Source: an uncultured delta proteobacterium
GTDB lineage: Bacteria; Myxococcota_A; Polyangia; Polyangiales; Houyiibacteriaceae
Assembly (NCBI GenBank): GCA_963845195.1
Contig: CAWJRH010000001.1
Location: 852,597-916,596 of the forward strand
DNA length: 64,000 bases
Direction of reading: 5' to 3'
Made by a program: the position numbers and the translations under genes. The stretch's first letter is position 1; every line of letters starts with the position of its first letter. Below are positions 1-64,000 of the stretch, one piece after another. The notes beneath the pieces are model-generated. The model worked only from the letters and a program-made list of their open reading frames with translations, was not told the DNA's origin and ran no database searches.

Positions 1-86
1 GCCACCTCGACGAAGCTACCGCCGGTTTCTCCGCAGCCGAGCATCAGCGCCAGCATGACCAAGCAAATGCGGTGAGCTCGCCTCAT
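1..86 (-). CDS. lipoprotein, N-terminal fragment (gene continues off the left edge)
   Basis: ATG at 86 overlaps the stop of the upstream receptor gene (ATGA, 83-86). My reverse-strand translation is MRRAHRICLVMLALMLGCGETGGSFVEV, a signal peptide with lipobox LMLGC. Only 28 codons are visible. Confidence 0.4.
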   Translation of the reverse strand, partial: MRRAHRICLVMLALMLGCGETGGSFVEV

Positions 87-2800
87 AGCCGAAACCCTAC
101 GGTGAAGAAGAAAGTGCGCGGTCGCCCCGCCGCGATGTGGCGCGCCGGAATCCGCGACCCGACGGCGTTGGGATCCCAGTCGGACACGAATGCGAACTCG
201 TTGGCCGCGTACTCAGCGTCGGCCAGGTTGAAGACCTGAAAGCCGACCTCGAGGAACCACCAAGACAGCTTCGCCGAGAGATCGAGCAGCGAAAACGGAT
301 CTGCGGTCTGCGAATACGGCAGTGGACGCGCCGACAGATAGGTGTAGCCAAGACCGACGTGTCCCCGAAGCGGGTACTTCCAGAGGTCCACGAGGTCGTC
401 TCCCGCACCGACGTCGAGCCGCACAATCCATGGCGGCACGAACGGAAGCAGATCCCCCTCGCCGAACTGCGGCGTCGGGTTCTCGACCGTCTCTGGAGGC
501 GGACCGTCGAGAATGGCGTGCACGTAGGTTACCGACAGCGCGCCCGTCAACCAGGGCAGTGGTCGCGTCGACGCGTAGAACACGAAGCCGGTGCGGCTGG
601 TGGGGCCGATGTTTTCGAGCCGTCCCTCTGCAGCTTCGAAGAACACGTCGTTGTCGAGCCATGTGCGGTATCCGGTGAGCGTCAGGGCGAGCTCTTCGTT
701 CGCACCCACGCGAAACTTCATTCCGACGTCGAGTGAGCGAACCTTGCTAAACGGCGCGGTCTCACCGTCGACCAGCGTACGGGCCTGTGGTGAACGAAAG
801 CCTTCGCCGTAGGAGCCAATGATGTCGAACCATTCCGTGGGCTTGCCGGTGAGCGCCAAGCGGGGTCCAGCCACGACGCCAGCCGCCGTGCGTCGAAACC
901 CCGGAATGAAGTTCTCAGGCCGGAAGTCGGGCACGAAATTCCCGAGCTTGTCGTTGACGTCGAAGAACAGAATGTCGGCTCGCACGCCCCCTTTGAAGTT
1001 GAGGTACTTGGTGAAGTCCCAATCGAGGTCCACCCACATGCCGATGTCCGCCTGCACGATGTCTGCGTCGACCCGCTGGTCCCAGGTTCGGTTGGCCGGT
1101 GCCTCGATGAGGTTCTGCTGCTGCGGATTGATGAGGTCGACGCGTCCCGAGATACCGAACTCGATGGTCCCCTTGGCCCATTCGGCGGGCGCGAACTGCG
1201 AAGTGCGATGGCGAGCGTTGCCACCGAAGACGATGCGGCGGTCGCGCTGTTCGATGAGATCGCCTCGCCCGACGAAATCGGGCTCGACCTGCGACCGCTC
1301 GAGGAAGCCCGTGAAGTTCTGCTGAATGCGGAAGTCTTGCAGTTGGACGTAGAGGTCGAAGCTCGTGTTCTTGAGGTTCTCTCCGCGATGCTCCCCGCGC
1401 ACACCGAGAATCGCGCCCGCGTTGTACGCGTTCTGCGCTTCGGCCGTGGCGTACGGGTAGACATCGTAGAAGCCGACATCGCCTCCCTCGATGTCGTCTA
1501 ACCGGAGCACCCCCGCTGAGTTGTATCGCGCGCCCCAGAACGATCCGTGCACGTGAAAGTGCCACTGATTCTTGCCGAACCCGACCTGAAACATTGCCGA
1601 GCCGTCGAGCCCATCCCGGTTCTCCCCAAACCCGTCGGAGCGTCGGAACTGAAAGGCGCCAAACGTATCGGAGGGCTTGCCCTTGGGTGCGAAGATTGCG
1701 ACCTGCCGAAAGGTGCGAAAGGACCCGAACTCGCTCTTGGCGTAGATGCCTCGGTTCTCGACTCCCATGTCGTACTGGACCGTGCCGGCTACCGCGAAGT
1801 CACCCTGGCTTGGGTCGTAGACGCCCTCGAGGACGCGCAGACCTCGCACCGCCTCCGGGATAATGAAGTTCACGTAGGTGTAGCCCTGGCCGTGAATGTT
1901 CGAGGGTTGGTTGAGAGGGACATCACCGAGCTTGAACTCGATGTCTTGGCCGTGCTCCGCGTTGAAGCCGCGGAGGTAGAAGAAGTCGCCGGCCGCGCTG
2001 CCGCCGACGTTCGCAACATAGAGGCCCGGTGCCCGAAGCAGCAGATCGGATGCAGTATTGGCCGGCGCCGCGTCCAGGATGTCGCGTCCGATCGTGAAGT
2101 CGCCGGCGCCGCGGCCTTGGGCCCGAAGCGCGTCGGCGTCGACCTCGGCCGTCTCGGTGAAGCTTGCATCGCTGGGCGCCGCGGGGGTCTCGTCCGGTTT
2201 CGTCCTTGGGTTCTCGGCAGGCTTCTCTGCAGGGGTCGCGGGCGACGAAGTGGCGGGCGTGACTGGCGCGAGGATAGCGGCTCCCGAAAGGCCTGCAGGC
2301 TCGTTCGGCGCGGCTGGGAGCAGGTTCACATGCGGTGCTTCCTGTGGTTCGTGGCTATCGCCTACGTGCGGAACGCCTGCAGCGGGGGGCTCGAAGTGCA
2401 CCGCGACCCGGATCCGACTGGGCACCGGTGTTTGCCCCTCGAGGGCAGGCTCGAACGTCCAACGCTCAACCGCCGCAATCGCTTCTTCATCGAAGTCTTC
2501 GTCTGCCGAATGCTCGACAATGACGTCGGTGACCTCGCCTTCGGCCGTGACCGTGACGCGCAGGATTACCGTCGGGTGGAGGCCTTCGTTCTCGCGGCCG
2601 GCAGGATAGCGAGGCGGCGGCGAAGCGACGAGGTGCGGAGGATGAAGCTCGTCGTCGTCCGCCAGGTCGCTAGAGTCAGCTCGTTCGGTCTCGTCGCTTG
2701 GGTCAGTCGGTTCGGTTTGGGCGCACACGGGCGCCGATACCGCAAGCGATGCGGCCGAAAGAGCAAGCACTCCTATGGCGAACGTTCGAATCTCGGTCAT
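83..2800 (-). CDS. TonB-dependent outer-membrane receptor carrying an N-terminal TonB C-terminal-like domain
   Basis: 905-aa ORF with signal peptide (AIGVLALSAASLAVSAPVCAQ). Residues ~55-137 resemble TonB_C (PPPRYPAGRENEGLHPTVILRVTVTAEGEVTDVIVEHSADEDFDEEAIAAVERWTFEP). A Pro/Ala-rich linker follows, then a plug-like region (LLLRAPGLYV...FYLRGFNAEHGQDIEFKLGDVPLN) and a long beta-barrel-type sequence ending FFFTVGFRL. Confidence 0.85.
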   Translation of the reverse strand: MTEIRTFAIGVLALSAASLAVSAPVCAQTEPTDPSDETERADSSDLADDDELHPPHLVASPPPRYPAGRENEGLHPTVILRVTVTAEGEVTDVIVEHSADEDFDEEAIAAVERWTFEPALEGQTPVPSRIRVAVHFEPPAAGVPHVGDSHEPQEAPHVNLLPAAPNEPAGLSGAAILAPVTPATSSPATPAEKPAENPRTKPDETPAAPSDASFTETAEVDADALRAQGRGAGDFTIGRDILDAAPANTASDLLLRAPGLYVANVGGSAAGDFFYLRGFNAEHGQDIEFKLGDVPLNQPSNIHGQGYTYVNFIIPEAVRGLRVLEGVYDPSQGDFAVAGTVQYDMGVENRGIYAKSEFGSFRTFRQVAIFAPKGKPSDTFGAFQFRRSDGFGENRDGLDGSAMFQVGFGKNQWHFHVHGSFWGARYNSAGVLRLDDIEGGDVGFYDVYPYATAEAQNAYNAGAILGVRGEHRGENLKNTSFDLYVQLQDFRIQQNFTGFLERSQVEPDFVGRGDLIEQRDRRIVFGGNARHRTSQFAPAEWAKGTIEFGISGRVDLINPQQQNLIEAPANRTWDQRVDADIVQADIGMWVDLDWDFTKYLNFKGGVRADILFFDVNDKLGNFVPDFRPENFIPGFRRTAAGVVAGPRLALTGKPTEWFDIIGSYGEGFRSPQARTLVDGETAPFSKVRSLDVGMKFRVGANEELALTLTGYRTWLDNDVFFEAAEGRLENIGPTSRTGFVFYASTRPLPWLTGALSVTYVHAILDGPPPETVENPTPQFGEGDLLPFVPPWIVRLDVGAGDDLVDLWKYPLRGHVGLGYTYLSARPLPYSQTADPFSLLDLSAKLSWWFLEVGFQVFNLADAEYAANEFAFVSDWDPNAVGSRIPARHIAAGRPRTFFFTVGFRL

Positions 2801-2948
2801 TACCAGCTTCCACGAGAGCCGCGGCGGTCAGCTACGGCAGGCCTCAGCACTTGAGCGCAGGGCTCGAGTCATTCGGGACGGACCCGGCAGACGAGCAGGC
2901 GCCCGCTACGTGACGGAGTCACACAACGCGTGTCGTGAGCGGAGCTAG

Positions 2949-3377
2949 CTAGACCGGAGGAGAGGTCTTGGGTGCGGTTCGGAAGGTTGCGGGCGCGCTC
3001 CCTCGAGGCGCAGCCGGCTGGCTGTCCGCAAGCACCACTTCCGAGAGCTGCCCTTCGGCCGCGGGACCGTCGAAGGCCAGCACCAGATCTCTCCGCTCGG
3101 CGGCGAGAACGCAGTGGTCGTGCCCAGCGTCGAAGTCGGCGTCTGGCCATGCCGTCGCGCCTTGGCTTTCTGCTGCGACCGGCGCGTGCACATCGTCGGC
3201 GTGATCGGCGCCCGCGTTGCCGTGAACGAGCGCGCCGTGCGCGACACAGCGGCTGTGCTCCACGAGAAGCATGTGGCCGGAGCCCGAACCCTGAAGAACG
3301 ACCACAGTAAGTGCGGCCAGGACGCAAATACGCCGAATCAAAAGGATTTTGTTCGAGCGGGGTGGCACGGCGTTCAT
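2949..3377 (-). CDS. small secreted His/Cys-rich hypothetical protein
   Basis: 142-aa ORF upstream of, and co-oriented with, the receptor gene. It has an N-terminal hydrophobic segment (ILLIRRICVLAALTVVVL) and 8 His within ~55 residues (GHMLLVEHSRCVAHGALVHGNAGADHADDVHAP...DAGHDHC). Written out codon by codon, third positions are mostly G/C as in the real genes here. I recognise no family. Confidence 0.45.
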   Translation of the reverse strand: MNAVPPRSNKILLIRRICVLAALTVVVLQGSGSGHMLLVEHSRCVAHGALVHGNAGADHADDVHAPVAAESQGATAWPDADFDAGHDHCVLAAERRDLVLAFDGPAAEGQLSEVVLADSQPAAPRGSAPATFRTAPKTSPPV

Positions 3378-3526
3378 CGGGGCTTCGCCATTATGACCAA
3401 AAGGGTCTTCGGTTCAACTGCGTCGACCGCATTGCCGGGGTCGGCTGGCGCGCACTCACCCTCTCGGGCTACACCCAGAGAGGGTTCGCCAGGCTACCCT
3501 CTACGGGGGACGGGGAGCGAGCAGTC

Positions 3527-5056
3527 ATGTCGAGGGAAGAAACCACAGAGGTCACGCGGCAGCACGTGTTTGCGCCGCGCTCGCTCTCCAAAAAGGAAGA
3601 GCAAGCCCGTATCGTGGTGCTCGCAGGCAAGCTGGCCGGGGACAAGTACGCAATCGACGACGAGCTGACGCTTGGTCGAGGCGCCGAGGCAGACGTGAAG
3701 ATCGACGACGTGTTGGTCTCCCGAATGCACGCACGGATTTTCCAGCATCGCAACGGCAGCTACGTTGCCGAGGACCTCGAGAGTCGCAACGGCACGCAGG
3801 TCAACGGCCGATCGATCACCCGACAGGTCTTGGCCTACGGCGACCGGATTCAGGTCGGCAGTAGCCTGTTGCTCTTCGCCCATCACGACCCGATGGAGGA
3901 GCAGGTCGCGCACCGTCGCAAGCTCGAAGCGATCGGGCGACTCGGGACCGGCGTTGCGCACGACTTCAACAACTTGCTCGGGGCCGTGCGTGCGAGCGTC
4001 GACTTCCTGAACGGGCTTCCTGCCGAGACACAGCTCAGCGACGCAGGTGTCCGCGAAGCGCTCAACGATATTCGGTCGGCGGCAGGCGCAGCAACCGAGA
4101 TGACCAGCCGACTGCTTGGATTCGCGCGGGAGGTGGATCGGAGTCATTCCAATGTGAACCTCTCCGAGCTGTGCCGTCACGTCGTCCAGCTCGCTCGTCA
4201 CACCTTTCCGCGAAACATTGCGATCGAAGCGAAGGTCGATCGAGGACTGAGGGTCCTCGGGGACAAAGGGCAGCTGCACCAGCTTCTGATGAACCTGCTG
4301 ATCAATGCGCGCGACGCGATGCCCAAAGGCGGCAAGCTCTTGATCGAATCGAAGAAGGCCTGCCAGGAAGACCTCGAAGAGGCGCCCCTCAACCCGCTAG
4401 TCGCGCACGCTTTGCTCACGGTCACCGACACGGGCATCGGGATGGATGCCGAAACGAAAGAGCGCGCGTTCGATCCGTTCTTCACGACCAAAGGCGAACA
4501 GGTTGGCGCGGGCCTCGGCCTTGCGGCGGTCTACGAAATCGCCAAGGGACACAACGGGCACATCACGCTGCAGAGCGAGCCGCAGCGCGGGAGTACCTTC
4601 GAGCTCGTGTTCCCGCTTGCGACGGGGCACTCCGCGGCGCCAACCGAGCCAAGTCTTCCCGCGATTCCCGTGCTCCAGACTCAGCTTCTCATCCTTCTCG
4701 TCGACGACGAGGATGTGGTCCGCCGAAGCGCGGGCAGGGTCGTGCGTCAGAGCGGGCATCGCGTGATCTTCGCCGAGAGCGGCCAGGAAGCGGTGCGCAT
4801 CTATTCGGAGACGCAGCCGCGCCCCGACCTCGTTCTGATGGATCTCAACATGCCTGGCATGACCGGCGACCACGCGTTCAAAGAGCTCAAAGCGATGGAT
4901 CCTCAGGCGCCGGTCGTTTTCGTCTCTGGATACTGGGACGGCGCGCTCGAGCGGGAGCTTCGAGGCATGGGCGCACTGGGGTTCGTTCAGAAGCCGTATG
5001 AAGCTGCTACGCTTCGCGACGCCATCGTCCAGGCGATGACGGCGCAGACTTCATGA
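3527..5056 (+). CDS. FHA-domain hybrid sensor histidine kinase / response regulator
   Basis: ORF 3311-5056; I prefer ATG 3527 (preceded by ggggagcgagcagtc). FHA-like segment LTLGRGAEADVKIDDVLVSRMHARIFQHRNGSYVAEDLESRNGTQVNG. H-box GTGVAHDFNNLLGAV. ATPase boxes LLMNLLINARDAM, DTGIGMD, GAGLGLAAV. C-terminal receiver LILLVDDEDVV...LVLMDLNMPGMTG...VVFVSGY. Confidence 0.85.
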   Translation: MSREETTEVTRQHVFAPRSLSKKEEQARIVVLAGKLAGDKYAIDDELTLGRGAEADVKIDDVLVSRMHARIFQHRNGSYVAEDLESRNGTQVNGRSITRQVLAYGDRIQVGSSLLLFAHHDPMEEQVAHRRKLEAIGRLGTGVAHDFNNLLGAVRASVDFLNGLPAETQLSDAGVREALNDIRSAAGAATEMTSRLLGFAREVDRSHSNVNLSELCRHVVQLARHTFPRNIAIEAKVDRGLRVLGDKGQLHQLLMNLLINARDAMPKGGKLLIESKKACQEDLEEAPLNPLVAHALLTVTDTGIGMDAETKERAFDPFFTTKGEQVGAGLGLAAVYEIAKGHNGHITLQSEPQRGSTFELVFPLATGHSAAPTEPSLPAIPVLQTQLLILLVDDEDVVRRSAGRVVRQSGHRVIFAESGQEAVRIYSETQPRPDLVLMDLNMPGMTGDHAFKELKAMDPQAPVVFVSGYWDGALERELRGMGALGFVQKPYEAATLRDAIVQAMTAQTS

Positions 5057-6174
5057 TCAAGTACATTGGCTCGAAGCGTCTCCTCGTACCCCACATCGTG
5101 AACGCCGTTGCGGCGTTTCCCGAATCAGGGCGCGTGCTCGACTTGTTCTCAGGCACGTCGCGCGTCGCCCGAGGACTGAAGGCCTCTGGTCGATACGTGA
5201 TCGCGAACGATCACCTGCACTACGCTGCGACGCTCGGTCGTTGCTACGTGCAGGCCGACGCGGACCAGTGGACCGAACCCGCACAGGCCCTCATCGACGA
5301 CCTGCAGAAGGTTCCTGGGGAGCCCGGCTACTTCACGCGCACGTTCTGCGAAGAAGCGCGCTACTTTCAGCCGCGCAACGGTGCGCGCGTCGATGCGATT
5401 CGGCAGACGATCGCAGGCCTCATGCTCGCTCCCGAACTCGAGGCGATTGCGCTGGTTTCACTCATGGAGGCGGCCGACCGGGTGGATTCCACCACCGGGG
5501 TGCAAATGGCGTACTTGAAGCAGTGGGCGGCGCGTGCATCGAATGATTTGGCGCTTCGGCTCCCGGCGATTCTGCCGGGACCAGGAGATGCACGTTGTCT
5601 CGAAGCAGCCGAGGCTGCCGCGAGCATCGATGCCGACGTTGCCTACGTCGACCCCCCGTACAATCAGCATAGCTACATGGGCAACTACCACGTTTGGGAA
5701 AGCCTCGTGCGATGGGACAAACCCGAGACCTACGGGATCGCGAACAAGCGCATCCAGTGCCGCGAGTACAAGAGTGACTTCAACTCCAAGAGACGCATCC
5801 GGCAGGGCCTTCGCGAGGTCATTGGCAGTCTGCGTCCGAAGCACTTGTTGGTCTCCTTCAGCAACGAGGGGCATGTCGACCGTGAAGAGATGACTGAGCT
5901 GCTCGAAGCGCGGGGCCACGTGGGGGTCGTTGCGGTGGACTTCAAGCGATACGTCGGCGCCCAAATCGGGATCTACAGTCCCAACGGCGAGAAGGTCGGC
6001 CGAGTGAGTCACCTCCGGAACAAGGAGTATCTGTTCGTCGTGAGCCCCCGTCAGGACACTGTGAATTCCGTGGTGGAGTCGCTCGAGCAGAGTCTGCGGG
6101 CGGCGGCGCTTGCGTCGGGCGCCCAGAAGCGCAAAAGGGAGGGCGATGAATCTGAACGACGTGTTGAACGATGA
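5053..6174 (+). CDS. N6-adenine DNA methyltransferase, D12 (Dam-like) class, no visible cognate nuclease
   Basis: ATG overlaps the kinase stop (ATGA at 5053-5056). N-terminal YIGSKRLL, SAM-binding LDLFSGTS, catalytic DPPY (AYVDPPYNQHSY). Confidence 0.85.
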   Translation: MIKYIGSKRLLVPHIVNAVAAFPESGRVLDLFSGTSRVARGLKASGRYVIANDHLHYAATLGRCYVQADADQWTEPAQALIDDLQKVPGEPGYFTRTFCEEARYFQPRNGARVDAIRQTIAGLMLAPELEAIALVSLMEAADRVDSTTGVQMAYLKQWAARASNDLALRLPAILPGPGDARCLEAAEAAASIDADVAYVDPPYNQHSYMGNYHVWESLVRWDKPETYGIANKRIQCREYKSDFNSKRRIRQGLREVIGSLRPKHLLVSFSNEGHVDREEMTELLEARGHVGVVAVDFKRYVGAQIGIYSPNGEKVGRVSHLRNKEYLFVVSPRQDTVNSVVESLEQSLRAAALASGAQKRKREGDESERRVER

Positions 6175-6580
6175 CGCCATACGGACGGCGATCGTCGAAG
6201 ACGTGTGTGCCCTGTTGGACGGCGAAGTGAGCAGTCAACGAGGACTTAGCGGTGTCGCGGTCAAAGCCGGATACAAGATGGTTCAGGGCGTAAAGCCCGG
6301 CTTCGTACGCAACGTGGTGCAGTCGCTGTTGCCGGAGTTCGCTGTTGCCCTCGAACCCTACCGCCAGAAAGCCGTCGATGAAGGGCAATCGGTGAGCGAC
6401 TATTTCGACAAGCACTCGGCCGAGGTCGCCGAGTCTCTTCTTGAAGTGACCGACGCTCGCGCGTCGCGCTCGAATCACGGCTCGGTCAAAGGCGCCTACG
6501 GCAAGCTGCGGGGCTCAGCGCTCAAGAACGTGCAGGGCGCGGTGCCGGGGCTCGGCCGGATCGTCCAGAAATACACCTGA
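6146..6580 (+). CDS. conserved-looking small cytosolic hypothetical protein
   Basis: ORF 6110-6580; ATG 6146 is preceded by aaaagggagggcg. It begins MNLNDVLNDDAIRTAIVEDV and overlaps the methyltransferase 3' end by 29 nt. No TM segment or signal peptide. Family not recognised. Confidence 0.6.
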   Translation: MNLNDVLNDDAIRTAIVEDVCALLDGEVSSQRGLSGVAVKAGYKMVQGVKPGFVRNVVQSLLPEFAVALEPYRQKAVDEGQSVSDYFDKHSAEVAESLLEVTDARASRSNHGSVKGAYGKLRGSALKNVQGAVPGLGRIVQKYT

Positions 6581-6626
6581 CGCGTCGCGCCTTCTGGCAC
6601 GCTGACGCGCTCTCATCAGATGCACG

Positions 6627-7091
6627 ATGAAGTATTTCGAAGACATCGAGGTAGGGCACGCGAAGGAATCGCCCGAGAGTTACGTGCTCACGGCCGACGA
6701 GATTATCGAGTTCTGCAGCAAGTGGGACCCTCTTCCCTTTCACGTCGATCCCGAGGCGGCTGCGCGAACCCCAGTGGGTCGTTTGTTCACGTCGGCGATC
6801 CACAGCGTCGCAATCGCAATCCGCTTGGGGCATCAGTTGGACGACGAGCCCACCGCGACCGAAATCGGCCTTGGATGGGACGAGGTGAGGTTTCAAGCTC
6901 CTGCTTGCGTTGGAGACAGACTGCGTCTGCGTGGTGAGATCATCGAGGCACGGATTTCGGAAAGTCGACCCCGGCTGGGCGTGATCCGGAGTCTTCTCAC
7001 GCTGAGCAAAGACAGCGGCGAGACCGTGATCAGTTTCAAGGCCGCTGCGTTGATTCGACGCCGGTCTTCGCAGCAACCGCCCGCGCCTTGA
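6627..7091 (+). CDS. MaoC-like (R)-hydratase / hotdog-fold dehydratase
   Basis: 154 aa with the typical MaoC N-terminus (MKYFEDIEVGH...YVLTADEIIEFCSKWDPLPFHVDPEAA) and hotdog core (VRFQAPACVGDRLRLRGEII). Confidence 0.8.
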   Translation: MKYFEDIEVGHAKESPESYVLTADEIIEFCSKWDPLPFHVDPEAAARTPVGRLFTSAIHSVAIAIRLGHQLDDEPTATEIGLGWDEVRFQAPACVGDRLRLRGEIIEARISESRPRLGVIRSLLTLSKDSGETVISFKAAALIRRRSSQQPPAP

Positions 7092-7914
7092 GCCCGACGA
7101 CGGCCTGACGCGTGCGGTCGCGGAGATCGGCAACTCGTTCTTCTTTGGCAAGCTCCGCAACCGGGTAAATCGGCGCTCCGATCTCCACGGTCACCACCCG
7201 ATCGGGATCGTTGCCACGCGCCGTTCCCGTGTCGACCGAGTCGCGAGACATGAGGGTGTACGTCCCCTGGATGGCGACGGGAACCACCGGGCAATTGGCC
7301 TCGACAGCAGCCCGAAAGCCCCCGTCCTTGAACGGGCGCAGATGTCCGTCTTCGGTACGCGTCCCCTCTGGGAAGACGAGGATCGGCCGGTCACGATCCA
7401 ACACGTCTACGAACGACTCGACCACGGCTGCTGCAGCCTCTTTCCCTCGCCCGCGATCGACGGGGATGTGACCCGCAGACCGGAGATGCCAACCGAGGAA
7501 TGGCACGTTCATCACCGACCGCTTGGCGGCCCACTTGAAGTCGCCAGGTAGGGCCGCCCCGAGTACCAGAATGTCCACGAGGCTCTCGTGGTTGCTCATG
7601 TAGATGAGCGCACCCTCGGGAACGTTCTCGCCCCCTGCGGTTCGGATGTCGATCTTCAGGCTCTTGGCGCTGGACTGGCTCCACTTGCGTGCCGCCCAGA
7701 CCGACACGCGCCCCTGTGTGAGCGGCCCTCCGGTGAGCGACACGACGGCCCAGCCAGCCGTGCGAGCACCGAACGGAACCCATTGACGGAGCCAGCGAAC
7801 TCGCTCGGTGGTTCGCATCTCGCTTCCGCGGCGGAAGATGCCCCATTCGTTTTTCGCCCAATCGATGCTGCTCTTGAGGCCCATCGGGTCGGTGTCTACC
7901 ACCGGCGCCATCAC
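7036..7914 (-). CDS. plsC: 1-acyl-sn-glycerol-3-phosphate acyltransferase family (PlsC/AGPAT)
   Basis: HX4D motif (NHESLVD), FPEGTRTEDG and VPVAIQGT motifs. Exact start uncertain (several in-frame Met). The 3' end overlaps convergent MaoC by ~56 nt. Confidence 0.8.
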   Translation of the reverse strand: MMAPVVDTDPMGLKSSIDWAKNEWGIFRRGSEMRTTERVRWLRQWVPFGARTAGWAVVSLTGGPLTQGRVSVWAARKWSQSSAKSLKIDIRTAGGENVPEGALIYMSNHESLVDILVLGAALPGDFKWAAKRSVMNVPFLGWHLRSAGHIPVDRGRGKEAAAAVVESFVDVLDRDRPILVFPEGTRTEDGHLRPFKDGGFRAAVEANCPVVPVAIQGTYTLMSRDSVDTGTARGNDPDRVVTVEIGAPIYPVAELAKEERVADLRDRTRQAVVGLKARAVAAKTGVESTQRP

Positions 7915-7944
7915 AAAGAAAGGCGGGGCATGCGCTCAGACACT

Positions 7945-9108
7945 TCAGGCCATCGGCCGCACCGGCTCGGGCGGCACGTCAGAAAGGTCTAGACCGGTCG
8001 GCAGTTCGCGATGCGACAACTCGAAGTTCAGAGATTTTGAGCAGTTGTAGAGATCGGCCGCGTATCGAGTGAACGGAACCGGTTCGCTCCCGAGATCGCG
8101 CACCGACCGCGCGTTGTCGTAGACGGTATCGGTCGTCAGGTACGGGAGCGCGATGCTCAACGTGCTGCCAAGGCGCTGCGCCCTCGTCGTGCTTGGAAGC
8201 TCAGCGAGCCAACGCGCTCCGTGCTTTGTCGGGCCCAGCAGCCGTTCGACGAATCGCGGTCGTCTCGTTCGCAACGCCTGGCTGAGTGCCTCGGCGAGCT
8301 CGCCTAGGGTGCGCGCCTCCCCGCCGGAGGTGAGGTGGTACGTCTCGTGACCAAGGTCTTCGCGCAAATGCAGTTCGCCAATCGACGGACCCACCCAGTC
8401 GGCGTTCACGATGTCGACGCGGGCATCGGGACAGAACGGCAGCACCGGGAGTGACGCCAGCAGGCACAGTGCGCGCACGGCCTCGGTATCCATCGTTTCC
8501 GGGAACCGGGAATCTCCAAGGACGATGCTCGGACGTACGACGAGGCTGGGAACGTCGGGCAAGAGTTCGCGGACCATGTGCTCGGCGAACTTCTTCGTAC
8601 GCCCGTAGGCATCGAGATCGGGTGCACTCCAATCGAGCGGATCGCTTTCGAGGATCGTATGACCTCGGCGATACCCCGCGACGCTCGCGGCAGATACCAT
8701 CGTGAACCTTCGCAGGGGATGGTCCTCGTCGATCGCCCTCGCGAGTTGAACCGTAGAGAGCGTCCCGCGTAAATGATGACTCGAGCACGCTTGTTCGGAC
8801 GCGGGGGTCGGCGAACTCGCCGTGTGGAGAATCGATTCCGCGTTGGAGATTAGCCAGTCGTAGTCAGCGCTCGAGATCCCGAGATTCGGAAGGGTAGGAT
8901 TGCCGCTGATGAAGCAGATGCGTTCGAGAAACCGATGGAACTCTTCGGCCTGCATGTGAAGCTGGAGCGACCTCCAGCTATGCTCAACCGCCTCGTCGTA
9001 GTCCCCCGCATCGACCAAGAGCGCAAGCTCGTGGTCGGTGTTTCGCAGCAGCCAATCGGCTGCATAAGAACCGACGAGCTCGGTCGCCCCCGTCATGAAG
9101 ACCGCCAT
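7945..9108 (-). CDS. NAD(P)-dependent reductase, thioester/fatty-acyl reductase-like SDR (NAD_binding_4 type)
   Basis: N-terminal Rossmann motif MTGATELVGSYAADWLL and YxxxK (DAYGRTKKFAEHMV). Length and layout resemble terminal thioester-reductase or male-sterility domains. Confidence 0.75.
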   Translation of the reverse strand: MAVFMTGATELVGSYAADWLLRNTDHELALLVDAGDYDEAVEHSWRSLQLHMQAEEFHRFLERICFISGNPTLPNLGISSADYDWLISNAESILHTASSPTPASEQACSSHHLRGTLSTVQLARAIDEDHPLRRFTMVSAASVAGYRRGHTILESDPLDWSAPDLDAYGRTKKFAEHMVRELLPDVPSLVVRPSIVLGDSRFPETMDTEAVRALCLLASLPVLPFCPDARVDIVNADWVGPSIGELHLREDLGHETYHLTSGGEARTLGELAEALSQALRTRRPRFVERLLGPTKHGARWLAELPSTTRAQRLGSTLSIALPYLTTDTVYDNARSVRDLGSEPVPFTRYAADLYNCSKSLNFELSHRELPTGLDLSDVPPEPVRPMA

Positions 9109-9114
9109 TGCGAG

Positions 9115-9939
9115 CTATGGTTGTGCGTGGACGGTCGATGTCAAGAGCGCGACTAGCGCGTCGGGCGCGTCGACGTGGATCCAGTGCCCCGCCGCCTCGA
9201 ATACGTGAACGAAGAGGTCGTCGCGCTGCGCGGCAAGCGCCTGCATGCGCGTGCGTTCGCCTGCGGAAAACACCGCCGACCGTCCGCCGATGACTTCATG
9301 CAGGATCGTGCCCTCAGGCGGTGATTCCACAATCGGCCAAAGGTCGATTGTCGCGTAGTCCTCGACGAGCGATCGAATCACAGAGAGGTCCGGACCGAAT
9401 ACGCGCCCCCCGTCTCGTCCCCGCTTGAGGTTCATCGCCAGCCATTGCGCAATGCCCTGGGGCTGGCCCCGTCCGACGAGCGCGTCCACGAAGGCTTGCC
9501 GTGAAGGCCAGTCGGCTGGAAGCGCGCCGAGTGTCGCGAGCACCGTTGCCGTGGTGTCAGTGCCTACATCGGTCGCGCTTGGCCCAGGCGCCGAGTCGAT
9601 GAGCCACACCTCGGCTGCGCGCGCTCGTTGTCCGAGCCAGTCGAGCACTACCTTGCCCCCAAAGCTATGGCCGAGCGCGCCCCCAATCGGCAGTCCGAGC
9701 CCAACCTCGAGTTCGAGGAGGTCGGCGGCCGCGGTTCGGACCGTGTGCGGGGCGGGTCTCCCGAGCGACTCGCCGTGTTCGCGAAGGTCGACCAGCACCG
9801 CGCCCCAATCGGGCCGCTGCTCTACGAAACGCCGGGCGATCCCGCGCCAATTCGCGCGGGTGCCGAGAATCCCGTGGACGAAGAACAGGTAGCCCGAGGG
9901 CTCAGCATTCTCCGGGTCAATCACATTGTGGGCCAGCAC
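9115..9939 (-). CDS. alpha/beta-fold hydrolase
   Basis: HG oxyanion motif (FFVHGILGT), nucleophile elbow GHSFGG, C-terminal AAGHWIHVD (His). Confidence 0.8.
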   Translation of the reverse strand: MLAHNVIDPENAEPSGYLFFVHGILGTRANWRGIARRFVEQRPDWGAVLVDLREHGESLGRPAPHTVRTAAADLLELEVGLGLPIGGALGHSFGGKVVLDWLGQRARAAEVWLIDSAPGPSATDVGTDTTATVLATLGALPADWPSRQAFVDALVGRGQPQGIAQWLAMNLKRGRDGGRVFGPDLSVIRSLVEDYATIDLWPIVESPPEGTILHEVIGGRSAVFSAGERTRMQALAAQRDDLFVHVFEAAGHWIHVDAPDALVALLTSTVHAQP

Positions 9940-9982
9940 GCTCGGCTCCTACCACGAATGTCTGGGTCGCTCTTGCGCTCGC

Positions 9983-10690
9983 TCAGGATGAAGGGGCCAA
10001 CGAAGGTGCCTGCGCCGGAATCAACTGAAGCAGAGTGCGTTCGATTCGAAATATGGCGCTGTCGGAAAGCCGGCGCCTCTTTTTCGCCGGCACGACGCCA
10101 AGCTCGATTCGCCCGAGGTAGGCATGCATCTTCGTGCGTGCCTCGTGGACGCGCCACGCGACCGTCCCTTCCGTCGTGTCGAGAACCACGGCGGCTTCGC
10201 GGTAGCTGAGACCCTGGAGCGTCGTGAGCACCACCGTGGTTTGGAGAAGAGGGCTCAGGCGATCGAACGCCTCAAGCAGGGTGCGGTACTGTTGACGAAG
10301 CGAGCAGGCGCGTTCCGGGTCGCCCTGTGCGTCGATCTCCACTGCGGCAACCAAGCGAGGATCGTCGAGGGGAACCGCATGCCGGCGCCTGCGGTCGCGT
10401 GTGACGTTGAGCGCTCGATGCAGCGTGATGCGGTAGATCCAGGTGAAGAACTCGCTTCGTCCCTCGAACTCGGAAAGCTTGTCGTACGCCTTGAGGAACG
10501 CGTCCTGCGTGATGTCGTCGGCGTCGCTCGCCTGGCCCGTCAGAGTGAGTGCAAGCGCATAGACGCGCGGCCTGTACTTACGCACCAGCTCTCCGAAGGC
10601 GGCCGTGTCGCCGGCCTTCGCTCGCGCAACGAGCGCCGCGGCTTCGGCACCTCTTTGTTCGGCTTCCGACGGTGGTGGTCTGTCGTGCAA
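9983..10690 (-). CDS. ECF-type RNA polymerase sigma factor
   Basis: Region 2 (FGELVRKYRPRVYALALTLTG...DDITQDAFLKAY) and region 4 HTH (LSYREAAVVLDTTEGTVAWRVHEARTKM). No adjacent anti-sigma-like gene. Confidence 0.85.
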   Translation of the reverse strand: MHDRPPPSEAEQRGAEAAALVARAKAGDTAAFGELVRKYRPRVYALALTLTGQASDADDITQDAFLKAYDKLSEFEGRSEFFTWIYRITLHRALNVTRDRRRRHAVPLDDPRLVAAVEIDAQGDPERACSLRQQYRTLLEAFDRLSPLLQTTVVLTTLQGLSYREAAVVLDTTEGTVAWRVHEARTKMHAYLGRIELGVVPAKKRRRLSDSAIFRIERTLLQLIPAQAPSLAPSS

Positions 10691-10832
10691 GGGGCTCCCC
10701 GTCCGTTCAGGACCCCTAAAGGTTACTCAGATTCCGGCGAGCGACCCAAATCGAGGGCCGCCCTAAGGCGGTACCCCGGAGGTACCCCCAACCGCGGACA
10801 GAGGCAGGCTTGAAACGCCTACTCCAAGCTGA

Positions 10833-11942
<1,110 letters not shown>

Positions 11943-11957
11943 CGCGAGGACGCTGCG

Positions 11958-12800
11958 ATGAGTTATTTCAATACGTTACGGGACATCGCCATCGTGATCG
12001 CACTGCTGGTCGTGCCGTTCCTGTTCCTTCGCTCGCATCTCAAAGACCCCTCGACGCTTTCCCTTCTCGATCGGGGGATTCTCCGTGTCAGTGGGCCGAT
12101 TCAGTACGTGGCCGAGTGGGCTGCCGATACGACGAGCAGCGTCGTCGAAGACTACGTCTATCTCGTCGACGTCGGGCGGGACAACGACCGGCTACGCGCG
12201 GAGAACGACAGGTTGGGGCGCGAGATGCGAGCGCTTCGCGCCGAGGTAGCGCGGGTACAGGAGCTCGAGGCTCTCATCGGGCTGCGTGAGCGTCTTTCGA
12301 CCGCGACCATCGCCGCACGTGTCATCGCCAAAGACATCTCGCCGTCGTTTCGCGTCGTGCGTCTGGCCGTCGACGAGGGCGGTCGCGGAGGCGTTCAGCC
12401 GGGCATGCCGGTCGTCTCGAGTGAGGGACTGGTTGGGCAGATTCGTCGCGTCTCGGGTGACTACGCCGACGTCCTTCTCACAGTCGATCCGGAGAGTCGT
12501 GTCGACGTGGTCGTCGGCCAAGGAGGCGCTCGCGGTCGACTCGTTGGTCTCGGAGAGCGCGCCCGGTACGGTGCGCGCGTTCAGTTCGACCGCACGGACG
12601 ACGAGGTAGCGGTCGGAGACGAAGTGTACACGTCTGGGCTTGGAAAGAAGTTCCCCGCCTCGATTCTGATCGGGCATGTAACCGAGATCGGTCAGCAAGA
12701 GTTCGGCCTTTATCAAGAAGGTGAGGTCACGCCTTCGGTCGATTTCACCCGCCTCGACGAAGTCCTCATCCTGATTTCTAGCCCCAAAGACAAGCGCTGA
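11958..12800 (+). CDS. mreC: rod-shape-determining protein MreC
   Basis: Position after mreB. N-terminal TM, a coiled-coil (NDRLRAENDRLGREMRALRAEVARVQELE), and a beta-barrel domain (GMPVVSSEGLVGQIRRVS). Confidence 0.9.
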   Translation: MSYFNTLRDIAIVIALLVVPFLFLRSHLKDPSTLSLLDRGILRVSGPIQYVAEWAADTTSSVVEDYVYLVDVGRDNDRLRAENDRLGREMRALRAEVARVQELEALIGLRERLSTATIAARVIAKDISPSFRVVRLAVDEGGRGGVQPGMPVVSSEGLVGQIRRVSGDYADVLLTVDPESRVDVVVGQGGARGRLVGLGERARYGARVQFDRTDDEVAVGDEVYTSGLGKKFPASILIGHVTEIGQQEFGLYQEGEVTPSVDFTRLDEVLILISSPKDKR

Positions 12801-12801
12801 C

Positions 12802-13317
12802 ATGCGGGGCTTTCGAAGCAGTGCGCTCATCGTCGTTGCCGCGTTCGCCATGCTTCTCATCCAATCGTCCTTCGCCCGCCTGCTCGCCCCCCAGCCATTG
12901 TCGCCTTACCTCGGGCTGCCCCTCGTCTTCGCCGTCGGCATTGCACCCGGAATACCTCTCGTTCGCGGGGCGTTGACCGCCTTTGCGATCGGCTATCTTT
13001 ACGACGTTTTCACCGGCAACCCCATGGGCATCCATACCTTCGCATGCGTCGTCGGCTTTCTCGCTGCGAGACTCGTGGGCATCGTCTCGAGTTTCCGCGG
13101 CGTGCTCTTTCAAGTCGCGCTCACCTTCGGCCTCACGCTCGGTGTCGGTATGCTCATCGAAGCGATTCGCGCCTTCACCCCGGGCGGTCTCTCCTGGAGT
13201 CGTCTGGCCCTCGTTCTGTCGATCCTGGCGCCCGCGGTCGTCACTGCGGCTCTGTCGCCTGTGCTGTTCGCACTTGTCCGGTGGATCGATCCCTCCTCGG
13301 AGCGTTCGCCCGGATGA
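12802..13317 (+). CDS. mreD: rod-shape-determining protein MreD
   Basis: 171-aa polytopic membrane protein immediately after mreC. Its stop overlaps the mrdA start. Confidence 0.8.
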   Translation: MRGFRSSALIVVAAFAMLLIQSSFARLLAPQPLSPYLGLPLVFAVGIAPGIPLVRGALTAFAIGYLYDVFTGNPMGIHTFACVVGFLAARLVGIVSSFRGVLFQVALTFGLTLGVGMLIEAIRAFTPGGLSWSRLALVLSILAPAVVTAALSPVLFALVRWIDPSSERSPG

Positions 13318-15188
13318 TCACGCTTTCGCAGCGCCGTGAGGTCGGGGAGTTCCGAAAGCGCTACCGCTGGATGGCGCTCTTCGTCGTGTTGGTCTTCGCC
13401 GGACTCATCGTGCGCATCGCCCAGGTGCAGCTGTTCCAGCGCGACCGCTGGTCTGGCATCGCACAGGACAACATTACGAAGACCCTCGAGCTGCCTCCAA
13501 CTCGCGGCGTGATTCGCGATCTCACGGGCCGGGTGATCGCATCGAACCGCCCATCCTACGACGTTTATGCGACGCCCCGGCTCCTCCAGAGCCCGGACGA
13601 CATCGAACGGATTGCGTCGTTGATGAGTCTGTCTCCGGCCGATGCCAGGGCGTTCCGAGAGCGACTGGAGGCGCTTCCCGCAAGCCGGCGCACCCAGCAA
13701 CTGCAGCTCTTCCGCGACATCAGCCGCGGCCAGCTTGCCGCGCTCGACACGCATCTTGCGGAGCTTCGGGCACTCGACATCGTGACGGTGCCTCTTCGCC
13801 ACTATCCCTACAAGAGCCTCGGGGCCCACCTGATTGGCTACCTCAACGAGGTGAACTCAAGCGACCTCGAGAAGGCTGACGACCCGGATTTCTACCGCTC
13901 CGGCGATCGCATTGGACGGAGCGGCCTCGAACGGGAGTACGAGACGCTCCTGCGCGGCTCGCGCGGATTCGAGCGGGTGGTCGTCGATGCGCAGGGAAGG
14001 GCCTTGACCGACGCTGAGCCAGAGTCGCTCGAAGTCGAGATGCATCGATCGCCGGTTCCAGGCCACGATCTACAGCTCACACTCGACATGCGACTCATGG
14101 AAGCGTTCGATCGTGCCTTCGAGCCCTATCCTTCGGGGGCCGCCGTCGTGGTCGATATTCATACGGGGGCGGTGCGCGCGCTCTACTCGAAGCCTGTCTA
14201 CGACCCGAACGAGCTCAGCAGTGGCCTGAGCCAGCGCCGATACAGCGAACTCACCGAGGATCCGTTCCGTCCGCTGATCGACAAGACGATCTATGACACC
14301 TATTTTCCTGGCTCGACGTTCAAAGTGTTTACTGCTTTGGCGGCCCTCGATGAGCATGTCGTCGACCCCGGCCAGCGAGTAGAATGCAAGGGTTCCATCC
14401 GGATCGGACGCCAGAAGTTTCGGTGCAACCGTCGTCACGAATGGGTCGATCTCTACGAGTCGATCGTCCAATCCTGCAACGTCTACTTCTGGGAGCTCGC
14501 AGAAGACGTCGGGCTCGAGCGAATCAATCGCTATGCACGCGATTTCGGCTTCGACGAGCGAAGCGGAATCGGAGTCAACAGCGAAGCTAGGGGCTTCCTG
14601 GCCACGCGCGAATGGTACGTCGAGCACTTCGGTGCGTTTCGGCCTGGGTACACCCTCAATACCGCGATTGGGCAAGGGAACACCCGAGTCACCGTGCTCC
14701 AGCTCGCGATGGCCTACGCGGCGATCGCCAACGGCGGCACCCTATATCAACCGCAGGTGGTCGAGAACGTACGAGCACCCGACGGCTCCCTGTCGGATAC
14801 GTTTCAACCTAAGGTGCGTCGCCGGGTCGACGTGTCGCCCGCGCACCTCGACTTGATTCGTCGCGCCCTGGTCGAAGTCGTCAACGACGAGTCCGGCACC
14901 GCGTATCGTGCCCGCCGCAAGGACGCCCCCCGAGTGGCAGGCAAGACGGGCACGGCCCAGGTGGTCAGCCGCAAGAGCAAGACCGACGAGTCCTCGAGCG
15001 CCTGGTACCTCGATCGCTCCCACGGTTGGTTTGCCGGGTTTGCGCCTGCTGACGATCCACAGGTAGCGTTTGCCGTGCTGGTGGAGCACGGTGGCGGTGG
15101 TGGTTCGAGTGCAGCCCCGATCGCCACGGCCGTCATGAAGGAGTACTTGAGCCCGCCTCGATCGACCGACTCCGCCGGGGAACCGTAG
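13314..15188 (+). CDS. mrdA: penicillin-binding protein 2 (elongasome transpeptidase)
   Basis: ORF 13044-15188 trimmed to ATG 13314 (ATGA overlap with mreD; MITLSQRREVGEFRKRYRWMALFVV). Active-site STFK (FPGSTFKVF), SxN-like and KTGTA motifs. Confidence 0.9.
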   Translation: MITLSQRREVGEFRKRYRWMALFVVLVFAGLIVRIAQVQLFQRDRWSGIAQDNITKTLELPPTRGVIRDLTGRVIASNRPSYDVYATPRLLQSPDDIERIASLMSLSPADARAFRERLEALPASRRTQQLQLFRDISRGQLAALDTHLAELRALDIVTVPLRHYPYKSLGAHLIGYLNEVNSSDLEKADDPDFYRSGDRIGRSGLEREYETLLRGSRGFERVVVDAQGRALTDAEPESLEVEMHRSPVPGHDLQLTLDMRLMEAFDRAFEPYPSGAAVVVDIHTGAVRALYSKPVYDPNELSSGLSQRRYSELTEDPFRPLIDKTIYDTYFPGSTFKVFTALAALDEHVVDPGQRVECKGSIRIGRQKFRCNRRHEWVDLYESIVQSCNVYFWELAEDVGLERINRYARDFGFDERSGIGVNSEARGFLATREWYVEHFGAFRPGYTLNTAIGQGNTRVTVLQLAMAYAAIANGGTLYQPQVVENVRAPDGSLSDTFQPKVRRRVDVSPAHLDLIRRALVEVVNDESGTAYRARRKDAPRVAGKTGTAQVVSRKSKTDESSSAWYLDRSHGWFAGFAPADDPQVAFAVLVEHGGGGGSSAAPIATAVMKEYLSPPRSTDSAGEP

Positions 15189-15190
15189 CC

Positions 15191-16300
15191 ATGGCGCTTG
15201 GACGGACGCTTCGAGACGAGTTCGACTGGCCGCTGTTCATCGCGGTCTCGACCATCGCGCTCTTCGGTGTGCTCAACCTCTACAGTGCGACCGACGGCGG
15301 CCGCACCTCGGAGGCCTACATTCAGCAGCTGTACTGGCTCGTACTCGGCTTCGGGGTGGCGGGGTTCACGGTCGCAATCGACTACCGCAACTTCGAGCGC
15401 TACGGCTGGGCGATTTACGGCGGCTGCGTGTCTCTCCTGGTGCTCGTGCTTCTTCTTGGTCGCAGTGTGCGGGGCTCGACCCGCTGGATTGCCATCGGCG
15501 GGTTCTCTCTGCAGCCGAGCGAGCTGATGAAGATCGGACTCATCATCGCCCTCGCCAAGGTACTCCATCACGACACCAAGACCGGCGGCCGCACCCTGGT
15601 CGACCTGGTCGTGCCTGGTTTCATCCTCGCGCTGCCGATGGGTCTCGTCCTGCTTCAGCCCGACCTCGGCACCGCGATGGTGCTCGCCTTCATCTTCGCG
15701 AGCGTGATGATGCTCACTCAGCTGAAGCTTCGCTCGGTGGTCACGCTGCTCGCGTCCTTTGTCGCCGCGGCGCCGATCACCTGGTTCTACCTGCTGAAGG
15801 ACTACCAGAAAGAGCGAATCGTCGCGTTTTGGAACCGCCTCGGCGGCACGCAGTCAGACCTTCTCGACTCGGGATGGCATGCGCACCAGTCGCTCGTTGC
15901 GATTGGAAGCGGGGGCTTCGCGGGCAAGGGGTTCACCCAGGGGACCCAGACGCGCTTTCGGTTTCTGCCCGACCAGCACACCGATTTCCCGTTTCCGGTC
16001 TGGGCCGAGGAGCACGGCTTCATCGGCGCGGTTCTGCTGATCGCGCTCTATTTGTTCTTGGTTCTTTGGTCGCTTCGGATCGCTGCGCAAGCGCGCGACC
16101 GGTTTGGCGCGGTTGTCGCCGTGGGCGTCGGCGCGATGATCTTCTGGCAGACCGTCGTGAATCTCGGGATGGTGTCAGGGCTCCTGCCGGTGGTGGGGAT
16201 GACCCTGCCGCTCTTCTCCTACGGGGGCTCCAGCCTGCTGTCGACGATGGTCGGGCTGGGTTTACTCATGAACGTATCGATGCGAAGATTTGCCCATTGA
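15191..16300 (+). CDS. rodA: SEDS glycosyltransferase RodA
   Basis: FtsW/RodA/SpoVE-type polytopic protein (LQPSELMKI, DFPFPVWAEEHGFIG, GLLPVVGMTLPLFSYGGSS) directly after mrdA. Confidence 0.9.
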   Translation: MALGRTLRDEFDWPLFIAVSTIALFGVLNLYSATDGGRTSEAYIQQLYWLVLGFGVAGFTVAIDYRNFERYGWAIYGGCVSLLVLVLLLGRSVRGSTRWIAIGGFSLQPSELMKIGLIIALAKVLHHDTKTGGRTLVDLVVPGFILALPMGLVLLQPDLGTAMVLAFIFASVMMLTQLKLRSVVTLLASFVAAAPITWFYLLKDYQKERIVAFWNRLGGTQSDLLDSGWHAHQSLVAIGSGGFAGKGFTQGTQTRFRFLPDQHTDFPFPVWAEEHGFIGAVLLIALYLFLVLWSLRIAAQARDRFGAVVAVGVGAMIFWQTVVNLGMVSGLLPVVGMTLPLFSYGGSSLLSTMVGLGLLMNVSMRRFAH

Positions 16301-17118
16301 CTGACTCCCCCCGAACGATCGTCGGGGTCATTCAGATGACCTCGACCGAAGACGTCGACGCCAACATGCGTACGGTCCGCGACCTCGTGTCCGACGCCGC
16401 TCGGCGAGGCGCCGAGGTGGTGGTCGTTCCAGAGTGCTTTTCGTATCTCGGTCCCGAAGCGGGGAAGCTCGAGATTGCCGAGGCGCTGGACGGGACCGGA
16501 CCAATCCTCGAGGCCTGCCGCCAGATCGCGCGCGACGCGGGCGTCGATGTCGTCTACGGCGGCTTCTGGGAGAAGAGCCCAAGCGCGGGGAAGGTCTACA
16601 ACGCATGCGTCTACATCGATGCCAAGGGTTCCGTCGGTCCGATCTACCGTAAGATCCATCTCTTCGACGTTGACCTTCCAGACGGTACCGCGATTCTCGA
16701 ATCGGAGACGGTCGTGCCAGGGGCGGAGACCGTCGTCGCCGAGACACCGTTCGGCCCGCTTGGGCTCAGCGTCTGCTACGACCTGCGCTTCCCCGAGCTC
16801 TACCGGCGCCTGGTCGACAAGGGCGCGATCGCGCTGGCGATTCCCGCTGCGTTTACGCTCACCACGGGCAAGGACCATTGGCACGTGCTGCTGCGCGCGC
16901 GCGCGATCGAACAGCAGTGCTATGTATTGGCGGCCGCGCAGACGGGGCACCACTACGGAAAGCGCTGGTCCTACGGCCATGCCCTCATCGTCGACCCCTG
17001 GGGCACGGTGCTCGCACAGTGCGGGGAGGGCCCCGGCGTCGCGGTGGCGGCCATCGAGCCTGACCGGGTCGCGCAGGTTCGGAACGCGGTGCCGAGCCTT
17101 CGTCATCGGCGCCTCTGA
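16297..17118 (+). CDS. carbon-nitrogen hydrolase (nitrilase/Nit superfamily)
   Basis: ORF 15829-17118; its 5' part overlaps rodA out of frame. A TTG at 16297 overlaps the rodA stop and gives LTDSPRTIVGVIQM. E-K-C triad contexts: VVVVPECFSY, YRKIHLFD, LSVCYDLRFPELY. Confidence 0.8.
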   Translation: MTDSPRTIVGVIQMTSTEDVDANMRTVRDLVSDAARRGAEVVVVPECFSYLGPEAGKLEIAEALDGTGPILEACRQIARDAGVDVVYGGFWEKSPSAGKVYNACVYIDAKGSVGPIYRKIHLFDVDLPDGTAILESETVVPGAETVVAETPFGPLGLSVCYDLRFPELYRRLVDKGAIALAIPAAFTLTTGKDHWHVLLRARAIEQQCYVLAAAQTGHHYGKRWSYGHALIVDPWGTVLAQCGEGPGVAVAAIEPDRVAQVRNAVPSLRHRRL

Positions 17119-17167
17119 GCCCCGCGAGGGTGACCCGTTCGCTGGTTTCGTGGCTCTTAAATGCGAC

Positions 17168-17195
17168 GAGCCCCGTCACTTTCGCGACGGGGCTC
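17168..17195. terminator. perfect 10-bp GC-rich hairpin between convergent genes
   Basis: gagccccgtc-actttcgc-gacggggctc lies between the hydrolase stop (17118) and the lipoprotein stop (17242). There is no U-tract on either side, so intrinsic-terminator function is uncertain. Confidence 0.45.
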
Positions 17196-17241
17196 ACCGA
17201 CTGTCACGCCTCCGAAAGAGGCGCGTTAGGCATGAAGCCTC

Positions 17242-17952
17242 TTAGGGTGCGTCGACGGGAACCGTGATCGGGTCCGTTCCGTCGAGGAGCTCGAAGGGAC
17301 CGCAGGGGTCTTCGCCAACGACGAACGTGATGACGCCAAGGGCGCCAGCGTCGGCAACGATCGTGCCGGTGGCCGGCTCGACGACGACATCCACACCAGC
17401 TGCTGCTGGAGTGAGCGCCGTGGTCACCGTGTCAAACGGCAGTGCGGGCGCAGGGACAAGACCGGGAGTGCCGAGGAGCTCGTGAGCGATCGCGGCAGGA
17501 TCCGCGTTGGTCGCGCTGAGTTCGGCCACTCCCTCTTCGATGGTCGCAAGACCCGCGAGAATGGCGAGGACGCTCTCGTCGATATCCATGATTGCACAGG
17601 TCGATACGTCGGTGGGGGCTCCTTCGACGAGCGCCTCTCCGGCGGTGTCACCGTAGAAGGTGAACTCGATCGGCACGGGGATTCCCATGACTTCGCAGGT
17701 CACTGAGTAGACCGAGGAAACCGCGAAATCGTCGCCGCCGCAGCCGAGGGGAGCGATGCCGCCCGTGCCGCCGTCGCCGCCCATGCCGGCCATGCCGCCC
17801 GTGCCGCCTTCGCCGCCGACGCCACCTGCGCCAGCGTCGCCGCCCATGCCGCCGTCGCCGCCGGTGCCGTTGTCGGTATCGTCGCTACAACCGACCAACC
17901 CAAGCGTGCCGGTAAGCAGTGCGATCACACTGAGTTTAAAAAATTTATTCAT
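17242..17952 (-). CDS. secreted lipoprotein with Gly-rich tether
   Basis: ORF 17242-18072 trimmed to ATG 17952 (RBS aggag upstream). Begins MNKFFKLSVIALLTGTLGLVGCSDD (lipobox), followed by GTGGDGGMGGDAGAGGVGGEGGTGGMAGMGGDGGTGG and a ~170-aa domain I cannot place. Confidence 0.7.
   Translation of the reverse strand: MNKFFKLSVIALLTGTLGLVGCSDDTDNGTGGDGGMGGDAGAGGVGGEGGTGGMAGMGGDGGTGGIAPLGCGGDDFAVSSVYSVTCEVMGIPVPIEFTFYGDTAGEALVEGAPTDVSTCAIMDIDESVLAILAGLATIEEGVAELSATNADPAAIAHELLGTPGLVPAPALPFDTVTTALTPAAAGVDVVVEPATGTIVADAGALGVITFVVGEDPCGPFELLDGTDPITVPVDAP
17758..17868 (-). repeat. low-complexity (GGxGG)n-coding tract
   Basis: Codes residues ~29-65 of the lipoprotein. The opposite strand reads as PPxPP and generates the spurious ORF 17756-18196. 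Confidence 0.7.
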
Positions 17953-18144
17953 CCCTTTGTTTCTCCTCTTAGTATTACCCCGGCGGGCGAGAGTCTGGCA
18001 TAAAAACCCCTCCACGCCCAACGCGGGAAAATGTGTACTCGCTGTTTGGCAGGGGCGCAATGAAAGGGCCAACTTCTGGCCTGCTCGGAACCGACAGCAA
18101 GCCCCACGAAAACCCCGATCCGCTGAACGAATGGCGAGCGTTCG

Positions 18145-18972
18145 TCAGGCCGACCGCGGGGGCCGAGGCATCAGACGGCTCGTCGTCCGCTGGTAGCGGA
18201 CGTAGTCCGGGTACTTATTCACGGAAATTTGCTCTGTAAGTGTGGTCGAGCCCTGAAAGAGCACTGTCAGCAGGAGCGCTCCGCTGAGGGTCCAGTTCAG
18301 CCAGCCGGCGCCGGCTGCGATCGAAAACACATAGTAAGTCCACCAGATCGCCTGCTCGCAGAAGAAGTTCGGATGACGCGAGTACCGAAACAGGCCCGAG
18401 GTCAGGAAGTCTGCGTCCCAGGGCTCCCCTCGCCCCCTGGCCGCGTGCTTGGCGTTCTGGAAGCGCCACTGCTGCTCGTCGGCGATGGTCTCTCCGACGA
18501 AGAAGAGGACGAAAGCCGTCGCGGCGGCGTAGTCGAGCGCGTTGAGGGGCGTGCCCGCATGGCGGTAGGCGGCGTACGAGGGCACGACGATCCACAGAAG
18601 CAGCACGTTCTGGAACGGCGCGAGAAAGGTCGCGTTGAGCACCTGAAACCACGCAGGCCCGATCCGCTTCTGGATCTCTTCCCACCGGTAGTCTTCGCCA
18701 CCCGGCGCATAGCCCCCCTTGCGCGCGTAGTTGTAGGTGAGGCGCACGCCCCAAAGAACGACCAGCGCCGCCATGAGGTTGAGCCTCGCGTCGTGGAATC
18801 CGGCGTAGGCTGCGAAGTGCACCGAATAGATCATCGGCGTGATCGACCACAGCCGATCCACCCACGAGTACTCGCGCGTGAGAATCGAAAGAAGCCAGCA
18901 GACTGCTGCAAAGCCCAGAGAGAGAGCGATGGCCGTGACGAGTGGATCGGTGGCCTTGTAGAGTTCGATCAT
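18145..18972 (-). CDS. DUF1295 / steroid-5-alpha-reductase-like membrane protein
   Basis: ORF 18145-19209 trimmed to ATG 18972 (MIELYKATDPLVTAIALSLGF). Polytopic. Has the characteristic YSRHPNFFCEQAIWW motif near the C-terminus. Confidence 0.8.
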   Translation of the reverse strand: MIELYKATDPLVTAIALSLGFAAVCWLLSILTREYSWVDRLWSITPMIYSVHFAAYAGFHDARLNLMAALVVLWGVRLTYNYARKGGYAPGGEDYRWEEIQKRIGPAWFQVLNATFLAPFQNVLLLWIVVPSYAAYRHAGTPLNALDYAAATAFVLFFVGETIADEQQWRFQNAKHAARGRGEPWDADFLTSGLFRYSRHPNFFCEQAIWWTYYVFSIAAGAGWLNWTLSGALLLTVLFQGSTTLTEQISVNKYPDYVRYQRTTSRLMPRPPRSA

Positions 18973-18974
18973 CG

Positions 18975-19391
18975 TCAGCCGAGTCCCGCCTCTTTGAGCT
19001 GGCCCATCAGCTTGCTGAAGTCCCAGTAGACCTTGAGCGACCGCACCTTGCCCGTTTCGTCGACCTCGTAGAGGCCCACCATGTCGATCACCGTCTTCAT
19101 GACGCCGAGGTCGTTGGTGGCCTTGAGCACGGCAACGCAAGTGTCGGCGCAGACGATCCGCTGAGAAGCCTCGATCCGCAGGTTGGCGTTGGCGATCACC
19201 GTGTCCCAAAACCGCTCGATCGCGGCCTTGCCCTGGTGCCCGTTGCCGGCGGGGTCGAGCATGGACTTGCCGACGGGGTCCGCGAGAAACGCGTCTTCGG
19301 CGAAGAGGTCCAGCCAGGCTTCTTTGTTCTTCGCCATTGCGAACTCGGCGGAACGTTCGCTTGCCACGAGCGCTGGGTGCTTGTCTGCCAT
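18975..19391 (-). CDS. SnoaL/ketosteroid-isomerase-like NTF2-fold protein
   Basis: 138 aa with the typical pattern (EFAMAKNKEAWLDLFAEDAFLADPVG...GKAAIERFWD). Only 2 nt separate it from the downstream DUF1295 gene. Confidence 0.75.
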   Translation of the reverse strand: MADKHPALVASERSAEFAMAKNKEAWLDLFAEDAFLADPVGKSMLDPAGNGHQGKAAIERFWDTVIANANLRIEASQRIVCADTCVAVLKATNDLGVMKTVIDMVGLYEVDETGKVRSLKVYWDFSKLMGQLKEAGLG

Positions 19392-19400
19392 GAGGTGTCC

Positions 19401-20414
19401 TTACTTTGCGACCGCGTCTTCGACGGCGCGGAGGAGGCTCTTGCTGTACACGCCCTTCTGCGCAAGACGCTCACGAGCCTTCGTGGCGGCCGCATCCCAG
19501 GCGGCTCGGTTCGATGCGGTTTCCACCGGAACCAGCCCGCGGCTGACCAGCGTCGCGTACGCGCGGTCGTCGTCGCGCTGGACGATCTGATCGAGCTTCT
19601 GCGCGGCGCGTGCCGCCGTATCGAGAAGCGTTTGCTGGTCCTTCTCCGAGAGGGAGTCGAACTTCTTTTTACTGATGACCGACCCTCCGACGATGATGCT
19701 GAAGTTGGTCGCGGTCATCGCTTTGAGCTTCGTGTACCATTGGAACGCAACGGCAGCCATGGCGGACGAGGGCACGACTTCTAGGGTGCCGCCTTCGAGT
19801 CCGGGAAAGACTCCGGCAGGACCCATGCGCACTGGCTTCGTCCCGAGCGCGGTGACGAAGGCGTCCGCGACGGCGTTGTCCTTCCCGGCCCATGCCGGCT
19901 TATTGGCGAGGTCGGACGGGCTCTGAAACTCAGTCGTCGCGAAGATGCGGTTCTTGCCGCCGTCGCCCCAGGTCAGCAGCTTGAAGCCGCTGTCCTCGAT
20001 CATCTTCTTGAATCGTCCGTCGAGCGCCTTGCGTGCCTTGTCGAGGTCTTCATCGGTGGTCAGCAGGCCAGGCGCGGTGAGCACCTGAAGCTCTGGCGCA
20101 ATCGCGCTGAGACCCGTCGTGGCAACGCCTGCGGCATCGAGCTTTCCGGCCTTGATCTTGCGGATGAGCTCGCGATCGTCACCGTCGCTGCCGCCGGAAA
20201 AGACCCGAAGATCCACCCGCCCTTCGGTCTCCTTTTCGAGCGTGCGGCTCCACGCCTTGAGGACCTTGACAAAGGACGACCCGGGCGGCGCGAGTGAGGC
20301 GATGCGAATCGTCGTTGCGCCTTCGGCGTTGGCCGTAGAAGGCACCGTGGTGCCGGGAACGAGCGCGGCGACGGCGGCCATTGCCGCAATGCACGTCATT
20401 TTCCAGTTTCTCAT
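19401..20414 (-). CDS. TRAP-type (DctP-family) periplasmic solute-binding protein, no DctQ/M nearby
   Basis: ORF trimmed to ATG 20414 (MRNWKMTCIAAMAAVAALVPG signal). DctP-like body (IRIASLAPPGSSFVKVL...RELIRKIKAGKLDAAGV...AFQWYTKLK). Confidence 0.7.
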   Translation of the reverse strand: MRNWKMTCIAAMAAVAALVPGTTVPSTANAEGATTIRIASLAPPGSSFVKVLKAWSRTLEKETEGRVDLRVFSGGSDGDDRELIRKIKAGKLDAAGVATTGLSAIAPELQVLTAPGLLTTDEDLDKARKALDGRFKKMIEDSGFKLLTWGDGGKNRIFATTEFQSPSDLANKPAWAGKDNAVADAFVTALGTKPVRMGPAGVFPGLEGGTLEVVPSSAMAAVAFQWYTKLKAMTATNFSIIVGGSVISKKKFDSLSEKDQQTLLDTAARAAQKLDQIVQRDDDRAYATLVSRGLVPVETASNRAAWDAAATKARERLAQKGVYSKSLLRAVEDAVAK

Positions 20415-20517
20415 GGACACACCCCTTACTACAGCGTTCTTGGACGACAACCGGTCCGCAATCCGACGGGGGAATGGATACGACATTCAATTCGCCGGTC
20501 TGTTTGTGTTGTCCGGG

Positions 20518-21147
20518 TTAGGGGGACTCGAGACGGAGCGCGGGCACGAATCGCCGCCGCAGGAAGTCGCGGAGTTCTTGATCGCTTCGTTGTGGGTCAG
20601 GGGAAGCAAGGAGGGACATGATGAGTCGGAGCATGTACTCCATGATCTCATTGGTTTCGGATTCGCTCCAGCCGGCCTGCTCGATGAAGTCGGCGAAGGC
20701 GACGCGTGCGAACGCGATCGACGCGGGCTGCGTGAAGCCGCGAAGCACTTCCGCATCGAAGACGGGAGGGTTCCAGACCTGCTTGAGGACCGCGTTCTCT
20801 TTCACCCCCTGCAGCACGTACGCAATCGCCTCGATCGCGCTTTCGCCGAGGTCGTCGTGCTTGGCCATGCGCTCGCGAACCTGCGTTGCAAGCCGCAGAC
20901 CTGCCTGCAGCAGCACCGAACGAATTAGTTCTTCGCGGTCTTTGAAGTAGCGGTAGACAGTCGGCCGGCTCACGCCCGCCTCGAGTGCCACGTGCGCGAT
21001 GCCGGTACCGTGGATTCCGTCCCGCGCCACACAGCGGGCCGCAACCTCGAGAAGCCGCTCACGTGCGGCCGTTCGATGAGGCGGATCGCCCCTCCAGGAT
21101 TCCCGTGCGGAGGCCTCGCTCTTTGGGTCGACAGAGATTTTCGTCAT
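20518..21147 (-). CDS. TetR-family transcriptional regulator
   Basis: N-terminal HTH (RERLLEVAARCVARDGIHGTGIAHVALEAGVSRPTVYRYFKDREELI). Confidence 0.85.
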   Translation of the reverse strand: MTKISVDPKSEASARESWRGDPPHRTAARERLLEVAARCVARDGIHGTGIAHVALEAGVSRPTVYRYFKDREELIRSVLLQAGLRLATQVRERMAKHDDLGESAIEAIAYVLQGVKENAVLKQVWNPPVFDAEVLRGFTQPASIAFARVAFADFIEQAGWSESETNEIMEYMLRLIMSLLASPDPQRSDQELRDFLRRRFVPALRLESP

Positions 21148-21292
21148 CAGGCGATCGAGAGTGAACGTAGGTTAGCCTGATACCCCGGACCACCCCGCGC
21201 GATCAAGCGTTTCGGCTGTCGGTCTTGGTGGGAGGGTGTCGGTGAACCCTGTGTTGGCACTCACCGGATCGCACGATTTCGGGTCTGAACAC

Positions 21293-21320
21293 TTGGGAAC
21301 CTTTGCCGCGGCTCGGCGTT
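21293..21320 (+). promoter_or_regulatory. possible ECF-type promoter (GGAAC-N16-CGTT) upstream of cassette 1
   Basis: ttGGGAAC (21293-21300), a 16-nt spacer, then CGTT (21317-21320), ~37 nt before ATG 21357. The octamer TTGGGAAC recurs at 21321-21328. Pattern match only. Confidence 0.25.
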
Positions 21321-21356
21321 TTGGGAACGCTGAAAGGCACGAGGGAAACCCAAATC

Positions 21357-22331
21357 ATGCCGCAACGCTGGCTTATCTTTCAGATTATCGCGCTCGCGCT
21401 GTGCGTCGGGTGCAGCGAATCATCGTCGAGCCCCAGGTGCAATTCACCGGACAGCACGGACCCTAGCTGTAATTCAACCGGCGGCACGGGCGGCGGTGGT
21501 GTCGGCGGCACCGGCGGCATCGGCGGCGAACCGATAGTCCCATTCTGTGAGACGGGCCCTTTGTGCGCGGCCTGCCCCGACTCTCGCGACGTGTGCGAAC
21601 CGAGCGTCGGCTGCGACAACGGCTTCGCCTGCATCGAATCGGGCTGCGCGACCAACGAAGGCGAGTTGATTCACGTCTGCGCCCTCGAACCGGCATCGTT
21701 TTGCCTCAACAACAGCGACTGTCCCGAAGGCCGCGCCTGCACCGATCTCGGCGAAGAGGGTTTGCGGTGCGTGAAGTCCACCCCGGGCTGTGCCTCGCAC
21801 TTCGACTGCATCATCGGCTTCTCGTGTGAAGACGGCGCCTGCGTTGACCGACGCGTTCCATGCGTCCTCGATGCCGACTGCCCGGTCAGCCACGTATGTG
21901 AGACGATTCAGCTCTCGAGCTTTTGCCAGCGAGTGCACCACGACTGCGAGGGAGAGCTCGACTGCGGCGTTCTTGCTCCGCGCTGCGTCGACATCGACGG
22001 CGACGGCCGAAACGAGTGCGCAGGGAGCCCGACTCCGAACGAGCCAAGTCCTCCTGCATGCGTCAATCTCGACTGCGCCGGGACCGCCAGCCCCGTCTGC
22101 GAGCTTTCTCAGGCCGGCAACACCACCGTCTGCGGCGCCTACGGACTCTGCCTCACCGACGAAGACTGCGTCGGCGGCTTCAACTGCGTCGAACTCTGGC
22201 CCGACGGGCGCAAAGAGTGTGTCCCGTCAGGCGGGGACTGCGCGCACATCACTGATTGCGACCTTCGTCAGGTCTGCGCCTCGCCGCGGACCGGGGGTCC
22301 GCCGCGCTGTCAGGCCGGGGTCAGCCCATGA
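21357..22331 (+). CDS. Cys-rich secreted lipoprotein, cassette 1 small partner
   Basis: ORF 21303-22331 trimmed to ATG 21357 (MPQRWLIFQIIALALCVGCSE, lipobox). Short Gly-rich tether, then ~270 aa containing 36 Cys in repeated C-x3-4-DC-x4-6-C-x6-10-C modules. Collinear paralog at 24941-26044. Confidence 0.8.
   Translation: MPQRWLIFQIIALALCVGCSESSSSPRCNSPDSTDPSCNSTGGTGGGGVGGTGGIGGEPIVPFCETGPLCAACPDSRDVCEPSVGCDNGFACIESGCATNEGELIHVCALEPASFCLNNSDCPEGRACTDLGEEGLRCVKSTPGCASHFDCIIGFSCEDGACVDRRVPCVLDADCPVSHVCETIQLSSFCQRVHHDCEGELDCGVLAPRCVDIDGDGRNECAGSPTPNEPSPPACVNLDCAGTASPVCELSQAGNTTVCGAYGLCLTDEDCVGGFNCVELWPDGRKECVPSGGDCAHITDCDLRQVCASPRTGGPPRCQAGVSP
21477..21527 (+). repeat. short (GGxGG)n-coding tract
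   Basis: TGGTGGGGVGGTGGIGG encoded by ggc/acc/ggt repeats. Confidence 0.6.
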
Positions 22332-22342
22332 GGAGAAGTACC

Positions 22343-24835
22343 ATGAAGCCGTTGCCCCACCTTCCTTGGGGATTCGTCCTGCTCGCAATCGGCCTTAGCG
22401 CCTGCGCGAGCACCGACGAGTTCGATTCGACCTTCGACTCGCTCACACAGGTCGACGACGACGTCTGCGTCACCGGAGATCCCGACTACGACCCGGCCGA
22501 CCCGCGCTGTCTCGTGACCGGTCCCGCGGGCACGGGCGTGCTGACGCCAACCGGCTGCACCGGTGGCGATCCCACTTGCTATCGCGGCCAAAACTATCCG
22601 ACCCAGAGCGATCTGACGATTGCGAACTCGGCGAACATTGCCTTCATCGGCAACAGCGTCCAGCTCGTCGGAGGCTCAGGGTCGATCGTCGACAGCGACG
22701 GCGACTTCGTGCCCGATCCGGCCGACGAGTGCGTGGGGCCCGGCTTCCGGCTTCCCTGCGATGGCGACCCGAGCGACGATGGCATCTACCAGACGCTGTT
22801 CTTCTCGACCAACTCGACGACCACGCTCGGCGCCGACATCGAGGTCGACGCCGCGATTCAAAAGGCCGACGCATACCTCCTCATGGATGCGACCGGGTCG
22901 ATGGGAGGGGAACAGGCTCAGCTCATCAACGACCTCACCAAGGGCACGTTCATTGACCCCACCCTCTGCGCCGAGGGGGCCGACACTGGGCTCGTCGGTG
23001 CCCTCAAGTGCGTAATTCCAGACCTCTGGATTGGGCTTGGCCAGTTCAACGAGGTGCCGGTCAGTCCGTACGGACACGCGTACGGGTACACGCCCTATCA
23101 TCATCTGCTCGACGTCACGAACGATCTTCAGCATCTGCTCGACTCCGTGTCGAGCCTCACCATACAGGGCAACCGCGACCTTCCAGAGTCCGGAAGTCAG
23201 GCGCTCTACTCGACGATCACCGGCCGCGGGCTCGGCCCCTGGGTGCCCAACCGAGGGGCGTGCCCGGCCAACCCTGCCGGCCGCTGGGGCTATCCGTGCT
23301 TTCGCCCCGCGACGCTGCCGATCATCATCCTCTTTAGCGACGCGCCGATGCACAACGGACCGCTTCCCGGTGGAACCACCTACGATCCAAGCCTGTTTGC
23401 CGGCGTGGGGCTCGGCTCTCGGCTGCCGCCGGTCGAACAGTATCCTGGCATTCTCTACTCGAACGACGCGCTGAGCGCGTTCGACCTCGGTGACCTCACC
23501 AACAGGTCGGTCACCGTGATGGGAACGACGGCGAACTTCGCGGACAGCTTCCTCACCTGGACCGAAGGGGCCTGCAACTACTGCCCGATGGCAGGTTGTT
23601 TCGGGGACGGCCGAGACGCGGCGGTGAGGTTCAGCCTGTCGAATCCAACCACCGCCTTCGTGAGTACCGAGGGGTCGTTCCCTTCCATCATGAACATGGG
23701 CATTGCCGACAGCTCGTTTGTCTACGCGGCCTGTGACCACGGCCCCGGAGCGGGCGACTGGTGGGGGCGCGCCACGACGCTGCTCGGCGCCGGTGACTGG
23801 TACGCGATTGCCGACGCATCCATCGCGCCGACCGGCAGCGTGAACGCTGAGCGCGGACCTTTTCAGCTCCGCATCAAGACCACGCCCGACGATCCGAGCT
23901 GGCAGACCGACGACATGCCGATTGCATGGACCACGGTCGAGAACGAGCTGCTCGCGGCCCGCGTCAAGGTCGTGAGCATCACCAGTCCCAACAGCGGGGG
24001 CCTCATCGGCCTTCCGGACCTGACCGAGCTCGCCTACATCACGGATTCGGTCGATTCGTCGGGGCAGCCGTTTGTCGAGACGATTGCGGGAGACGGGCAG
24101 GGCCTTTCGACTGCGCTCCTCGACAGCGTGCGGTCCCTCGTCGGTGACGTCCGACGTGACGTCACCCTCATCGCCGAGGACGACCCGTCGACGCCCGCCG
24201 TCGATGAGCGCGACTTCCTCACTGCGATTACCGCCACACAGTGTCCGACGACCGGCATCTCGAACTGCCTCAGCGGAGCCGGCACGAGTACTTGCGAAGG
24301 ATGTCTTGCCGACACCACGCTCTCGTTCCAGTTCCGAATCGGAAACAACTTCGTGGCTCAGGGCGCGACCTCGCAGGTGTTCGAGTTCGACTTGGTCGCG
24401 GTCGACGACGTAGGGAACGAGCTGAGCCGAATCCCGGTCCGCGTCATGGTGCCGCCCGCGGGCACCGACTTCGGCAACGGTTTCTATCAGGCGACCTACG
24501 AGGCCGATGGCACCTGCCTGATGCCTCCCGAGCGCCCGGACTGGGGTTTCATGAGCTGGTCGGCAAGCATGCCCTCCGACTCCTCGATCGAGTTCGAGGT
24601 CTTCACCGCGAACACGCGCGCGGGGCTCGACCTCGACCTGCCGATGTCGATCGTCGTCCCCGCGGGGACCACGACCGGCTCCGTGGACATTGGGCCGATG
24701 CTCCAGTCCTCGGGTCGACTGAACTATCTGCCGTACCTGCGCGTCCGCGCGAAGATGATCGCCTCGAGCGACGGCGCGAGTTCGCCGAGCCTCGACGGGT
24801 GGACCATGCAGTTCAACTGCTTCCCCTCCGATTAG
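22343..24835 (+). CDS. large vWA/MIDAS-like lipoprotein, cassette 1 large partner
   Basis: ORF 22256-24835. ATG 22343 has RBS gaggagaag; an alternative ATG at 22328 overlaps the upstream stop. Begins MKPLPHLPWGFVLLAIGLSACAS (lipobox). Asp-rich DSDGDFVPDPADEC. vWA-like core with DxTxS (LLMDATGSMGG), GNRDLPESGSQALY and IIILFSDAPMHNG. Long conserved C-terminal region ending GWTMQFNCFPSD. Confidence 0.8.
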   Translation: MKPLPHLPWGFVLLAIGLSACASTDEFDSTFDSLTQVDDDVCVTGDPDYDPADPRCLVTGPAGTGVLTPTGCTGGDPTCYRGQNYPTQSDLTIANSANIAFIGNSVQLVGGSGSIVDSDGDFVPDPADECVGPGFRLPCDGDPSDDGIYQTLFFSTNSTTTLGADIEVDAAIQKADAYLLMDATGSMGGEQAQLINDLTKGTFIDPTLCAEGADTGLVGALKCVIPDLWIGLGQFNEVPVSPYGHAYGYTPYHHLLDVTNDLQHLLDSVSSLTIQGNRDLPESGSQALYSTITGRGLGPWVPNRGACPANPAGRWGYPCFRPATLPIIILFSDAPMHNGPLPGGTTYDPSLFAGVGLGSRLPPVEQYPGILYSNDALSAFDLGDLTNRSVTVMGTTANFADSFLTWTEGACNYCPMAGCFGDGRDAAVRFSLSNPTTAFVSTEGSFPSIMNMGIADSSFVYAACDHGPGAGDWWGRATTLLGAGDWYAIADASIAPTGSVNAERGPFQLRIKTTPDDPSWQTDDMPIAWTTVENELLAARVKVVSITSPNSGGLIGLPDLTELAYITDSVDSSGQPFVETIAGDGQGLSTALLDSVRSLVGDVRRDVTLIAEDDPSTPAVDERDFLTAITATQCPTTGISNCLSGAGTSTCEGCLADTTLSFQFRIGNNFVAQGATSQVFEFDLVAVDDVGNELSRIPVRVMVPPAGTDFGNGFYQATYEADGTCLMPPERPDWGFMSWSASMPSDSSIEFEVFTANTRAGLDLDLPMSIVVPAGTTTGSVDIGPMLQSSGRLNYLPYLRVRAKMIASSDGASSPSLDGWTMQFNCFPSD

Positions 24836-24894
24836 GGACTGTAGAGACGATCACTAAAAGTGTAACTTTCTAGTCACATGGCCAGTCTGCCTTT

Positions 24895-24922
24895 GATGAA
24901 GAAGGATTAATCCTTCATCATT
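24895..24922 (+). other. AT-rich imperfect hairpin in the inter-cassette spacer
   Basis: gatgaagaagga-ttaa-tccttcatcatt forms a ~12-bp stem with one A:A mismatch, 18 nt upstream of ATG 24941 and abutting the RBS aagaggaaag. It sits in the only markedly AT-rich stretch of this locus. Confidence 0.35.
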
Positions 24923-24940
24923 GGAACAAGAGGAAAGACC

Positions 24941-26044
24941 ATGGCCAAACGTGCGCTTGCGCTCATTGCAGTTTCACTCGTCCTTCTCGTGGGCTGTGCG
25001 GAGGACATTCCCTTCGCGCCCAGCTTCACCGGAACCGGCGGCACCGGAGCGACCGGTGCGTTCAACGGGTTCGGTGGATTCGGGGGCACGGGGATGAGCG
25101 CTGGGACCGGCGGCACTGGTGGCGACGCTGGCACGGGCGGCGTTGGCGGCACGGGCGGCACTGGAGCGACAGGTGCGACCGGTGGCACGGGTGGCGGTGG
25201 CGGAGCGGGTGGCACCGGGGGTGCCGGTGGTCTGCCGAGTGATTGCCAGACCAGCCCGCTTTGCGACATCTGTCCGGGTTCTTCGTTTCGCTGCGAGAGC
25301 GACATGGGTTGCAATCTAGGTTACACGTGCATTCCGTCGGGCTGCACCGACCTTGCCGGCAGCCCCATCAAGCAGTGCCAAGAGCTTCCGGGTGGAAGCT
25401 GTGTGACCGACGACGACTGTCCGAGCCCATCGGCTCCGGACGATGAGTACACATGCGATACCGTCCCTCCCGGCGGTCTCAAGTGCATCAAGCAGACGCC
25501 CGGGTGCAACACCGACGCAGACTGCGTGTACGGGTTTGCGTGTCAGGACGGCGAATGCGTCGACCGCCGCGTCCCGTGCAACAGCTTCGATGATAGCTGT
25601 CCGGTGAGCTACACGTGCGAGAACGTAACGGGGAACGGCAACTTCTGCGTTCGCATCTACGAATCCTGCGAAAGCGACATCGACTGCGCCATCCTTGCTC
25701 CGTATTGCGCAGACATCGACGGTGACGGCCGGACAGAGTGCGCCGGAGAGCGCGACGCGTCGGGAACGCCTTGCGTGAACGCTTCGTGCGGCGGCGTACT
25801 GCCGGTCTGCGAGGCAGCGGGGGTTGGGAGCATCGCTACGTGCGGCGAGTACGGACTCTGTCGCACGGACGCCGACTGCGCCGACGCGAGCTTCGAGTGC
25901 CTCGAGCTCTGGTCCGACGGCCGCAAGGAGTGCGTGAAGCAGGGCAGCACCTGTAGCTCGAGCCGCGACTGCCCCCTCAACCAGGTCTGCGCGGCCCCGC
26001 GTACGGGCGGCCCTGCAAGCTGCCAAGCCGGTACCGGGCTTTGA
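24941..26044 (+). CDS. Cys-rich secreted lipoprotein, cassette 2 small partner
   Basis: MAKRALALIAVSLVLLVGCAED (lipobox), a ~68-aa Gly/Thr-rich tether, then a Cys-rich domain collinear with 21357-22331 (shared CVDRRVPC, DIDGDGR.ECAG, LW.DGRKECV, APRTGGP..CQAG). Confidence 0.8.
   Translation: MAKRALALIAVSLVLLVGCAEDIPFAPSFTGTGGTGATGAFNGFGGFGGTGMSAGTGGTGGDAGTGGVGGTGGTGATGATGGTGGGGGAGGTGGAGGLPSDCQTSPLCDICPGSSFRCESDMGCNLGYTCIPSGCTDLAGSPIKQCQELPGGSCVTDDDCPSPSAPDDEYTCDTVPPGGLKCIKQTPGCNTDADCVYGFACQDGECVDRRVPCNSFDDSCPVSYTCENVTGNGNFCVRIYESCESDIDCAILAPYCADIDGDGRTECAGERDASGTPCVNASCGGVLPVCEAAGVGSIATCGEYGLCRTDADCADASFECLELWSDGRKECVKQGSTCSSSRDCPLNQVCAAPRTGGPASCQAGTGL
25028..25231 (+). repeat. long (GGTGG/GATG)n-coding low-complexity tract
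   Basis: TGTGGTGATGAFNGFGGFGGTGMSAGTGGTGGDAGTGGVGGTGGTGATGATGGTGGGGGAGGTGGAGG. The antisense strand reads PPVPP (spurious ORF 24907-25314). Confidence 0.75.
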
Positions 26045-26058
26045 ACGAAAGGAACGCA

Positions 26059-28557
26059 GTGAACTACCGATCGCTCACGCCCTGGCTCTGCTTCCTCTTC
26101 TCGCTCGGACTCGTCGCCTGCGATACCGGCCTGCGCCCGGAGCAGTTTGAAGCACATCTGACACAGAAGGCCGATGTCGACGTCTGCGACCAAAGCAGCG
26201 ACGACTTCGATCCGTTCGACCCGCGCTGCGACGAGAGCGGCCCAGGGGGCACCGGCGTGTTCGATCCTGAGCCTTGCCCCGGAGGCGATCCGACCTGCAA
26301 TCGGAGTCAGGCGTACCCGACCCAGTACGACCTCACGGTCCAGAACTCCTCGAATGTCGCGTTCTCATCCGGCGCCAACGGATTGCGGCTGCTTGGCGGC
26401 AGCTCGAACCTCGTCGACTCGGACGGGGACGACGTGCCCGACGAAGCAGACGAGTGCCCGGGGCCCGGCTGGAGGACTCCGTGCGACGGGGACCCGACCA
26501 ACGATGGAATCTATCAGACCGTCTACTACGACGTCGGCAACGAGATCACGCTCGGCGCCAACATCAACGTTGATGGAAAGATTCGCACGGCCGACGCCTA
26601 CATTCTCATGGACGCGACCGGATCGATGGGGGGCGAGCAGGCGCAGCTGATTCGCGACCTCACCAAAGGAACCTTCATTGACCCAGAGGAGTGCCCGGGT
26701 GCGGCCGAGACCGGCCTTGCCGGTGCGCTGAAATGTGTGGTCGAGAACGTCTGGATGGGGCTCGGTCAGTTCAACGAGTATCCGTTCGCGCCGCACGGCC
26801 ACAACTACGGGTATGCGCCCTACCACCATCACCTCGACGTCACCGACAATCTGCAGCATCTGCTCGACGCGGTGTCGACCCTCCGGACCAAGGGCAATCG
26901 CGACACCCCCGAGGCGACGACGCAGGCGCTCTACTCGGTCGTGACCGGGCAAGGTCTCGGACCGTGGGTACCGAACCGGCAGGGCTGCCCCGAGGGGCAC
27001 TGGGGCTACCCCTGCTTTCGCCCGACTGCACTTCCGATCGTGATGCTCTTCACCGACGACGAGATGCAGAACGGGCCCCGACCGCAAAGCCCGCTCTACC
27101 GCGACTTCGGCGCTACTGGCCGCGGCACACGCATTCCGCCGGTCATTCAGGATCCGGGGATGCTGTACTCCTCAAACGCCGTCTCGGCGCACGACTTCGG
27201 TGACCTCACGACGACGTCGATGACGGCCATGGGCACGAACTCGCTCTTTGGAAACAATTTCAACACGTCGCCCGCCTCGGGTGCCTGTCACTACTGCAAC
27301 AGCAAGGGCTGTTGGGGCGACGGCCGCGACGGGGTCATCACCTTCACGACGCGCAACCTGCTTCCTTCGGTGAAGATCAGCAGCGACGGCACGTTCTATC
27401 CCGACACGAAAGTCGCGCTGTTCGACTCGTCGCTCAGCATGTACGCCTGCGGCGTCGGTCCCGGGGGCGGAAACCTATGGGGTCGCCTCGACGAGCCGCT
27501 GCCTGCCGGACGTTGGTTCGCGGTCTCCGACCCTCGCATCGCGCCCAACAAGAGCGTCAACAGCGCGCGAGGACCTTTTCAGATTCGTATTCAGACCACC
27601 GCAGACGACCCGAGCTGGCAGACCGCCGATGCGCCGGTCGACTGGACGACGGTCGAGACCGAGCTGCTTGCCAACGCGATCAAGGTCGTGAGCATCCTAA
27701 GCCCCGGCAACGGGAGCAACGCCAGAGCATCGCTCGACATCGACGCACTTGCCTATGCGACCGGGTCGGTCGACCAGTTTGGTGAGCCCTACGTCGAGAC
27801 GATTCAGGGCAACGGCCAGGGCCTCACCACCGCAGTTCTCGACGCCGTGCGCTCGCTCGTGGGCGATACGCGTCGCGACGTGACCATCATTCCGGTCGAC
27901 AACCCGGCGACTCCGACCGTCGACGAGTCGCAGTTCGTCGGCACCGTCACCGCGACCCAGTGTCCAACGACCGGGATCAACAACTGCCTCGGCGGTGAAG
28001 GCACCGACACCTGCATCGGCTGTCTGGCCGATAGTGACCTCGACTTCGAGTTCCGGGTCGGCAACTCGATCGTGCCTCCTTCTAGCAGCCCGCAGGTGTT
28101 CGACTTCAATCTCGTCTCGTATGCCGACGGGAGCGTCGAACTTAGCCGCATTCCCGTTCGCGTCTTGGTGCCACCGGCCGGCGTCGACTTCGGCACCGGG
28201 TACTTCGAGACGGACTACAGTGCCGAGCTCGCCTGCACCATGCCGCCCGAACGCCCCGACTGGGGTACGCTCACCTGGGTCGGTGCGCTGCCTTCGGATA
28301 CCAAGCTCGAGTTCGAGATCTTCACCGGGAACACGCTCGAAGAGCTCGACGAGGACCAGATTCCGGTCTCGGTCATCGTGCCGGACGACGCGCCCGGCAA
28401 TAGCTTCGACCTCGGTCAGGCACTGCTGACCAACGGCGCAATGAACTACATGCCGTTCGTACGGGTCCGCGCGAAGATGTTGGCCTCGTCCGACCGTCGA
28501 GCGACGCCGATCCTCTCGGGGTGGACTACCGAGTTCAACTGCATTCCGTTCGACTAA
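26059..28557 (+). CDS. large vWA/MIDAS-like lipoprotein, cassette 2 large partner
   Basis: ORF 26041-28557. TTG 26041 overlaps the upstream stop; I prefer GTG 26059 (RBS gaaagga), giving VNYRSLTPWLCFLFSLGLVACDT (lipobox). Collinear with 22343-24835 (ILMDATGSMGGEQAQLIRDLTKGTFIDP, GLGPWVPNR, WGYPCFRP, RGPFQIRIQTTADDPSWQT, QCPTTGINNCL, MPPERPDWG, VRVRAKMLASSD, GWTTEFNCIPFD). Confidence 0.8.
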   Translation: MNYRSLTPWLCFLFSLGLVACDTGLRPEQFEAHLTQKADVDVCDQSSDDFDPFDPRCDESGPGGTGVFDPEPCPGGDPTCNRSQAYPTQYDLTVQNSSNVAFSSGANGLRLLGGSSNLVDSDGDDVPDEADECPGPGWRTPCDGDPTNDGIYQTVYYDVGNEITLGANINVDGKIRTADAYILMDATGSMGGEQAQLIRDLTKGTFIDPEECPGAAETGLAGALKCVVENVWMGLGQFNEYPFAPHGHNYGYAPYHHHLDVTDNLQHLLDAVSTLRTKGNRDTPEATTQALYSVVTGQGLGPWVPNRQGCPEGHWGYPCFRPTALPIVMLFTDDEMQNGPRPQSPLYRDFGATGRGTRIPPVIQDPGMLYSSNAVSAHDFGDLTTTSMTAMGTNSLFGNNFNTSPASGACHYCNSKGCWGDGRDGVITFTTRNLLPSVKISSDGTFYPDTKVALFDSSLSMYACGVGPGGGNLWGRLDEPLPAGRWFAVSDPRIAPNKSVNSARGPFQIRIQTTADDPSWQTADAPVDWTTVETELLANAIKVVSILSPGNGSNARASLDIDALAYATGSVDQFGEPYVETIQGNGQGLTTAVLDAVRSLVGDTRRDVTIIPVDNPATPTVDESQFVGTVTATQCPTTGINNCLGGEGTDTCIGCLADSDLDFEFRVGNSIVPPSSSPQVFDFNLVSYADGSVELSRIPVRVLVPPAGVDFGTGYFETDYSAELACTMPPERPDWGTLTWVGALPSDTKLEFEIFTGNTLEELDEDQIPVSVIVPDDAPGNSFDLGQALLTNGAMNYMPFVRVRAKMLASSDRRATPILSGWTTEFNCIPFD

Positions 28558-28583
28558 GACCGAGTTCAGGGTGAACTCGGTCT
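28557..28583. terminator. perfect 11-bp hairpin shared by convergent gene ends
   Basis: agaccgagttc-agggt-gaactcggtct spans the gap between the TAA of the vWA gene (28555-28557) and the stop of the minus-strand propeller gene (28582-28584). No U-tract. Confidence 0.5.
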
Positions 28584-30804
28584 ACCCGCCCTGAATCAGG
28601 GTCAGCACGGGTTTGGGCGCATAGCCCGCGAGGTATCCGCTCTCCTCGGCAACGTAGACCCAGCCGCGTTCGTCGACGCGCATCATGTCGGGCACGAGTT
28701 CGCACGGCAGGCTCGCGGAGAGGCGGCCGCCGTCGCTTGGGCGAAGGACGTGGACCGAGGACGCAGGGACGAATAGGGCGCCTCCACGCAGCACCGGTTC
28801 GAGCCTCCGCGGAATCTCATCGGCGAGCGCGTCCGCAAGCGAAGCGGACCATTGGACGTCTCCCGATCCGACGTCGAGCGAGACGAGCTGTCCGAACGGC
28901 GCGTTGACGACCCAGCTATCGTCGATGCAAAGCCCGGCACCGCCGATGCCCATGCCCGGATCCTGGGTCCTCCAGAGCGAGCGGCCGTCTTCGACCGCGT
29001 GAGCGCAGAGCTGGGACTGCTCGCCGGTCGTGGAGATCAGCACCGTGCGATTCGCGCGTGCCGGGTCCGACGTCGGGGGCCCCGACAGAGCCTGCTGCCA
29101 CCGAGGCTGCCCGCTGTAGAGGTCGATCGCATAGAGCAGACCTTCGTGCGCACCCTGTGCCGCCGCGGCGATGACCGTCTCGTCGACGACCAGGGGCTTG
29201 AATCGGAAGCTTCCCCGCTCGGCGAATCGCCAGACGTCTTCGCCTGTCGCGAGGTCGATGGCGTGAATCGCCTCGTCACCACAGGTGACCAAGAGGATTC
29301 GGCCGACCTTGGTCATACGGAACTCGCCGCCGCTGCGGGAGGCGAACCTCCATCGAGGCTCTCCGGTTCGCACGTCGATTGCGACCAGACGATGGCTGCC
29401 CTCGGTCAGCACGGCCACTGGGGGAAAGCTATCGCCGCCGGCCATCATGCCGCTCGGTGGACCGCCGATTCGCGGGGTGATGTGGGTGGAGCAGTAGGGC
29501 TCCCCGTCTTCGATGCTGCAGAGTTCGAGCTCGCCCTCTGCGGACACGCGGATCAGTACGGTGCCGGCCATCAGGGTTGCCGCGGCGCTGCCGGGGCGCG
29601 CCCAGAGCACCTGACCATCGTCGCGAGAGATCGCGACCATGTGATTCTGCGCGGCGACGACCAAGCGATCGCCGCACATGAACACGGCGTTGGCATCGAG
29701 TCCTTCGAGTCCGATGCGCCATCGTTCGTCGAACTGAAGTGACGGCAGCCGGTCGGAGGCTCCCGCCGTCTCGGGTGCGTGCCCGTGCAAGCGGAGGCGG
29801 TCCGGGTCGAGATTGACGAAACTGTCGGCGTTCCGGCGCGTTCGAATCTCTTGGCGGAGCGCACGTACCTCTTGGCGAAGCGCGCGCACCCGGAGGTTCC
29901 GGCTTTGGCCCCGATCGGCGGCAACGAGGCTGCGGAGCAAGTCGCTCGTGAGCTTGAGGATCGGGAGCGCTGCTTCAGCGATACTCAGCGAGGTGGCGGT
30001 GAGGTCCCCCTTTCCCTCCGAGCAGAGCTCAACGCTCACGAGCTCCGACGAAGACTTGCGCATGGCGATCTGGAACGAGCCGGCGCGAAGACGCACGTGG
30101 GTTGGTCGCTTGCTGTCCCAGCTGTCGACCAGGGTGCGGACCGCCACCACCATTCGGTGGGCTGCCAGCAAGATAGGACCTCGGACCAGAGAAAGGCGGC
30201 GTCCCCGAACGAACGCCCATAGATGGCCTTCGAAGAGAAGCGCGTGGACGTCGGCACGGGTCGAGCGGCTTTGCGACGAGGTCGACGAGGGGTAGATGCC
30301 TGCCTCGTATCCGAAGGCCAGAGGCACCTCGGACGGCGGCGCGTCGAGTTCACCGCCACGGTGGTTGATCGCGGCGAGCGGCCCGTCGACCTCCGGCGCA
30401 ACCTTGGTCGCTAGGGCACGCTCCGCGACCCGCATCGAGATCTGGCGCGAGGTCGGGTCGGGCTCACAGGTGGCCGCTTCCAGCATCGCCTGCGCGCACG
30501 TATCTAGCAGATGCCGCAGCGGCACCGCCCGATCCAACTGATACACCACCGGCGCGCTCGCCGTGCCGTAGCAGCTGATGAGCACCGAGTCGCCGCGTCG
30601 AAGCAGCGCATACTCGATCGCAGTCGTGGCCAGTGGGAGTAAGACCTTCCGCTTGGCCCCCATGGCGAGCGCTGTGGTCGCGGCGGTGAGGTCTGCGATC
30701 GAGGGAACCTCGACGTCGAGCTCGCTGCCAAGCAAGAGGCGCGGAACCACGGAATCCGTGGGGCCGGCGGCGTAGGAAACCGTTTCGTCTAAGCGTGCAA
30801 CCAT
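28582..30804 (-). CDS. PQQ-like beta-propeller repeat protein with ~340-aa uncharacterised N-terminal domain
   Basis: 740 aa with no signal peptide. The C-terminal ~390 aa carry repeated propeller blades (AISRDDGQVLWAR, AIDVRTGEPRWRF, AIDLATGEDVWRF, AIDLYSGQPRWQQ, AVEDGRSLWRT, SLDVGSGDVQWSA). The N-terminal half is unrecognised and ends in a short coiled-coil-like segment (RVRALRQEVRALRQEIRTRR). Confidence 0.8.
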   Translation of the reverse strand: MVARLDETVSYAAGPTDSVVPRLLLGSELDVEVPSIADLTAATTALAMGAKRKVLLPLATTAIEYALLRRGDSVLISCYGTASAPVVYQLDRAVPLRHLLDTCAQAMLEAATCEPDPTSRQISMRVAERALATKVAPEVDGPLAAINHRGGELDAPPSEVPLAFGYEAGIYPSSTSSQSRSTRADVHALLFEGHLWAFVRGRRLSLVRGPILLAAHRMVVAVRTLVDSWDSKRPTHVRLRAGSFQIAMRKSSSELVSVELCSEGKGDLTATSLSIAEAALPILKLTSDLLRSLVAADRGQSRNLRVRALRQEVRALRQEIRTRRNADSFVNLDPDRLRLHGHAPETAGASDRLPSLQFDERWRIGLEGLDANAVFMCGDRLVVAAQNHMVAISRDDGQVLWARPGSAAATLMAGTVLIRVSAEGELELCSIEDGEPYCSTHITPRIGGPPSGMMAGGDSFPPVAVLTEGSHRLVAIDVRTGEPRWRFASRSGGEFRMTKVGRILLVTCGDEAIHAIDLATGEDVWRFAERGSFRFKPLVVDETVIAAAAQGAHEGLLYAIDLYSGQPRWQQALSGPPTSDPARANRTVLISTTGEQSQLCAHAVEDGRSLWRTQDPGMGIGGAGLCIDDSWVVNAPFGQLVSLDVGSGDVQWSASLADALADEIPRRLEPVLRGGALFVPASSVHVLRPSDGGRLSASLPCELVPDMMRVDERGWVYVAEESGYLAGYAPKPVLTLIQGG

Positions 30805-30906
30805 GCTGGTTTTTTGAGCCTCGCGTGTGAAGAAAAAATGGTACTTGGCTGGCTCGGCGTGGATCCAAAAAAAGGAGTCGTTTCCTCTTATGTTGACAGC
30901 GAGGCT

Positions 30907-31314
30907 ATGAGTTCAGAATCGATGCAGTGGGTCGCCGTGACTGTCTTAGTGTTCCGTGGCGAGCACCTGCTCACGATGCAGCGCGCCGCAGACGCGGCTG
31001 CGGGACCTGGCGTGTGGGAGGGAGTTTCAGGACGAGTTCGTCCGGACGAAGACCCTCTCGATGCGGCCCGCCGCGAGCTACTCGAAGAAACCTCGCTCGA
31101 AGCCGCGGTACGTCCGCGCCCGGTCGATGTGTACGCGGCCAGTCGCCGCGGCGAGCCGATGACCGTCATCGTCTTTGCAGCCGACCACCGGCGCGGCGAG
31201 GTAGTTCTTTCCCAGGAGCACGACGCGTTTCAATGGGTAGCGCTCGCCGAGCTCAGTGCGCTCGGCGTTCCACCGCGCCTGATCGAGGCCGCGCGGCGCG
31301 CTCACGACGACTGA
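30907..31314 (+). CDS. NUDIX hydrolase
   Basis: Nudix box GVSGRVRPDEDPLDAARRELLEETSL. ORF 30814 (TTG) trimmed to ATG 30907 (MSSESMQWVAVTVLVF); start uncertain. Confidence 0.75.
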   Translation: MSSESMQWVAVTVLVFRGEHLLTMQRAADAAAGPGVWEGVSGRVRPDEDPLDAARRELLEETSLEAAVRPRPVDVYAASRRGEPMTVIVFAADHRRGEVVLSQEHDAFQWVALAELSALGVPPRLIEAARRAHDD

Positions 31315-32464
31315 CCGAGGCCCCGAGCCATCTTCCCATCGCCCCATCGAACGCATCAATGGAATGATGCGACGCAAGATAGCTTTGCGCTCGCGACGCG
31401 AACTGCTGCGCCGTCGCCGTATCCTCGAGCAGGTGGCAGGAGGCGTCGGTGAACGCGCGCGAGTCGTCGTCCGCCACGACCAGACAGGCTTCGTCGACGG
31501 GCAGGCCCGCGGTTGCCCTTCGCGCCGCGATCACCGGAAGGCTTCGGGCGAACGCATCGAGCATCTTGATCGGCAGGCCTCCTGGGGTGCGGCGGGGGAT
31601 CCACGCGAAGTCGGCGGCGGCATGCACCCTTCGGCGTTGGGTCTCGCCTGCTAGAGACACGACGGTCAGCGCCTGGTCGACTCGGCAATGCCTCGCCAGA
31701 TCGAGGGCAGGGCGTGGGTCTGATTCCGTCGCGAGAAGCAGGCGGGCGTCGGCCCGTCGGGCGACGAGCCCTTTCAGCGCGCCGAGGAGCACATCCCAGC
31801 CCTGATATCGGTCGAGATTGCCGGCGTAGAGGGCCACCGGCCCGCCGACGCCAAGGCCCAGTTCCGTGCGAGCCGCATGCTGCGCACCTTGGGGAACGCC
31901 GGCGATTGAGGCGCGATGTGCGGCCCAAGGCACCGGCAGATAGACAGCGCCGCGGCCGAGGACCTTAGTGAGCGCCGGTGCAACTGCGGCGGTCCCGGTC
32001 GCCCTCGCACGCACCCAGTGTTCGAGCGCACTGCCCGCAAATGAGATGATGGAGGCGGGAAGCTTGGGAAGGTAGATCGGCAGCTCGCTCGCGAGGCTCG
32101 TGTGCGCGACGTAGAAGACCGGCGCCACGTCGGCGAGGATCGCCGCCGCCCCCGCTTCGACGTGATGTGCGACAATCGCATCGAAGCGGTGCAAGCGGGC
32201 GAGTCGACGGACTTCGAATACACACCGCGCATCGAGGGCAAGCTTCCCGACCGAGGGTCCCGAACGCAGCGATGGTACCTTTGGATGGTTCGGGAGCCGA
32301 TCGACGGCGTAGCGCGTGAGCTCTTCGTAGCCGCGCGCCCAATACGTCAGCAGGCGCACCTCGGAGTCTCGACTGGACGAAGCATCGAGCATTGCACCGA
32401 CTGCCGCCTGCGTTCCCTGACAGGTTGGAAAGGGCATGCACGCGACGTGCAGCAACCGCGTCAT
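31253..32464 (-). CDS. glycosyltransferase, GT-B fold (GT4/GT1 type)
   Basis: ORF 31253-32956 trimmed to ATG 32464, which overlaps the upstream stop (ATGA). Begins MTRLLHVACMPFPTCQGTQ. C-terminal GT1 signature region (FAWIPRRTPGGLPIKMLDAFARSLPVIA). Confidence 0.8.
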   Translation of the reverse strand: MTRLLHVACMPFPTCQGTQAAVGAMLDASSSRDSEVRLLTYWARGYEELTRYAVDRLPNHPKVPSLRSGPSVGKLALDARCVFEVRRLARLHRFDAIVAHHVEAGAAAILADVAPVFYVAHTSLASELPIYLPKLPASIISFAGSALEHWVRARATGTAAVAPALTKVLGRGAVYLPVPWAAHRASIAGVPQGAQHAARTELGLGVGGPVALYAGNLDRYQGWDVLLGALKGLVARRADARLLLATESDPRPALDLARHCRVDQALTVVSLAGETQRRRVHAAADFAWIPRRTPGGLPIKMLDAFARSLPVIAARRATAGLPVDEACLVVADDDSRAFTDASCHLLEDTATAQQFASRAQSYLASHHSIDAFDGAMGRWLGASVSRRERAARPRSGAVERRAH

Positions 32465-34140
32465 TCGACGTATCCGAGAGCTCTCAGTCGAGCTTCGACC
32501 AGGGCATCGTTTTGCCGAACGTGCGAGGGCCGGGCGGTCGACTCGGGGAGAACGGAAGTCGCGTCGGTCGAAACCGCGAGCGTTTCCCATAAGACGCGGC
32601 CGGCAAACGCGGACGGAACCGCAAGGTCGAGTCGGGCCAGGAGCGTCGCAGGGAGATCCGCGATGTGGGCGTCGATGCGCCCGACAGAGTCGACCCGAGG
32701 CCCCGCCATCGCCATGAATCCACGCGGACGGTGACTCCCGGGAAGACTTCGCCCCTTCTTGCCGACTCGTTCGTGGGGTTCGAGGCGGCGCCAGGGCCCC
32801 GATCCTGCCGGCGCCCCGTCGCTCGGCATCAAGTTGTACGAGTAGCCCTCGTCCAGATGAAGATCGAGAAGCAGATCGGGCGCCCTGGTGACGTACGGCC
32901 CCTCGAAGAGGGATTCGCGCGGCATCACATCGCGTACGACCGGGCGCCCGGTCCAAGGATCACGTACCCCAAGCAGAGCAGCGCGCACTCTGGCTACGGC
33001 GTCTCGTGTTTGGTCTTCGGAGACCGCGCCTCGGGGCTCGCGGCCGCGCAGGTTGAGGTGGATTCCCGGAAAGTAGTTGAGTTCGTCGCTGAACGCGATC
33101 GTCCGGTCCATGTCGATGGCACCGAAACGGACGCTCGACTCGAGCCGGCCTGGAAGCCAACCGCCACCCAGTCGAAAGATGCGCTCACGCAGACTCGGTG
33201 GCAGTCGCCTGAGTGCGAGTTCCTTCAGCCATGTCGGCCCGAGTCCGAGTCGCCGGCTTCGCGACTTGAAGTGCAAGAGGCCATGTTCCGCGAGGAGGCG
33301 GTTGAGGTAGAGAACTTTGTCCGACGACCCGCCCGACCCATGGTCGCTGAGCACGGTGACCTCGGTGTCTGGTCCCGCGGTCTTCACCAATTGCCCCACC
33401 GCGTCGTCGAGAGCGCGATACACTCGCAGCAGTCCGGCCCGCTGGTCGGTCGAGACCCGCTCGGGGCGCCGCGGTGAGCGCGGATCGTGATGTGCCCACA
33501 GATAGTGCGAGCCCGTGTCGCTCTCCCCGAAGTAGACGGCGAACACGTCCCACGCGCTGCGCTCGAGCAGCCACTGTGCCCAGCGCTCCTTGTTCGATAC
33601 GCGTGCCACCAGCGCGTCGGGCAGCCTGTCGACCCACCCCGGGCTGTCTGCTTGGAACTCGTCGACATCGTCGAACGTTGGCCGGCCGAATCGCTCGACG
33701 GTTTCGTCGTAGAGGGAGGGTGGCCACATGAACGAGCGGTCCGCCTCGAACGCGACTGGCGCATCCCACCCGCTGACGAAGATGCCGCGCGACAGGGGTT
33801 CCGGGGGCCAGGTGCCCGGAAAACTCAGGCAGGCGCAGCGCAGGCCCGCAGCATCGAGCCGCTGAAAGAGCGTCGGGGCCTCCCGGGCCGTGCCTCCCGT
33901 GAATCGCACCTGGTACCCGCGCCTACGCGTGAAGTCGAACACACCGTGGCGACCCGGATCGAGGCCGGTGAGAAACGTAGTCCAGTTGGGAAGCGTTGCC
34001 GGCGGCTGCACCGACTCGAGCGCCGCGTACGCGCCGGCGTTCATGAGGTGGTGAAGGTTCGGGAGGCACTCCTCACCGAATTGCTCCACCAGGTGGAGGT
34101 CGAGCCCGTCGAGGCCGATCACGAGGGCGCGTGCTGACAT
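32461..34140 (-). CDS. alkaline-phosphatase-superfamily phosphodiesterase (type I phosphodiesterase/nucleotide pyrophosphatase family)
   Basis: N-terminal metal-ligand and nucleophile contexts (ALVIGLDGLD...QPPATLPNWTTFLTGLDPGRHGV), and later VLSDHGSGG. 559 aa. Confidence 0.8.
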   Translation of the reverse strand: MSARALVIGLDGLDLHLVEQFGEECLPNLHHLMNAGAYAALESVQPPATLPNWTTFLTGLDPGRHGVFDFTRRRGYQVRFTGGTAREAPTLFQRLDAAGLRCACLSFPGTWPPEPLSRGIFVSGWDAPVAFEADRSFMWPPSLYDETVERFGRPTFDDVDEFQADSPGWVDRLPDALVARVSNKERWAQWLLERSAWDVFAVYFGESDTGSHYLWAHHDPRSPRRPERVSTDQRAGLLRVYRALDDAVGQLVKTAGPDTEVTVLSDHGSGGSSDKVLYLNRLLAEHGLLHFKSRSRRLGLGPTWLKELALRRLPPSLRERIFRLGGGWLPGRLESSVRFGAIDMDRTIAFSDELNYFPGIHLNLRGREPRGAVSEDQTRDAVARVRAALLGVRDPWTGRPVVRDVMPRESLFEGPYVTRAPDLLLDLHLDEGYSYNLMPSDGAPAGSGPWRRLEPHERVGKKGRSLPGSHRPRGFMAMAGPRVDSVGRIDAHIADLPATLLARLDLAVPSAFAGRVLWETLAVSTDATSVLPESTARPSHVRQNDALVEARLRALGYVE

Positions 34141-34149
34141 CGCCTGAGC

Positions 34150-35526
34150 CTAGCACCCCGCCCAGTCTCGTCCGAGAATCCCCGGGGGCCTCTCGATGCC
34201 GAACGCGCTGAGAATCGTGGGCGTGACGTCGTAGATCTCCGCACCCTCGACCCGCCCTCGCTTCGGCAGGTCTGCGCCTCCCATCACGAAGATGCCATCC
34301 CAATCGTGGTTGCAGGAGTCGGGTCCAGTGTCGTTTTCCTCGACGCGGACCGCGCGGTGCCCAACCGACCCGATCGCCCGGAGCGCCAGATCGTCGAAGT
34401 ACACCATGAGGTCCGGCGGGAAGCCTCGCGCCTGTCGATAGGTTTGGTGCGGGATGCTGACACGTGCCTGGACTGCAGCGCCGTCTTGGTCGGTCAGCGC
34501 TCCGAGCTCAGCGGCCAGAGTCTCCGTCAGCTCGGACGCCTCCTCGGGCGCGACGATCCCCCGAGGCTCCCGGCCCGCTACGTTGAGAAACACACGCGCA
34601 TAGTAGCCGCCTTCCGCCCATGCTCTTGTCTTCGTCCAGTCGATCCGATCGTGAGTTAGCGGGGTCACACCCTCAGGCTCCTTGCGCAGCGCGAGATAGC
34701 CTTCGCGAATCAACCACTGGTTGATGCAGAATCCACCAATCATCGCGCGTGCGCCGTGGTCGCTTACGACGATCACCGCAACTTCCTCGCCCGCCATGCG
34801 ACGCAGTGCCCCGATCCGCGAGTCGAGCTGGGCATAGTACTCGCGTCCCGCGTGCAGCCATCGCGGGTCGTTCGGATGCCGAGGATGAGTGGGGTCGATG
34901 TGGTGCCAGAACGCGTGGTGAAACCGATCGACGCCGATTTCCACCATCATCATGAAGTCCGGCTGTTTTCGCGACCAAACGTGCTCTGCGATGTCGAAGT
35001 GCTGATCGGTCATCCGCTGAATCGCCTCGAAGATTCGGCTGAGATCGTCCGAGCGAAAATCTTCGACATCTTGCTGGTATCGCCCGAACCGCGCTTCGAG
35101 CTCGTCTTCGAGAGCCCTGGGGAAGCACCACGGGCTCTGGTCTCCGGGCCAGAGGAATCCAGACACGGAGTGACCCCGCACCGGGGGCGGCGGCGAGGTC
35201 AGCGGCACGAACAGAGGAGCGACCCGCAGCCCCTGCTCGCCGAGCCAGTCCCATACGCGCTTGACCCGGACGTCGCCCCCATTCGCGAGACGCAGGCCCG
35301 TCTCCCCAGGGACGCGGCTTCGAAATCCGTAGAGACCGAGCTCGCCCGGGTCGCGCCCGGAGAGCATGCAGGTCCATGCGGGGACCGTGATCGGAGGTTC
35401 GCTGCTTCGAAGCGTGCCCCAGGTGCCCTCCTCGGCCAGCGCCGACACGTTGGGCATCGCGTCCCGATAGCGATCGAACACCAGGGCGGGGGCTGCACAG
35501 TCGAGCCCGATGACGATCATCTTCAT
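34150..35526 (-). CDS. alkaline-phosphatase-superfamily phosphodiesterase, paralog
   Basis: MKMIVIGLDCAAP...EPPITVPAWTCMLSGRDPGELGLYGF and VVSDHGA. Same layout as the downstream paralog, with a 9-nt gap to it. Confidence 0.8.
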   Translation of the reverse strand: MKMIVIGLDCAAPALVFDRYRDAMPNVSALAEEGTWGTLRSSEPPITVPAWTCMLSGRDPGELGLYGFRSRVPGETGLRLANGGDVRVKRVWDWLGEQGLRVAPLFVPLTSPPPPVRGHSVSGFLWPGDQSPWCFPRALEDELEARFGRYQQDVEDFRSDDLSRIFEAIQRMTDQHFDIAEHVWSRKQPDFMMMVEIGVDRFHHAFWHHIDPTHPRHPNDPRWLHAGREYYAQLDSRIGALRRMAGEEVAVIVVSDHGARAMIGGFCINQWLIREGYLALRKEPEGVTPLTHDRIDWTKTRAWAEGGYYARVFLNVAGREPRGIVAPEEASELTETLAAELGALTDQDGAAVQARVSIPHQTYRQARGFPPDLMVYFDDLALRAIGSVGHRAVRVEENDTGPDSCNHDWDGIFVMGGADLPKRGRVEGAEIYDVTPTILSAFGIERPPGILGRDWAGC

Positions 35527-35549
35527 CGAGGGCGTGGTGTGACGCGTTT

Positions 35550-37205
35550 TTAGGGAATGAGCGACTCGCGCTCGGGCGCCTGGAGGCCTGCGTCTGCCGC
35601 CTCGTAGATGGTGCGCTCTAGGTGCGAAAGCTCAAAAGGCTTTTCGATTCGCATGTTTGGGACCCGCTGAAGGAAGTCCCTCGCGCGCTGGGTGAAGGCT
35701 CCGCCCGTCATGAAGACGATGCGCTCGTGCATGGGGACCTCGCGCTGATAGGCCGCGCGATAGACATCCATTCCCGTCATCTCCGGCATGATCAGGTCGC
35801 AGAGCACCACGTCGAACTCGCGCTCGGACATCGCGGCGACCGCCTGGCGACCGTCGTGCGCCACCGTGACGTCGTGGTCGACCAAGGCCTTTTGAATTAG
35901 TCGCGCGATCACCGGCTCGTCGTCGACCACCAGCACCTGAAGACGTTTGCCGACGGCCAGGCGGGTCGCGCTGATCGACGGTGGTGACGCAGAGAGCGGC
36001 ACCGGTCGCTGGGCCGCCTTGTTCAGAACCACCCGAGCCACGGCACCCTGGCCCGGGTGACTGTGAATCTCGATCGTTCCCTCGAGGGCGTTGACGATAC
36101 TCCGGCTGATCGCGAGTCCGAGACCAGTGCCTCGTCCCGCGGTTTTCGTCGTCACGAACGGGTCGAACACCCTTCGCAGCAGTTGAGGAGGAATCCCAGG
36201 ACCGGTGTCCTGCACTTCGACGCAAACACGGTCTTGCTGCACGGTGCGCGCCCGAACCGTGATCGTATTTCGCGCACGGTCGCCGGGCTCGATCGCCTGC
36301 GCCGCGTTGACGATCAGATTGAGAAACACCTGGCCGATACGCGTCCTCGAACCGAGGGTGTGAAGAGAGGCCTCCTCGTATTCGCGAACGAGGATTGCGC
36401 GGTGCTCGATCTCGGGCTGCGCCATCCGAATCGCTTCGTCGAGGACCGTCTTTAGGTTCACCACCTCGGTTTCCGCGATGTCACTCGGATGCGAGAGCTC
36501 TCCGATCTCGCTCGCGATCGCGCGGATGCGCTCAGCCCCCTCGTACGCTTCGCAGATGAGAGACGACGCATCGCGCGGCATCTTCCCGTTCGCTTCGTGC
36601 AGCGTTCGAAGATGGTTCCAGACGAACGTCAGTGGGTTCTTCACTTCGTGAATGATGCTCGCGGTCAGCGTGCCGAGGGCGGACATCCGTTCGGCGAGCA
36701 GTAGGCGCTGCTGCAGCTCGCGCTCCGCGGTCATGTCGACGGCGGTGACGATCGCGCGGTCGAGCCTTCCCTCGGCGTTCGGGATGAAGCGCCAGTGGGC
36801 GCGGATGTCGCGCGGCTCGAACGCACAGGTCGTGATCGCGGTCTCGAGATGAACGTCGGTTTCGTTCCGAAAGGCCGCCATGAGAACGCGGATGAAGTCC
36901 GACTTCGACTCCGGCGTGAGCACTTCAGCGGCTCTGCGTATGCACTCCTCTTCGCTAGACGCGCCGACGAGGGCGATCGCTCCAGCGCTCGCTCGGCGCA
37001 CGCGAGTCCGGTTCAGGCACTCGTCGAGGGCTTTCGAGTCGTTGCGCACGAGCTTCTTGAACTCGTCCGCGTCGTGGCAGCCCTGGGCGTCAATCCAGGC
37101 GAGCACCTCCGATACGTCGAGATCCCACGCGGCGTTTGGAAGAAGCGACCAGAGGTCTTCCTCGACTGGCTTCGGGTCCTTGGGCTGGCGAATGAGACGA
37201 ACCAT
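35550..37205 (-). CDS. hybrid sensor histidine kinase / response regulator (cytoplasmic, PAS-like N-terminus)
   Basis: H-box LTASIIHEVKNPLTFV; ATPase boxes FLNLIVNAAQAI, DTGPGIP, GTGLGLAISRSIV; C-terminal receiver (VLVVDDEPVI...VVLCDLIMPEMTG...IVFMTGG). No TM segment seen. Confidence 0.85.
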   Translation of the reverse strand: MVRLIRQPKDPKPVEEDLWSLLPNAAWDLDVSEVLAWIDAQGCHDADEFKKLVRNDSKALDECLNRTRVRRASAGAIALVGASSEEECIRRAAEVLTPESKSDFIRVLMAAFRNETDVHLETAITTCAFEPRDIRAHWRFIPNAEGRLDRAIVTAVDMTAERELQQRLLLAERMSALGTLTASIIHEVKNPLTFVWNHLRTLHEANGKMPRDASSLICEAYEGAERIRAIASEIGELSHPSDIAETEVVNLKTVLDEAIRMAQPEIEHRAILVREYEEASLHTLGSRTRIGQVFLNLIVNAAQAIEPGDRARNTITVRARTVQQDRVCVEVQDTGPGIPPQLLRRVFDPFVTTKTAGRGTGLGLAISRSIVNALEGTIEIHSHPGQGAVARVVLNKAAQRPVPLSASPPSISATRLAVGKRLQVLVVDDEPVIARLIQKALVDHDVTVAHDGRQAVAAMSEREFDVVLCDLIMPEMTGMDVYRAAYQREVPMHERIVFMTGGAFTQRARDFLQRVPNMRIEKPFELSHLERTIYEAADAGLQAPERESLIP

Positions 37206-37278
37206 GGGGATTCAGGGCGCACGGCGCCCGGGCGGAATCGTATCGAAATCCGCGACTCGCTCCCAAAAGCTCGCAGTC

Positions 37279-38439
37279 TCAGGACGCCTTGCGTTGGCGG
37301 GCAGCCAGCATCCTTTGCTGGCGGTCGAGGTCGCGGCGAATCACCCCGTTGCCGAGCCAGGCGGCGAGCCGGTCGCCGCCGGGAAGCCTCTTTCGGGCAA
37401 TCTCGAAGGGTCTGACCAGCGCGCGCGTGGGTACATGGGCGTACTTCCACAGGTCGTCAGGCAGCCCGAGGTCGTCGGCAATCTCGGGCGGGTTGAGTGC
37501 GCGTGCCAGCCCGTTGTGGAATCGTATGAGGGCACGCGCCAGTGCGGGCGGCACGTTCTGTGGCGAGTTCTCACCAGGGACCCCAAGCAGTGCATTGGCC
37601 AGCGCAATCGAGTCTTCGTCGGGTCCTGGCTGCACCATGTGGATGAGCTCGCCGATACGCTGAGTCGCGGCCTCGTTCTCCAGATGCTCGAGGAGCCATG
37701 GATCGACACCACTTAGATGTCCTTCGTACCGCCACAGGGCGAGGATTGCATTGGCTTCTGCCTCGGTGAGATCGAAACCAAGGGCGCGCACCCCCTCCAT
37801 CATCAGGAGCGAGAACTCGAGCAGGGTGCCAAAGAGGTCGGCCTGGTTGACCGGCAGGCCCCATTCGTCGGTTCTCCACTCGGGAGAAGCCAGGCACTGG
37901 CGCCTCACATACGCGTGGATCAAGCGCACCCTCACCGAGGTTTCCCATCCCGGGTTTCCCTGCCGCAGCCCGTGGCGCTGCGTGGCATCGCTCACGAAGC
38001 GGGCTGTCCTGGCAAGCCTGGGCTGTACGTTCTGGGTCAGTTCGCCGGTCATCATCAGGGGCTTTACGGCGGCGCTCGAGTGGTAGCCGTTCAAAAGCGC
38101 CCGCGCGCCAAGGACGATCATGCCGACCACCCCAAACCGCTGGTAGGCGAGAGCCCCGTCGTTGATCTGCTCGAAATCGACCCAGTCGGGCACGCGCTCG
38201 ACGTCGGCAATGAACTCACGCAACGCCGAGGGATCCCCGGCGGACGTACCGTGGCGGAGCGCGTTCTCGAATGCGCTTCGCCCGTCGTTGCCTCGGTGGC
38301 TCAGCCAGTCGGCGAGGCGATCCCCCAGGACATCGGTTTTCGCGTAGAAGCTGGCGTAGCGGTCGGCGTCTTCGCCGTAAAAATGGCGTGCTTGCCAGCG
38401 TTGGCGGTAGCGCGTTGGAAAAGAAGGGTCAGCGGGCAT
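37279..38439 (-). CDS. MpaB/DUF2236-family oxygenase-like protein
   Basis: ORF 37279-38874 trimmed to ATG 38439 (MPADPSFPTRYRQRW). Characteristic SVRVRLIHAYVRR...WGLPVNQADL region. The start overlaps the upstream acyltransferase 3' end by 11 nt. Confidence 0.7.
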   Translation of the reverse strand: MPADPSFPTRYRQRWQARHFYGEDADRYASFYAKTDVLGDRLADWLSHRGNDGRSAFENALRHGTSAGDPSALREFIADVERVPDWVDFEQINDGALAYQRFGVVGMIVLGARALLNGYHSSAAVKPLMMTGELTQNVQPRLARTARFVSDATQRHGLRQGNPGWETSVRVRLIHAYVRRQCLASPEWRTDEWGLPVNQADLFGTLLEFSLLMMEGVRALGFDLTEAEANAILALWRYEGHLSGVDPWLLEHLENEAATQRIGELIHMVQPGPDEDSIALANALLGVPGENSPQNVPPALARALIRFHNGLARALNPPEIADDLGLPDDLWKYAHVPTRALVRPFEIARKRLPGGDRLAAWLGNGVIRRDLDRQQRMLAARQRKAS

Positions 38440-39151
38440 CAAGTTCCTCACGGGCCATCGCCATGAGTTCCCCGACTCGCTCCCGAGCGGTTTCCGCGGT
38501 TTGGCGCGCGTCCGGTTGCTTTTGTATGGGTTTCCCGACGTGCATACAGATTCGCGTCGAAGGGCTCGAGGCGATTCTGCGGATGTGCTGGCCGAACGAC
38601 TCGTTGCCGTAGGCGACAACAGGCGCGTACGCGAGACCGACGGGAACGATCGGCAATTCGAGGGAACCCACCGACGCGAATGCACCGGGCTTGAACTCAT
38701 GCAGTGCGTCGTCGCCGTGGGTCGCGCCCTCTGGAAAAGCCACAACCGTTCGACCCTCGCGCAGGCGGCGACGCATCGCCCGAACCGCGGCGGCACCGCT
38801 GAGGCGGTTGTCGCGGTCGACGAAGATCGTGGCGCCGTGCTTGGCCAAACGGCCGAACAGGGGCCATTGGGCAACTTCGTGTCGACTCACCATTACCCCG
38901 TGAAACGAGCCGAGCATCACGGCGATGTCGAGGGCGCTTTGGTGGTTGGCGACAACCAGCGCCCCCCGATTGTACTCGAGCTCGCCGCGGACCATCAGCT
39001 GCACCCCGAACACCTGGAGAAGCCATTCGACCAGCCGAGTGCAGTACGCGTCGGCAAGCTGCTCGCGCGAGGCCTGCGGCACAATCAGGCGATTCAGTTC
39101 GTAGATGCCGAGTGTTCCGGATGAGAGCGCGACGAATGCCCCGGAGCGCAT
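38429..39151 (-). CDS. lysophospholipid/glycerol-phosphate acyltransferase family (PlsC-like)
   Basis: HX4D (VANHQSALD) and FPEGATHGDD motifs. ORF extends to 39364, but ATG 39151 (MRSGAFVALSSGTLGIY) puts the HX4D motif ~70 aa from the N-terminus, as is usual. Confidence 0.7.
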   Translation of the reverse strand: MRSGAFVALSSGTLGIYELNRLIVPQASREQLADAYCTRLVEWLLQVFGVQLMVRGELEYNRGALVVANHQSALDIAVMLGSFHGVMVSRHEVAQWPLFGRLAKHGATIFVDRDNRLSGAAAVRAMRRRLREGRTVVAFPEGATHGDDALHEFKPGAFASVGSLELPIVPVGLAYAPVVAYGNESFGQHIRRIASSPSTRICMHVGKPIQKQPDARQTAETARERVGELMAMAREELDAR

Positions 39152-39203
39152 CGCTGCGCGGGCTGCGCTCACGCTTGATGCCTCGAAGATTGCGCTCGCG
39201 GCC

Positions 39204-39803
39204 GTGGGGCTTTGGTGGCAGTCTCCCCCTGTGGCGACTTCGCTCGCACCAGGGTTCCTCGTGGCTTCGCCGTCCATGCGGTGTCCATTCTTCCACCATA
39301 CTCTGGTGCTGCTCATCGACCACGACAAGCAGGGGTCGTTTGGGTTCGTCGTCAATCGCACCACCGATCTCGGCCTCGAGGACGTCTTCCGAGAGGTCGG
39401 ACTCGAGCCTCACGCTGGGGTCGTTGCAGACGCACCGGTGCTGCTCGGGGGTCCGGTATCGCCTGAGTCGGGGTGGGTCCTGTACGACGCAGAGGGTGTC
39501 CCTCAGGCGAATTCCGGTCGCACCATCGCGGTAGGAGATCGAATCGCATGCAGTGCATCGATCGAGCTCCTGCAGCGCGTTGCGCGAGGGGATGGCCCGA
39601 ACGCCTGTGCGATGGTGCTCGGGTACGCCGGGTGGGGCGCCGGACAGCTCGAAGACGAGATGCAGACCGGGTCGTGGATCCCCGTCGACCTCGACTACGA
39701 GCTGGTTTTCGACACTCCCATCGAAGCGCGGTGGCAGAGCGCTCTCGCAAAGCTCGGGATTGATCCCTCGCGGCTGGTCGATGATCACGTCGCGAGCGCC
39801 TAG
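39204..39803 (+). CDS. YqgE/AlgH-family (UPF0301) protein
   Basis: GFLVASPSMRCPFFHHTLVLLIDHDKQGSFGFVVNR and GYAGWGAGQLEDEM are family hallmarks. The start is uncertain: GTG 39204 or GTG 39231, with no in-frame ATG near. Confidence 0.7.
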   Translation: MGLWWQSPPVATSLAPGFLVASPSMRCPFFHHTLVLLIDHDKQGSFGFVVNRTTDLGLEDVFREVGLEPHAGVVADAPVLLGGPVSPESGWVLYDAEGVPQANSGRTIAVGDRIACSASIELLQRVARGDGPNACAMVLGYAGWGAGQLEDEMQTGSWIPVDLDYELVFDTPIEARWQSALAKLGIDPSRLVDDHVASA

Positions 39804-39903
39804 CCCCGTGCGGGCGGAGCGGGCTCGTACCGTCCGCCCACCGGCGCCTGAGTCAGCCGCCGTCGCCTTGTTTCAACGCCGCTGCGGGGGTAGGTCCGGG
39901 CCA

Positions 39904-40740
39904 ATGTTCGCGCGTGTCTCCCACTGCCTCCTCGTCTTGCTCGCAGCCGCCCCGCTCACCGCCTGCCTCAGCGGCGGCTCCAGCAGCGGAACGCTCGGCC
40001 AAGATCGCGCGGCGGCGAAGAACAAGGGCTCCAGCCTGATGGCCGATGAAGACGCCCGCGGCGCCTACGAGCGCGCTCTGCTCGACTTTCGACGCGGCGA
40101 CTGTCTCGGGGCCCTGCCGGTGTTCAAAGAGATCCGGACCGAGTTTCCGTACAGCCGCTTCTCGGCGCTTTCGGAGCTCCGCATCGGTGACTGCCAGTTC
40201 AAGAACGAAGAGTATCCTGAGGCGATCTCGACATTCCGGCAGTTCGTTCGCATTCGTCCCTCCCACAAGGAAATCCCGTACGCCCGCTTCAAGATCGCCG
40301 AGGCATACTACCAGCAGCTCCCAGGAGGCTGGTTTATGACACCCCCGGAACACGAGCGGGACCAAAGTGCAGCCCGGGACGCGCTGATTCAGCTCCGCCG
40401 CTTCGTGGTCGATTTTCCCGAGGATCCGCGCGTGCCCGAGGCGCAAAGGCTCATGGAGGAGTGCATGAGCATGCTCGCGGAGCACGAACTCTACGTGGCT
40501 CGATTCTACCTCAAGCGCGACGCGTACCGGGGCGCCGCTGCGCGACTGCGCGGGCTCCTTGCGAGCTACCCCGGCAGCGGTGCGGAGCCCGAAGCGCTCC
40601 TGCTGCTCGGGCGCGTGTACCTCCAGCTCGAAGAGGTCGAGTCGGCGCGACAGACATTCGACGAGCTCGTCGAACGCTTCCCGGAAACCAACGAGGCGAC
40701 CAAGGCCCGCGGATTCTTGGGTCGGATGGCCCAGGGCTGA
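39904..40740 (+). CDS. bamD: outer-membrane protein assembly factor BamD (TPR lipoprotein)
   Basis: ORF 39553-40740 trimmed to ATG 39904 (MFARVSHCLLVLLAAAPLTACLSG, lipobox). BamD-like TPR body (FPYSRFSALSELRIGDCQFKNEEYPEAISTF...HELYVARFYLKRDAYRGAAARL). Confidence 0.85.
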   Translation: MFARVSHCLLVLLAAAPLTACLSGGSSSGTLGQDRAAAKNKGSSLMADEDARGAYERALLDFRRGDCLGALPVFKEIRTEFPYSRFSALSELRIGDCQFKNEEYPEAISTFRQFVRIRPSHKEIPYARFKIAEAYYQQLPGGWFMTPPEHERDQSAARDALIQLRRFVVDFPEDPRVPEAQRLMEECMSMLAEHELYVARFYLKRDAYRGAAARLRGLLASYPGSGAEPEALLLLGRVYLQLEEVESARQTFDELVERFPETNEATKARGFLGRMAQG

Positions 40741-40755
40741 GTTCAGCCTTTTTTT
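40733..40755 (+). terminator. short stem-loop followed by T7 tract after bamD
   Basis: gggctg-agtt-cagcc followed by ttttttt (40749-40755). The stop codon lies in the stem, and the stem is only 5-7 bp. Confidence 0.45.
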
Positions 40756-40789
40756 GGCCTTGTTCTCGGGGCGGTGGTTAGCTCCGGCG

Positions 40790-41497
40790 ATGTCGCTTTC
40801 GGCCGATCAGCGCCTCGAACTCGCCAACGAGCACTACGCTCGGGCCGAGTACGAACTCGCGCAACCTCACTTTGAGCGGCTCGTTGGCGACGGGCTTCGG
40901 TACCCAGACGTCTTCAACAAGCTCGGCGTGATCTATCACCTGGGCGGTCGCCTGACCGAGGCGCGTCGCTGCTTCGAGCAGGCTCTCGAAGAGAATGGCG
41001 CCTACCTGGAGGCGGCGCTGAACCTCACCGTCACCTGCAACGAGCTCGGCCAGTATGGGAGCGGGGTCCGAGCGATGGCTCGTGCACAGAAGCACACCGA
41101 GTCGAGCGATGACGCGTACCGTCGTGGCAAGGTCGCCAACTTTCACCGGGCCATGTCGCAAGCCTACATGGAGCTCGAACGACCCGAAGACGCACTTCAC
41201 GAACTTGGACGAGCCCTGCGGCTGTGTCCTACCTTCCACGACATTCGGCTCGAGCTTGCACGTCTCCTGAAGACACGTGGCAACACGCAGCGCGCGCGCG
41301 AGGAACTCATGTTGATCCTTCAGCTCGATCCGAACCATCACGACGCCCGCGCGCTTCTCGGCGTTCTCGAAATCGAGACCGGCGACCCTCGGAAGGGAAT
41401 CGGCTACCTTCGAGCCGTCGTCGCGCAGTGCGCGAACCATCCGGTTGCCACCGCCTACTTGCAGAAGGCAGAAGCGAAGTTCCGCCAGGCCTCCTAG
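40790..41497 (+). CDS. TPR-repeat protein
   Basis: ORF 40559-41497 trimmed to ATG 40790 (MSLSADQRLELANEHYARAEYELAQPHFERL). Several TPR-like 34-mers (e.g. AREELMLILQLDPNHHDARALLGVLE). Confidence 0.7.
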   Translation: MSLSADQRLELANEHYARAEYELAQPHFERLVGDGLRYPDVFNKLGVIYHLGGRLTEARRCFEQALEENGAYLEAALNLTVTCNELGQYGSGVRAMARAQKHTESSDDAYRRGKVANFHRAMSQAYMELERPEDALHELGRALRLCPTFHDIRLELARLLKTRGNTQRAREELMLILQLDPNHHDARALLGVLEIETGDPRKGIGYLRAVVAQCANHPVATAYLQKAEAKFRQAS

Positions 41498-41540
41498 GAG
41501 TTGAGCCGGTCTTTGTGACGCACTCAAAGAGTGCCATATT

Positions 41541-43583
41541 GTGCCTGTTGTGACGCAGACCGTTCTCCTCATCGATGATGACGCTCAGTTCCGAGCGAGC
41601 GTCACGCCCGCTCTGGAATCGTACGGTCTACGAGTCTTGCACGCGGGCAAGGGGAGTATCGCGCGCGCGCTGATCGCCGAAGAAGAACCTGCTCTTCTCG
41701 TCGTCGACGGACTGCTTCCGGACACCAACGGGATCACCTGGATTGAAGAGATGCGCGGCGAAGGATGTCGGACGCCGATCATCTTCGTCTCTGCCTTCTA
41801 CCGCGACCTGACGACGTTCCGGCACCTCACGCACGAACTCGACGTCGCCAAGGTATTCCACAAGCCGGTTGCCACCGATCGCTTTGCAAGAGAAGTGGCG
41901 AGCACGCTTTCCACACCCACGAGCCTCACGCCTGCCGCGCAGGCACCCCCGCAGGAGCCGGAAGAGGCGGTGCTGTTTCCGGACCGCGAGGAGCGCAAAG
42001 ACACGCGCGAAGGGCAGCCATCCTATCCGGGCTTTCTCCCCGTTGCCGCGGACAAGCTGACGGGTGCGATTCGCCGCGTGCAGGCCGAGTCAGAGCGGAC
42101 CAGCGTCGTTGCCGAGGCGCTCCGCCAGGCTCACGACCTTCACGGGGTCGCCGAGAGCCATGGGTTCTCCGAAGTGTCCGAGGCCGCCGCGCGCATCGAG
42201 GAGGAGCTTCGGCAGCTGCAGCGCTCTGGACGGCTCGATTGGTCGACCATGTTCAAGTCGATCGACGACGTGCGAACGCATGCGGCGGCCGTCGCGGGCG
42301 AGCCCATCGACCTACCGCGCCCATCTGCCGCTGCGCCGCCCGCGGTGACTCCGGCGGCGGCGTTCTTCTTGCACCGGTCCGTTCCGCGGGACTTCGTTCC
42401 AACTCTACTGGTCCTCGAAGACGACCCCGCCATGATTGCCTATCTGCGTTCGGCATTCGACGAAGTGCTGGTGCACCTTCGACCTACGAGCGGAGTCGAA
42501 GAGGCGCTCGAGGTCGCGCGCCGCAACCCACCGACTGCAGTGTTGATAGGCTGGCCTCTCGAAGACCGCGATGCGCTTCGGCGATTCATCCAAATGTTTC
42601 GGAGTCTCAGCGAGTGCAACGCAGTTCCCGTGATTTTGCTGTCCGTCGACGACGACCCCCACACGCGTGGCGCCGCCGCTCAGCTGGGCGTGAACATCTT
42701 CCTGCCCCATCCTATCGACCTGGTTCGTCTTCACCATGCGGTGGACACGGCGATCGAGAATGCGCGCGCTCCTCAGCCCAACATTGCCGTGCTTCGCGAC
42801 TCGGAGGCAGCGAAAGAAATCAAGGCGGCGGGGATCGATTGCTCGCTCTATTTCGGCCTCGAAGAACTGCTCCGCGAGCTGGACGTGCAGTGCCCGGATC
42901 TCGTTCTGATCGGCTCCTCGGTCAGCGCGGCGCAAGTACCGGGCATCCTTCGAATGTCGAGTTGGGACGCCGACTGCGCGTTTCTGTGCTTTGACGACTC
43001 GCCCCTGGCCGACGACGAGGCGATCACCAAACCGCTCGATCGCAACGGCGGTTGGTTGGTGGAAGTCCATCGAGAGGCAGAGCGAGTGGCCCGACTGAGG
43101 CGCAAGCAGCTCCGATGCAGTCAGACCGGGCTTCTGTTTCGCCACGGGGCGGTCGCGATCCTCGAGAGCGGTCTTTCGGCAGCTCAGCGCAATGCGCACA
43201 CGTACTCGGTCGGGCTGGTGAGTGCGATCGGGCTGAAAGGGGCCGACGAGCTCACCGCGCGCCGACTGCGAACACACCTTGGACGACTCATTTCGGCGCG
43301 CTTTCGACGCGAAGACGTCCGTGGGCGATGGGACGACGACACCTTCGTCGTGGGCTTTGACGGGACCAGTACGCGGGCGGTGGTCGAGGTGGTTCGCCGG
43401 CTCCTCGAAGAGATCGACTCCCAGCGAGAGCGGCAGCCTGACGAGCTTGCCATGCTGAGCTGCGCGGTGGGCCTCGCCTCGTATCCTCTCGACGGCGATA
43501 CGGTGCGTTCGTTGATTCTTTCCGCCCATGAACGCCTCGAAACGGCCATCAAGGAAGGCCCAGACGCCTTGATTTGGCGATAG
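41541..43583 (+). CDS. multidomain response regulator: REC - HPt-like - two degenerate REC-like - degenerate GGDEF-like
   Basis: GTG start. N-terminal receiver (TVLLIDDDAQF...ALLVVDGLLPDTNG...IIFVSA). HPt-like helix (LRQAHDLHGVAESHGFSEV). Two receiver-like segments lack the acceptor Asp context (AVLIGWPLEDRD; LVLIGSSVS). The C-terminus resembles GGDEF with WDDDT in place of GGDEF (DVRGRWDDDTFVVGF). Confidence 0.75.
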   Translation: MPVVTQTVLLIDDDAQFRASVTPALESYGLRVLHAGKGSIARALIAEEEPALLVVDGLLPDTNGITWIEEMRGEGCRTPIIFVSAFYRDLTTFRHLTHELDVAKVFHKPVATDRFAREVASTLSTPTSLTPAAQAPPQEPEEAVLFPDREERKDTREGQPSYPGFLPVAADKLTGAIRRVQAESERTSVVAEALRQAHDLHGVAESHGFSEVSEAAARIEEELRQLQRSGRLDWSTMFKSIDDVRTHAAAVAGEPIDLPRPSAAAPPAVTPAAAFFLHRSVPRDFVPTLLVLEDDPAMIAYLRSAFDEVLVHLRPTSGVEEALEVARRNPPTAVLIGWPLEDRDALRRFIQMFRSLSECNAVPVILLSVDDDPHTRGAAAQLGVNIFLPHPIDLVRLHHAVDTAIENARAPQPNIAVLRDSEAAKEIKAAGIDCSLYFGLEELLRELDVQCPDLVLIGSSVSAAQVPGILRMSSWDADCAFLCFDDSPLADDEAITKPLDRNGGWLVEVHREAERVARLRRKQLRCSQTGLLFRHGAVAILESGLSAAQRNAHTYSVGLVSAIGLKGADELTARRLRTHLGRLISARFRREDVRGRWDDDTFVVGFDGTSTRAVVEVVRRLLEEIDSQRERQPDELAMLSCAVGLASYPLDGDTVRSLILSAHERLETAIKEGPDALIWR

Positions 43584-43631
43584 CGGTCGGGCTCGCCCTG
43601 TCGCCGACCCCGGTGTAGACTCCCGCAGCCG

Positions 43632-44633
43632 ATGCAAACATCCGAGCGCCCGGGTCCCCCCGAAACCGATGTCACCGCCGACATTGAAGTAGCCGACCCG
43701 GCGCTCCTCCTTCGGTTGAGCGGCCCCGGGGGCGCGAATCTGCGCGTGCTCGAGGGCGAGCTGGGAGTCTCGATGGGACTGCGTGGCTCGACGATTCACA
43801 TTCACGGTAGCAATCGCGAGGTCGAGCTCGTCGAGCGCGTCCTCCACGAACTCATCGACGCGCTCGCGCGTAAAGACCTCACGGCGATCGAAATCGCGCG
43901 CGCGGCCCGAACGCTCAAAGCCAACCCTCAGCTTCGGCTACGCGCACTCCTCGACGATGTCGTGCTCACCACTTCGAGTCGTCGCATCGTCTCGCCGAAG
44001 GGCGTCACGCAGCAGGCATACGTCCAGGCGATCCGTACACATGACATCGTGTTCGGGATTGGGCCGGCAGGTACGGGCAAGACCTATCTCGCGATGGCGA
44101 TGGCCGTGCGCGCCCTCCAAGAGCGTCAGGTCAAGCGAATCATTCTGACCCGCCCGGCGGTCGAAGCCGGAGAGCGGCTGGGTTTCCTCCCAGGCGACCT
44201 GGCCGAGAAGATCAATCCGTACCTCCGTCCGCTTTATGATGCCCTTCACGACATGATGGAGCCCGGTCGAGTCAGCTCCCTCATTGAGCGGGGCACGATC
44301 GAAGTAGCGCCCCTGGCGTTCATGCGTGGCCGGACGCTCAACAACTGCTTCGTCGTTCTCGATGAAGCGCAAAACACGACGCCGGAGCAAATGAAGATGT
44401 TCCTCACTCGGCTCGGTTTCGACGCCAAGGCAGTGGTCACCGGCGACGTCACCCAGGTGGATCTGCCGGGGGGCGCCCGAAGCGGTTTGCGTCATGCGGA
44501 CAGGGTGCTTCGCTCGATTCACGGCATCGACTTCATCTACTTCACGCACGCCGACGTGGTTCGCCACCCTCTAGTTCAGCAGATCGTCCAAGCATACGAC
44601 GCCCATGAAGACCCTTCGCGCGGTGACATCTAG
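43632..44633 (+). CDS. phoH: PhoH-family ATPase
   Basis: Walker A GPAGTGKTYLAMAMAV, LGFLPGDLAEKINPYLRPLYDAL, FVVLDEAQN. Confidence 0.9.
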   Translation: MQTSERPGPPETDVTADIEVADPALLLRLSGPGGANLRVLEGELGVSMGLRGSTIHIHGSNREVELVERVLHELIDALARKDLTAIEIARAARTLKANPQLRLRALLDDVVLTTSSRRIVSPKGVTQQAYVQAIRTHDIVFGIGPAGTGKTYLAMAMAVRALQERQVKRIILTRPAVEAGERLGFLPGDLAEKINPYLRPLYDALHDMMEPGRVSSLIERGTIEVAPLAFMRGRTLNNCFVVLDEAQNTTPEQMKMFLTRLGFDAKAVVTGDVTQVDLPGGARSGLRHADRVLRSIHGIDFIYFTHADVVRHPLVQQIVQAYDAHEDPSRGDI

Positions 44634-44659
44634 CAGCGTCCTGGTATGCTGAATCCGCG

Positions 44660-45568
44660 ATGACCGAACGGATCTACGATGGAGCACTCGACCTAATCGG
44701 ACGTACGCCGCTGGTGCGCCTCAAGCGCATCACGAGCGACGGCGGCGCAGAAGTGTGCGGCAAGCTCGAGTCCAGTAACGTTGCGGGCTCGGTCAAAGAC
44801 CGTCCTGCCTTGGCCATGGTCGAAGCGGCGGAAGCTTCTGGCGAGCTTGGTCCGGGCTCGATCATCGTCGAAGCCACCAGCGGCAACACCGGCATCAGTC
44901 TTGCCATGATTTGCGCAGTACGCGGCTATCGTTGCGTCATCGTGATGCCGGAAGACATGAGCGCCGCGCGGCGGCACATCTTGAAGTCCTATGGGGCCGA
45001 GGTGATTCTCACCGCCGCTGATGAGGGCATGGCGGGGGCGGTCGACCAGGCCGAACACCTGCTCAAGAGCACTCCAGGCGCGATGATGTGCGGCCAGTTC
45101 GAGAACCCCGCCAATCCCGCGGTGCACGAACGCACCACCGCCGAGGAAATCTGGGAGGCCACCGGCGGGGAAGTTCACGCATTCGTCGCAGGCGTCGGCA
45201 CGGGCGGCACGGTGACGGGCGTGGGGCGTGTTTTCAAGAAGCGAAACCCGGAGATTCGGATCGTCGCCGTCGAGCCGCGAGCAAGCGCCGTGCTGTCGGG
45301 AGGCAAGCCGGGCCTCCACGGGATTCAGGGACTCGGCGCTGGGTTCGTCCCGGATGTCCTCGATACGACCGTCGTCGATGAAGTGATGACCGTCACCGAC
45401 TTGGCAGCCGAGCGAATGACGAAGCGCCTGGCCCGTGAAGAGGGCTTGCTTCTCGGTCCCTCGGCGGGCGCGAACGTTCATGCGGCGCTCGAGGTTGCGC
45501 GCCGGCTCGCGCCCGGTCAGCGGGTCGTCACGATCCTGTGCGACGGCGGCGAACGCTACCTCTGCTAA
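44660..45568 (+). CDS. cysK: cysteine synthase A (O-acetylserine sulfhydrylase), PLP-dependent
   Basis: PLP-Lys context GSVKDRPALAMV, TSGNTGISLA, GVGTGGTVTGVG. Confidence 0.9.
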   Translation: MTERIYDGALDLIGRTPLVRLKRITSDGGAEVCGKLESSNVAGSVKDRPALAMVEAAEASGELGPGSIIVEATSGNTGISLAMICAVRGYRCVIVMPEDMSAARRHILKSYGAEVILTAADEGMAGAVDQAEHLLKSTPGAMMCGQFENPANPAVHERTTAEEIWEATGGEVHAFVAGVGTGGTVTGVGRVFKKRNPEIRIVAVEPRASAVLSGGKPGLHGIQGLGAGFVPDVLDTTVVDEVMTVTDLAAERMTKRLAREEGLLLGPSAGANVHAALEVARRLAPGQRVVTILCDGGERYLC

Positions 45569-45572
45569 GGCG

Positions 45573-46286
45573 ATGGCAGACCTCGCGAGCATTTCCCGCG
45601 CTCTGTCGCGAGCGGTGTCGAAGATCGAGTTCACCGACCCGGTTGCATACGTCTACAACCCGCTCGAGTACGCGAAGCGTCCGCATGCCGAATACCTGCG
45701 GCGCTTCGGGCAGGGCACCAAGCAGGTTGTTCTGGTCGGGATGAACCCAGGACCCTTCGGGATGGCGCAAACCGGAGTCCCGTTTGGCGACGTGGGTTTC
45801 GTGCGCGACTGGATGGGGATTACTGCGCCCGTGGCTTCGCCGAATCCGCAGCACCCGAAGCGTCCGGTGCTCGGGTTCGACTGCGCGCGCTCAGAGGTGA
45901 GCGGTTCGAGACTTTGGGGATGGGCCAAGGGCCGCTTCGGCACGGCCGAACGGTTTTTCGATCGGTTCTTCGTCCTCAACTACTGCCCGCTCGTGTTCCT
46001 CGAAGAGACCGGTCGCAATCTGACGCCGAACAAGCTGACCAAGAATGAGCGCGCAGAGCTACTGCCCGCATGCGATCGCGCGCTCGTTGCCTCTATCGAG
46101 CTACTCGCGCCCGACTATGCGGTCGGTGTGGGCGCCTGGGCTACCGAGCGTGCCAGGGCGGCCCTGGGCGAGGATGGTCCGCGTATCGGAACGATCCTGC
46201 ATCCAAGTCCCGCAAGTCCGAAGGCGAATCGTGGCTGGGCCCCACAGGCCGAAAACGATTTGCTTGCCCTGGGCATCAAGTTATAA
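45573..46286 (+). CDS. SMUG1-type (family 3) uracil-DNA glycosylase
   Basis: ORF 45435-46286 trimmed to ATG 45573. GMNPGPFGMAQTGVPFGDV and ILHPSPASPKANRGW match the SMUG1 motifs as I remember them. Confidence 0.8.
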   Translation: MADLASISRALSRAVSKIEFTDPVAYVYNPLEYAKRPHAEYLRRFGQGTKQVVLVGMNPGPFGMAQTGVPFGDVGFVRDWMGITAPVASPNPQHPKRPVLGFDCARSEVSGSRLWGWAKGRFGTAERFFDRFFVLNYCPLVFLEETGRNLTPNKLTKNERAELLPACDRALVASIELLAPDYAVGVGAWATERARAALGEDGPRIGTILHPSPASPKANRGWAPQAENDLLALGIKL

Positions 46287-46330
46287 CCCGAGCGGCGCGC
46301 CTGGGGCCTTGGCGCGCGAGATCCGATTTG

Positions 46331-46603
46331 ATGGGTAAACACTTCGTCTTCGCCGCTGCTGCCCTCCTGTTCACGGTCTGGGGCTGCGGCCATCAAAGCG
46401 CAGCCGAACAACAGGTCCGCTCGGCCGCCGCTGTCGATCTCGACTGCGAGGAATCGGTCATCGAGATCATCGACAACCAGCCGATGCTCAAACGCGTAAG
46501 CGGCTGCGGCAAGACCCTCTCGTACATGAACAAGTGCAACCCAGCGGCTGGTGGCGGTCAGAGCTGCCGCTGGAGGGCCGTTCCCGAAGCGCCCCAGTAC
46601 TAG
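46331..46603 (+). CDS. small Cys-containing lipoprotein
   Basis: ORF 46070-46603 trimmed to ATG 46331 (MGKHFVFAAAALLFTVWGCGHQ, lipobox). 90 aa. Confidence 0.5.
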   Translation: MGKHFVFAAAALLFTVWGCGHQSAAEQQVRSAAAVDLDCEESVIEIIDNQPMLKRVSGCGKTLSYMNKCNPAAGGGQSCRWRAVPEAPQY

Positions 46604-46621
46604 ACCGCGCTCCCCTTGGAT

Positions 46622-47920
46622 TCAGTCTGTTGTAGGTGAGGGCGCGCCCCCGACCTCCGACCGAAGTGCATCGATGTCCGGGTTCTTCGGGTCGAAGGCG
46701 GCGGCCTTGTCGAGCGCATCCTTGGCCGTGGCCAGGTCGCCTCGTTCGAGCGCTTGCCGCGCGCGCGCAAGTTCGTCTTTGGCTCGCTCCTCCCGCTCGT
46801 GGGGCGTGAGGTCATCGTCGGGTTCGTTCACCGCGTCGCTTGCGTCGCCTTTTGGGTCGGCTTCCGATCCGGCGATCTCGCCTTCCGGAAGCGATGGTTC
46901 CGGGTCGGTCGCTTCGAGGGGATCGATCCCGACCGGTGCCATAGTGGTTTCTGACCGTTCCGAAGGCGTTGGCTGCGGTTCGCGCATGAAGAACCAAAGC
47001 CCGCTTCCGAGGAGCGCCAGCATCAGTGCGGCGATGGGGAGGCCCCAACGGGCCCTTTCGGGAGAGGCCTTGGTGCTTGCTCCGGTGCCTCGGTACGCGT
47101 CGCCGAGCGCATTCATCAGTGCCTGCGCAGACGGATAGCGGTTCTCCGGCTGCTTCGACAGAGACTTCATGATCACCCGGTCGACTTCCGGAGGTATCGT
47201 CGCTCCCCGGCTTGCTTCGCTCGGAGGGACCGGGTCCTTGTGCATTACCTGATGGGCGACCGCGATCGCGTCGCCTCCGGGAAACGCACGCACGCCGCAT
47301 ATCAGTTCGTAGAGCACCGCGCCGAGCGAGAAAAGATCGCTCTTCACGTCGTATTGGGCACTCGAGAGTGTCTCGGGCGCGGAATAGCAGGGAGTCCCGA
47401 GAAACTGCCCCTCTTTCGTGAGCTGCGCGTTGGGTACCCGTGCGATGCCGAAGTCGGCAAGCTTCACTTGTCCGTTTTCGGTGATTAGGAGGTTCTCGGG
47501 TTTTAGGTCCCGATGAATGACCCCCGCCACGTGCGCTGTCGACAGGGCGTTTGCGATCTGTTGCGCGACTTCGAGCAGAGCTTTGGTCTCGAGCGGCCCT
47601 TCCGCTCGAATCTGTTTCTTGAGCGTGGAGCCCGGTACGTACTCGAAGACGAGGTACAGCCCGTGCAGCGGATCGTCTCCCACGTCGAAAATCTGTACGA
47701 TATTGGGGTGCTGGAGTCGTGCAGCGGCGCGCGCCTCGTTCTGGAATCGCCTGATGAACATCGCGCGGGTCTCCGCATCGAGACCGACGTCGCGAAGCGT
47801 CTTGATGGCGACCCAGCGGTCGAGATCGCTGTCGTGAGCGAGATACACATTGCCCATCGAGCCGGAGCCCAGGGGTCGCTCGATGCGATATCGGCCGACC
47901 TGCTTCGGCGTGTCTCCCAT
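46622..47920 (-). CDS. Hanks-type Ser/Thr protein kinase with one TM and a C-terminal extracytoplasmic tail
   Basis: GSGSMGNVY...VAIK, HRDLKPENL, DFGIA, GTPCYSAPE. TM segment WGLPIAALMLALLGSGLWFFM. C-terminal TPR-like helix pair. Confidence 0.9.
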   Translation of the reverse strand: MGDTPKQVGRYRIERPLGSGSMGNVYLAHDSDLDRWVAIKTLRDVGLDAETRAMFIRRFQNEARAAARLQHPNIVQIFDVGDDPLHGLYLVFEYVPGSTLKKQIRAEGPLETKALLEVAQQIANALSTAHVAGVIHRDLKPENLLITENGQVKLADFGIARVPNAQLTKEGQFLGTPCYSAPETLSSAQYDVKSDLFSLGAVLYELICGVRAFPGGDAIAVAHQVMHKDPVPPSEASRGATIPPEVDRVIMKSLSKQPENRYPSAQALMNALGDAYRGTGASTKASPERARWGLPIAALMLALLGSGLWFFMREPQPTPSERSETTMAPVGIDPLEATDPEPSLPEGEIAGSEADPKGDASDAVNEPDDDLTPHEREERAKDELARARQALERGDLATAKDALDKAAAFDPKNPDIDALRSEVGGAPSPTTD

Positions 47921-47952
47921 GACGGGGATCTAGTCCACCGGCGGAGGCGAAG

Positions 47953-49362
47953 CTAGAGACGGTGCAGTTTGATCGTGTTGGTGCGACCCGAGGTTGGCCA
48001 CGGCAAGACCATCACGAACAGATCTCCATGACTACACAGACGCTCACGTACGAGCATCGACGTGGCGATTCGCATGGTTTCGTCGAGTGACTCGGGCGGG
48101 ACTTCCACGTGCGGGTCGACTCCCCACTCGAGCGCGAGCCGTCGGGCAACCCGCACCTGGCTCGTCACGGCGACGATCGGGGCGCGTGGGCGATGGCTCG
48201 CGAGAAGCCGTGCGGAGCGCCCGTCCTGCGTGAAGACTACGACAGCCTTGAGCGGGAGATTGGTGGTCAGAATTGCTGCAGCGCGCGCCGCAGCGTTGGC
48301 GATCGGCCATTCGCCGGTCCCGAGGTCGCGGAGGTCTCGGAATTCGCGCGAGAAGTCCTCGACGTATTCTGATTCCACGTCCTCGATGATCGCCCCCATC
48401 ATCCGCAGAGCTTGCACGGGATAGCGTCCAGCCGCGGTTTCGCCGCTTAGCATGAGGGCGTCGCTTCCATCCATCACGGCGTTCGCGACATCGGCCGCCT
48501 CGGCTCTCGTCGGGCGCGAGTGGCGAATCATCGAATCCAGCATTTGCGTTGCCGTGATCACGAGCTTTCCCCGCTCGTTGGCTTCTCGGATGATTCTCTT
48601 CTGCACTAGGGGTACGCGCTCTGCACCGACTTCGACGCCGAGGTCGCCGCGGGCAACCATGATCCCGTCCGCAGCATCGACGATGTCAGCGAGCACTTCG
48701 AGCGCTTCGGGACGTTCGATCTTCGCAATGACCGGCACCTCCCCGGCGAGCGCCTTGGCGCTGAGCACGTCTTCCACGGTTCGCACGAAAGACAGAGCCA
48801 CGTAGTCCGCGCCGAGCTCTGAGATTGCGAATGCCAGATCTGCTCGGTCCTTGTCGGAGAGAGCCGGCGCACTTACGGACACGCCCGGCAGGTTGATGCC
48901 CTTGTGGTTGGAAAGGGGCCCTCCCTCTTCGACGATTGTATGGACCGTGTTTCCGTCGACCGAGTCCACCCGCAAACGGATGAAACCGTCGTCCAGGGCC
49001 ACGGTATCGCCCGGCTTCACGTCGTGCGGCAGGGGTTCGTAGTTGACCGACACGATCTGCTGATCGCCAGGTACGCGATCGGTCGTCAGCGCGAACCGAT
49101 CGCCTACCGCGAGCTCGATGGGCCCCGATGCGAACTCTCGGAGCCTCATCTTCGGCCCCTGAAGGTCGGCGAGAATCGCCATCGGGTGTCTCGCCTCGGC
49201 TGCAGCCTCGCGAACCAGTTTTGCCACTGCCGCGTGGGATTCGTGCGTACCGTGCGAGAAATTGAGGCGCGCACAGCTCATGCCTGCTGTAACCAACGCT
49301 GAGATCGTCTCCTTCGACTGACTCGCCGGTCCCAGCGTGCAGACGATCTTGGTCCGTCTCAC
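47953..49362 (-). CDS. pyk: pyruvate kinase
   Basis: MRRTKIVCTLGPAS..., NFSHG, MVARGDLGVE, full length 469 aa. Confidence 0.95.
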   Translation of the reverse strand: MRRTKIVCTLGPASQSKETISALVTAGMSCARLNFSHGTHESHAAVAKLVREAAAEARHPMAILADLQGPKMRLREFASGPIELAVGDRFALTTDRVPGDQQIVSVNYEPLPHDVKPGDTVALDDGFIRLRVDSVDGNTVHTIVEEGGPLSNHKGINLPGVSVSAPALSDKDRADLAFAISELGADYVALSFVRTVEDVLSAKALAGEVPVIAKIERPEALEVLADIVDAADGIMVARGDLGVEVGAERVPLVQKRIIREANERGKLVITATQMLDSMIRHSRPTRAEAADVANAVMDGSDALMLSGETAAGRYPVQALRMMGAIIEDVESEYVEDFSREFRDLRDLGTGEWPIANAAARAAAILTTNLPLKAVVVFTQDGRSARLLASHRPRAPIVAVTSQVRVARRLALEWGVDPHVEVPPESLDETMRIATSMLVRERLCSHGDLFVMVLPWPTSGRTNTIKLHRL

Positions 49363-49398
49363 CGCTGCGTTGTAGCCAGCTTTCGGAAGAAGGCCAAG

Positions 49399-50046
49399 CT
49401 ATCGGGACCGATACCGAGGTGGCTCCCATCGCCCGAGGTCTGCCTTGAAGCCGAGTCGCACCACGAACGTGAGAAACAGGGTCCACTCGCTTCGATCCAC
49501 TTCGGCCGGCGTCGTGCGGAAAGATGGATCGGCGTTGACGTGCCGGGCGCCGATTCGAAACCAGAGGCCGCGCAGGGTGGTCTTGAGAGGACGATAGACC
49601 GGGACCGCGAACCCAAAACCGACCCCGAGGCCGGAGCTGCGTTCGCCGTCGAGCAAGAAAGCGGCGCCGAGTTCCAGATAGATCGACTGCAGCAGCAGGT
49701 CGGCAAACTCGTTCCAGGTTTGTGAGTCGAGAAAGAACAACGCCGGAAAGAGCGGGCGCAGGTCGACGCCCAAGAACAGGTTCTGCCCGGCATTGGGGCC
49801 CCATCGCCCGGAGAGTACGAGGCCGGCCACGTCGGCGACGAGGAACCGGGCCTCCCCGACGACCGAGACATCGGCGTCACGCGAGATCCAGGTCGCCCCC
49901 GGGCCAGCTCCCAGTGCGAGAGTGAGCCCGCGGTCCCACCGTCCATAGAGCCCATCGCCACGCCGATCGGCGTGGGCGGAGCTGCTGAACGCGGTGAGGA
50001 CGAAGATCGTGGAGACGATCACCCCCAGCCGGCCGCCTCGTGTCAT
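49399..50046 (-). CDS. secreted hypothetical protein, possible small OM beta-barrel
   Basis: ORF 49399-50430 trimmed to ATG 50046 (MTRGGRLGVIVSTIFVLTAFSSSAHA signal). Alternating hydrophobic pattern, aromatic-rich strands. Confidence 0.5.
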   Translation of the reverse strand: MTRGGRLGVIVSTIFVLTAFSSSAHADRRGDGLYGRWDRGLTLALGAGPGATWISRDADVSVVGEARFLVADVAGLVLSGRWGPNAGQNLFLGVDLRPLFPALFFLDSQTWNEFADLLLQSIYLELGAAFLLDGERSSGLGVGFGFAVPVYRPLKTTLRGLWFRIGARHVNADPSFRTTPAEVDRSEWTLFLTFVVRLGFKADLGRWEPPRYRSR

Positions 50047-50107
50047 GCTTCCCCCAATGCCTTGGGGAACGTGGCGGGTCAAGAAGTAGAGGCGGTAGAG
50101 TAGACCG

Positions 50108-51481
50108 ATGGATCGGCCGTTCGGCTTGGGTTTGCGAAGCCAGCTCATCCTTGCGCTCCTCGTGGCGTTTGGGGCGGCATTCGTCCTCCTGCGGGTGGTG
50201 ACCGCGCGTCTCGACGAGAGCGAGAGGGCCGAGGAGGTCCAGATGAGGGCTCGCGGCCTCGCAGACGGTCTCGCCGCCGGCGTTGGCTTCGACGGTTCCG
50301 GGCTCGACGACGATCGGGTGGGGCAGCTCCTTTCCGACGGTCTCCTCGACGGTGTCCAAATCGTCTCACCGACTGGCTCCGCGCAGACTTGGGGCGAGGC
50401 CTCCGGTTCCCCGGACGCATCGGCGCGCACCGAGGACGGCGCCGAAGTACGAACCTGGGTTCCTGTGCGGGTTCGTGGAGACGCCGTTCGACGGAGCCTG
50501 TTCGTATTCTACCTCGGTCTGACCGCCCTGGTGATCCTCTTGATCGCGTATGTACTGCTCACCTATTTTCTGGTGCGCCCCATCGACGACATGCGTCGTG
50601 CCTCCGAGCGTGTTGCCGCTGGCAACCTGCAAACACGTGTGCCGGTCCGGGGCGCGGCAGAGGTCGCACGGCTTGCGAGCTCGTTCAATGAAATGGCCTC
50701 GCAGCTACGCGAAGACCGCGAGTCGCTCCAGCGACGGTTGCACGAGCTCGAAGAAACCACCGCGGAGCTCACCGCGACCCAAGAACGACTCGTTCGAAGT
50801 GCTCGTCTTGCTGCCGTCGGCAGACTCTCAGCCGGCGTTGCACACGAGATCGGAAATCCGCTCGCTGCGATCCGCGGCATGCTCGAACTCATTCGCGGGG
50901 GCGACCTCGATCGTTCCGAAGAGCGCGAGTTCGTCGAGAGAATCGAAAAAGAAACCGAGCGCATCCACCGGACGATCCGCGACTTGCTCGATTTCTCGCG
51001 AGACGAGCCCACCTCGATTGGTCGCATCGAAAGCTCGGCAAGTCTGGCGGAAGTCGTCGAAGACACCGTGAAGCTCATCGATCGGCAGGCGCGGTTCCGC
51101 GAAATCGAGCTCGAACTCGCCCTCGATGCATCGCTGCCGCGGGTCCGTGGGGATCACGAGCGCCTGAGGCAGCTTCTTCTCAACCTTCTCTTCAATGCAG
51201 CCGACGCGCTCGAAGGGAAGGGGACGATCGCGGTGCGTGCGGGCCGCGGCGCCAATACCACCGTGCGACTGGTCGTATCCGACGACGGCCCTGGAATCGA
51301 GGATGCGATTTTGGATCAGGTATTCGATCCATTCGTCACGACGAAACCCGCAGGTCAGGGCACGGGTCTTGGTCTCGCGGTTTGTCACACGATCGTCGAG
51401 CGACTTGGCGGTTCCATTCGTGCCGAGAACTCCGAGAGAGGGGGCGCCTCTTTCGAGGTGTCGCTTCCCGCGGCGTTGTAG
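50108..51481 (+). CDS. membrane sensor histidine kinase (HAMP-HisKA-HATPase)
   Basis: Two TM segments. HAMP ([26 protein letters not shown]), H-box [42 protein letters not shown]. Confidence 0.85.
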
Positions 51482-51561
51482 GCGGGCGCGCTCGGTCCTG
51501 GCGCGGCACACGTGGCGTCTTTGCACCGAGGGTTTCGTTGAGTAATGGTCTCCGCGCCCCG

Positions 51562-51918
51562 ATGGAGATCTGGAAGAAGTTCACTTTCGAAGCCGCGCAC
51601 ATGCTCCCCAACGTGCCTGACGGGCACAAGTGCAAGCGTCTTCACGGTCACTCGTACCACGTGCACCTTCACGTCTCGGGTCCGCTCGATGCCGAACTCG
51701 GCTGGATTCAAGACTTCGCCGACATCGCGGAAGCATTCCAGCCACTGTGGGCGGAGCTCGATCACCACTATTTGAACGACATCGAAGGCCTCGAGAATCC
51801 GACGAGCGAACTGCTCGCCAAGTGGATCTGGACGCGCCTCCAGCCGAAACTTCCTCTACTCAGCAAGGTCGTCGTGGGCGAGACCTGCACCGCCGGCTGC
51901 ATGTACGAGGGCGAGTAG
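51562..51918 (+). CDS. queD: 6-carboxy-5,6,7,8-tetrahydropterin synthase
   Basis: ORF trimmed to ATG 51562. [30 protein letters not shown] is the QueD/PTPS signature. Confidence 0.9.
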
Positions 51919-51945
51919 CGCTTCCCGCGACACCGGGTTCGCTAC
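51915..51945. terminator. nested hairpin spanning both stops of convergent queD/uvrC
   Basis: gtagcg-ctt-cccg-cgacac-cggg-tt-cgctac. The TAG of queD and the stop of uvrC both lie in the outer stem. No U-tract. Confidence 0.4.
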
Positions 51946-53867
51946 TGGCTCTGGAAGGCGTTCTCGATGGCCGCTTCTTCTGCGCTTCGTGCATCGGCAT
52001 CTTCATCGGCACGGGTATGGGTCTCGGGCTCGACCGTGTGTTCGCCCAGAGCGTGTTTGATCGCGCGGGCTTGGGCCTTGGTAGCCCCGCCTGCTACCAG
52101 CTCTTCTTCGCTGGCCGCGATCACCTCTCGCAGGGATCCCAAAGCGCGCAGCAGCTTGCTCCGCGTCTTTGGGCCTACCCCCGGCACGGCGTCGAGCTCG
52201 CTGCGAAGCCGCTTGCGTTTCCCGACCTTCTTCCGAAGCTCGTTGGAGGCCCGATGGGTCTCGTCTCGCGCGAGAAGGAGCAGCGACAGCGCCGAGTTGC
52301 CCCGAACCGAGATGGGGTTTTTCTGACCTGGCCGAAACACGCGGTCGCCTTCTTCTTCGCCCATCGCGTTGATTCGGGGCTTGGCGACGGACGCGAGTTC
52401 GACATCCGTCACGCCGACGTCGTCCCGTGCCCGCTCGAGCACGCCAAGCTGACCGCGCCCTCCATCGACCACCAATAGGTCTGGAAGCTCCCAGCCGGCC
52501 TCCTCGTTCTTGCCTCGTCGCAGGCGTCGCGTGAGAACTTCATACATCGCGGCGTAGTCGTCGCCTCCCTGTACGGTCTTCACTCGAAAGCTCCGGTATC
52601 GGTCACGCTCGGGCTCCCCGTCGCGAAGTGACACGAACACCGATACGGTTTCCTCTCCGCCGGAGTGCGAGATGTCGACGCACTCGATGCGACGCGGAAC
52701 GACGGTCAGACGGAGCTGCTTCTGCACTTCACCAAGTCGCGCCTCGACGTTTTCGCGGGCTCGCTCCTTCTCTTGGAATGCGTGCTCGGCGTTTTCACGC
52801 GCCAACTCCAGTAGTTTCGCTTTCGCACCTCGCTTGGGCTCGACGATACGCGTCCGTCGTTTGCGGTCCTCGTTCAACAGCGCTTCGAGGCCTTCGCTCA
52901 TCTCGATCGACAGCGGCACCAAGATTTCGTCGGGAAGCAACGGTCGCTCGACGTAGTGTTCACGAAGGAACGCGCCGAGCATCTCGTCGTTTGGGACCGC
53001 CACGCGACGAAGCGCAAACGTGCGTACGGAAAAAAGACGGCCACCACGCAGGCTGAGCACAGCGATTTCGACCTGGTCGCCTTGTCGATGAAATCCGATC
53101 ACATCTTGATCCGATTTTTGAACGGCGGCGACGCGCTGTTCTTCCTGTGCGCGTTCGACTGCCCTCAGCTGGTCCCGGTACACGGCCGCCTGCTCGTACT
53201 CGAGCTTCTTCGACGCGTCGGCCATTCTCGCTTCGACATCGCGCACGAGCTCGTCGTGACGACCTTCCAAGAAACGAGCGACGTTGGCGACCTGTGCCCG
53301 GTAGTCGTCTTGATCGACGTCGAGAACACAAGGACCAGGGCAACGCTTGATCTGGTACTGAAGACATGGCCGCGTGCGGAGACGAAACTCGGTGTCGGTG
53401 CACGTACGAAGCTGAAAGTATCTGTTGACCAGTCGGAGCGTTTGGCGTGCAGCGGTCGCCGAATGATAGGGGCCGAAGTACTGCGCCCCGTCGGCCTTGG
53501 GACGTCTCACGACCTCCAGTCGTGGCCAAGGCTTTTTCGGATCGAGCCGCAGAGAGAGAAACTCTTTGTCGTCGCGGAGCTTGATGTTGTACTTCGGCTG
53601 GTGCGACTTGATGAGCTGGTTTTCGAGTAGCGCAGCTTCCTTGTCGGTGTGCGTGACGAACGTTTCGATATCGCTCAGTTCACGCTCGAGCCGACTGACG
53701 AACGCCCTCACGTCGCTCGACCCCGGCTGGAAGTAGCTCCGTACGCGACTCCGCAGACTGCGCGCCTTGCCGACGTAGAGCACTTTCCCGTGCTCTCCGC
53801 GAAATACGTAGACACCAGGGGAGGAGGGCAGGTTGTCGAGTTTGCGTTGCGCTGCTTCTGCGACCAC
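51942..53867 (-). CDS. uvrC: excinuclease ABC subunit C
   Basis: GIY-YIG N-terminus (PGVYVFRGEHGKVLYVGKA), UVR domain, Endo V-like domain and a C-terminal (HhH)2. 641 aa. Confidence 0.95.
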   Translation of the reverse strand: MVAEAAQRKLDNLPSSPGVYVFRGEHGKVLYVGKARSLRSRVRSYFQPGSSDVRAFVSRLERELSDIETFVTHTDKEAALLENQLIKSHQPKYNIKLRDDKEFLSLRLDPKKPWPRLEVVRRPKADGAQYFGPYHSATAARQTLRLVNRYFQLRTCTDTEFRLRTRPCLQYQIKRCPGPCVLDVDQDDYRAQVANVARFLEGRHDELVRDVEARMADASKKLEYEQAAVYRDQLRAVERAQEEQRVAAVQKSDQDVIGFHRQGDQVEIAVLSLRGGRLFSVRTFALRRVAVPNDEMLGAFLREHYVERPLLPDEILVPLSIEMSEGLEALLNEDRKRRTRIVEPKRGAKAKLLELARENAEHAFQEKERARENVEARLGEVQKQLRLTVVPRRIECVDISHSGGEETVSVFVSLRDGEPERDRYRSFRVKTVQGGDDYAAMYEVLTRRLRRGKNEEAGWELPDLLVVDGGRGQLGVLERARDDVGVTDVELASVAKPRINAMGEEEGDRVFRPGQKNPISVRGNSALSLLLLARDETHRASNELRKKVGKRKRLRSELDAVPGVGPKTRSKLLRALGSLREVIAASEEELVAGGATKAQARAIKHALGEHTVEPETHTRADEDADARSAEEAAIENAFQSQ

Positions 53868-53927
53868 AGCCCTCCTATACCACTCGGCGTCTGGGCAAGC
53901 GCGTGCCCGGCCGCGGCGACGGTTGGG

Positions 53928-54539
53928 CTACGAGGTTTTAGTCACGCGAGCGTCGGTGACGACCAAATCGACGGCCACGTCCATCGGCTGTTCGGGAACT
54001 TCTGACACCAGCTGAAAATCGAACACCAGCGCACAGGTGATCGCCCCGGTGAGTTCCGGCAGGAGTCGGTCGTAGTATCCGCCGCCGTAGCCGATTCGAT
54101 GACCTCGTAGGTCGGCAGCCAAGGCTGGGACGAGTGCGAAGTCGATGGCTCGCGGCTCGATTTGCGGTGCGCTCGCCGCCGGCTCTGGCACCGAAAAGGC
54201 GCCCTCCGAAAGCTCGCTCATGGTCTCTACGCGGTGCAACACGAGCGCCTGATCCACGATGCGGGGCAGCACCACCTGCTTACCAGCAGCCCATGCGGCT
54301 TCGAGGATCGTAAGCGTCTGGACCTCTTTCCGGATCGACGCGAAACCGAGAACCGTCTTCGCGTTGCGAAACGCGTCGAGCGCCAAGACCTGCTCCGCGA
54401 CGCGCGCCGACCTCGCTTCGCAAGCCTTCATTGGCAGAGCGCCGCGCACCGCACGCATCCGCTGACGAAGCTCTTGCTTCACGCGCACACGAACGAAGGC
54501 CTCGTACTCCTTTGTGAAGCCTTTCGGCTTGCGACTCAC
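53928..54539 (-). CDS. 5-formyltetrahydrofolate cyclo-ligase (MTHFS)
   Basis: ORF 53928-54896 trimmed to GTG 54539, which overlaps the zapA stop (GTGA). Has KQELRQRMRAVR... and GHRIGYGGGYYDR motifs. Confidence 0.8.
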   Translation of the reverse strand: MSRKPKGFTKEYEAFVRVRVKQELRQRMRAVRGALPMKACEARSARVAEQVLALDAFRNAKTVLGFASIRKEVQTLTILEAAWAAGKQVVLPRIVDQALVLHRVETMSELSEGAFSVPEPAASAPQIEPRAIDFALVPALAADLRGHRIGYGGGYYDRLLPELTGAITCALVFDFQLVSEVPEQPMDVAVDLVVTDARVTKTS

Positions 54540-54886
54540 GTGGGTTCGATTTGCTGTGCGAGCTCGGAGTCGGCGCGAAGGCGGTCGTCGATTCGACGGA
54601 TCGCCGCGCCCACGACCTGGCGCGTCTTGTCTTCGACGCTCGAACAGCGTCTCTCCGACGCTTCGAGATCTTCGGCAAGGCTGAGCGCGACCACTGCCAA
54701 CAGTTGGGCGGGAGTCGCGGTACGCGCGGCTTTGGGGCCGAGCTCTTGAACGCGTTCGTTTACGATGTCGGCCAGACGCTGCAGATACGATTCGTCTGCG
54801 TCGGAGGACATTCGGTAACGGGCGCCGGCTATCTCGATATGAACGTTGCGCTTCACGATTGGAGCGAAGGTAGTCCTCTGGATCAT
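54536..54886 (-). CDS. zapA: cell-division protein ZapA
   Basis: 116 aa. VHIEIAGARYRMSSDADESYLQRLADIVNERV followed by a C-terminal coiled coil, which is the typical ZapA layout. Confidence 0.8.
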   Translation of the reverse strand: MIQRTTFAPIVKRNVHIEIAGARYRMSSDADESYLQRLADIVNERVQELGPKAARTATPAQLLAVVALSLAEDLEASERRCSSVEDKTRQVVGAAIRRIDDRLRADSELAQQIEPT

Positions 54887-55017
54887 ACGGAGTCAAGGTA
54901 GGACAAACACTTCCATGGACGCGTTGGTTCCGTTGATGCCGGAATCGGCCTACGAGGGTTTATGAGTCATCCGTGAGCCGTGTTACGCTTGATCCCTAGG
55001 GGGAAGTTCACAAGGCC

Positions 55018-58000
55018 ATGCTCCAGGTTGATTGTCCTGCCTGTCAGGCGTCCTACGAGGTCGACAGGAATCGTTTGCCCGATAAAGGGCTAAAGATGCG
55101 CTGTCCCAAATGCGGGGAGAGCTTTCGTGTGCTTCCCGACGGATCGACCGGCGCTGTCGAGTTGGCTGCAGCGCCGAAGCCGCCGCTCAAGCGCAAGAAG
55201 ACGCAAGTAGGCCTGGGTCCTCCCTCGGTGCCGCCGCCGGCGCCTGCGTTGGAGCTCGACTCAGCAGCCAAAGTCGACCCGATCGACGAAATTGATCTTC
55301 CCGCACCTATGCCGGTCGACGACGGGTTGGCGGACCTACCGGCCCCGAGAGGCGGATTGCCTGCAGTTGGGCTCAACCCGTTTGACGATCTTCCGGAGTC
55401 CGCGGACCTCCCGGCGCCGAAACGGGCGAAGAGTTCCAGGGGTTTCGACCCCTTTGCGGACATCGATCTTCCAGCTCCCCTCGAGGCGGACGGAGGCGTG
55501 GACCTTCCCGCACCGCTCGAATCGAGCACTTCGGGCGCGATCGACCTTCCTGCGGTCAAGCACAGGACCGACGACGGGTTCGCCGATCTTCCGGCCGTCA
55601 AGGAGAGCGGAGGCTTTGGGGAGGAGATCGATCTGCCCATGGCCTTATCTGATGCAGAGCTTCCGGCGCCGATGTCGGTCGACTTTGATCTTCCGACCCC
55701 GCTCGAGCACTCCGACCTGCCGACGCCTTTCGGTCAACAGGACCTGCCGAAGGTCCGCGACGATTTCTCCGAGCCTCCAGATTCCGTCGATCGCGCAGCG
55801 GGACCGCTCGAACTGGACCTGCCCGACGGCGACAATCTCTCGCTCGAGACTGACATCGACCCTGGCGTCCGCCGACAGGCTCCGCCGCCGCTGCAGCCCG
55901 CAGGCGCCCCATCGGACCCCGAAATCGAGGTCGCGGACGACTTGGAGTTCTCCGAGCTTCCCTCGCTCCCGCCGGGAGTCCCGCCGGGAGGCGTCGAGCG
56001 GATGCCGCATCCGGGTCGGGCAGAAGGCGCCTCGGCTCCTTCGCCAGCGCGAGTTCGAAAAATCGATGTCGCGGCCAAAGTCGCCCGCAAGCGACCGGCT
56101 TGGCTTGGGAAGGCGATCGCCGCCGTGATGGTGGGGGGTCTGATCCTCGGCTCGGGCTTCTTCCTCGGGAAGACGAAGTACGGACTTTTCGGTGTTCACC
56201 TCATCGAGCCATTCCTACCTGGTGCCGGCGATGCCGTGCAGGTCGAGCAGCAAATCAAGCAGGCAGAAAAGATGGCGGGCTCCGATTCGTACGGTAGCTC
56301 GCGCGACGCATTGACCTTCCTCGACCAGGCGCGGGAGCAGAGCCCACTCAACCGAGCGCTCATCGCACGCAGTCTTCTTCACGAGTCCTATTTCCAGCGT
56401 CGCTACGGAGTGCCGGCCCCCTCGGCCGATGCGCTTCGGGTGCACTTGTCGCGGCGCGGAGACGAAGCTCCCGGGATTCACGTGGCGCTGGCCGCGAACG
56501 CGCTCAGGCAGGGCGATGGCGCGCTCGCCAAGACCGAGCTGGCTCTCGCCAAAACCGAGGATCCGACCGATCCATACGTCGACCTCGTTGCCGGGCAGGC
56601 AGCGCTCGAGGCCAACGATGGACAAGCCGCGCTAAGTGCCTTCGAAGCAGCCTTCAAGAAGGACGGTAGCGCGCGCGCTCAGTGGGGGCTCGCCCGTGCA
56701 CACCGGCTCCTCGGCGCCGAGGAAGAGGCGCTTGCTGCAGCCGAAGCCACACTCGAGCTCAGCCCGAACCATGCGGGCGCTCTCGTCGCGATCGCCGAAA
56801 AGACACTCGTTGAGGGAGACTACGAACGCGCCTACGAGCTGGCACAGCGGCCTGCCGGGCTCGCAGATACCGCCGGTGGCGCGAATACAGACCGCTCGGC
56901 AGCCTTGACCGTCGTTGCACGGGTCGACGAACATGCGGGGCGACTCGGAGCCGCGCGTACGCACTACGAGCAAGCCGTGAAACTCGACAGCAGCAACGTC
57001 GAGGCTGCGCTCGGGGCCGCCCGGCTCGTGCTCCAAGAAGGCGGCTACGCCGATGCGCTCGCCCGATTCCAATCGGTGCTGAGCGCCACGATTCCGCCAG
57101 GTGCCGCACTCCATGTGACCGGCCAGCCCCGCTTGCTGGTCGAAGCCAAGCTCGGTGCTGTCCAAGCTCTGCTTGCGATGGACAAAGCCGGCGACGCACG
57201 TGCGTTGGTCACAGAGTTCGAAACCGAGCAGCCCGTGAGCGCCGATGTCGAGATCGCACAGGGTCTCGTGGCGGCCTCGCTCGAGGACACGCGAGAGGCA
57301 ACGCGCCATCTGCGGAACGCAATTCGCCTCGAGCCCACCTCGTTCACTCCGTACATCGCGTTGGCCCAGCACTACAAGGACACGCAGCGCCCCGCAGAGG
57401 CAGTCGCGGTGCTGGTTGAAGCCCAAAAGAACGTCGAGATCACACCGCGGGTGCGACGCCTGCTCGCCGAAGCCGAGCTCGAGCGCAATCGGTTCGACGA
57501 AGCAATCGTACAGTACGAGGCGGCTCTTGCGACGGAGCCGAGAGACTCCGCGGCCCAGTTTGGGCTTGCGCTCGCGTATCGTCGCAAGGCAGCGCTCGAC
57601 GAGGCGGCAGCGGCGCTTGCCAAGGTGGAAGAGCTCGACCCGAATTTTCCGGGACTCGCGCTCGAAAAAGGACGCCTCGCCGAAGCTCGGGGCGATATGG
57701 TCGGCGCAGTTGTGGGATATCGGGCCGCGATCGCCAACGCTCCAAACGACACCACGCTTCAGTCGCGTCTGGGCGCCGTGCTCGTGACGACCGGCGAATT
57801 TGCTGAAGCAGAAACGGTGCTCGCGAAGGTGCTCGAAGCAGAACCATACTCGGCGGAAGCCGAGCACTACCTCGGGCGCATCGAGCTCCAGAGAGGCGAC
57901 TTAATCACTGCGCGTCAAAGGTTTTTGCGCGCGTCGCGACTCGACCCGAAGAGCGGGCTCTATCGAATGTACGTTGCGTGGGCTGCTCTCGAGTCGAATG

Positions 58001-58545
58001 AGATGAACACCGCCCTCGCTGACCTCAACAGAACCCTCGAACTCGACCCATCACTCGGCGATGCCTATTGGCTTAGGGCGCGAATCCGACTGCGCGCAGG
58101 TACGGTCCGCGATGCGCTGGCTGACCTGCAGAAGGCGATCGCTCTAAATCCGGGGCGGGTCGAGGCATGGGCTGCGATCGGTGAGTGCCACTACCAGCTT
58201 GGCCAGATGGGACAGGCGATCGCCGCCCTGCAGAAGGCGCTCGAGGGGAATCCGGGAGAAGGCTACTGGTGGTACCGGCTCGGTCGACTTCAAGTCGACG
58301 AGGCGAAGCGATCCGATGCGCTTGGATCGCTCATTCAGGCTGCGGAACTCGGAGATGCTTCGCCAGAGACGCCATCATGGCTGGCAGACGCACACCGCCT
58401 TCTCGGCGACGTCTACTTCGCTCAGCGCAATCAGACGGACGCCTCGATCCACTATGGCCGCTATTTGGAAATGTCAGGACCCGACGCGCTCGACCGCGCC
58501 GACGTCCAGAGCAAGCTCCAGAGAATCGGCACCGCGTCACGTTAG
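55018..58545 (+). CDS. MJ0042-type zinc-ribbon / DLPxP-repeat / single-TM / TPR-repeat protein
   Basis: N-terminal CPACQ...RCPKCG zinc ribbon. Acidic Pro-rich region with 13 DLP motifs. TM AWLGKAIAAVMVGGLILGSGFFLG (~aa 361-384). About 780 aa of TPR-like repeats to the C-terminus. Confidence 0.85.
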   Translation: MLQVDCPACQASYEVDRNRLPDKGLKMRCPKCGESFRVLPDGSTGAVELAAAPKPPLKRKKTQVGLGPPSVPPPAPALELDSAAKVDPIDEIDLPAPMPVDDGLADLPAPRGGLPAVGLNPFDDLPESADLPAPKRAKSSRGFDPFADIDLPAPLEADGGVDLPAPLESSTSGAIDLPAVKHRTDDGFADLPAVKESGGFGEEIDLPMALSDAELPAPMSVDFDLPTPLEHSDLPTPFGQQDLPKVRDDFSEPPDSVDRAAGPLELDLPDGDNLSLETDIDPGVRRQAPPPLQPAGAPSDPEIEVADDLEFSELPSLPPGVPPGGVERMPHPGRAEGASAPSPARVRKIDVAAKVARKRPAWLGKAIAAVMVGGLILGSGFFLGKTKYGLFGVHLIEPFLPGAGDAVQVEQQIKQAEKMAGSDSYGSSRDALTFLDQAREQSPLNRALIARSLLHESYFQRRYGVPAPSADALRVHLSRRGDEAPGIHVALAANALRQGDGALAKTELALAKTEDPTDPYVDLVAGQAALEANDGQAALSAFEAAFKKDGSARAQWGLARAHRLLGAEEEALAAAEATLELSPNHAGALVAIAEKTLVEGDYERAYELAQRPAGLADTAGGANTDRSAALTVVARVDEHAGRLGAARTHYEQAVKLDSSNVEAALGAARLVLQEGGYADALARFQSVLSATIPPGAALHVTGQPRLLVEAKLGAVQALLAMDKAGDARALVTEFETEQPVSADVEIAQGLVAASLEDTREATRHLRNAIRLEPTSFTPYIALAQHYKDTQRPAEAVAVLVEAQKNVEITPRVRRLLAEAELERNRFDEAIVQYEAALATEPRDSAAQFGLALAYRRKAALDEAAAALAKVEELDPNFPGLALEKGRLAEARGDMVGAVVGYRAAIANAPNDTTLQSRLGAVLVTTGEFAEAETVLAKVLEAEPYSAEAEHYLGRIELQRGDLITARQRFLRASRLDPKSGLYRMYVAWAALESNEMNTALADLNRTLELDPSLGDAYWLRARIRLRAGTVRDALADLQKAIALNPGRVEAWAAIGECHYQLGQMGQAIAALQKALEGNPGEGYWWYRLGRLQVDEAKRSDALGSLIQAAELGDASPETPSWLADAHRLLGDVYFAQRNQTDASIHYGRYLEMSGPDALDRADVQSKLQRIGTASR
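55294..55824 (+). repeat. array of DLP(A/T)(P/V) short linear motifs (coding)
   Basis: By my count there are 13 DLP occurrences plus GLPAV and ELPAP variants between aa 93 and 269 (IDLPAP, ADLPAP, DDLPES, ADLPAP, IDLPAP, VDLPAP, IDLPAV, ADLPAV, IDLPMA, FDLPTP, SDLPTP, QDLPKV, LDLPDG). Confidence 0.8.
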
Positions 58546-58554
58546 CCCGTCAGG

Positions 58555-58956
58555 CTATCGAAGCTGGCTCTTGTCGAACGCGTGAGGCAGCAGCTCGCTC
58601 AGCGAGTACTCGGCGAGCACGCCGCTGGCCGTGTAGCTCCGCAGTCTGAGATTCGGGCCTAGCTCGATCAGTGCCTGCCGACAGAGTCCACACGGAGGCG
58701 TGGGTTCTGCCGCATCGGTGACGATCACCAAGCGCGCCCACTGGCGCTCTCCGGCGGCCACGGCGGCGCATAGCGCGCCTCGCTCCGCACAGATCGTCGC
58801 GCCGTAACTGGCATTTTCGACGTTGCAGCCGGTGAAGACTTGCCCCGTGTCCGTCTCGAGCGCGGCTCCGACCGCGAAGCCCGAGTATTGAGCATAGGCG
58901 TGTTCTCGCGCCTCCGCGGCGGCGCGTCGAAGTGTGTCCCATTCGACTTCCGTCAT
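58555..58956 (-). CDS. cdd: cytidine deaminase
   Basis: [11 protein letters not shown] (HAE/CAE zinc site) and PCGLCRQ motifs. 133 aa. Confidence 0.9.
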
Positions 58957-59777
58957 CGAATTGCTTCCAGTACGCCCGCCAGGAGGGCCTCGAAGCGCGG
59001 CCTCGACAGCTGTGCGGTCTGTTCGACTTCGTCATGGCTCAGCTTCCCGCGCCCGAGCCCGGCTGCCATGTTGGAGATGCACGAGATGCCCAACACGCGC
59101 ATTCCGAGGTGCCGCGCCGCGAGGACCTCGAGCACGGTGCTCATCCCAACTGCGTCCGCTCCAAGTGTACGAAGCATGCGCACTTCGGCGGGAGTCTCAT
59201 AGGCAGGGCCGAGGAGCCCTGCGTACACGCCTCGGGCAAGAGTGGTCTGCTGCTTCAACGCCACCGCGCTCGCCAGCTCGACAAGCGCTGGATCGTACGC
59301 GGCCGTCATGTCGATGAAGCGTGCGCCCAGCCGTTCGTCGTTCGGGCCGAGAAGGCTGCTTTGCCCCGTCAGGTTCAGGTGGTCGGTGATTACCATGAGC
59401 TCGCCAGGCGTGAGCGTTGGCGAGATGCCACCCGCCGCGTTGGTCACGATGAGGGTCGTTGCGCCCAGCCACCCCATCAGCCGAACGCCGAACACCACCT
59501 GACGAGGAGAGTGGCCCTCGTAGAGATGGACCCGGCCCTGCATGGCAATGACCCGTTTTCCTGCGCACGTACCGACTACGAGGTTCCCCGAATGACCGGA
59601 GACACGCGAGCATGGCATGTGCGGTACCGCGGAGAACGGGATCACGGTGGCCTGTTCGAGACCGTTCGCATAGGCCCCGAGGCCAGAGCCGAGAATGAGG
59701 GCTACTTCGGGTTTTTCGAATCGCCCCTGCAGTGCTTCGGTCGCCTCTTCGAGTTCCTCGATCATAAGACGACCCAT
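58953..59777 (-). CDS. punA: purine nucleoside phosphorylase (trimeric PunA type)
   Basis: [45 protein letters not shown]. Its stop overlaps the cdd start. The start may be ATG 59765. Confidence 0.9.
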
Positions 59778-59809
59778 TGTACTCTTCTCTCCGCTATAGT
59801 GCCTCCCTC

Positions 59810-60451
59810 ATGATGCGATGTGCCGCCTTCGGCCTGATGCTGCTTTGCGCCGGCTGCGCTGGGCGAGCCGAGGTCACCGCTCCGGCCGAAACCGTCGTCA
59901 TCATCGACGACGACTCCGACGGCTCCATCACCGTGGAGCCGCCCGTTCTCGTTTCGATCGTGCCTGAGGACACGGTCGAAGTACTGCCCATCGACTGCAC
60001 CGATCCGCGTGAGGAGACCTGCAACGGACTCGACGATGATTGCGACGGCGAGATCGACAACGAGTGCGGATACCGTGGTGGGCTCATGCAGGTGACTTCG
60101 TCCTGGGATACCGGCTCGGACATCGACCTGTACGTCCAAGGCCCGCTTGGCGATACGCTGAGCTTTCAGCGCCGCTCCACGCCGACCGGCGGTCGGGTCG
60201 ATCACCTGGGTCGTGGGGACTGTACGCCCGACCTCCCCAATCCCCGCCAGCAGAACATTCGCTGGGTAGGGCAGCGACCTCCCGAAGGTGTCTACGAGGT
60301 CGAGGTGCACTACTGGGGCGATTGCATCAGCGGCGGTGGGCCGACGACGGTCACGGTCTCGGTTGCCGTGGCCCGGAAGGTAGCCGGCCAGTTCCGGCTC
60401 ACGATCCTTGCTGGCGAACGTCTGCGCGTGGCTCGTTTCGTCATTCAATGA
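59810..60451 (+). CDS. lipoprotein with CxNGxDDDCDGxxDxEC motif and a DUF2135/YfaP-like C-terminal domain
   Basis: ORF 59777-60451; likely start MMRCAAFGLMLLCAGCAG (lipobox). CNGLDDDCDGEIDNEC is the Cys-rich putative metal-binding motif common in Myxococcota. The C-terminal part (TGSDIDLYVQGPLGDTLSF...GVYEVEVHYWG) resembles YfaP-type domains. Confidence 0.65.
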   Translation: MMRCAAFGLMLLCAGCAGRAEVTAPAETVVIIDDDSDGSITVEPPVLVSIVPEDTVEVLPIDCTDPREETCNGLDDDCDGEIDNECGYRGGLMQVTSSWDTGSDIDLYVQGPLGDTLSFQRRSTPTGGRVDHLGRGDCTPDLPNPRQQNIRWVGQRPPEGVYEVEVHYWGDCISGGGPTTVTVSVAVARKVAGQFRLTILAGERLRVARFVIQ

Positions 60452-61746
60452 AAGGGCTCGGGAAAGGGGGGCCTAGACACTTTGCGTTCGCCTTGCTCTG
60501 CGAGCTGGTGCTCCTTCTCGTCGTTGCGCGGCTCGCTGTCGATGAGCGTGTCGCTGCATCGACAATCGTCTGGCTCCTCGCCGCTTCGTTTCTACCCTAC
60601 GCGTTCGCCCTTCGCGCTGCTCCGACCGTAGCCCGTTCGAGCGCCCTCCGGAGCTCGGTTCTGGTCGTGGCGTTGGCCGGCCTCGCGCTCGCGTTCGCTC
60701 CGCCGCGGTTCTCGGACGACGTGTTTCGATTCGTCTGGGAGGGACGCTTGTGGTTCCACGGTCACAATCCGTTGGAAATTGCGCCCAACGATGGCCGGCT
60801 AGCGCACCTCCGCGACGACGTCTGGGGCCGCATCAACAACCCGTCCCTCGCGAGCATCTATCCGCCGCTTTCGCAGATGATCTTCGCAATCGTCGCGGCA
60901 GTCGGCGGCGGCGTGATCGCGATCAAGCTGTTGGCCGTCGGCGTTCATGCGACAGCGACCGTCTTCGTGTCGAGAGTCACCGACGACCCCCGCGCTCCGA
61001 TCGCACTCGGGCTCAACCCGCTCCTTCTCTCGGAAGGGGCGCTCAATGGGCATCTCGATCTACTCACGGGACTCGTGCTCCTGTTGGCGGCGTGGCGTCT
61101 TTCCCAAACCCGCATCGTAGGTTCCGCGATGGCGACCATCGCAGCAGCCGCCCTGAAGGTCGTAGGCGTGGTGTTCCTTCCCCTCTACCTCCGGCATCCC
61201 AAGGGGCTCCTTGCCGCGGCGTCGGGCTCTGCGCTGGTCTTGGCTCCGATGCTCTACTTCCGGCCATCGATCGATGCCGCCTCGGGGTCTTTGCAGTTCG
61301 CGACCCGGTGGCAGGGCAACGAGAGCCTCTATGCGTTGGTCGCCGCCGCAGTGCCGAATGGGATGGACGAGGCTGTAGCGACGGTGGCCCCGCGCATCGT
61401 CGTCGCCCTCGCGGTGCTGCTCGTCGGAGTTTGGTGCGTTCATCGCCGCATGCTGCCTCTCGAAGCGGGCCGCTGCGTTCTGTGGGCCACGCTCCTCCTC
61501 TCACCGCAAGTCCATCCTTGGTATCTCGCCTGGCTGCTTCCCATCGACATCGCGTGCGGCAGGCTCTCCGGGCTATTCTGGAGTCTCCTCGTTCTTTGCG
61601 CCTACGCGCCTCTCGACGTGTTCCTGGCGGGAGGGCCCTGGGAGCTGCCGCTCTCGCTCCGCGTGCTCGAGTACGGGGGTGTCGCGGCGGCGCTCGCCTT
61701 CGAAGCCCGGCGGAATCGCGTTGTCAGCAGGCCTTCAACAGCATAA
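60448..61746 (+). CDS. polytopic membrane glycosyltransferase-like protein (GT87/DUF2029/PMT-like)
   Basis: ORF 60040-61746 trimmed to ATG 60448 (ATGA overlap with the upstream stop). About 10 hydrophobic segments. The first loop (FSDDVFRFVWEGRLWFHGHNPLE...SIYPPLSQMIF) has the Asp-rich loop and YPP typical of GT-C mannosyltransferase-like proteins. Confidence 0.65.
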   Translation: MKGLGKGGPRHFAFALLCELVLLLVVARLAVDERVAASTIVWLLAASFLPYAFALRAAPTVARSSALRSSVLVVALAGLALAFAPPRFSDDVFRFVWEGRLWFHGHNPLEIAPNDGRLAHLRDDVWGRINNPSLASIYPPLSQMIFAIVAAVGGGVIAIKLLAVGVHATATVFVSRVTDDPRAPIALGLNPLLLSEGALNGHLDLLTGLVLLLAAWRLSQTRIVGSAMATIAAAALKVVGVVFLPLYLRHPKGLLAAASGSALVLAPMLYFRPSIDAASGSLQFATRWQGNESLYALVAAAVPNGMDEAVATVAPRIVVALAVLLVGVWCVHRRMLPLEAGRCVLWATLLLSPQVHPWYLAWLLPIDIACGRLSGLFWSLLVLCAYAPLDVFLAGGPWELPLSLRVLEYGGVAAALAFEARRNRVVSRPSTA

Positions 61747-61878
61747 AAAACGAATAATTCCAATTACTTAAATAGTATGAGCGGGGTGCGCGATCAGCCG
61801 CCCTGCTTTTGTCCTTGCGACGAGGTCTCGAGCCTCTAGACTACGCGGCCCTCGGGTTCAGGGAGTGAGCGGTTCAGC

Positions 61879-62187
61879 ATGTACGCGGTAATTAAAACGG
61901 GTGGTAAGCAGTATCGAGTCGCCGAAGGCGACAAGATTCGCGTCGAGAAACTTCCCGGCGACGTCGGTGCTCAGGTCGAGTTCGACGAGATACTGATGGT
62001 CGGCGGTGAAAAGGTGGCGGTCGGTACGCCTCACGTCAGCGGTGCGAAGGTCGTCGCTGAGATCACGGGCCAGGACCTCGCCAAGAAGATCATCATCTTC
62101 AAGTTCAAGCGGCGCAAAGGTTATCGTCGACGCAACGGCCACCGACAGCCCTACACCGAGCTCCGCATCGACAGCGTGAAGGGGTAA
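61879..62187 (+). CDS. rplU: 50S ribosomal protein L21
   Basis: [25 protein letters not shown]... is unmistakable L21. Confidence 0.95.
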
Positions 62188-62195
62188 GAGGACTC

Positions 62196-62456
62196 ATGGC
62201 ACACAAAAAGGGTCAAGGTTCCTCTCGGAACGGTCGCGACTCCAAGCCTCAGTACCGTGGTGTGAAGGTATTTGGTGGTCAGCAGGTTCCGGCGGGAAGC
62301 ATTCTCGTTCGACAGGTTGGCCAGACGTTCCATCCCGGCGAGAACGTCGGCGTCGGCAAGGACTACACGCTCTGGGCCAAGGTCGACGGAGTCGTCACGT
62401 TCGAGCGCCGCGGCCGACTTGGCAAGCGCGTGAGCGTGTACCCGCCCACGGCCTGA
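62196..62456 (+). CDS. rpmA: 50S ribosomal protein L27
   Basis: [29 protein letters not shown]... is unmistakable L27. Confidence 0.95.
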
Positions 62457-62465
62457 GTCGTTCCT

Positions 62466-63959
62466 TTGAAGGAACTGCAGGAACGGTTCCCCGAGTTCGA
62501 TTCGCCGACCGGAAGCGCGTTTCCGCCGCCGGCCGGACGCCGCGTCTACTGCAATCGCAACCTGCGCCTCGACCAGATTCGAGTCGTTGGGTTCGACATG
62601 GACTACACCTTGGCGATCTATCGGCAGTCGGCGATGGATCGACTCAGCATCGAGGCGACGGTCGAGAAGCTCGTCGAACGCGGATACCCCGAAGAACTCT
62701 CCTCGATGCGCTACCGGACCGATTTTCCGGTTCGCGGTCTTCTCATCGATCGCAAGCTCGGCAACGTGCTGATGATGGACCGGTACCGCTACGTGAAGAT
62801 CGCGTATCATGGGTTTCGAAGACTCACGCGGGAGGAGCGACGGCGGGCCTATCACACCCGGCGACTGCGCCCAGGCACCGAGCGCTACCATTGGGTGGAC
62901 ACGCTCTACGCGCTTTCCGAGGTCGCGGTGTACGCCGCCGCCATCGAGCAGCTCGAGAGTCAGGGCACCGAAGTCGACTACGGCACGCTCTTCGCGGACA
63001 TTCGCGAGTGCGCTGACCTTTCACATCAAGACGGGTCGATTCTCGACGTGGTGCGGAGCGACCTATCAGCCTACGTCGAGCCTGATCCCGATCTCGGAGT
63101 CCTCCTGCACAAGCTGCGCAGCGCCGGCAAGCGGCTGTTCCTCCTCACCAACTCAGGCCCGGACTACACCGAAGCCATGATGTCCTACCTTCTCGATGAT
63201 GCCCTAGGCGAGTATCCCACCTGGAGAAACTACTTCGATTACGTGATGACGGACGCACGCAAGCCTAGGTTCTTCACCGGGAAGTCTCCGTTCGTCGATC
63301 ACGAAACCGGGGAGGAAACTCCGCGGCCAAGTCGGGGTCGTTTGTATACGGGAGGCAACATCGCCGATCTGGACCGAACCCTCGGGGTTCACGGAGACGA
63401 GGTGCTGTACGTCGGTGACCACATCTATGGTGATGTCCTGCGCGCGAAGAAGGAATCTGCCTGGCGTACGGCGATGGTGATTCAGGAAATGGACGACGAG
63501 CTACGAATCCTGCGGGAACATGCCGCCAGTTTTGAACGCGTCGATTCTCTGACTCAGGTTCGGGTTGGCGTGTACGACGAGCTCCGCGAGCATCAGGCAC
63601 GGCTGAAGAAGGTTGAGCGGGCACTCTCCGAGGAGAACGCTAGCGGCTCGCGCCCTTCGATCGAAGCGAAGAGGGTTCTTCATCGGCGCGCAATCGATCG
63701 ACTCCGTGCACAGCTGCGCAGTCTCGACGCTGAGATCGCAGAGCTCAACGACGCGCTCGACCAGGCGTTCCACCCTTTTTGGGGGTCGAGCTTCAAGGCG
63801 GGCAACGAAGTGTCGAATTTCGGAAACCAGGTCGAGCAGTACGCCTGTCTCTACACCTCGCGTGCCACCAATCTCGGCCAATACTCGCCGATGCACTACT
63901 TCGAGAGCCCACGGCACCGAATGCCCCACGAGCTTGCCGGTCCACCGGTCGGGGTCTGA
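62466..63959 (+). CDS. HAD-superfamily cytosolic 5'-nucleotidase (cN-II-like family)
   Basis: TTG start. RVYCNRNLRLDQIRVVGFDMDYTLAIY (DxDxT motif I), LFLLTNS, YVGDHIYGDV (motif IV). 497 aa. Confidence 0.8.
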   Translation: MKELQERFPEFDSPTGSAFPPPAGRRVYCNRNLRLDQIRVVGFDMDYTLAIYRQSAMDRLSIEATVEKLVERGYPEELSSMRYRTDFPVRGLLIDRKLGNVLMMDRYRYVKIAYHGFRRLTREERRRAYHTRRLRPGTERYHWVDTLYALSEVAVYAAAIEQLESQGTEVDYGTLFADIRECADLSHQDGSILDVVRSDLSAYVEPDPDLGVLLHKLRSAGKRLFLLTNSGPDYTEAMMSYLLDDALGEYPTWRNYFDYVMTDARKPRFFTGKSPFVDHETGEETPRPSRGRLYTGGNIADLDRTLGVHGDEVLYVGDHIYGDVLRAKKESAWRTAMVIQEMDDELRILREHAASFERVDSLTQVRVGVYDELREHQARLKKVERALSEENASGSRPSIEAKRVLHRRAIDRLRAQLRSLDAEIAELNDALDQAFHPFWGSSFKAGNEVSNFGNQVEQYACLYTSRATNLGQYSPMHYFESPRHRMPHELAGPPVGV

Positions 63960-64000
63960 GTTCCCGTTGGTTTTTTGGTCGGCGCGAAGCGGTACCGTCT

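What the first reader, a model, noticed from the sequence alone, without database searches (positions are those of the whole stretch)
21357..28557. Tandemly duplicated, translationally coupled two-gene cassette: Cys-rich lipoprotein + ~830-aa vWA-like lipoprotein
Two consecutive gene pairs share one architecture: 21357-22331 + 22343-24835, and 24941-26044 + 26059-28557. In both pairs the small gene's stop sits on or next to candidate starts of the large gene (cccATGAggagaagtaccATG; cttTGAacgaaaggaacgcaGTG). All four products start with a signal peptide and lipobox Cys (ALCVGC, GLSAC, LLVGC, GLVAC). The paralogs are collinear end to end. Large partners share LMDATGSMGGEQAQLI.DLTKGTFIDP, GLGPWVPNR, WGYPCFRP, RGPFQ.RI.TT.DDPSWQT, QCPTTGI.NCL, MPPERPDWG, .RVRAKM.ASSD and GWT..FNC.P.D. 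Small partners share CVDRRVPC, DIDGDGR.ECAG, LW.DGRKECV and APRTGGP..CQAG. They are nonetheless clearly diverged. A 130-aa stretch I aligned by hand was ~73% identical, and the rest looks lower. So the duplication is old and both copies remain intact. No ATPase, protease, transporter or chaperone of a known vWA system (e.g. MoxR/Bat type) is adjacent. I cannot place either protein in a named functional family beyond the vWA-like core. The obligate pairing, double lipidation and duplication-divergence pattern suggest a heteromeric surface complex, perhaps for adhesion, ligand or prey recognition. This is the best candidate in the window for an undescribed system.
Basis: partly seen in the sequence, partly recalled or inferred. 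Interest (0 to 1): 0.8.

Follow-up and report, generated by a model that had tools for sequence, protein, structure and literature searches.

The report
Integrin-beta-like lipoprotein with cysteine-rich partner
Two neighbouring gene pairs in an uncultured myxobacterium each encode a cysteine-rich lipoprotein and a large lipoprotein whose core resembles the ligand-binding head of animal integrin beta subunits, a pairing kept in many related genomes but never studied.

Summary
Four intact + strand genes, S1-L1-S2-L2, are present. L1/L2 are 57% identical end to end and S1/S2 are 49% identical. All four have lipoboxes whose Cys is invariant in their families.

The large protein can now be placed. 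A profile of diverse homologs hits only integrin beta chains in the PDB (E 5e-7). The top 50 Foldseek PDB matches of the AlphaFold model are all integrin beta chains. The MIDAS, ADMIDAS and SyMBS metal-site residues are conserved. A PPC-like beta-sandwich is inserted in the domain. S is a Gly-tethered, disulfide-rich repeat protein with no solved relative.

S and L are adjacent in every close locus with upstream sequence (about 35) and in 20 of 31 distant loci. This holds across several chromosomal contexts, usually with a 9-nt gap or an ATGA overlap.

The "cassette duplication" history is not supported. The S duplication (Sa/Sb) is old and the common layout is Sa-Sb-L. The extra L1 is restricted to one lineage.

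The closest characterised analog is the M. xanthus beta-integrin-like gliding lipoprotein CglD. Homology to it could not be tested.

The most likely function is a metal-dependent envelope adhesion or recognition module, which is inferred. I rate it a new variant of a known kind, of moderate interest.

The parts
21357..22331 (+). S1: Sa-type Cys-rich lipoprotein, 324 aa. It has a signal peptide with a lipobox Cys19, a short Gly-rich tether and a disulfide-rich repeat domain (38 Cys in the mature protein).
   Evidence: It has 185 or more homolog clusters. It groups with the first S of Sa-Sb-L loci (bootstrap 100 with L081 and the P01 MAG orthologs).
22343..24835 (+). L1: 830-aa integrin-beta-like lipoprotein (lipobox Cys21). 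It is the lineage-restricted extra copy.
   Evidence: AF2 pLDDT is 79.4. The top 50 Foldseek PDB hits are all integrin beta.
22679..22783 (+). L1 residues 113-147: a thrombospondin-type-3-like Ca-binding loop (DSDGDFVPDPADEC...CDGD). It is the most conserved segment of the family.
   Evidence: mean column conservation 0.83. A weak TSP_3 hit occurs in one of 40 members of alignment A1 and in the more distant homolog L049.
22862..23377 (+). L1 residues 174-345: N-terminal half of the beta-I (VWA) domain. MIDAS is D182-x-T184-x-S186, the ADMIDAS-like residue is E190, the SyMBS/MIDAS motif is N277-R-D279-L-P281-E282, and the MIDAS Asp is D333.
   Evidence: The residues align to D119/S121/S123, D127, N215/D217/P219/E220 and D251 of integrin beta3. 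They are invariant or at least 90% conserved.
23588..23887 (+). L1 residues ~416-515: a PPC-like beta-sandwich inserted into the beta-I domain. It is the least conserved part between L1 and L2 (about 40% identity) and is absent from short-form distant homologs.
   Evidence: It aligns to the PF04151 domain of P0408, which scores above Pfam's cut-off.
23888..24832 (+). L1 residues 516-830: C-terminal half of beta-I followed by two beta-sandwich domains. Conserved Cys are C634/C642/C651/C654 and C725/C826. The conserved C-terminus is GW(T/S)xxFNCxPxD.
   Evidence: This module lies at the C-terminus of many superfamily members.
24894..24920 (+). Imperfect palindrome or hairpin, TGATGAAGAAGGATTAATCCTTCATCA, in the 105-bp L1-S2 spacer, 21 nt before the S2 start. 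It is a possible cis-regulatory element.
   Evidence: The same motif lies 43 nt upstream of the S start in L001. L081 keeps the outer arms and has an inner stem changed on both sides. Two matches occur in the window against 0.02 expected.
24941..26044 (+). S2: Sb-type Cys-rich lipoprotein, 367 aa. It has lipobox Cys19, an ~80-aa disordered Gly-rich tether and a domain with 36 Cys.
   Evidence: AF2 pLDDT of the core is about 90. No PDB fold match was found.
26059..28557 (+). L2: 832-aa integrin-beta-like lipoprotein. It is the ortholog of the single L found in the closest relatives (65-66% identity). MIDAS to ADMIDAS-like residues D185-E193 lie at 26611-26637.

Best explanation
The region encodes two paralogous units of a conserved module found in Polyangia-type myxobacteria. 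Each unit pairs a small lipoprotein (S) with a large one (L).

S consists of a lipid anchor, a flexible Gly-rich tether and a domain stabilised by about 18 disulfides. L consists of a lipid anchor, a Ca-binding TSP3-like loop, an integrin-beta-type I domain and C-terminal beta-sandwiches. The I domain keeps a complete MIDAS/ADMIDAS/SyMBS metal cluster and carries an inserted PPC-like beta-sandwich.

Shown here:
- L is homologous in sequence and predicted fold to the integrin beta I domain, with the metal sites conserved.
- Both families carry an invariant lipobox Cys, and the mature proteins have even Cys counts, which fits an extracytoplasmic, oxidising location.
- S and L are encoded side by side with very short or overlapping junctions in many genomes and in several chromosomal contexts.

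Inferred:
- S and L are co-translated, exported and lipidated, and work together at the outer membrane.
- L uses its metal-ion site to bind an acidic side chain of a ligand. The ligand could be a substratum, matrix or prey polymer, another cell, or S itself.
- S serves as a rigid Cys-rich stalk or co-receptor.
- This mirrors the beta-integrin-like adhesin CglD of M. xanthus, in which the Cys-rich stalk and the beta-I head are in one polypeptide.

On history, S duplicated first, giving the widespread Sa-Sb-L layout. In the lineage of this window an extra L (L1) now lies between Sa and Sb. That gives each S its own downstream L.
For: Integrin-beta identity of L:
- The Pfam best and only hit is Integrin_beta, below cut-off.
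- A profile of 26 diverse homolog segments hits 64 PDB sequences. The 60 shown are all integrin beta chains or an integrin beta-2-like protein, at E 4.7e-7 and weaker.
- The top 50 Foldseek PDB hits are all integrin beta chains, best E 2.3e-13.
- DxTxS, E190, NxDxPE and D333 are invariant or at least 90% conserved.

Lipoproteins: the lipobox Cys is invariant. Mature Cys counts are even: 38, 20, 36 and 20.

Linkage of S and L:
- S is adjacent in all close loci with upstream sequence and in 20 of 31 distant loci.
- Adjacency is kept in different contexts: the TetR/PQQ site, the L081 context, the Sandaracinaceae 2-oxoacid-dehydrogenase context, and a convergent orientation in L063/64/66/70.
- Junctions are typically 9 nt or a 4-nt overlap.

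PPC insert.

History.

Functional analog: CglD is a surface beta-integrin-like lipoprotein whose MIDAS D656N variant is compromised for gliding (bioRxiv 10.1101/2023.10.19.562135).
Against: - No direct evidence exists for an S-L physical complex, for surface exposure or for adhesion.
- Multimer modelling was not possible with these tools.
- No S-L fusion protein was found among 149 superfamily representatives. The one apparent fusion, in L061, is a frameshift artefact.
- Eleven of 31 distant L genes, and all 7 very distant ones, lack a detectable S neighbour. L can therefore exist without S.
- The usual stoichiometry in genomes is two S genes to one L, not 1:1.
- Pfam Integrin_beta scores (17.9 and 19.1 bits) are below the gathering cut-off of 24.8.
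- All relatives found are MAGs, apart from one Sandaracinus amylolyticus protein. No expression or phenotype data exist.
Confidence: 0.55

Rival explanations
1. L1 and L2 are orthologs or functional equivalents of CglD. They act as accessory adhesins of an Agl-Glt gliding (bacterial focal adhesion) machine, and S is incidental.
For: [quoted passage not shown] The preprint reports CglD-like homologs in diverse deltaproteobacteria. L has the same type of head, a lipobox and a TSP3-like loop. Some L homologs carry an inserted VWA with a weak CglB match.
Against: L has one TSP3-like motif, not twelve, and no EGF-like stalk. No CglD-like architecture appears among the top 150 superfamily representatives. 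The preprint itself limits the link with gliding to Cystobacterineae. No glt or agl genes lie next to any S-L locus. The tight conservation of S next to L argues that S is not incidental.
Confidence: 0.15
2. S and L are independent secreted or periplasmic lipoproteins. Their adjacency reflects only inherited gene order and co-regulation, with no joint function or complex.
For: Among close relatives the whole neighbourhood from DUF1295 to the histidine kinase is syntenic, so adjacency there is weak evidence by itself. Eleven of 31 distant L genes lack S. No fusion proteins were found.
Against: The pair persists when everything around it changes. This is seen in L081, in the second-site pairs L023/L024/L032/L033 and in the Sandaracinaceae context. 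It persists even when the orientation is convergent. The 9-nt or ATGA junctions are conserved. Both families have the same narrow taxonomic range.
Confidence: 0.2
3. The module is a cell-cell or kin/prey recognition device rather than a substratum adhesin. S acts like the Cys-rich stalk of TraA. The variable PPC insert of L determines specificity. Duplication and divergence create new specificities.
For: S1 has a weak match to the myxobacterial Cys-rich repeat TIGR04201. The PPC insert region is the most diverged part between L1 and L2, at about 40% identity. S and L have duplicated repeatedly, giving Sa/Sb, L1/L2, S-L-L in L041 and S-L-S in L023.
Against: The TIGR04201 score is below cut-off and S2 has no hit. 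Across the family the insert is not hypervariable: mean column conservation is 0.67 against 0.62-0.83 for the other mature-protein segments. No PA14 domain, MYXO-CTERM signal or traB-like gene is present.
Confidence: 0.1

Closest known systems
[quoted passage not shown]
   Same: Both are myxobacterial lipoproteins with an integrin-beta-I-type VWA domain. Both have a DxSxS-type MIDAS, thrombospondin-type DxDxDG Ca-binding sequence and many disulfides. The beta-I plus beta-sandwich part is of similar size: about 470 aa in CglD (residues 644-1111) against about 480 aa in L without its insert.
   Different: CglD is one 1130-aa chain with twelve DxDxDG repeats and an EGF-like Cys-rich stalk. In the window, L has a single TSP3-like loop and a PPC insert, and the Cys-rich module is a separate lipoprotein (S). 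There is no evidence of a link to Glt machinery.
Metazoan integrin beta subunit headpiece (beta-I plus hybrid domain; Pfam PF00362)
   Same: There is a significant and exclusive profile match to integrin beta chains and a fold match to them. Equivalents of the MIDAS, ADMIDAS and SyMBS residues are conserved. Beta-strands precede and follow the VWA domain, as in a hybrid domain (topology not verified).
   Different: There is no alpha-subunit propeller partner, no transmembrane helix or cytoplasmic tail, and no I-EGF legs in the same chain. The protein is lipid-anchored at its N-terminus. A PPC domain is inserted after the MIDAS Asp. Pfam scores are below the gathering cut-off.
TraA-type myxobacterial Cys-rich repeat stalks (TIGR04201), LDL-receptor class A modules and Dickkopf_N modules
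   Same: S is a tandem array of short disulfide-bonded units with CxxDxDC-like motifs. Weak hits are TIGR04201 for S1, Ldl_recept_a in 9 of 42 members and Dickkopf_N in 2 of 42 members.
   Different: The weak hits of the window proteins are all below the curated cut-offs. The AF2 model has no significant structural neighbour in the PDB. S is a stand-alone lipoprotein with a Gly-rich tether. It is not a stalk within a larger receptor.
MoxR/Bat/TerY-type bacterial VWA systems
   Same: They contain a VWA fold with a MIDAS.
   Different: No AAA+ ATPase, BatA-D gene or phosphatase/kinase partner is nearby. The VWA subtype here is beta-I, not the generic bacterial VWA.

Membership tests
Integrin beta I-domain family (PF00362 Integrin_beta) | Score above Pfam's gathering cut-off | tested here: not met
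   L1 scores 17.9 bits and L2 19.1 bits against a cut-off of 24.8. Nine of 40 family members give weak hits, best E 1.3e-4.
Integrin beta I-domain family (PF00362 Integrin_beta) | Specific sequence homology to integrin beta chains rather than to generic VWA domains | tested here: met
   The A3 profile of 26 diverse segments hits 64 PDB sequences. The 60 shown are all integrin beta chains or an integrin beta-2-like protein: E about 5e-7 to 8e-6 for beta1, 3, 6 and 8, and about 2e-4 to 8e-4 for beta2 and 7.
Integrin beta I-domain family (PF00362 Integrin_beta) | MIDAS (DxSxS...E...D) together with the ADMIDAS and SyMBS residues typical of beta-I | tested here: met
   D182-x-T184-x-S186, E190, N277-x-D279-x-P281-E282 and D333 align to D119/S121/S123, D127, N215/D217/P219/E220 and D251 of beta3. 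They are invariant or at least 90% conserved.
Integrin beta I-domain family (PF00362 Integrin_beta) | Headpiece fold (beta-I inserted in a hybrid beta-sandwich) | tested here: inconclusive
   The top 50 Foldseek PDB hits are all integrin beta chains, with 560-640 aligned columns. Strands flank the VWA domain.
Integrin heterodimer | Alpha-subunit beta-propeller partner, plus a transmembrane helix and cytoplasmic tail | tested here: not met
   The adjacent PQQ-like propeller has no signal peptide and is not linked to distant S-L pairs. L and S are N-terminally lipidated and have no transmembrane helix.
CglD-type beta-integrin-like gliding lipoprotein | Lipoprotein with a beta-I-like VWA domain and a MIDAS | tested here: met
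CglD-type beta-integrin-like gliding lipoprotein | COMP-like array of about 12 DxDxDG repeats and an EGF-like Cys-rich stalk in the same chain | tested here: not met
   L has a single TSP3-like DxDGD loop: DSDGDFVPDPADEC in L1 and DSDGDD in L2. It has 20 mature Cys and no EGF-like array. The Cys-rich module is in the separate S protein.
CglD-type beta-integrin-like gliding lipoprotein | Sequence homology to MXAN_0962 and association with Glt/CglB | not testable with these tools
   The CglD sequence could not be retrieved. NCBIfam gave no CglD-type hit. None of the top 150 representatives has CglD's architecture.
Bacterial lipoproteins (Lgt/LspA substrates) | N-terminal signal peptide ending in a lipobox with an invariant Cys | tested here: met
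   The lipobox sequences are LSAC, LVAC, LVGC and CVGC. C21 (L) and C19 (S) are invariant in alignments of 40 and 42 sequences.
Myxobacterial Cys-rich repeat (TIGR04201, TraA-type stalk) | Repeat hits above the NCBIfam cut-off | tested here: not met
   S1 scores 16.1 bits against a cut-off of 25. S2 has no hit.
PPC domain (PF04151) | Pfam hit in the inserted beta-sandwich | tested here: inconclusive
   L1 and L2 give no direct hit. L1 residues ~420-500 align to the PPC domain of P0408, which scores 29.7 bits against a cut-off of 25.9. P0492 and P0262 score about 37 bits.
MoxR/Bat-type VWA systems | Adjacent AAA+ ATPase or bat genes | tested here: not met
   The neighbours are TetR, DctP, DUF1295, a PQQ-like propeller, a glycosyltransferase and phosphodiesterases.

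The most novel reading that the evidence does not exclude
S and L together form a previously unrecognised split bacterial integrin-beta-like adhesin. L is a lipid-anchored head with three metal sites and a PPC-type specificity insert. It is held or regulated by one or two separately encoded, disulfide-rich stalk lipoproteins (Sa and Sb). The L superfamily is large, with 1453 clusters at 50% identity. This would show that the integrin beta headpiece has a deep and diversified history in myxobacteria, and is not a one-off transfer from eukaryotes.
Probability: 0.3. Interest if true: 0.75.

Novelty: new variant of a known kind. Interest (0 to 1): 0.55.

Why it matters
Integrin-type adhesion is usually regarded as a eukaryotic invention. 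So far only one bacterial beta-integrin-like protein, CglD, has been studied, and only in a preprint.

This locus belongs to a large and wholly uncharacterised superfamily: 1453 representative clusters at E<=1e-3. Its members keep the full metal-site signature of the integrin beta I domain. In many Polyangia they come with a dedicated Cys-rich lipoprotein partner.

If S and L form a complex, this would be a new architecture for bacterial surface adhesion. It would also supply material for asking how integrin-like heads evolved and are regulated. A cultured relative carries a homolog (Sandaracinus amylolyticus WP_236519586.1), so the question can be tested.

Tried and rejected
- **Alpha-integrin-like partner.** I tested whether the adjacent 740-aa PQQ-like propeller (28582-30804, minus strand) could be one. 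It has no signal peptide. It is absent from distant S-L loci. I rejected it.
- **Third conserved partner.** I clustered all ORFs around distant loci. Only housekeeping synteny was found.
- **Rosetta-stone S-L fusions.** The L061 "fusion" is a frameshift artefact. The S HMM finds no credible S domain in 149 superfamily representatives.
- **CglD among superfamily representatives.** I searched by its fingerprint of 1130 aa, 12 DxDxDG repeats and a MIDAS near residue 656. None was found in the top 150, and the CglD sequence itself could not be obtained.
- **AlphaFold database search.** The library was not available.
- **Contig look-ups.** Exact look-ups of the window's own L1 and of the S. amylolyticus homolog returned nothing.
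- **Terminator and promoter scan.** It found nothing in the intergenic spacers.
- **TetR as a dedicated regulator.** This is not supported. In many relatives an exosortase gene separates TetR from S, and distant loci lack TetR.
- **Multimer modelling.** It was not attempted. The tool returns no interface metrics and accepts only single chains.

Full report
**Observation**

The window has about 64% GC.
- S1, 21357-22331, 324 aa
- L1, 22343-24835, 830 aa
- S2, 24941-26044, 367 aa
- L2, 26059-28557, 832 aa, with a GTG start

L1 and L2 are 57% identical over their full length (E=0). S1 and S2 are 49% identical over 268 aa (E 2e-79). The two cassettes align as one 3.1-kb stretch of DNA at 66% identity.

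The one exception is that APRTGGP reads SPRTGGP in S1. The best 130-column window is 71.5% identical.

The S1 stop is overlapped by an ATG (ATGA at 22328). That ATG is in frame with the ATG at 22343, and GGAG lies between them. The S2 stop is followed 14 nt later by the GTG of L2. The N-terminal consensus of homologs (MKxxxLTPxxLF) supports the starts at 22343 and 26059.

All four proteins begin with a signal peptide and a lipobox. The lipobox Cys is invariant in alignments of 40 L and 42 S homologs. The mature proteins contain 38, 20, 36 and 20 Cys. These are even numbers, as expected for fully disulfide-bonded extracytoplasmic proteins.

**Surroundings**

Upstream lie mreB, mreC, PBP2, rodA, a CN-hydrolase, a DUF1295 gene, a DctP gene and a divergent TetR gene (20518-21147, minus strand). 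Downstream and convergent lies a 740-aa PQQ-like propeller gene. After it come a glycosyltransferase, two phosphodiesterases and a hybrid histidine kinase.

No ATPase, protease, transporter or chaperone typical of known VWA systems is present. The propeller protein has no signal peptide and is not linked to distant S-L pairs. I do not count it as part of the system.

**What L is**

Single-sequence Pfam and NCBIfam searches gave only a sub-threshold Integrin_beta hit: 17.9 and 19.1 bits against a cut-off of 24.8.

An AlphaFold2 model of L1 built on 40 homologs has a mean pLDDT of 79.4. Its 50 best Foldseek matches in the PDB are all integrin beta chains. The best E-value is 2.3e-13, with 560-640 aligned columns.

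I then built a profile from the N-terminal half of the VWA domain of 26 diverse superfamily members (A3). It finds 64 PDB sequences at E<=1. The 60 listed are all integrin beta chains (beta1, 2, 3, 6, 7 and 8) or an integrin beta-2-like protein. Beta1, 3, 6 and 8 score E 4.7e-7 to 8e-6. No alpha-I, vWF-A or generic bacterial VWA domain appears among them.

The alignments map L1 residues onto integrin beta3 as follows:

| Site | L1 | Integrin beta3 |
|---|---|---|
| MIDAS | D182-x-T184-x-S186 | D119/S121/S123 |
| ADMIDAS | E190 | D127 |
| SyMBS and MIDAS Glu | N277-R-D279-L-P281-E282 | N215/D217/P219/E220 |
| MIDAS Asp | D333 | D251 |

All these positions are invariant or at least 90% conserved in the family. 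L is therefore specifically a beta-I-type protein and not merely "vWA-like".

Other parts of L1:
- Before the domain lies a thrombospondin-type-3-like loop, DSDGDFVPDPADEC. It is the most conserved segment of the family.
- Inside the domain, after the MIDAS Asp, sits a beta-sandwich at about residues 416-515. It aligns to the PPC domain (PF04151), which scores above cut-off in Sandaracinaceae homologs.
- This insert is missing from short-form distant homologs. It is the most diverged part between L1 and L2, at about 40% identity.
- After the domain come two beta-sandwiches. Strands also precede the VWA domain. That arrangement is compatible with an integrin-like hybrid domain, but I could not inspect coordinates, so the topology is unverified.

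**What S is**

S has an N-terminal lipid anchor and then a disordered Gly-rich tether. The tether is about 80 aa in S2, with pLDDT below 50. Next comes a confidently modelled domain of about 265 aa (pLDDT about 90) with 36 invariant Cys.

- TIGR04201 for S1, at 16.1 bits against a cut-off of 25
- Ldl_recept_a in 9 of 42 members, and Dickkopf_N in 2 of 42
- the complement C9 LDLa region, at E about 0.01

Conserved non-Cys motifs include VDRRVPC, DIDGDG..EC and LWxDGRKEC.

**Distribution and linkage**

The L family has at least 330 clusters at 90% identity and the S family at least 185. All are unnamed or carry generic names. The sources that name an organism label them as uncultured Myxococcota, Polyangiales or Sandaracinaceae.

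The exhaustive HMM search found 1453 clusters at 50% identity with E<=1e-3, and 212 with E<=1e-30. Lengths range from fragments of about 125 aa to 3163 aa.

A scan of GTDB species representatives returned 79 loci. All are MAGs, and almost all are labelled as Myxococcota or deltaproteobacteria. Gene-order maps from tblastn, ORF-level BLAST and HMM searches show the following:
- **Close relatives.** In every locus with upstream sequence (about 35), S lies directly upstream of L. The junction is typically a 9-nt gap or a 4-nt overlap.
- **Distant loci (30-45% identity).** Twenty of 31 still have an S gene next to L. In L039 it is downstream on the same strand. In L063, L064, L066 and L070 it is downstream and convergent.
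- **Very distant L-like genes.** None of the 7 has a detectable S. One of them, L079, has a different ORF with 14.6% Cys directly upstream.

The pair persists in at least four unrelated chromosomal contexts:
- the TetR/PQQ site
- the L081 context
- the Sandaracinaceae site with 2-oxoacid dehydrogenase and PMT_2 genes
- second-site pairs in L023, L024, L032 and L033

This is good evidence for functional coupling. No third conserved partner was found. No S-L fusion was found either.

**History of the duplication**

The commonest layout at the orthologous site is Sa-Sb-L, seen in 21 loci. Single S-L occurs in about 5 loci. S-L-S-L occurs only in the window and in L081, where the four genes sit in a different neighbourhood.

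Bootstrapped NJ trees give these supports:
- S1 with the first S of L081 and of the P01 MAGs: 100%
- Sa as a clade, allowing single-S loci: 84%
- the Sb genes as a clade: 12%, so they are paraphyletic
- the L1 clade (window plus L081): 100%
- the L2 clade: 100%
- L1+L2+L003 as a clade: 96%
- L2+L003 as a clade, excluding L1: 93%
- a basal position for L1 (all other close L genes forming a clade without it): 0 of 100 replicates

The S duplication is therefore old and widely retained. The second L is confined to one sub-lineage. Either L1 was lost cleanly in L003 and the P01 MAGs, or it is a fast-evolving recent copy. The present alternation did not arise by one duplication of a two-gene cassette.

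**Mechanism**

Shown: S and L are co-encoded, exported, lipidated and disulfide-rich, and L has an intact integrin-beta-type metal cluster.

Inferred, with about 0.55 confidence overall:
- The two act together at the outer membrane as a divalent-cation-dependent adhesion or recognition module.
- The L MIDAS binds an acidic ligand residue.
- The PPC insert modulates specificity.
- S is a stalk or co-receptor, and possibly itself the MIDAS ligand.

The closest experimental precedent is CglD of M. xanthus. [quoted passage not shown] Its MIDAS D656N variant is compromised for gliding (bioRxiv 10.1101/2023.10.19.562135).

L differs from CglD in three ways. It has one TSP3-like loop instead of twelve. 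It has a PPC insert. Its Cys-rich module lies in a separate gene. I could not obtain the CglD sequence, so homology is untested.

The rivals considered were CglD-like gliding accessories, mere synteny without joint function, and a kin or prey recognition device. They are weighed in the structured fields.

**Verdict**

This is a new variant of a known kind: bacterial beta-integrin-like lipoprotein adhesins. It has an undescribed, conserved Cys-rich partner. Interest is moderate at 0.55.

A cultured carrier of a homolog exists: Sandaracinus amylolyticus WP_236519586.1, locus I5071_91490. Its neighbourhood could not be retrieved.

Noticed in passing
window 24894-24920; L001 8894-8914; L081 ~12545-12575: An imperfect palindrome or hairpin, TGATGA-N-TCATCA, lies just upstream of the S2 start. 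The same motif sits 43 nt upstream of the S start in L001. L081 keeps the outer arms but has a different, still complementary inner stem. The first ~45 nt of the L1-S2 spacer are also about 85% conserved between the window and L081, which is more than the coding DNA. It may be a regulatory RNA hairpin or an operator.
   Followed up: partly
L005 3568-5211 (minus strand); equivalent gaps in L010, L016, L017, L021, L040 and others; window 21148-21356: Many relatives carry an exosortase E/protease gene of the VPEID-CTERM system between TetR and the first S gene (TIGR04162, 225.7 bits against a cut-off of 150). The window has only a 209-bp spacer there. S and L have no CTERM sorting signal, so a link is unlikely.
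   Followed up: partly
L049 7575-10637; also L059, L061, L065: Some Sandaracinus or Polyangiaceae L homologs of about 1000 aa carry an extra classical VWA domain (PF00092, E 1.8e-9). It has a weak match to the gliding adhesin CglB model (NF033757, 34.5 bits against a cut-off of 200). It is inserted between the positions of L1 residues 706 and 713. These proteins thus combine a beta-I-like and an alpha-I-like domain in one chain.
   Followed up: no
L063 6057-9578, L064 5928-9608, L066 4252-7719, L070 4413-9608: A subfamily of about 1150-aa lipoproteins has a Cys-rich N-terminal half and an unassigned middle domain before the beta-I core. The core has no PPC insert. The S-like gene lies downstream on the opposite strand.
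   Followed up: partly
L079 5638-7485: A 615-aa ORF with 14.6% Cys lies directly upstream of a 1977-aa L-like ORF. The S HMM does not recognise it. It may be an unrelated or very diverged Cys-rich partner.
   Followed up: no
window 28582-30804 (minus strand): A 740-aa protein has a C-terminal PQQ/BamB-like propeller, about 380 N-terminal residues with no Pfam match, and no signal peptide. It is about 77% identical across relatives, far more conserved than S or L.
   Followed up: partly
window 10836-16300: A rod-shape gene cluster (mreB, mreC, PBP2 and rodA) confirms an ordinary chromosomal context about 5 kb upstream of the finding.
   Followed up: no
L041 5949-12773; L023 6888-11514; L056: Other arrangements of the same two families occur in distant genomes: S-L-L, S-L-S, and S-L plus a second L about 1.5 kb away. 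They show repeated independent duplication of either partner.
   Followed up: partly
L038, L042, L034, L028 (long-read MAG contigs): S and L are broken into several frames in these loci. These are probably assembly frameshifts rather than pseudogenes. They were not counted as losses.
   Followed up: no
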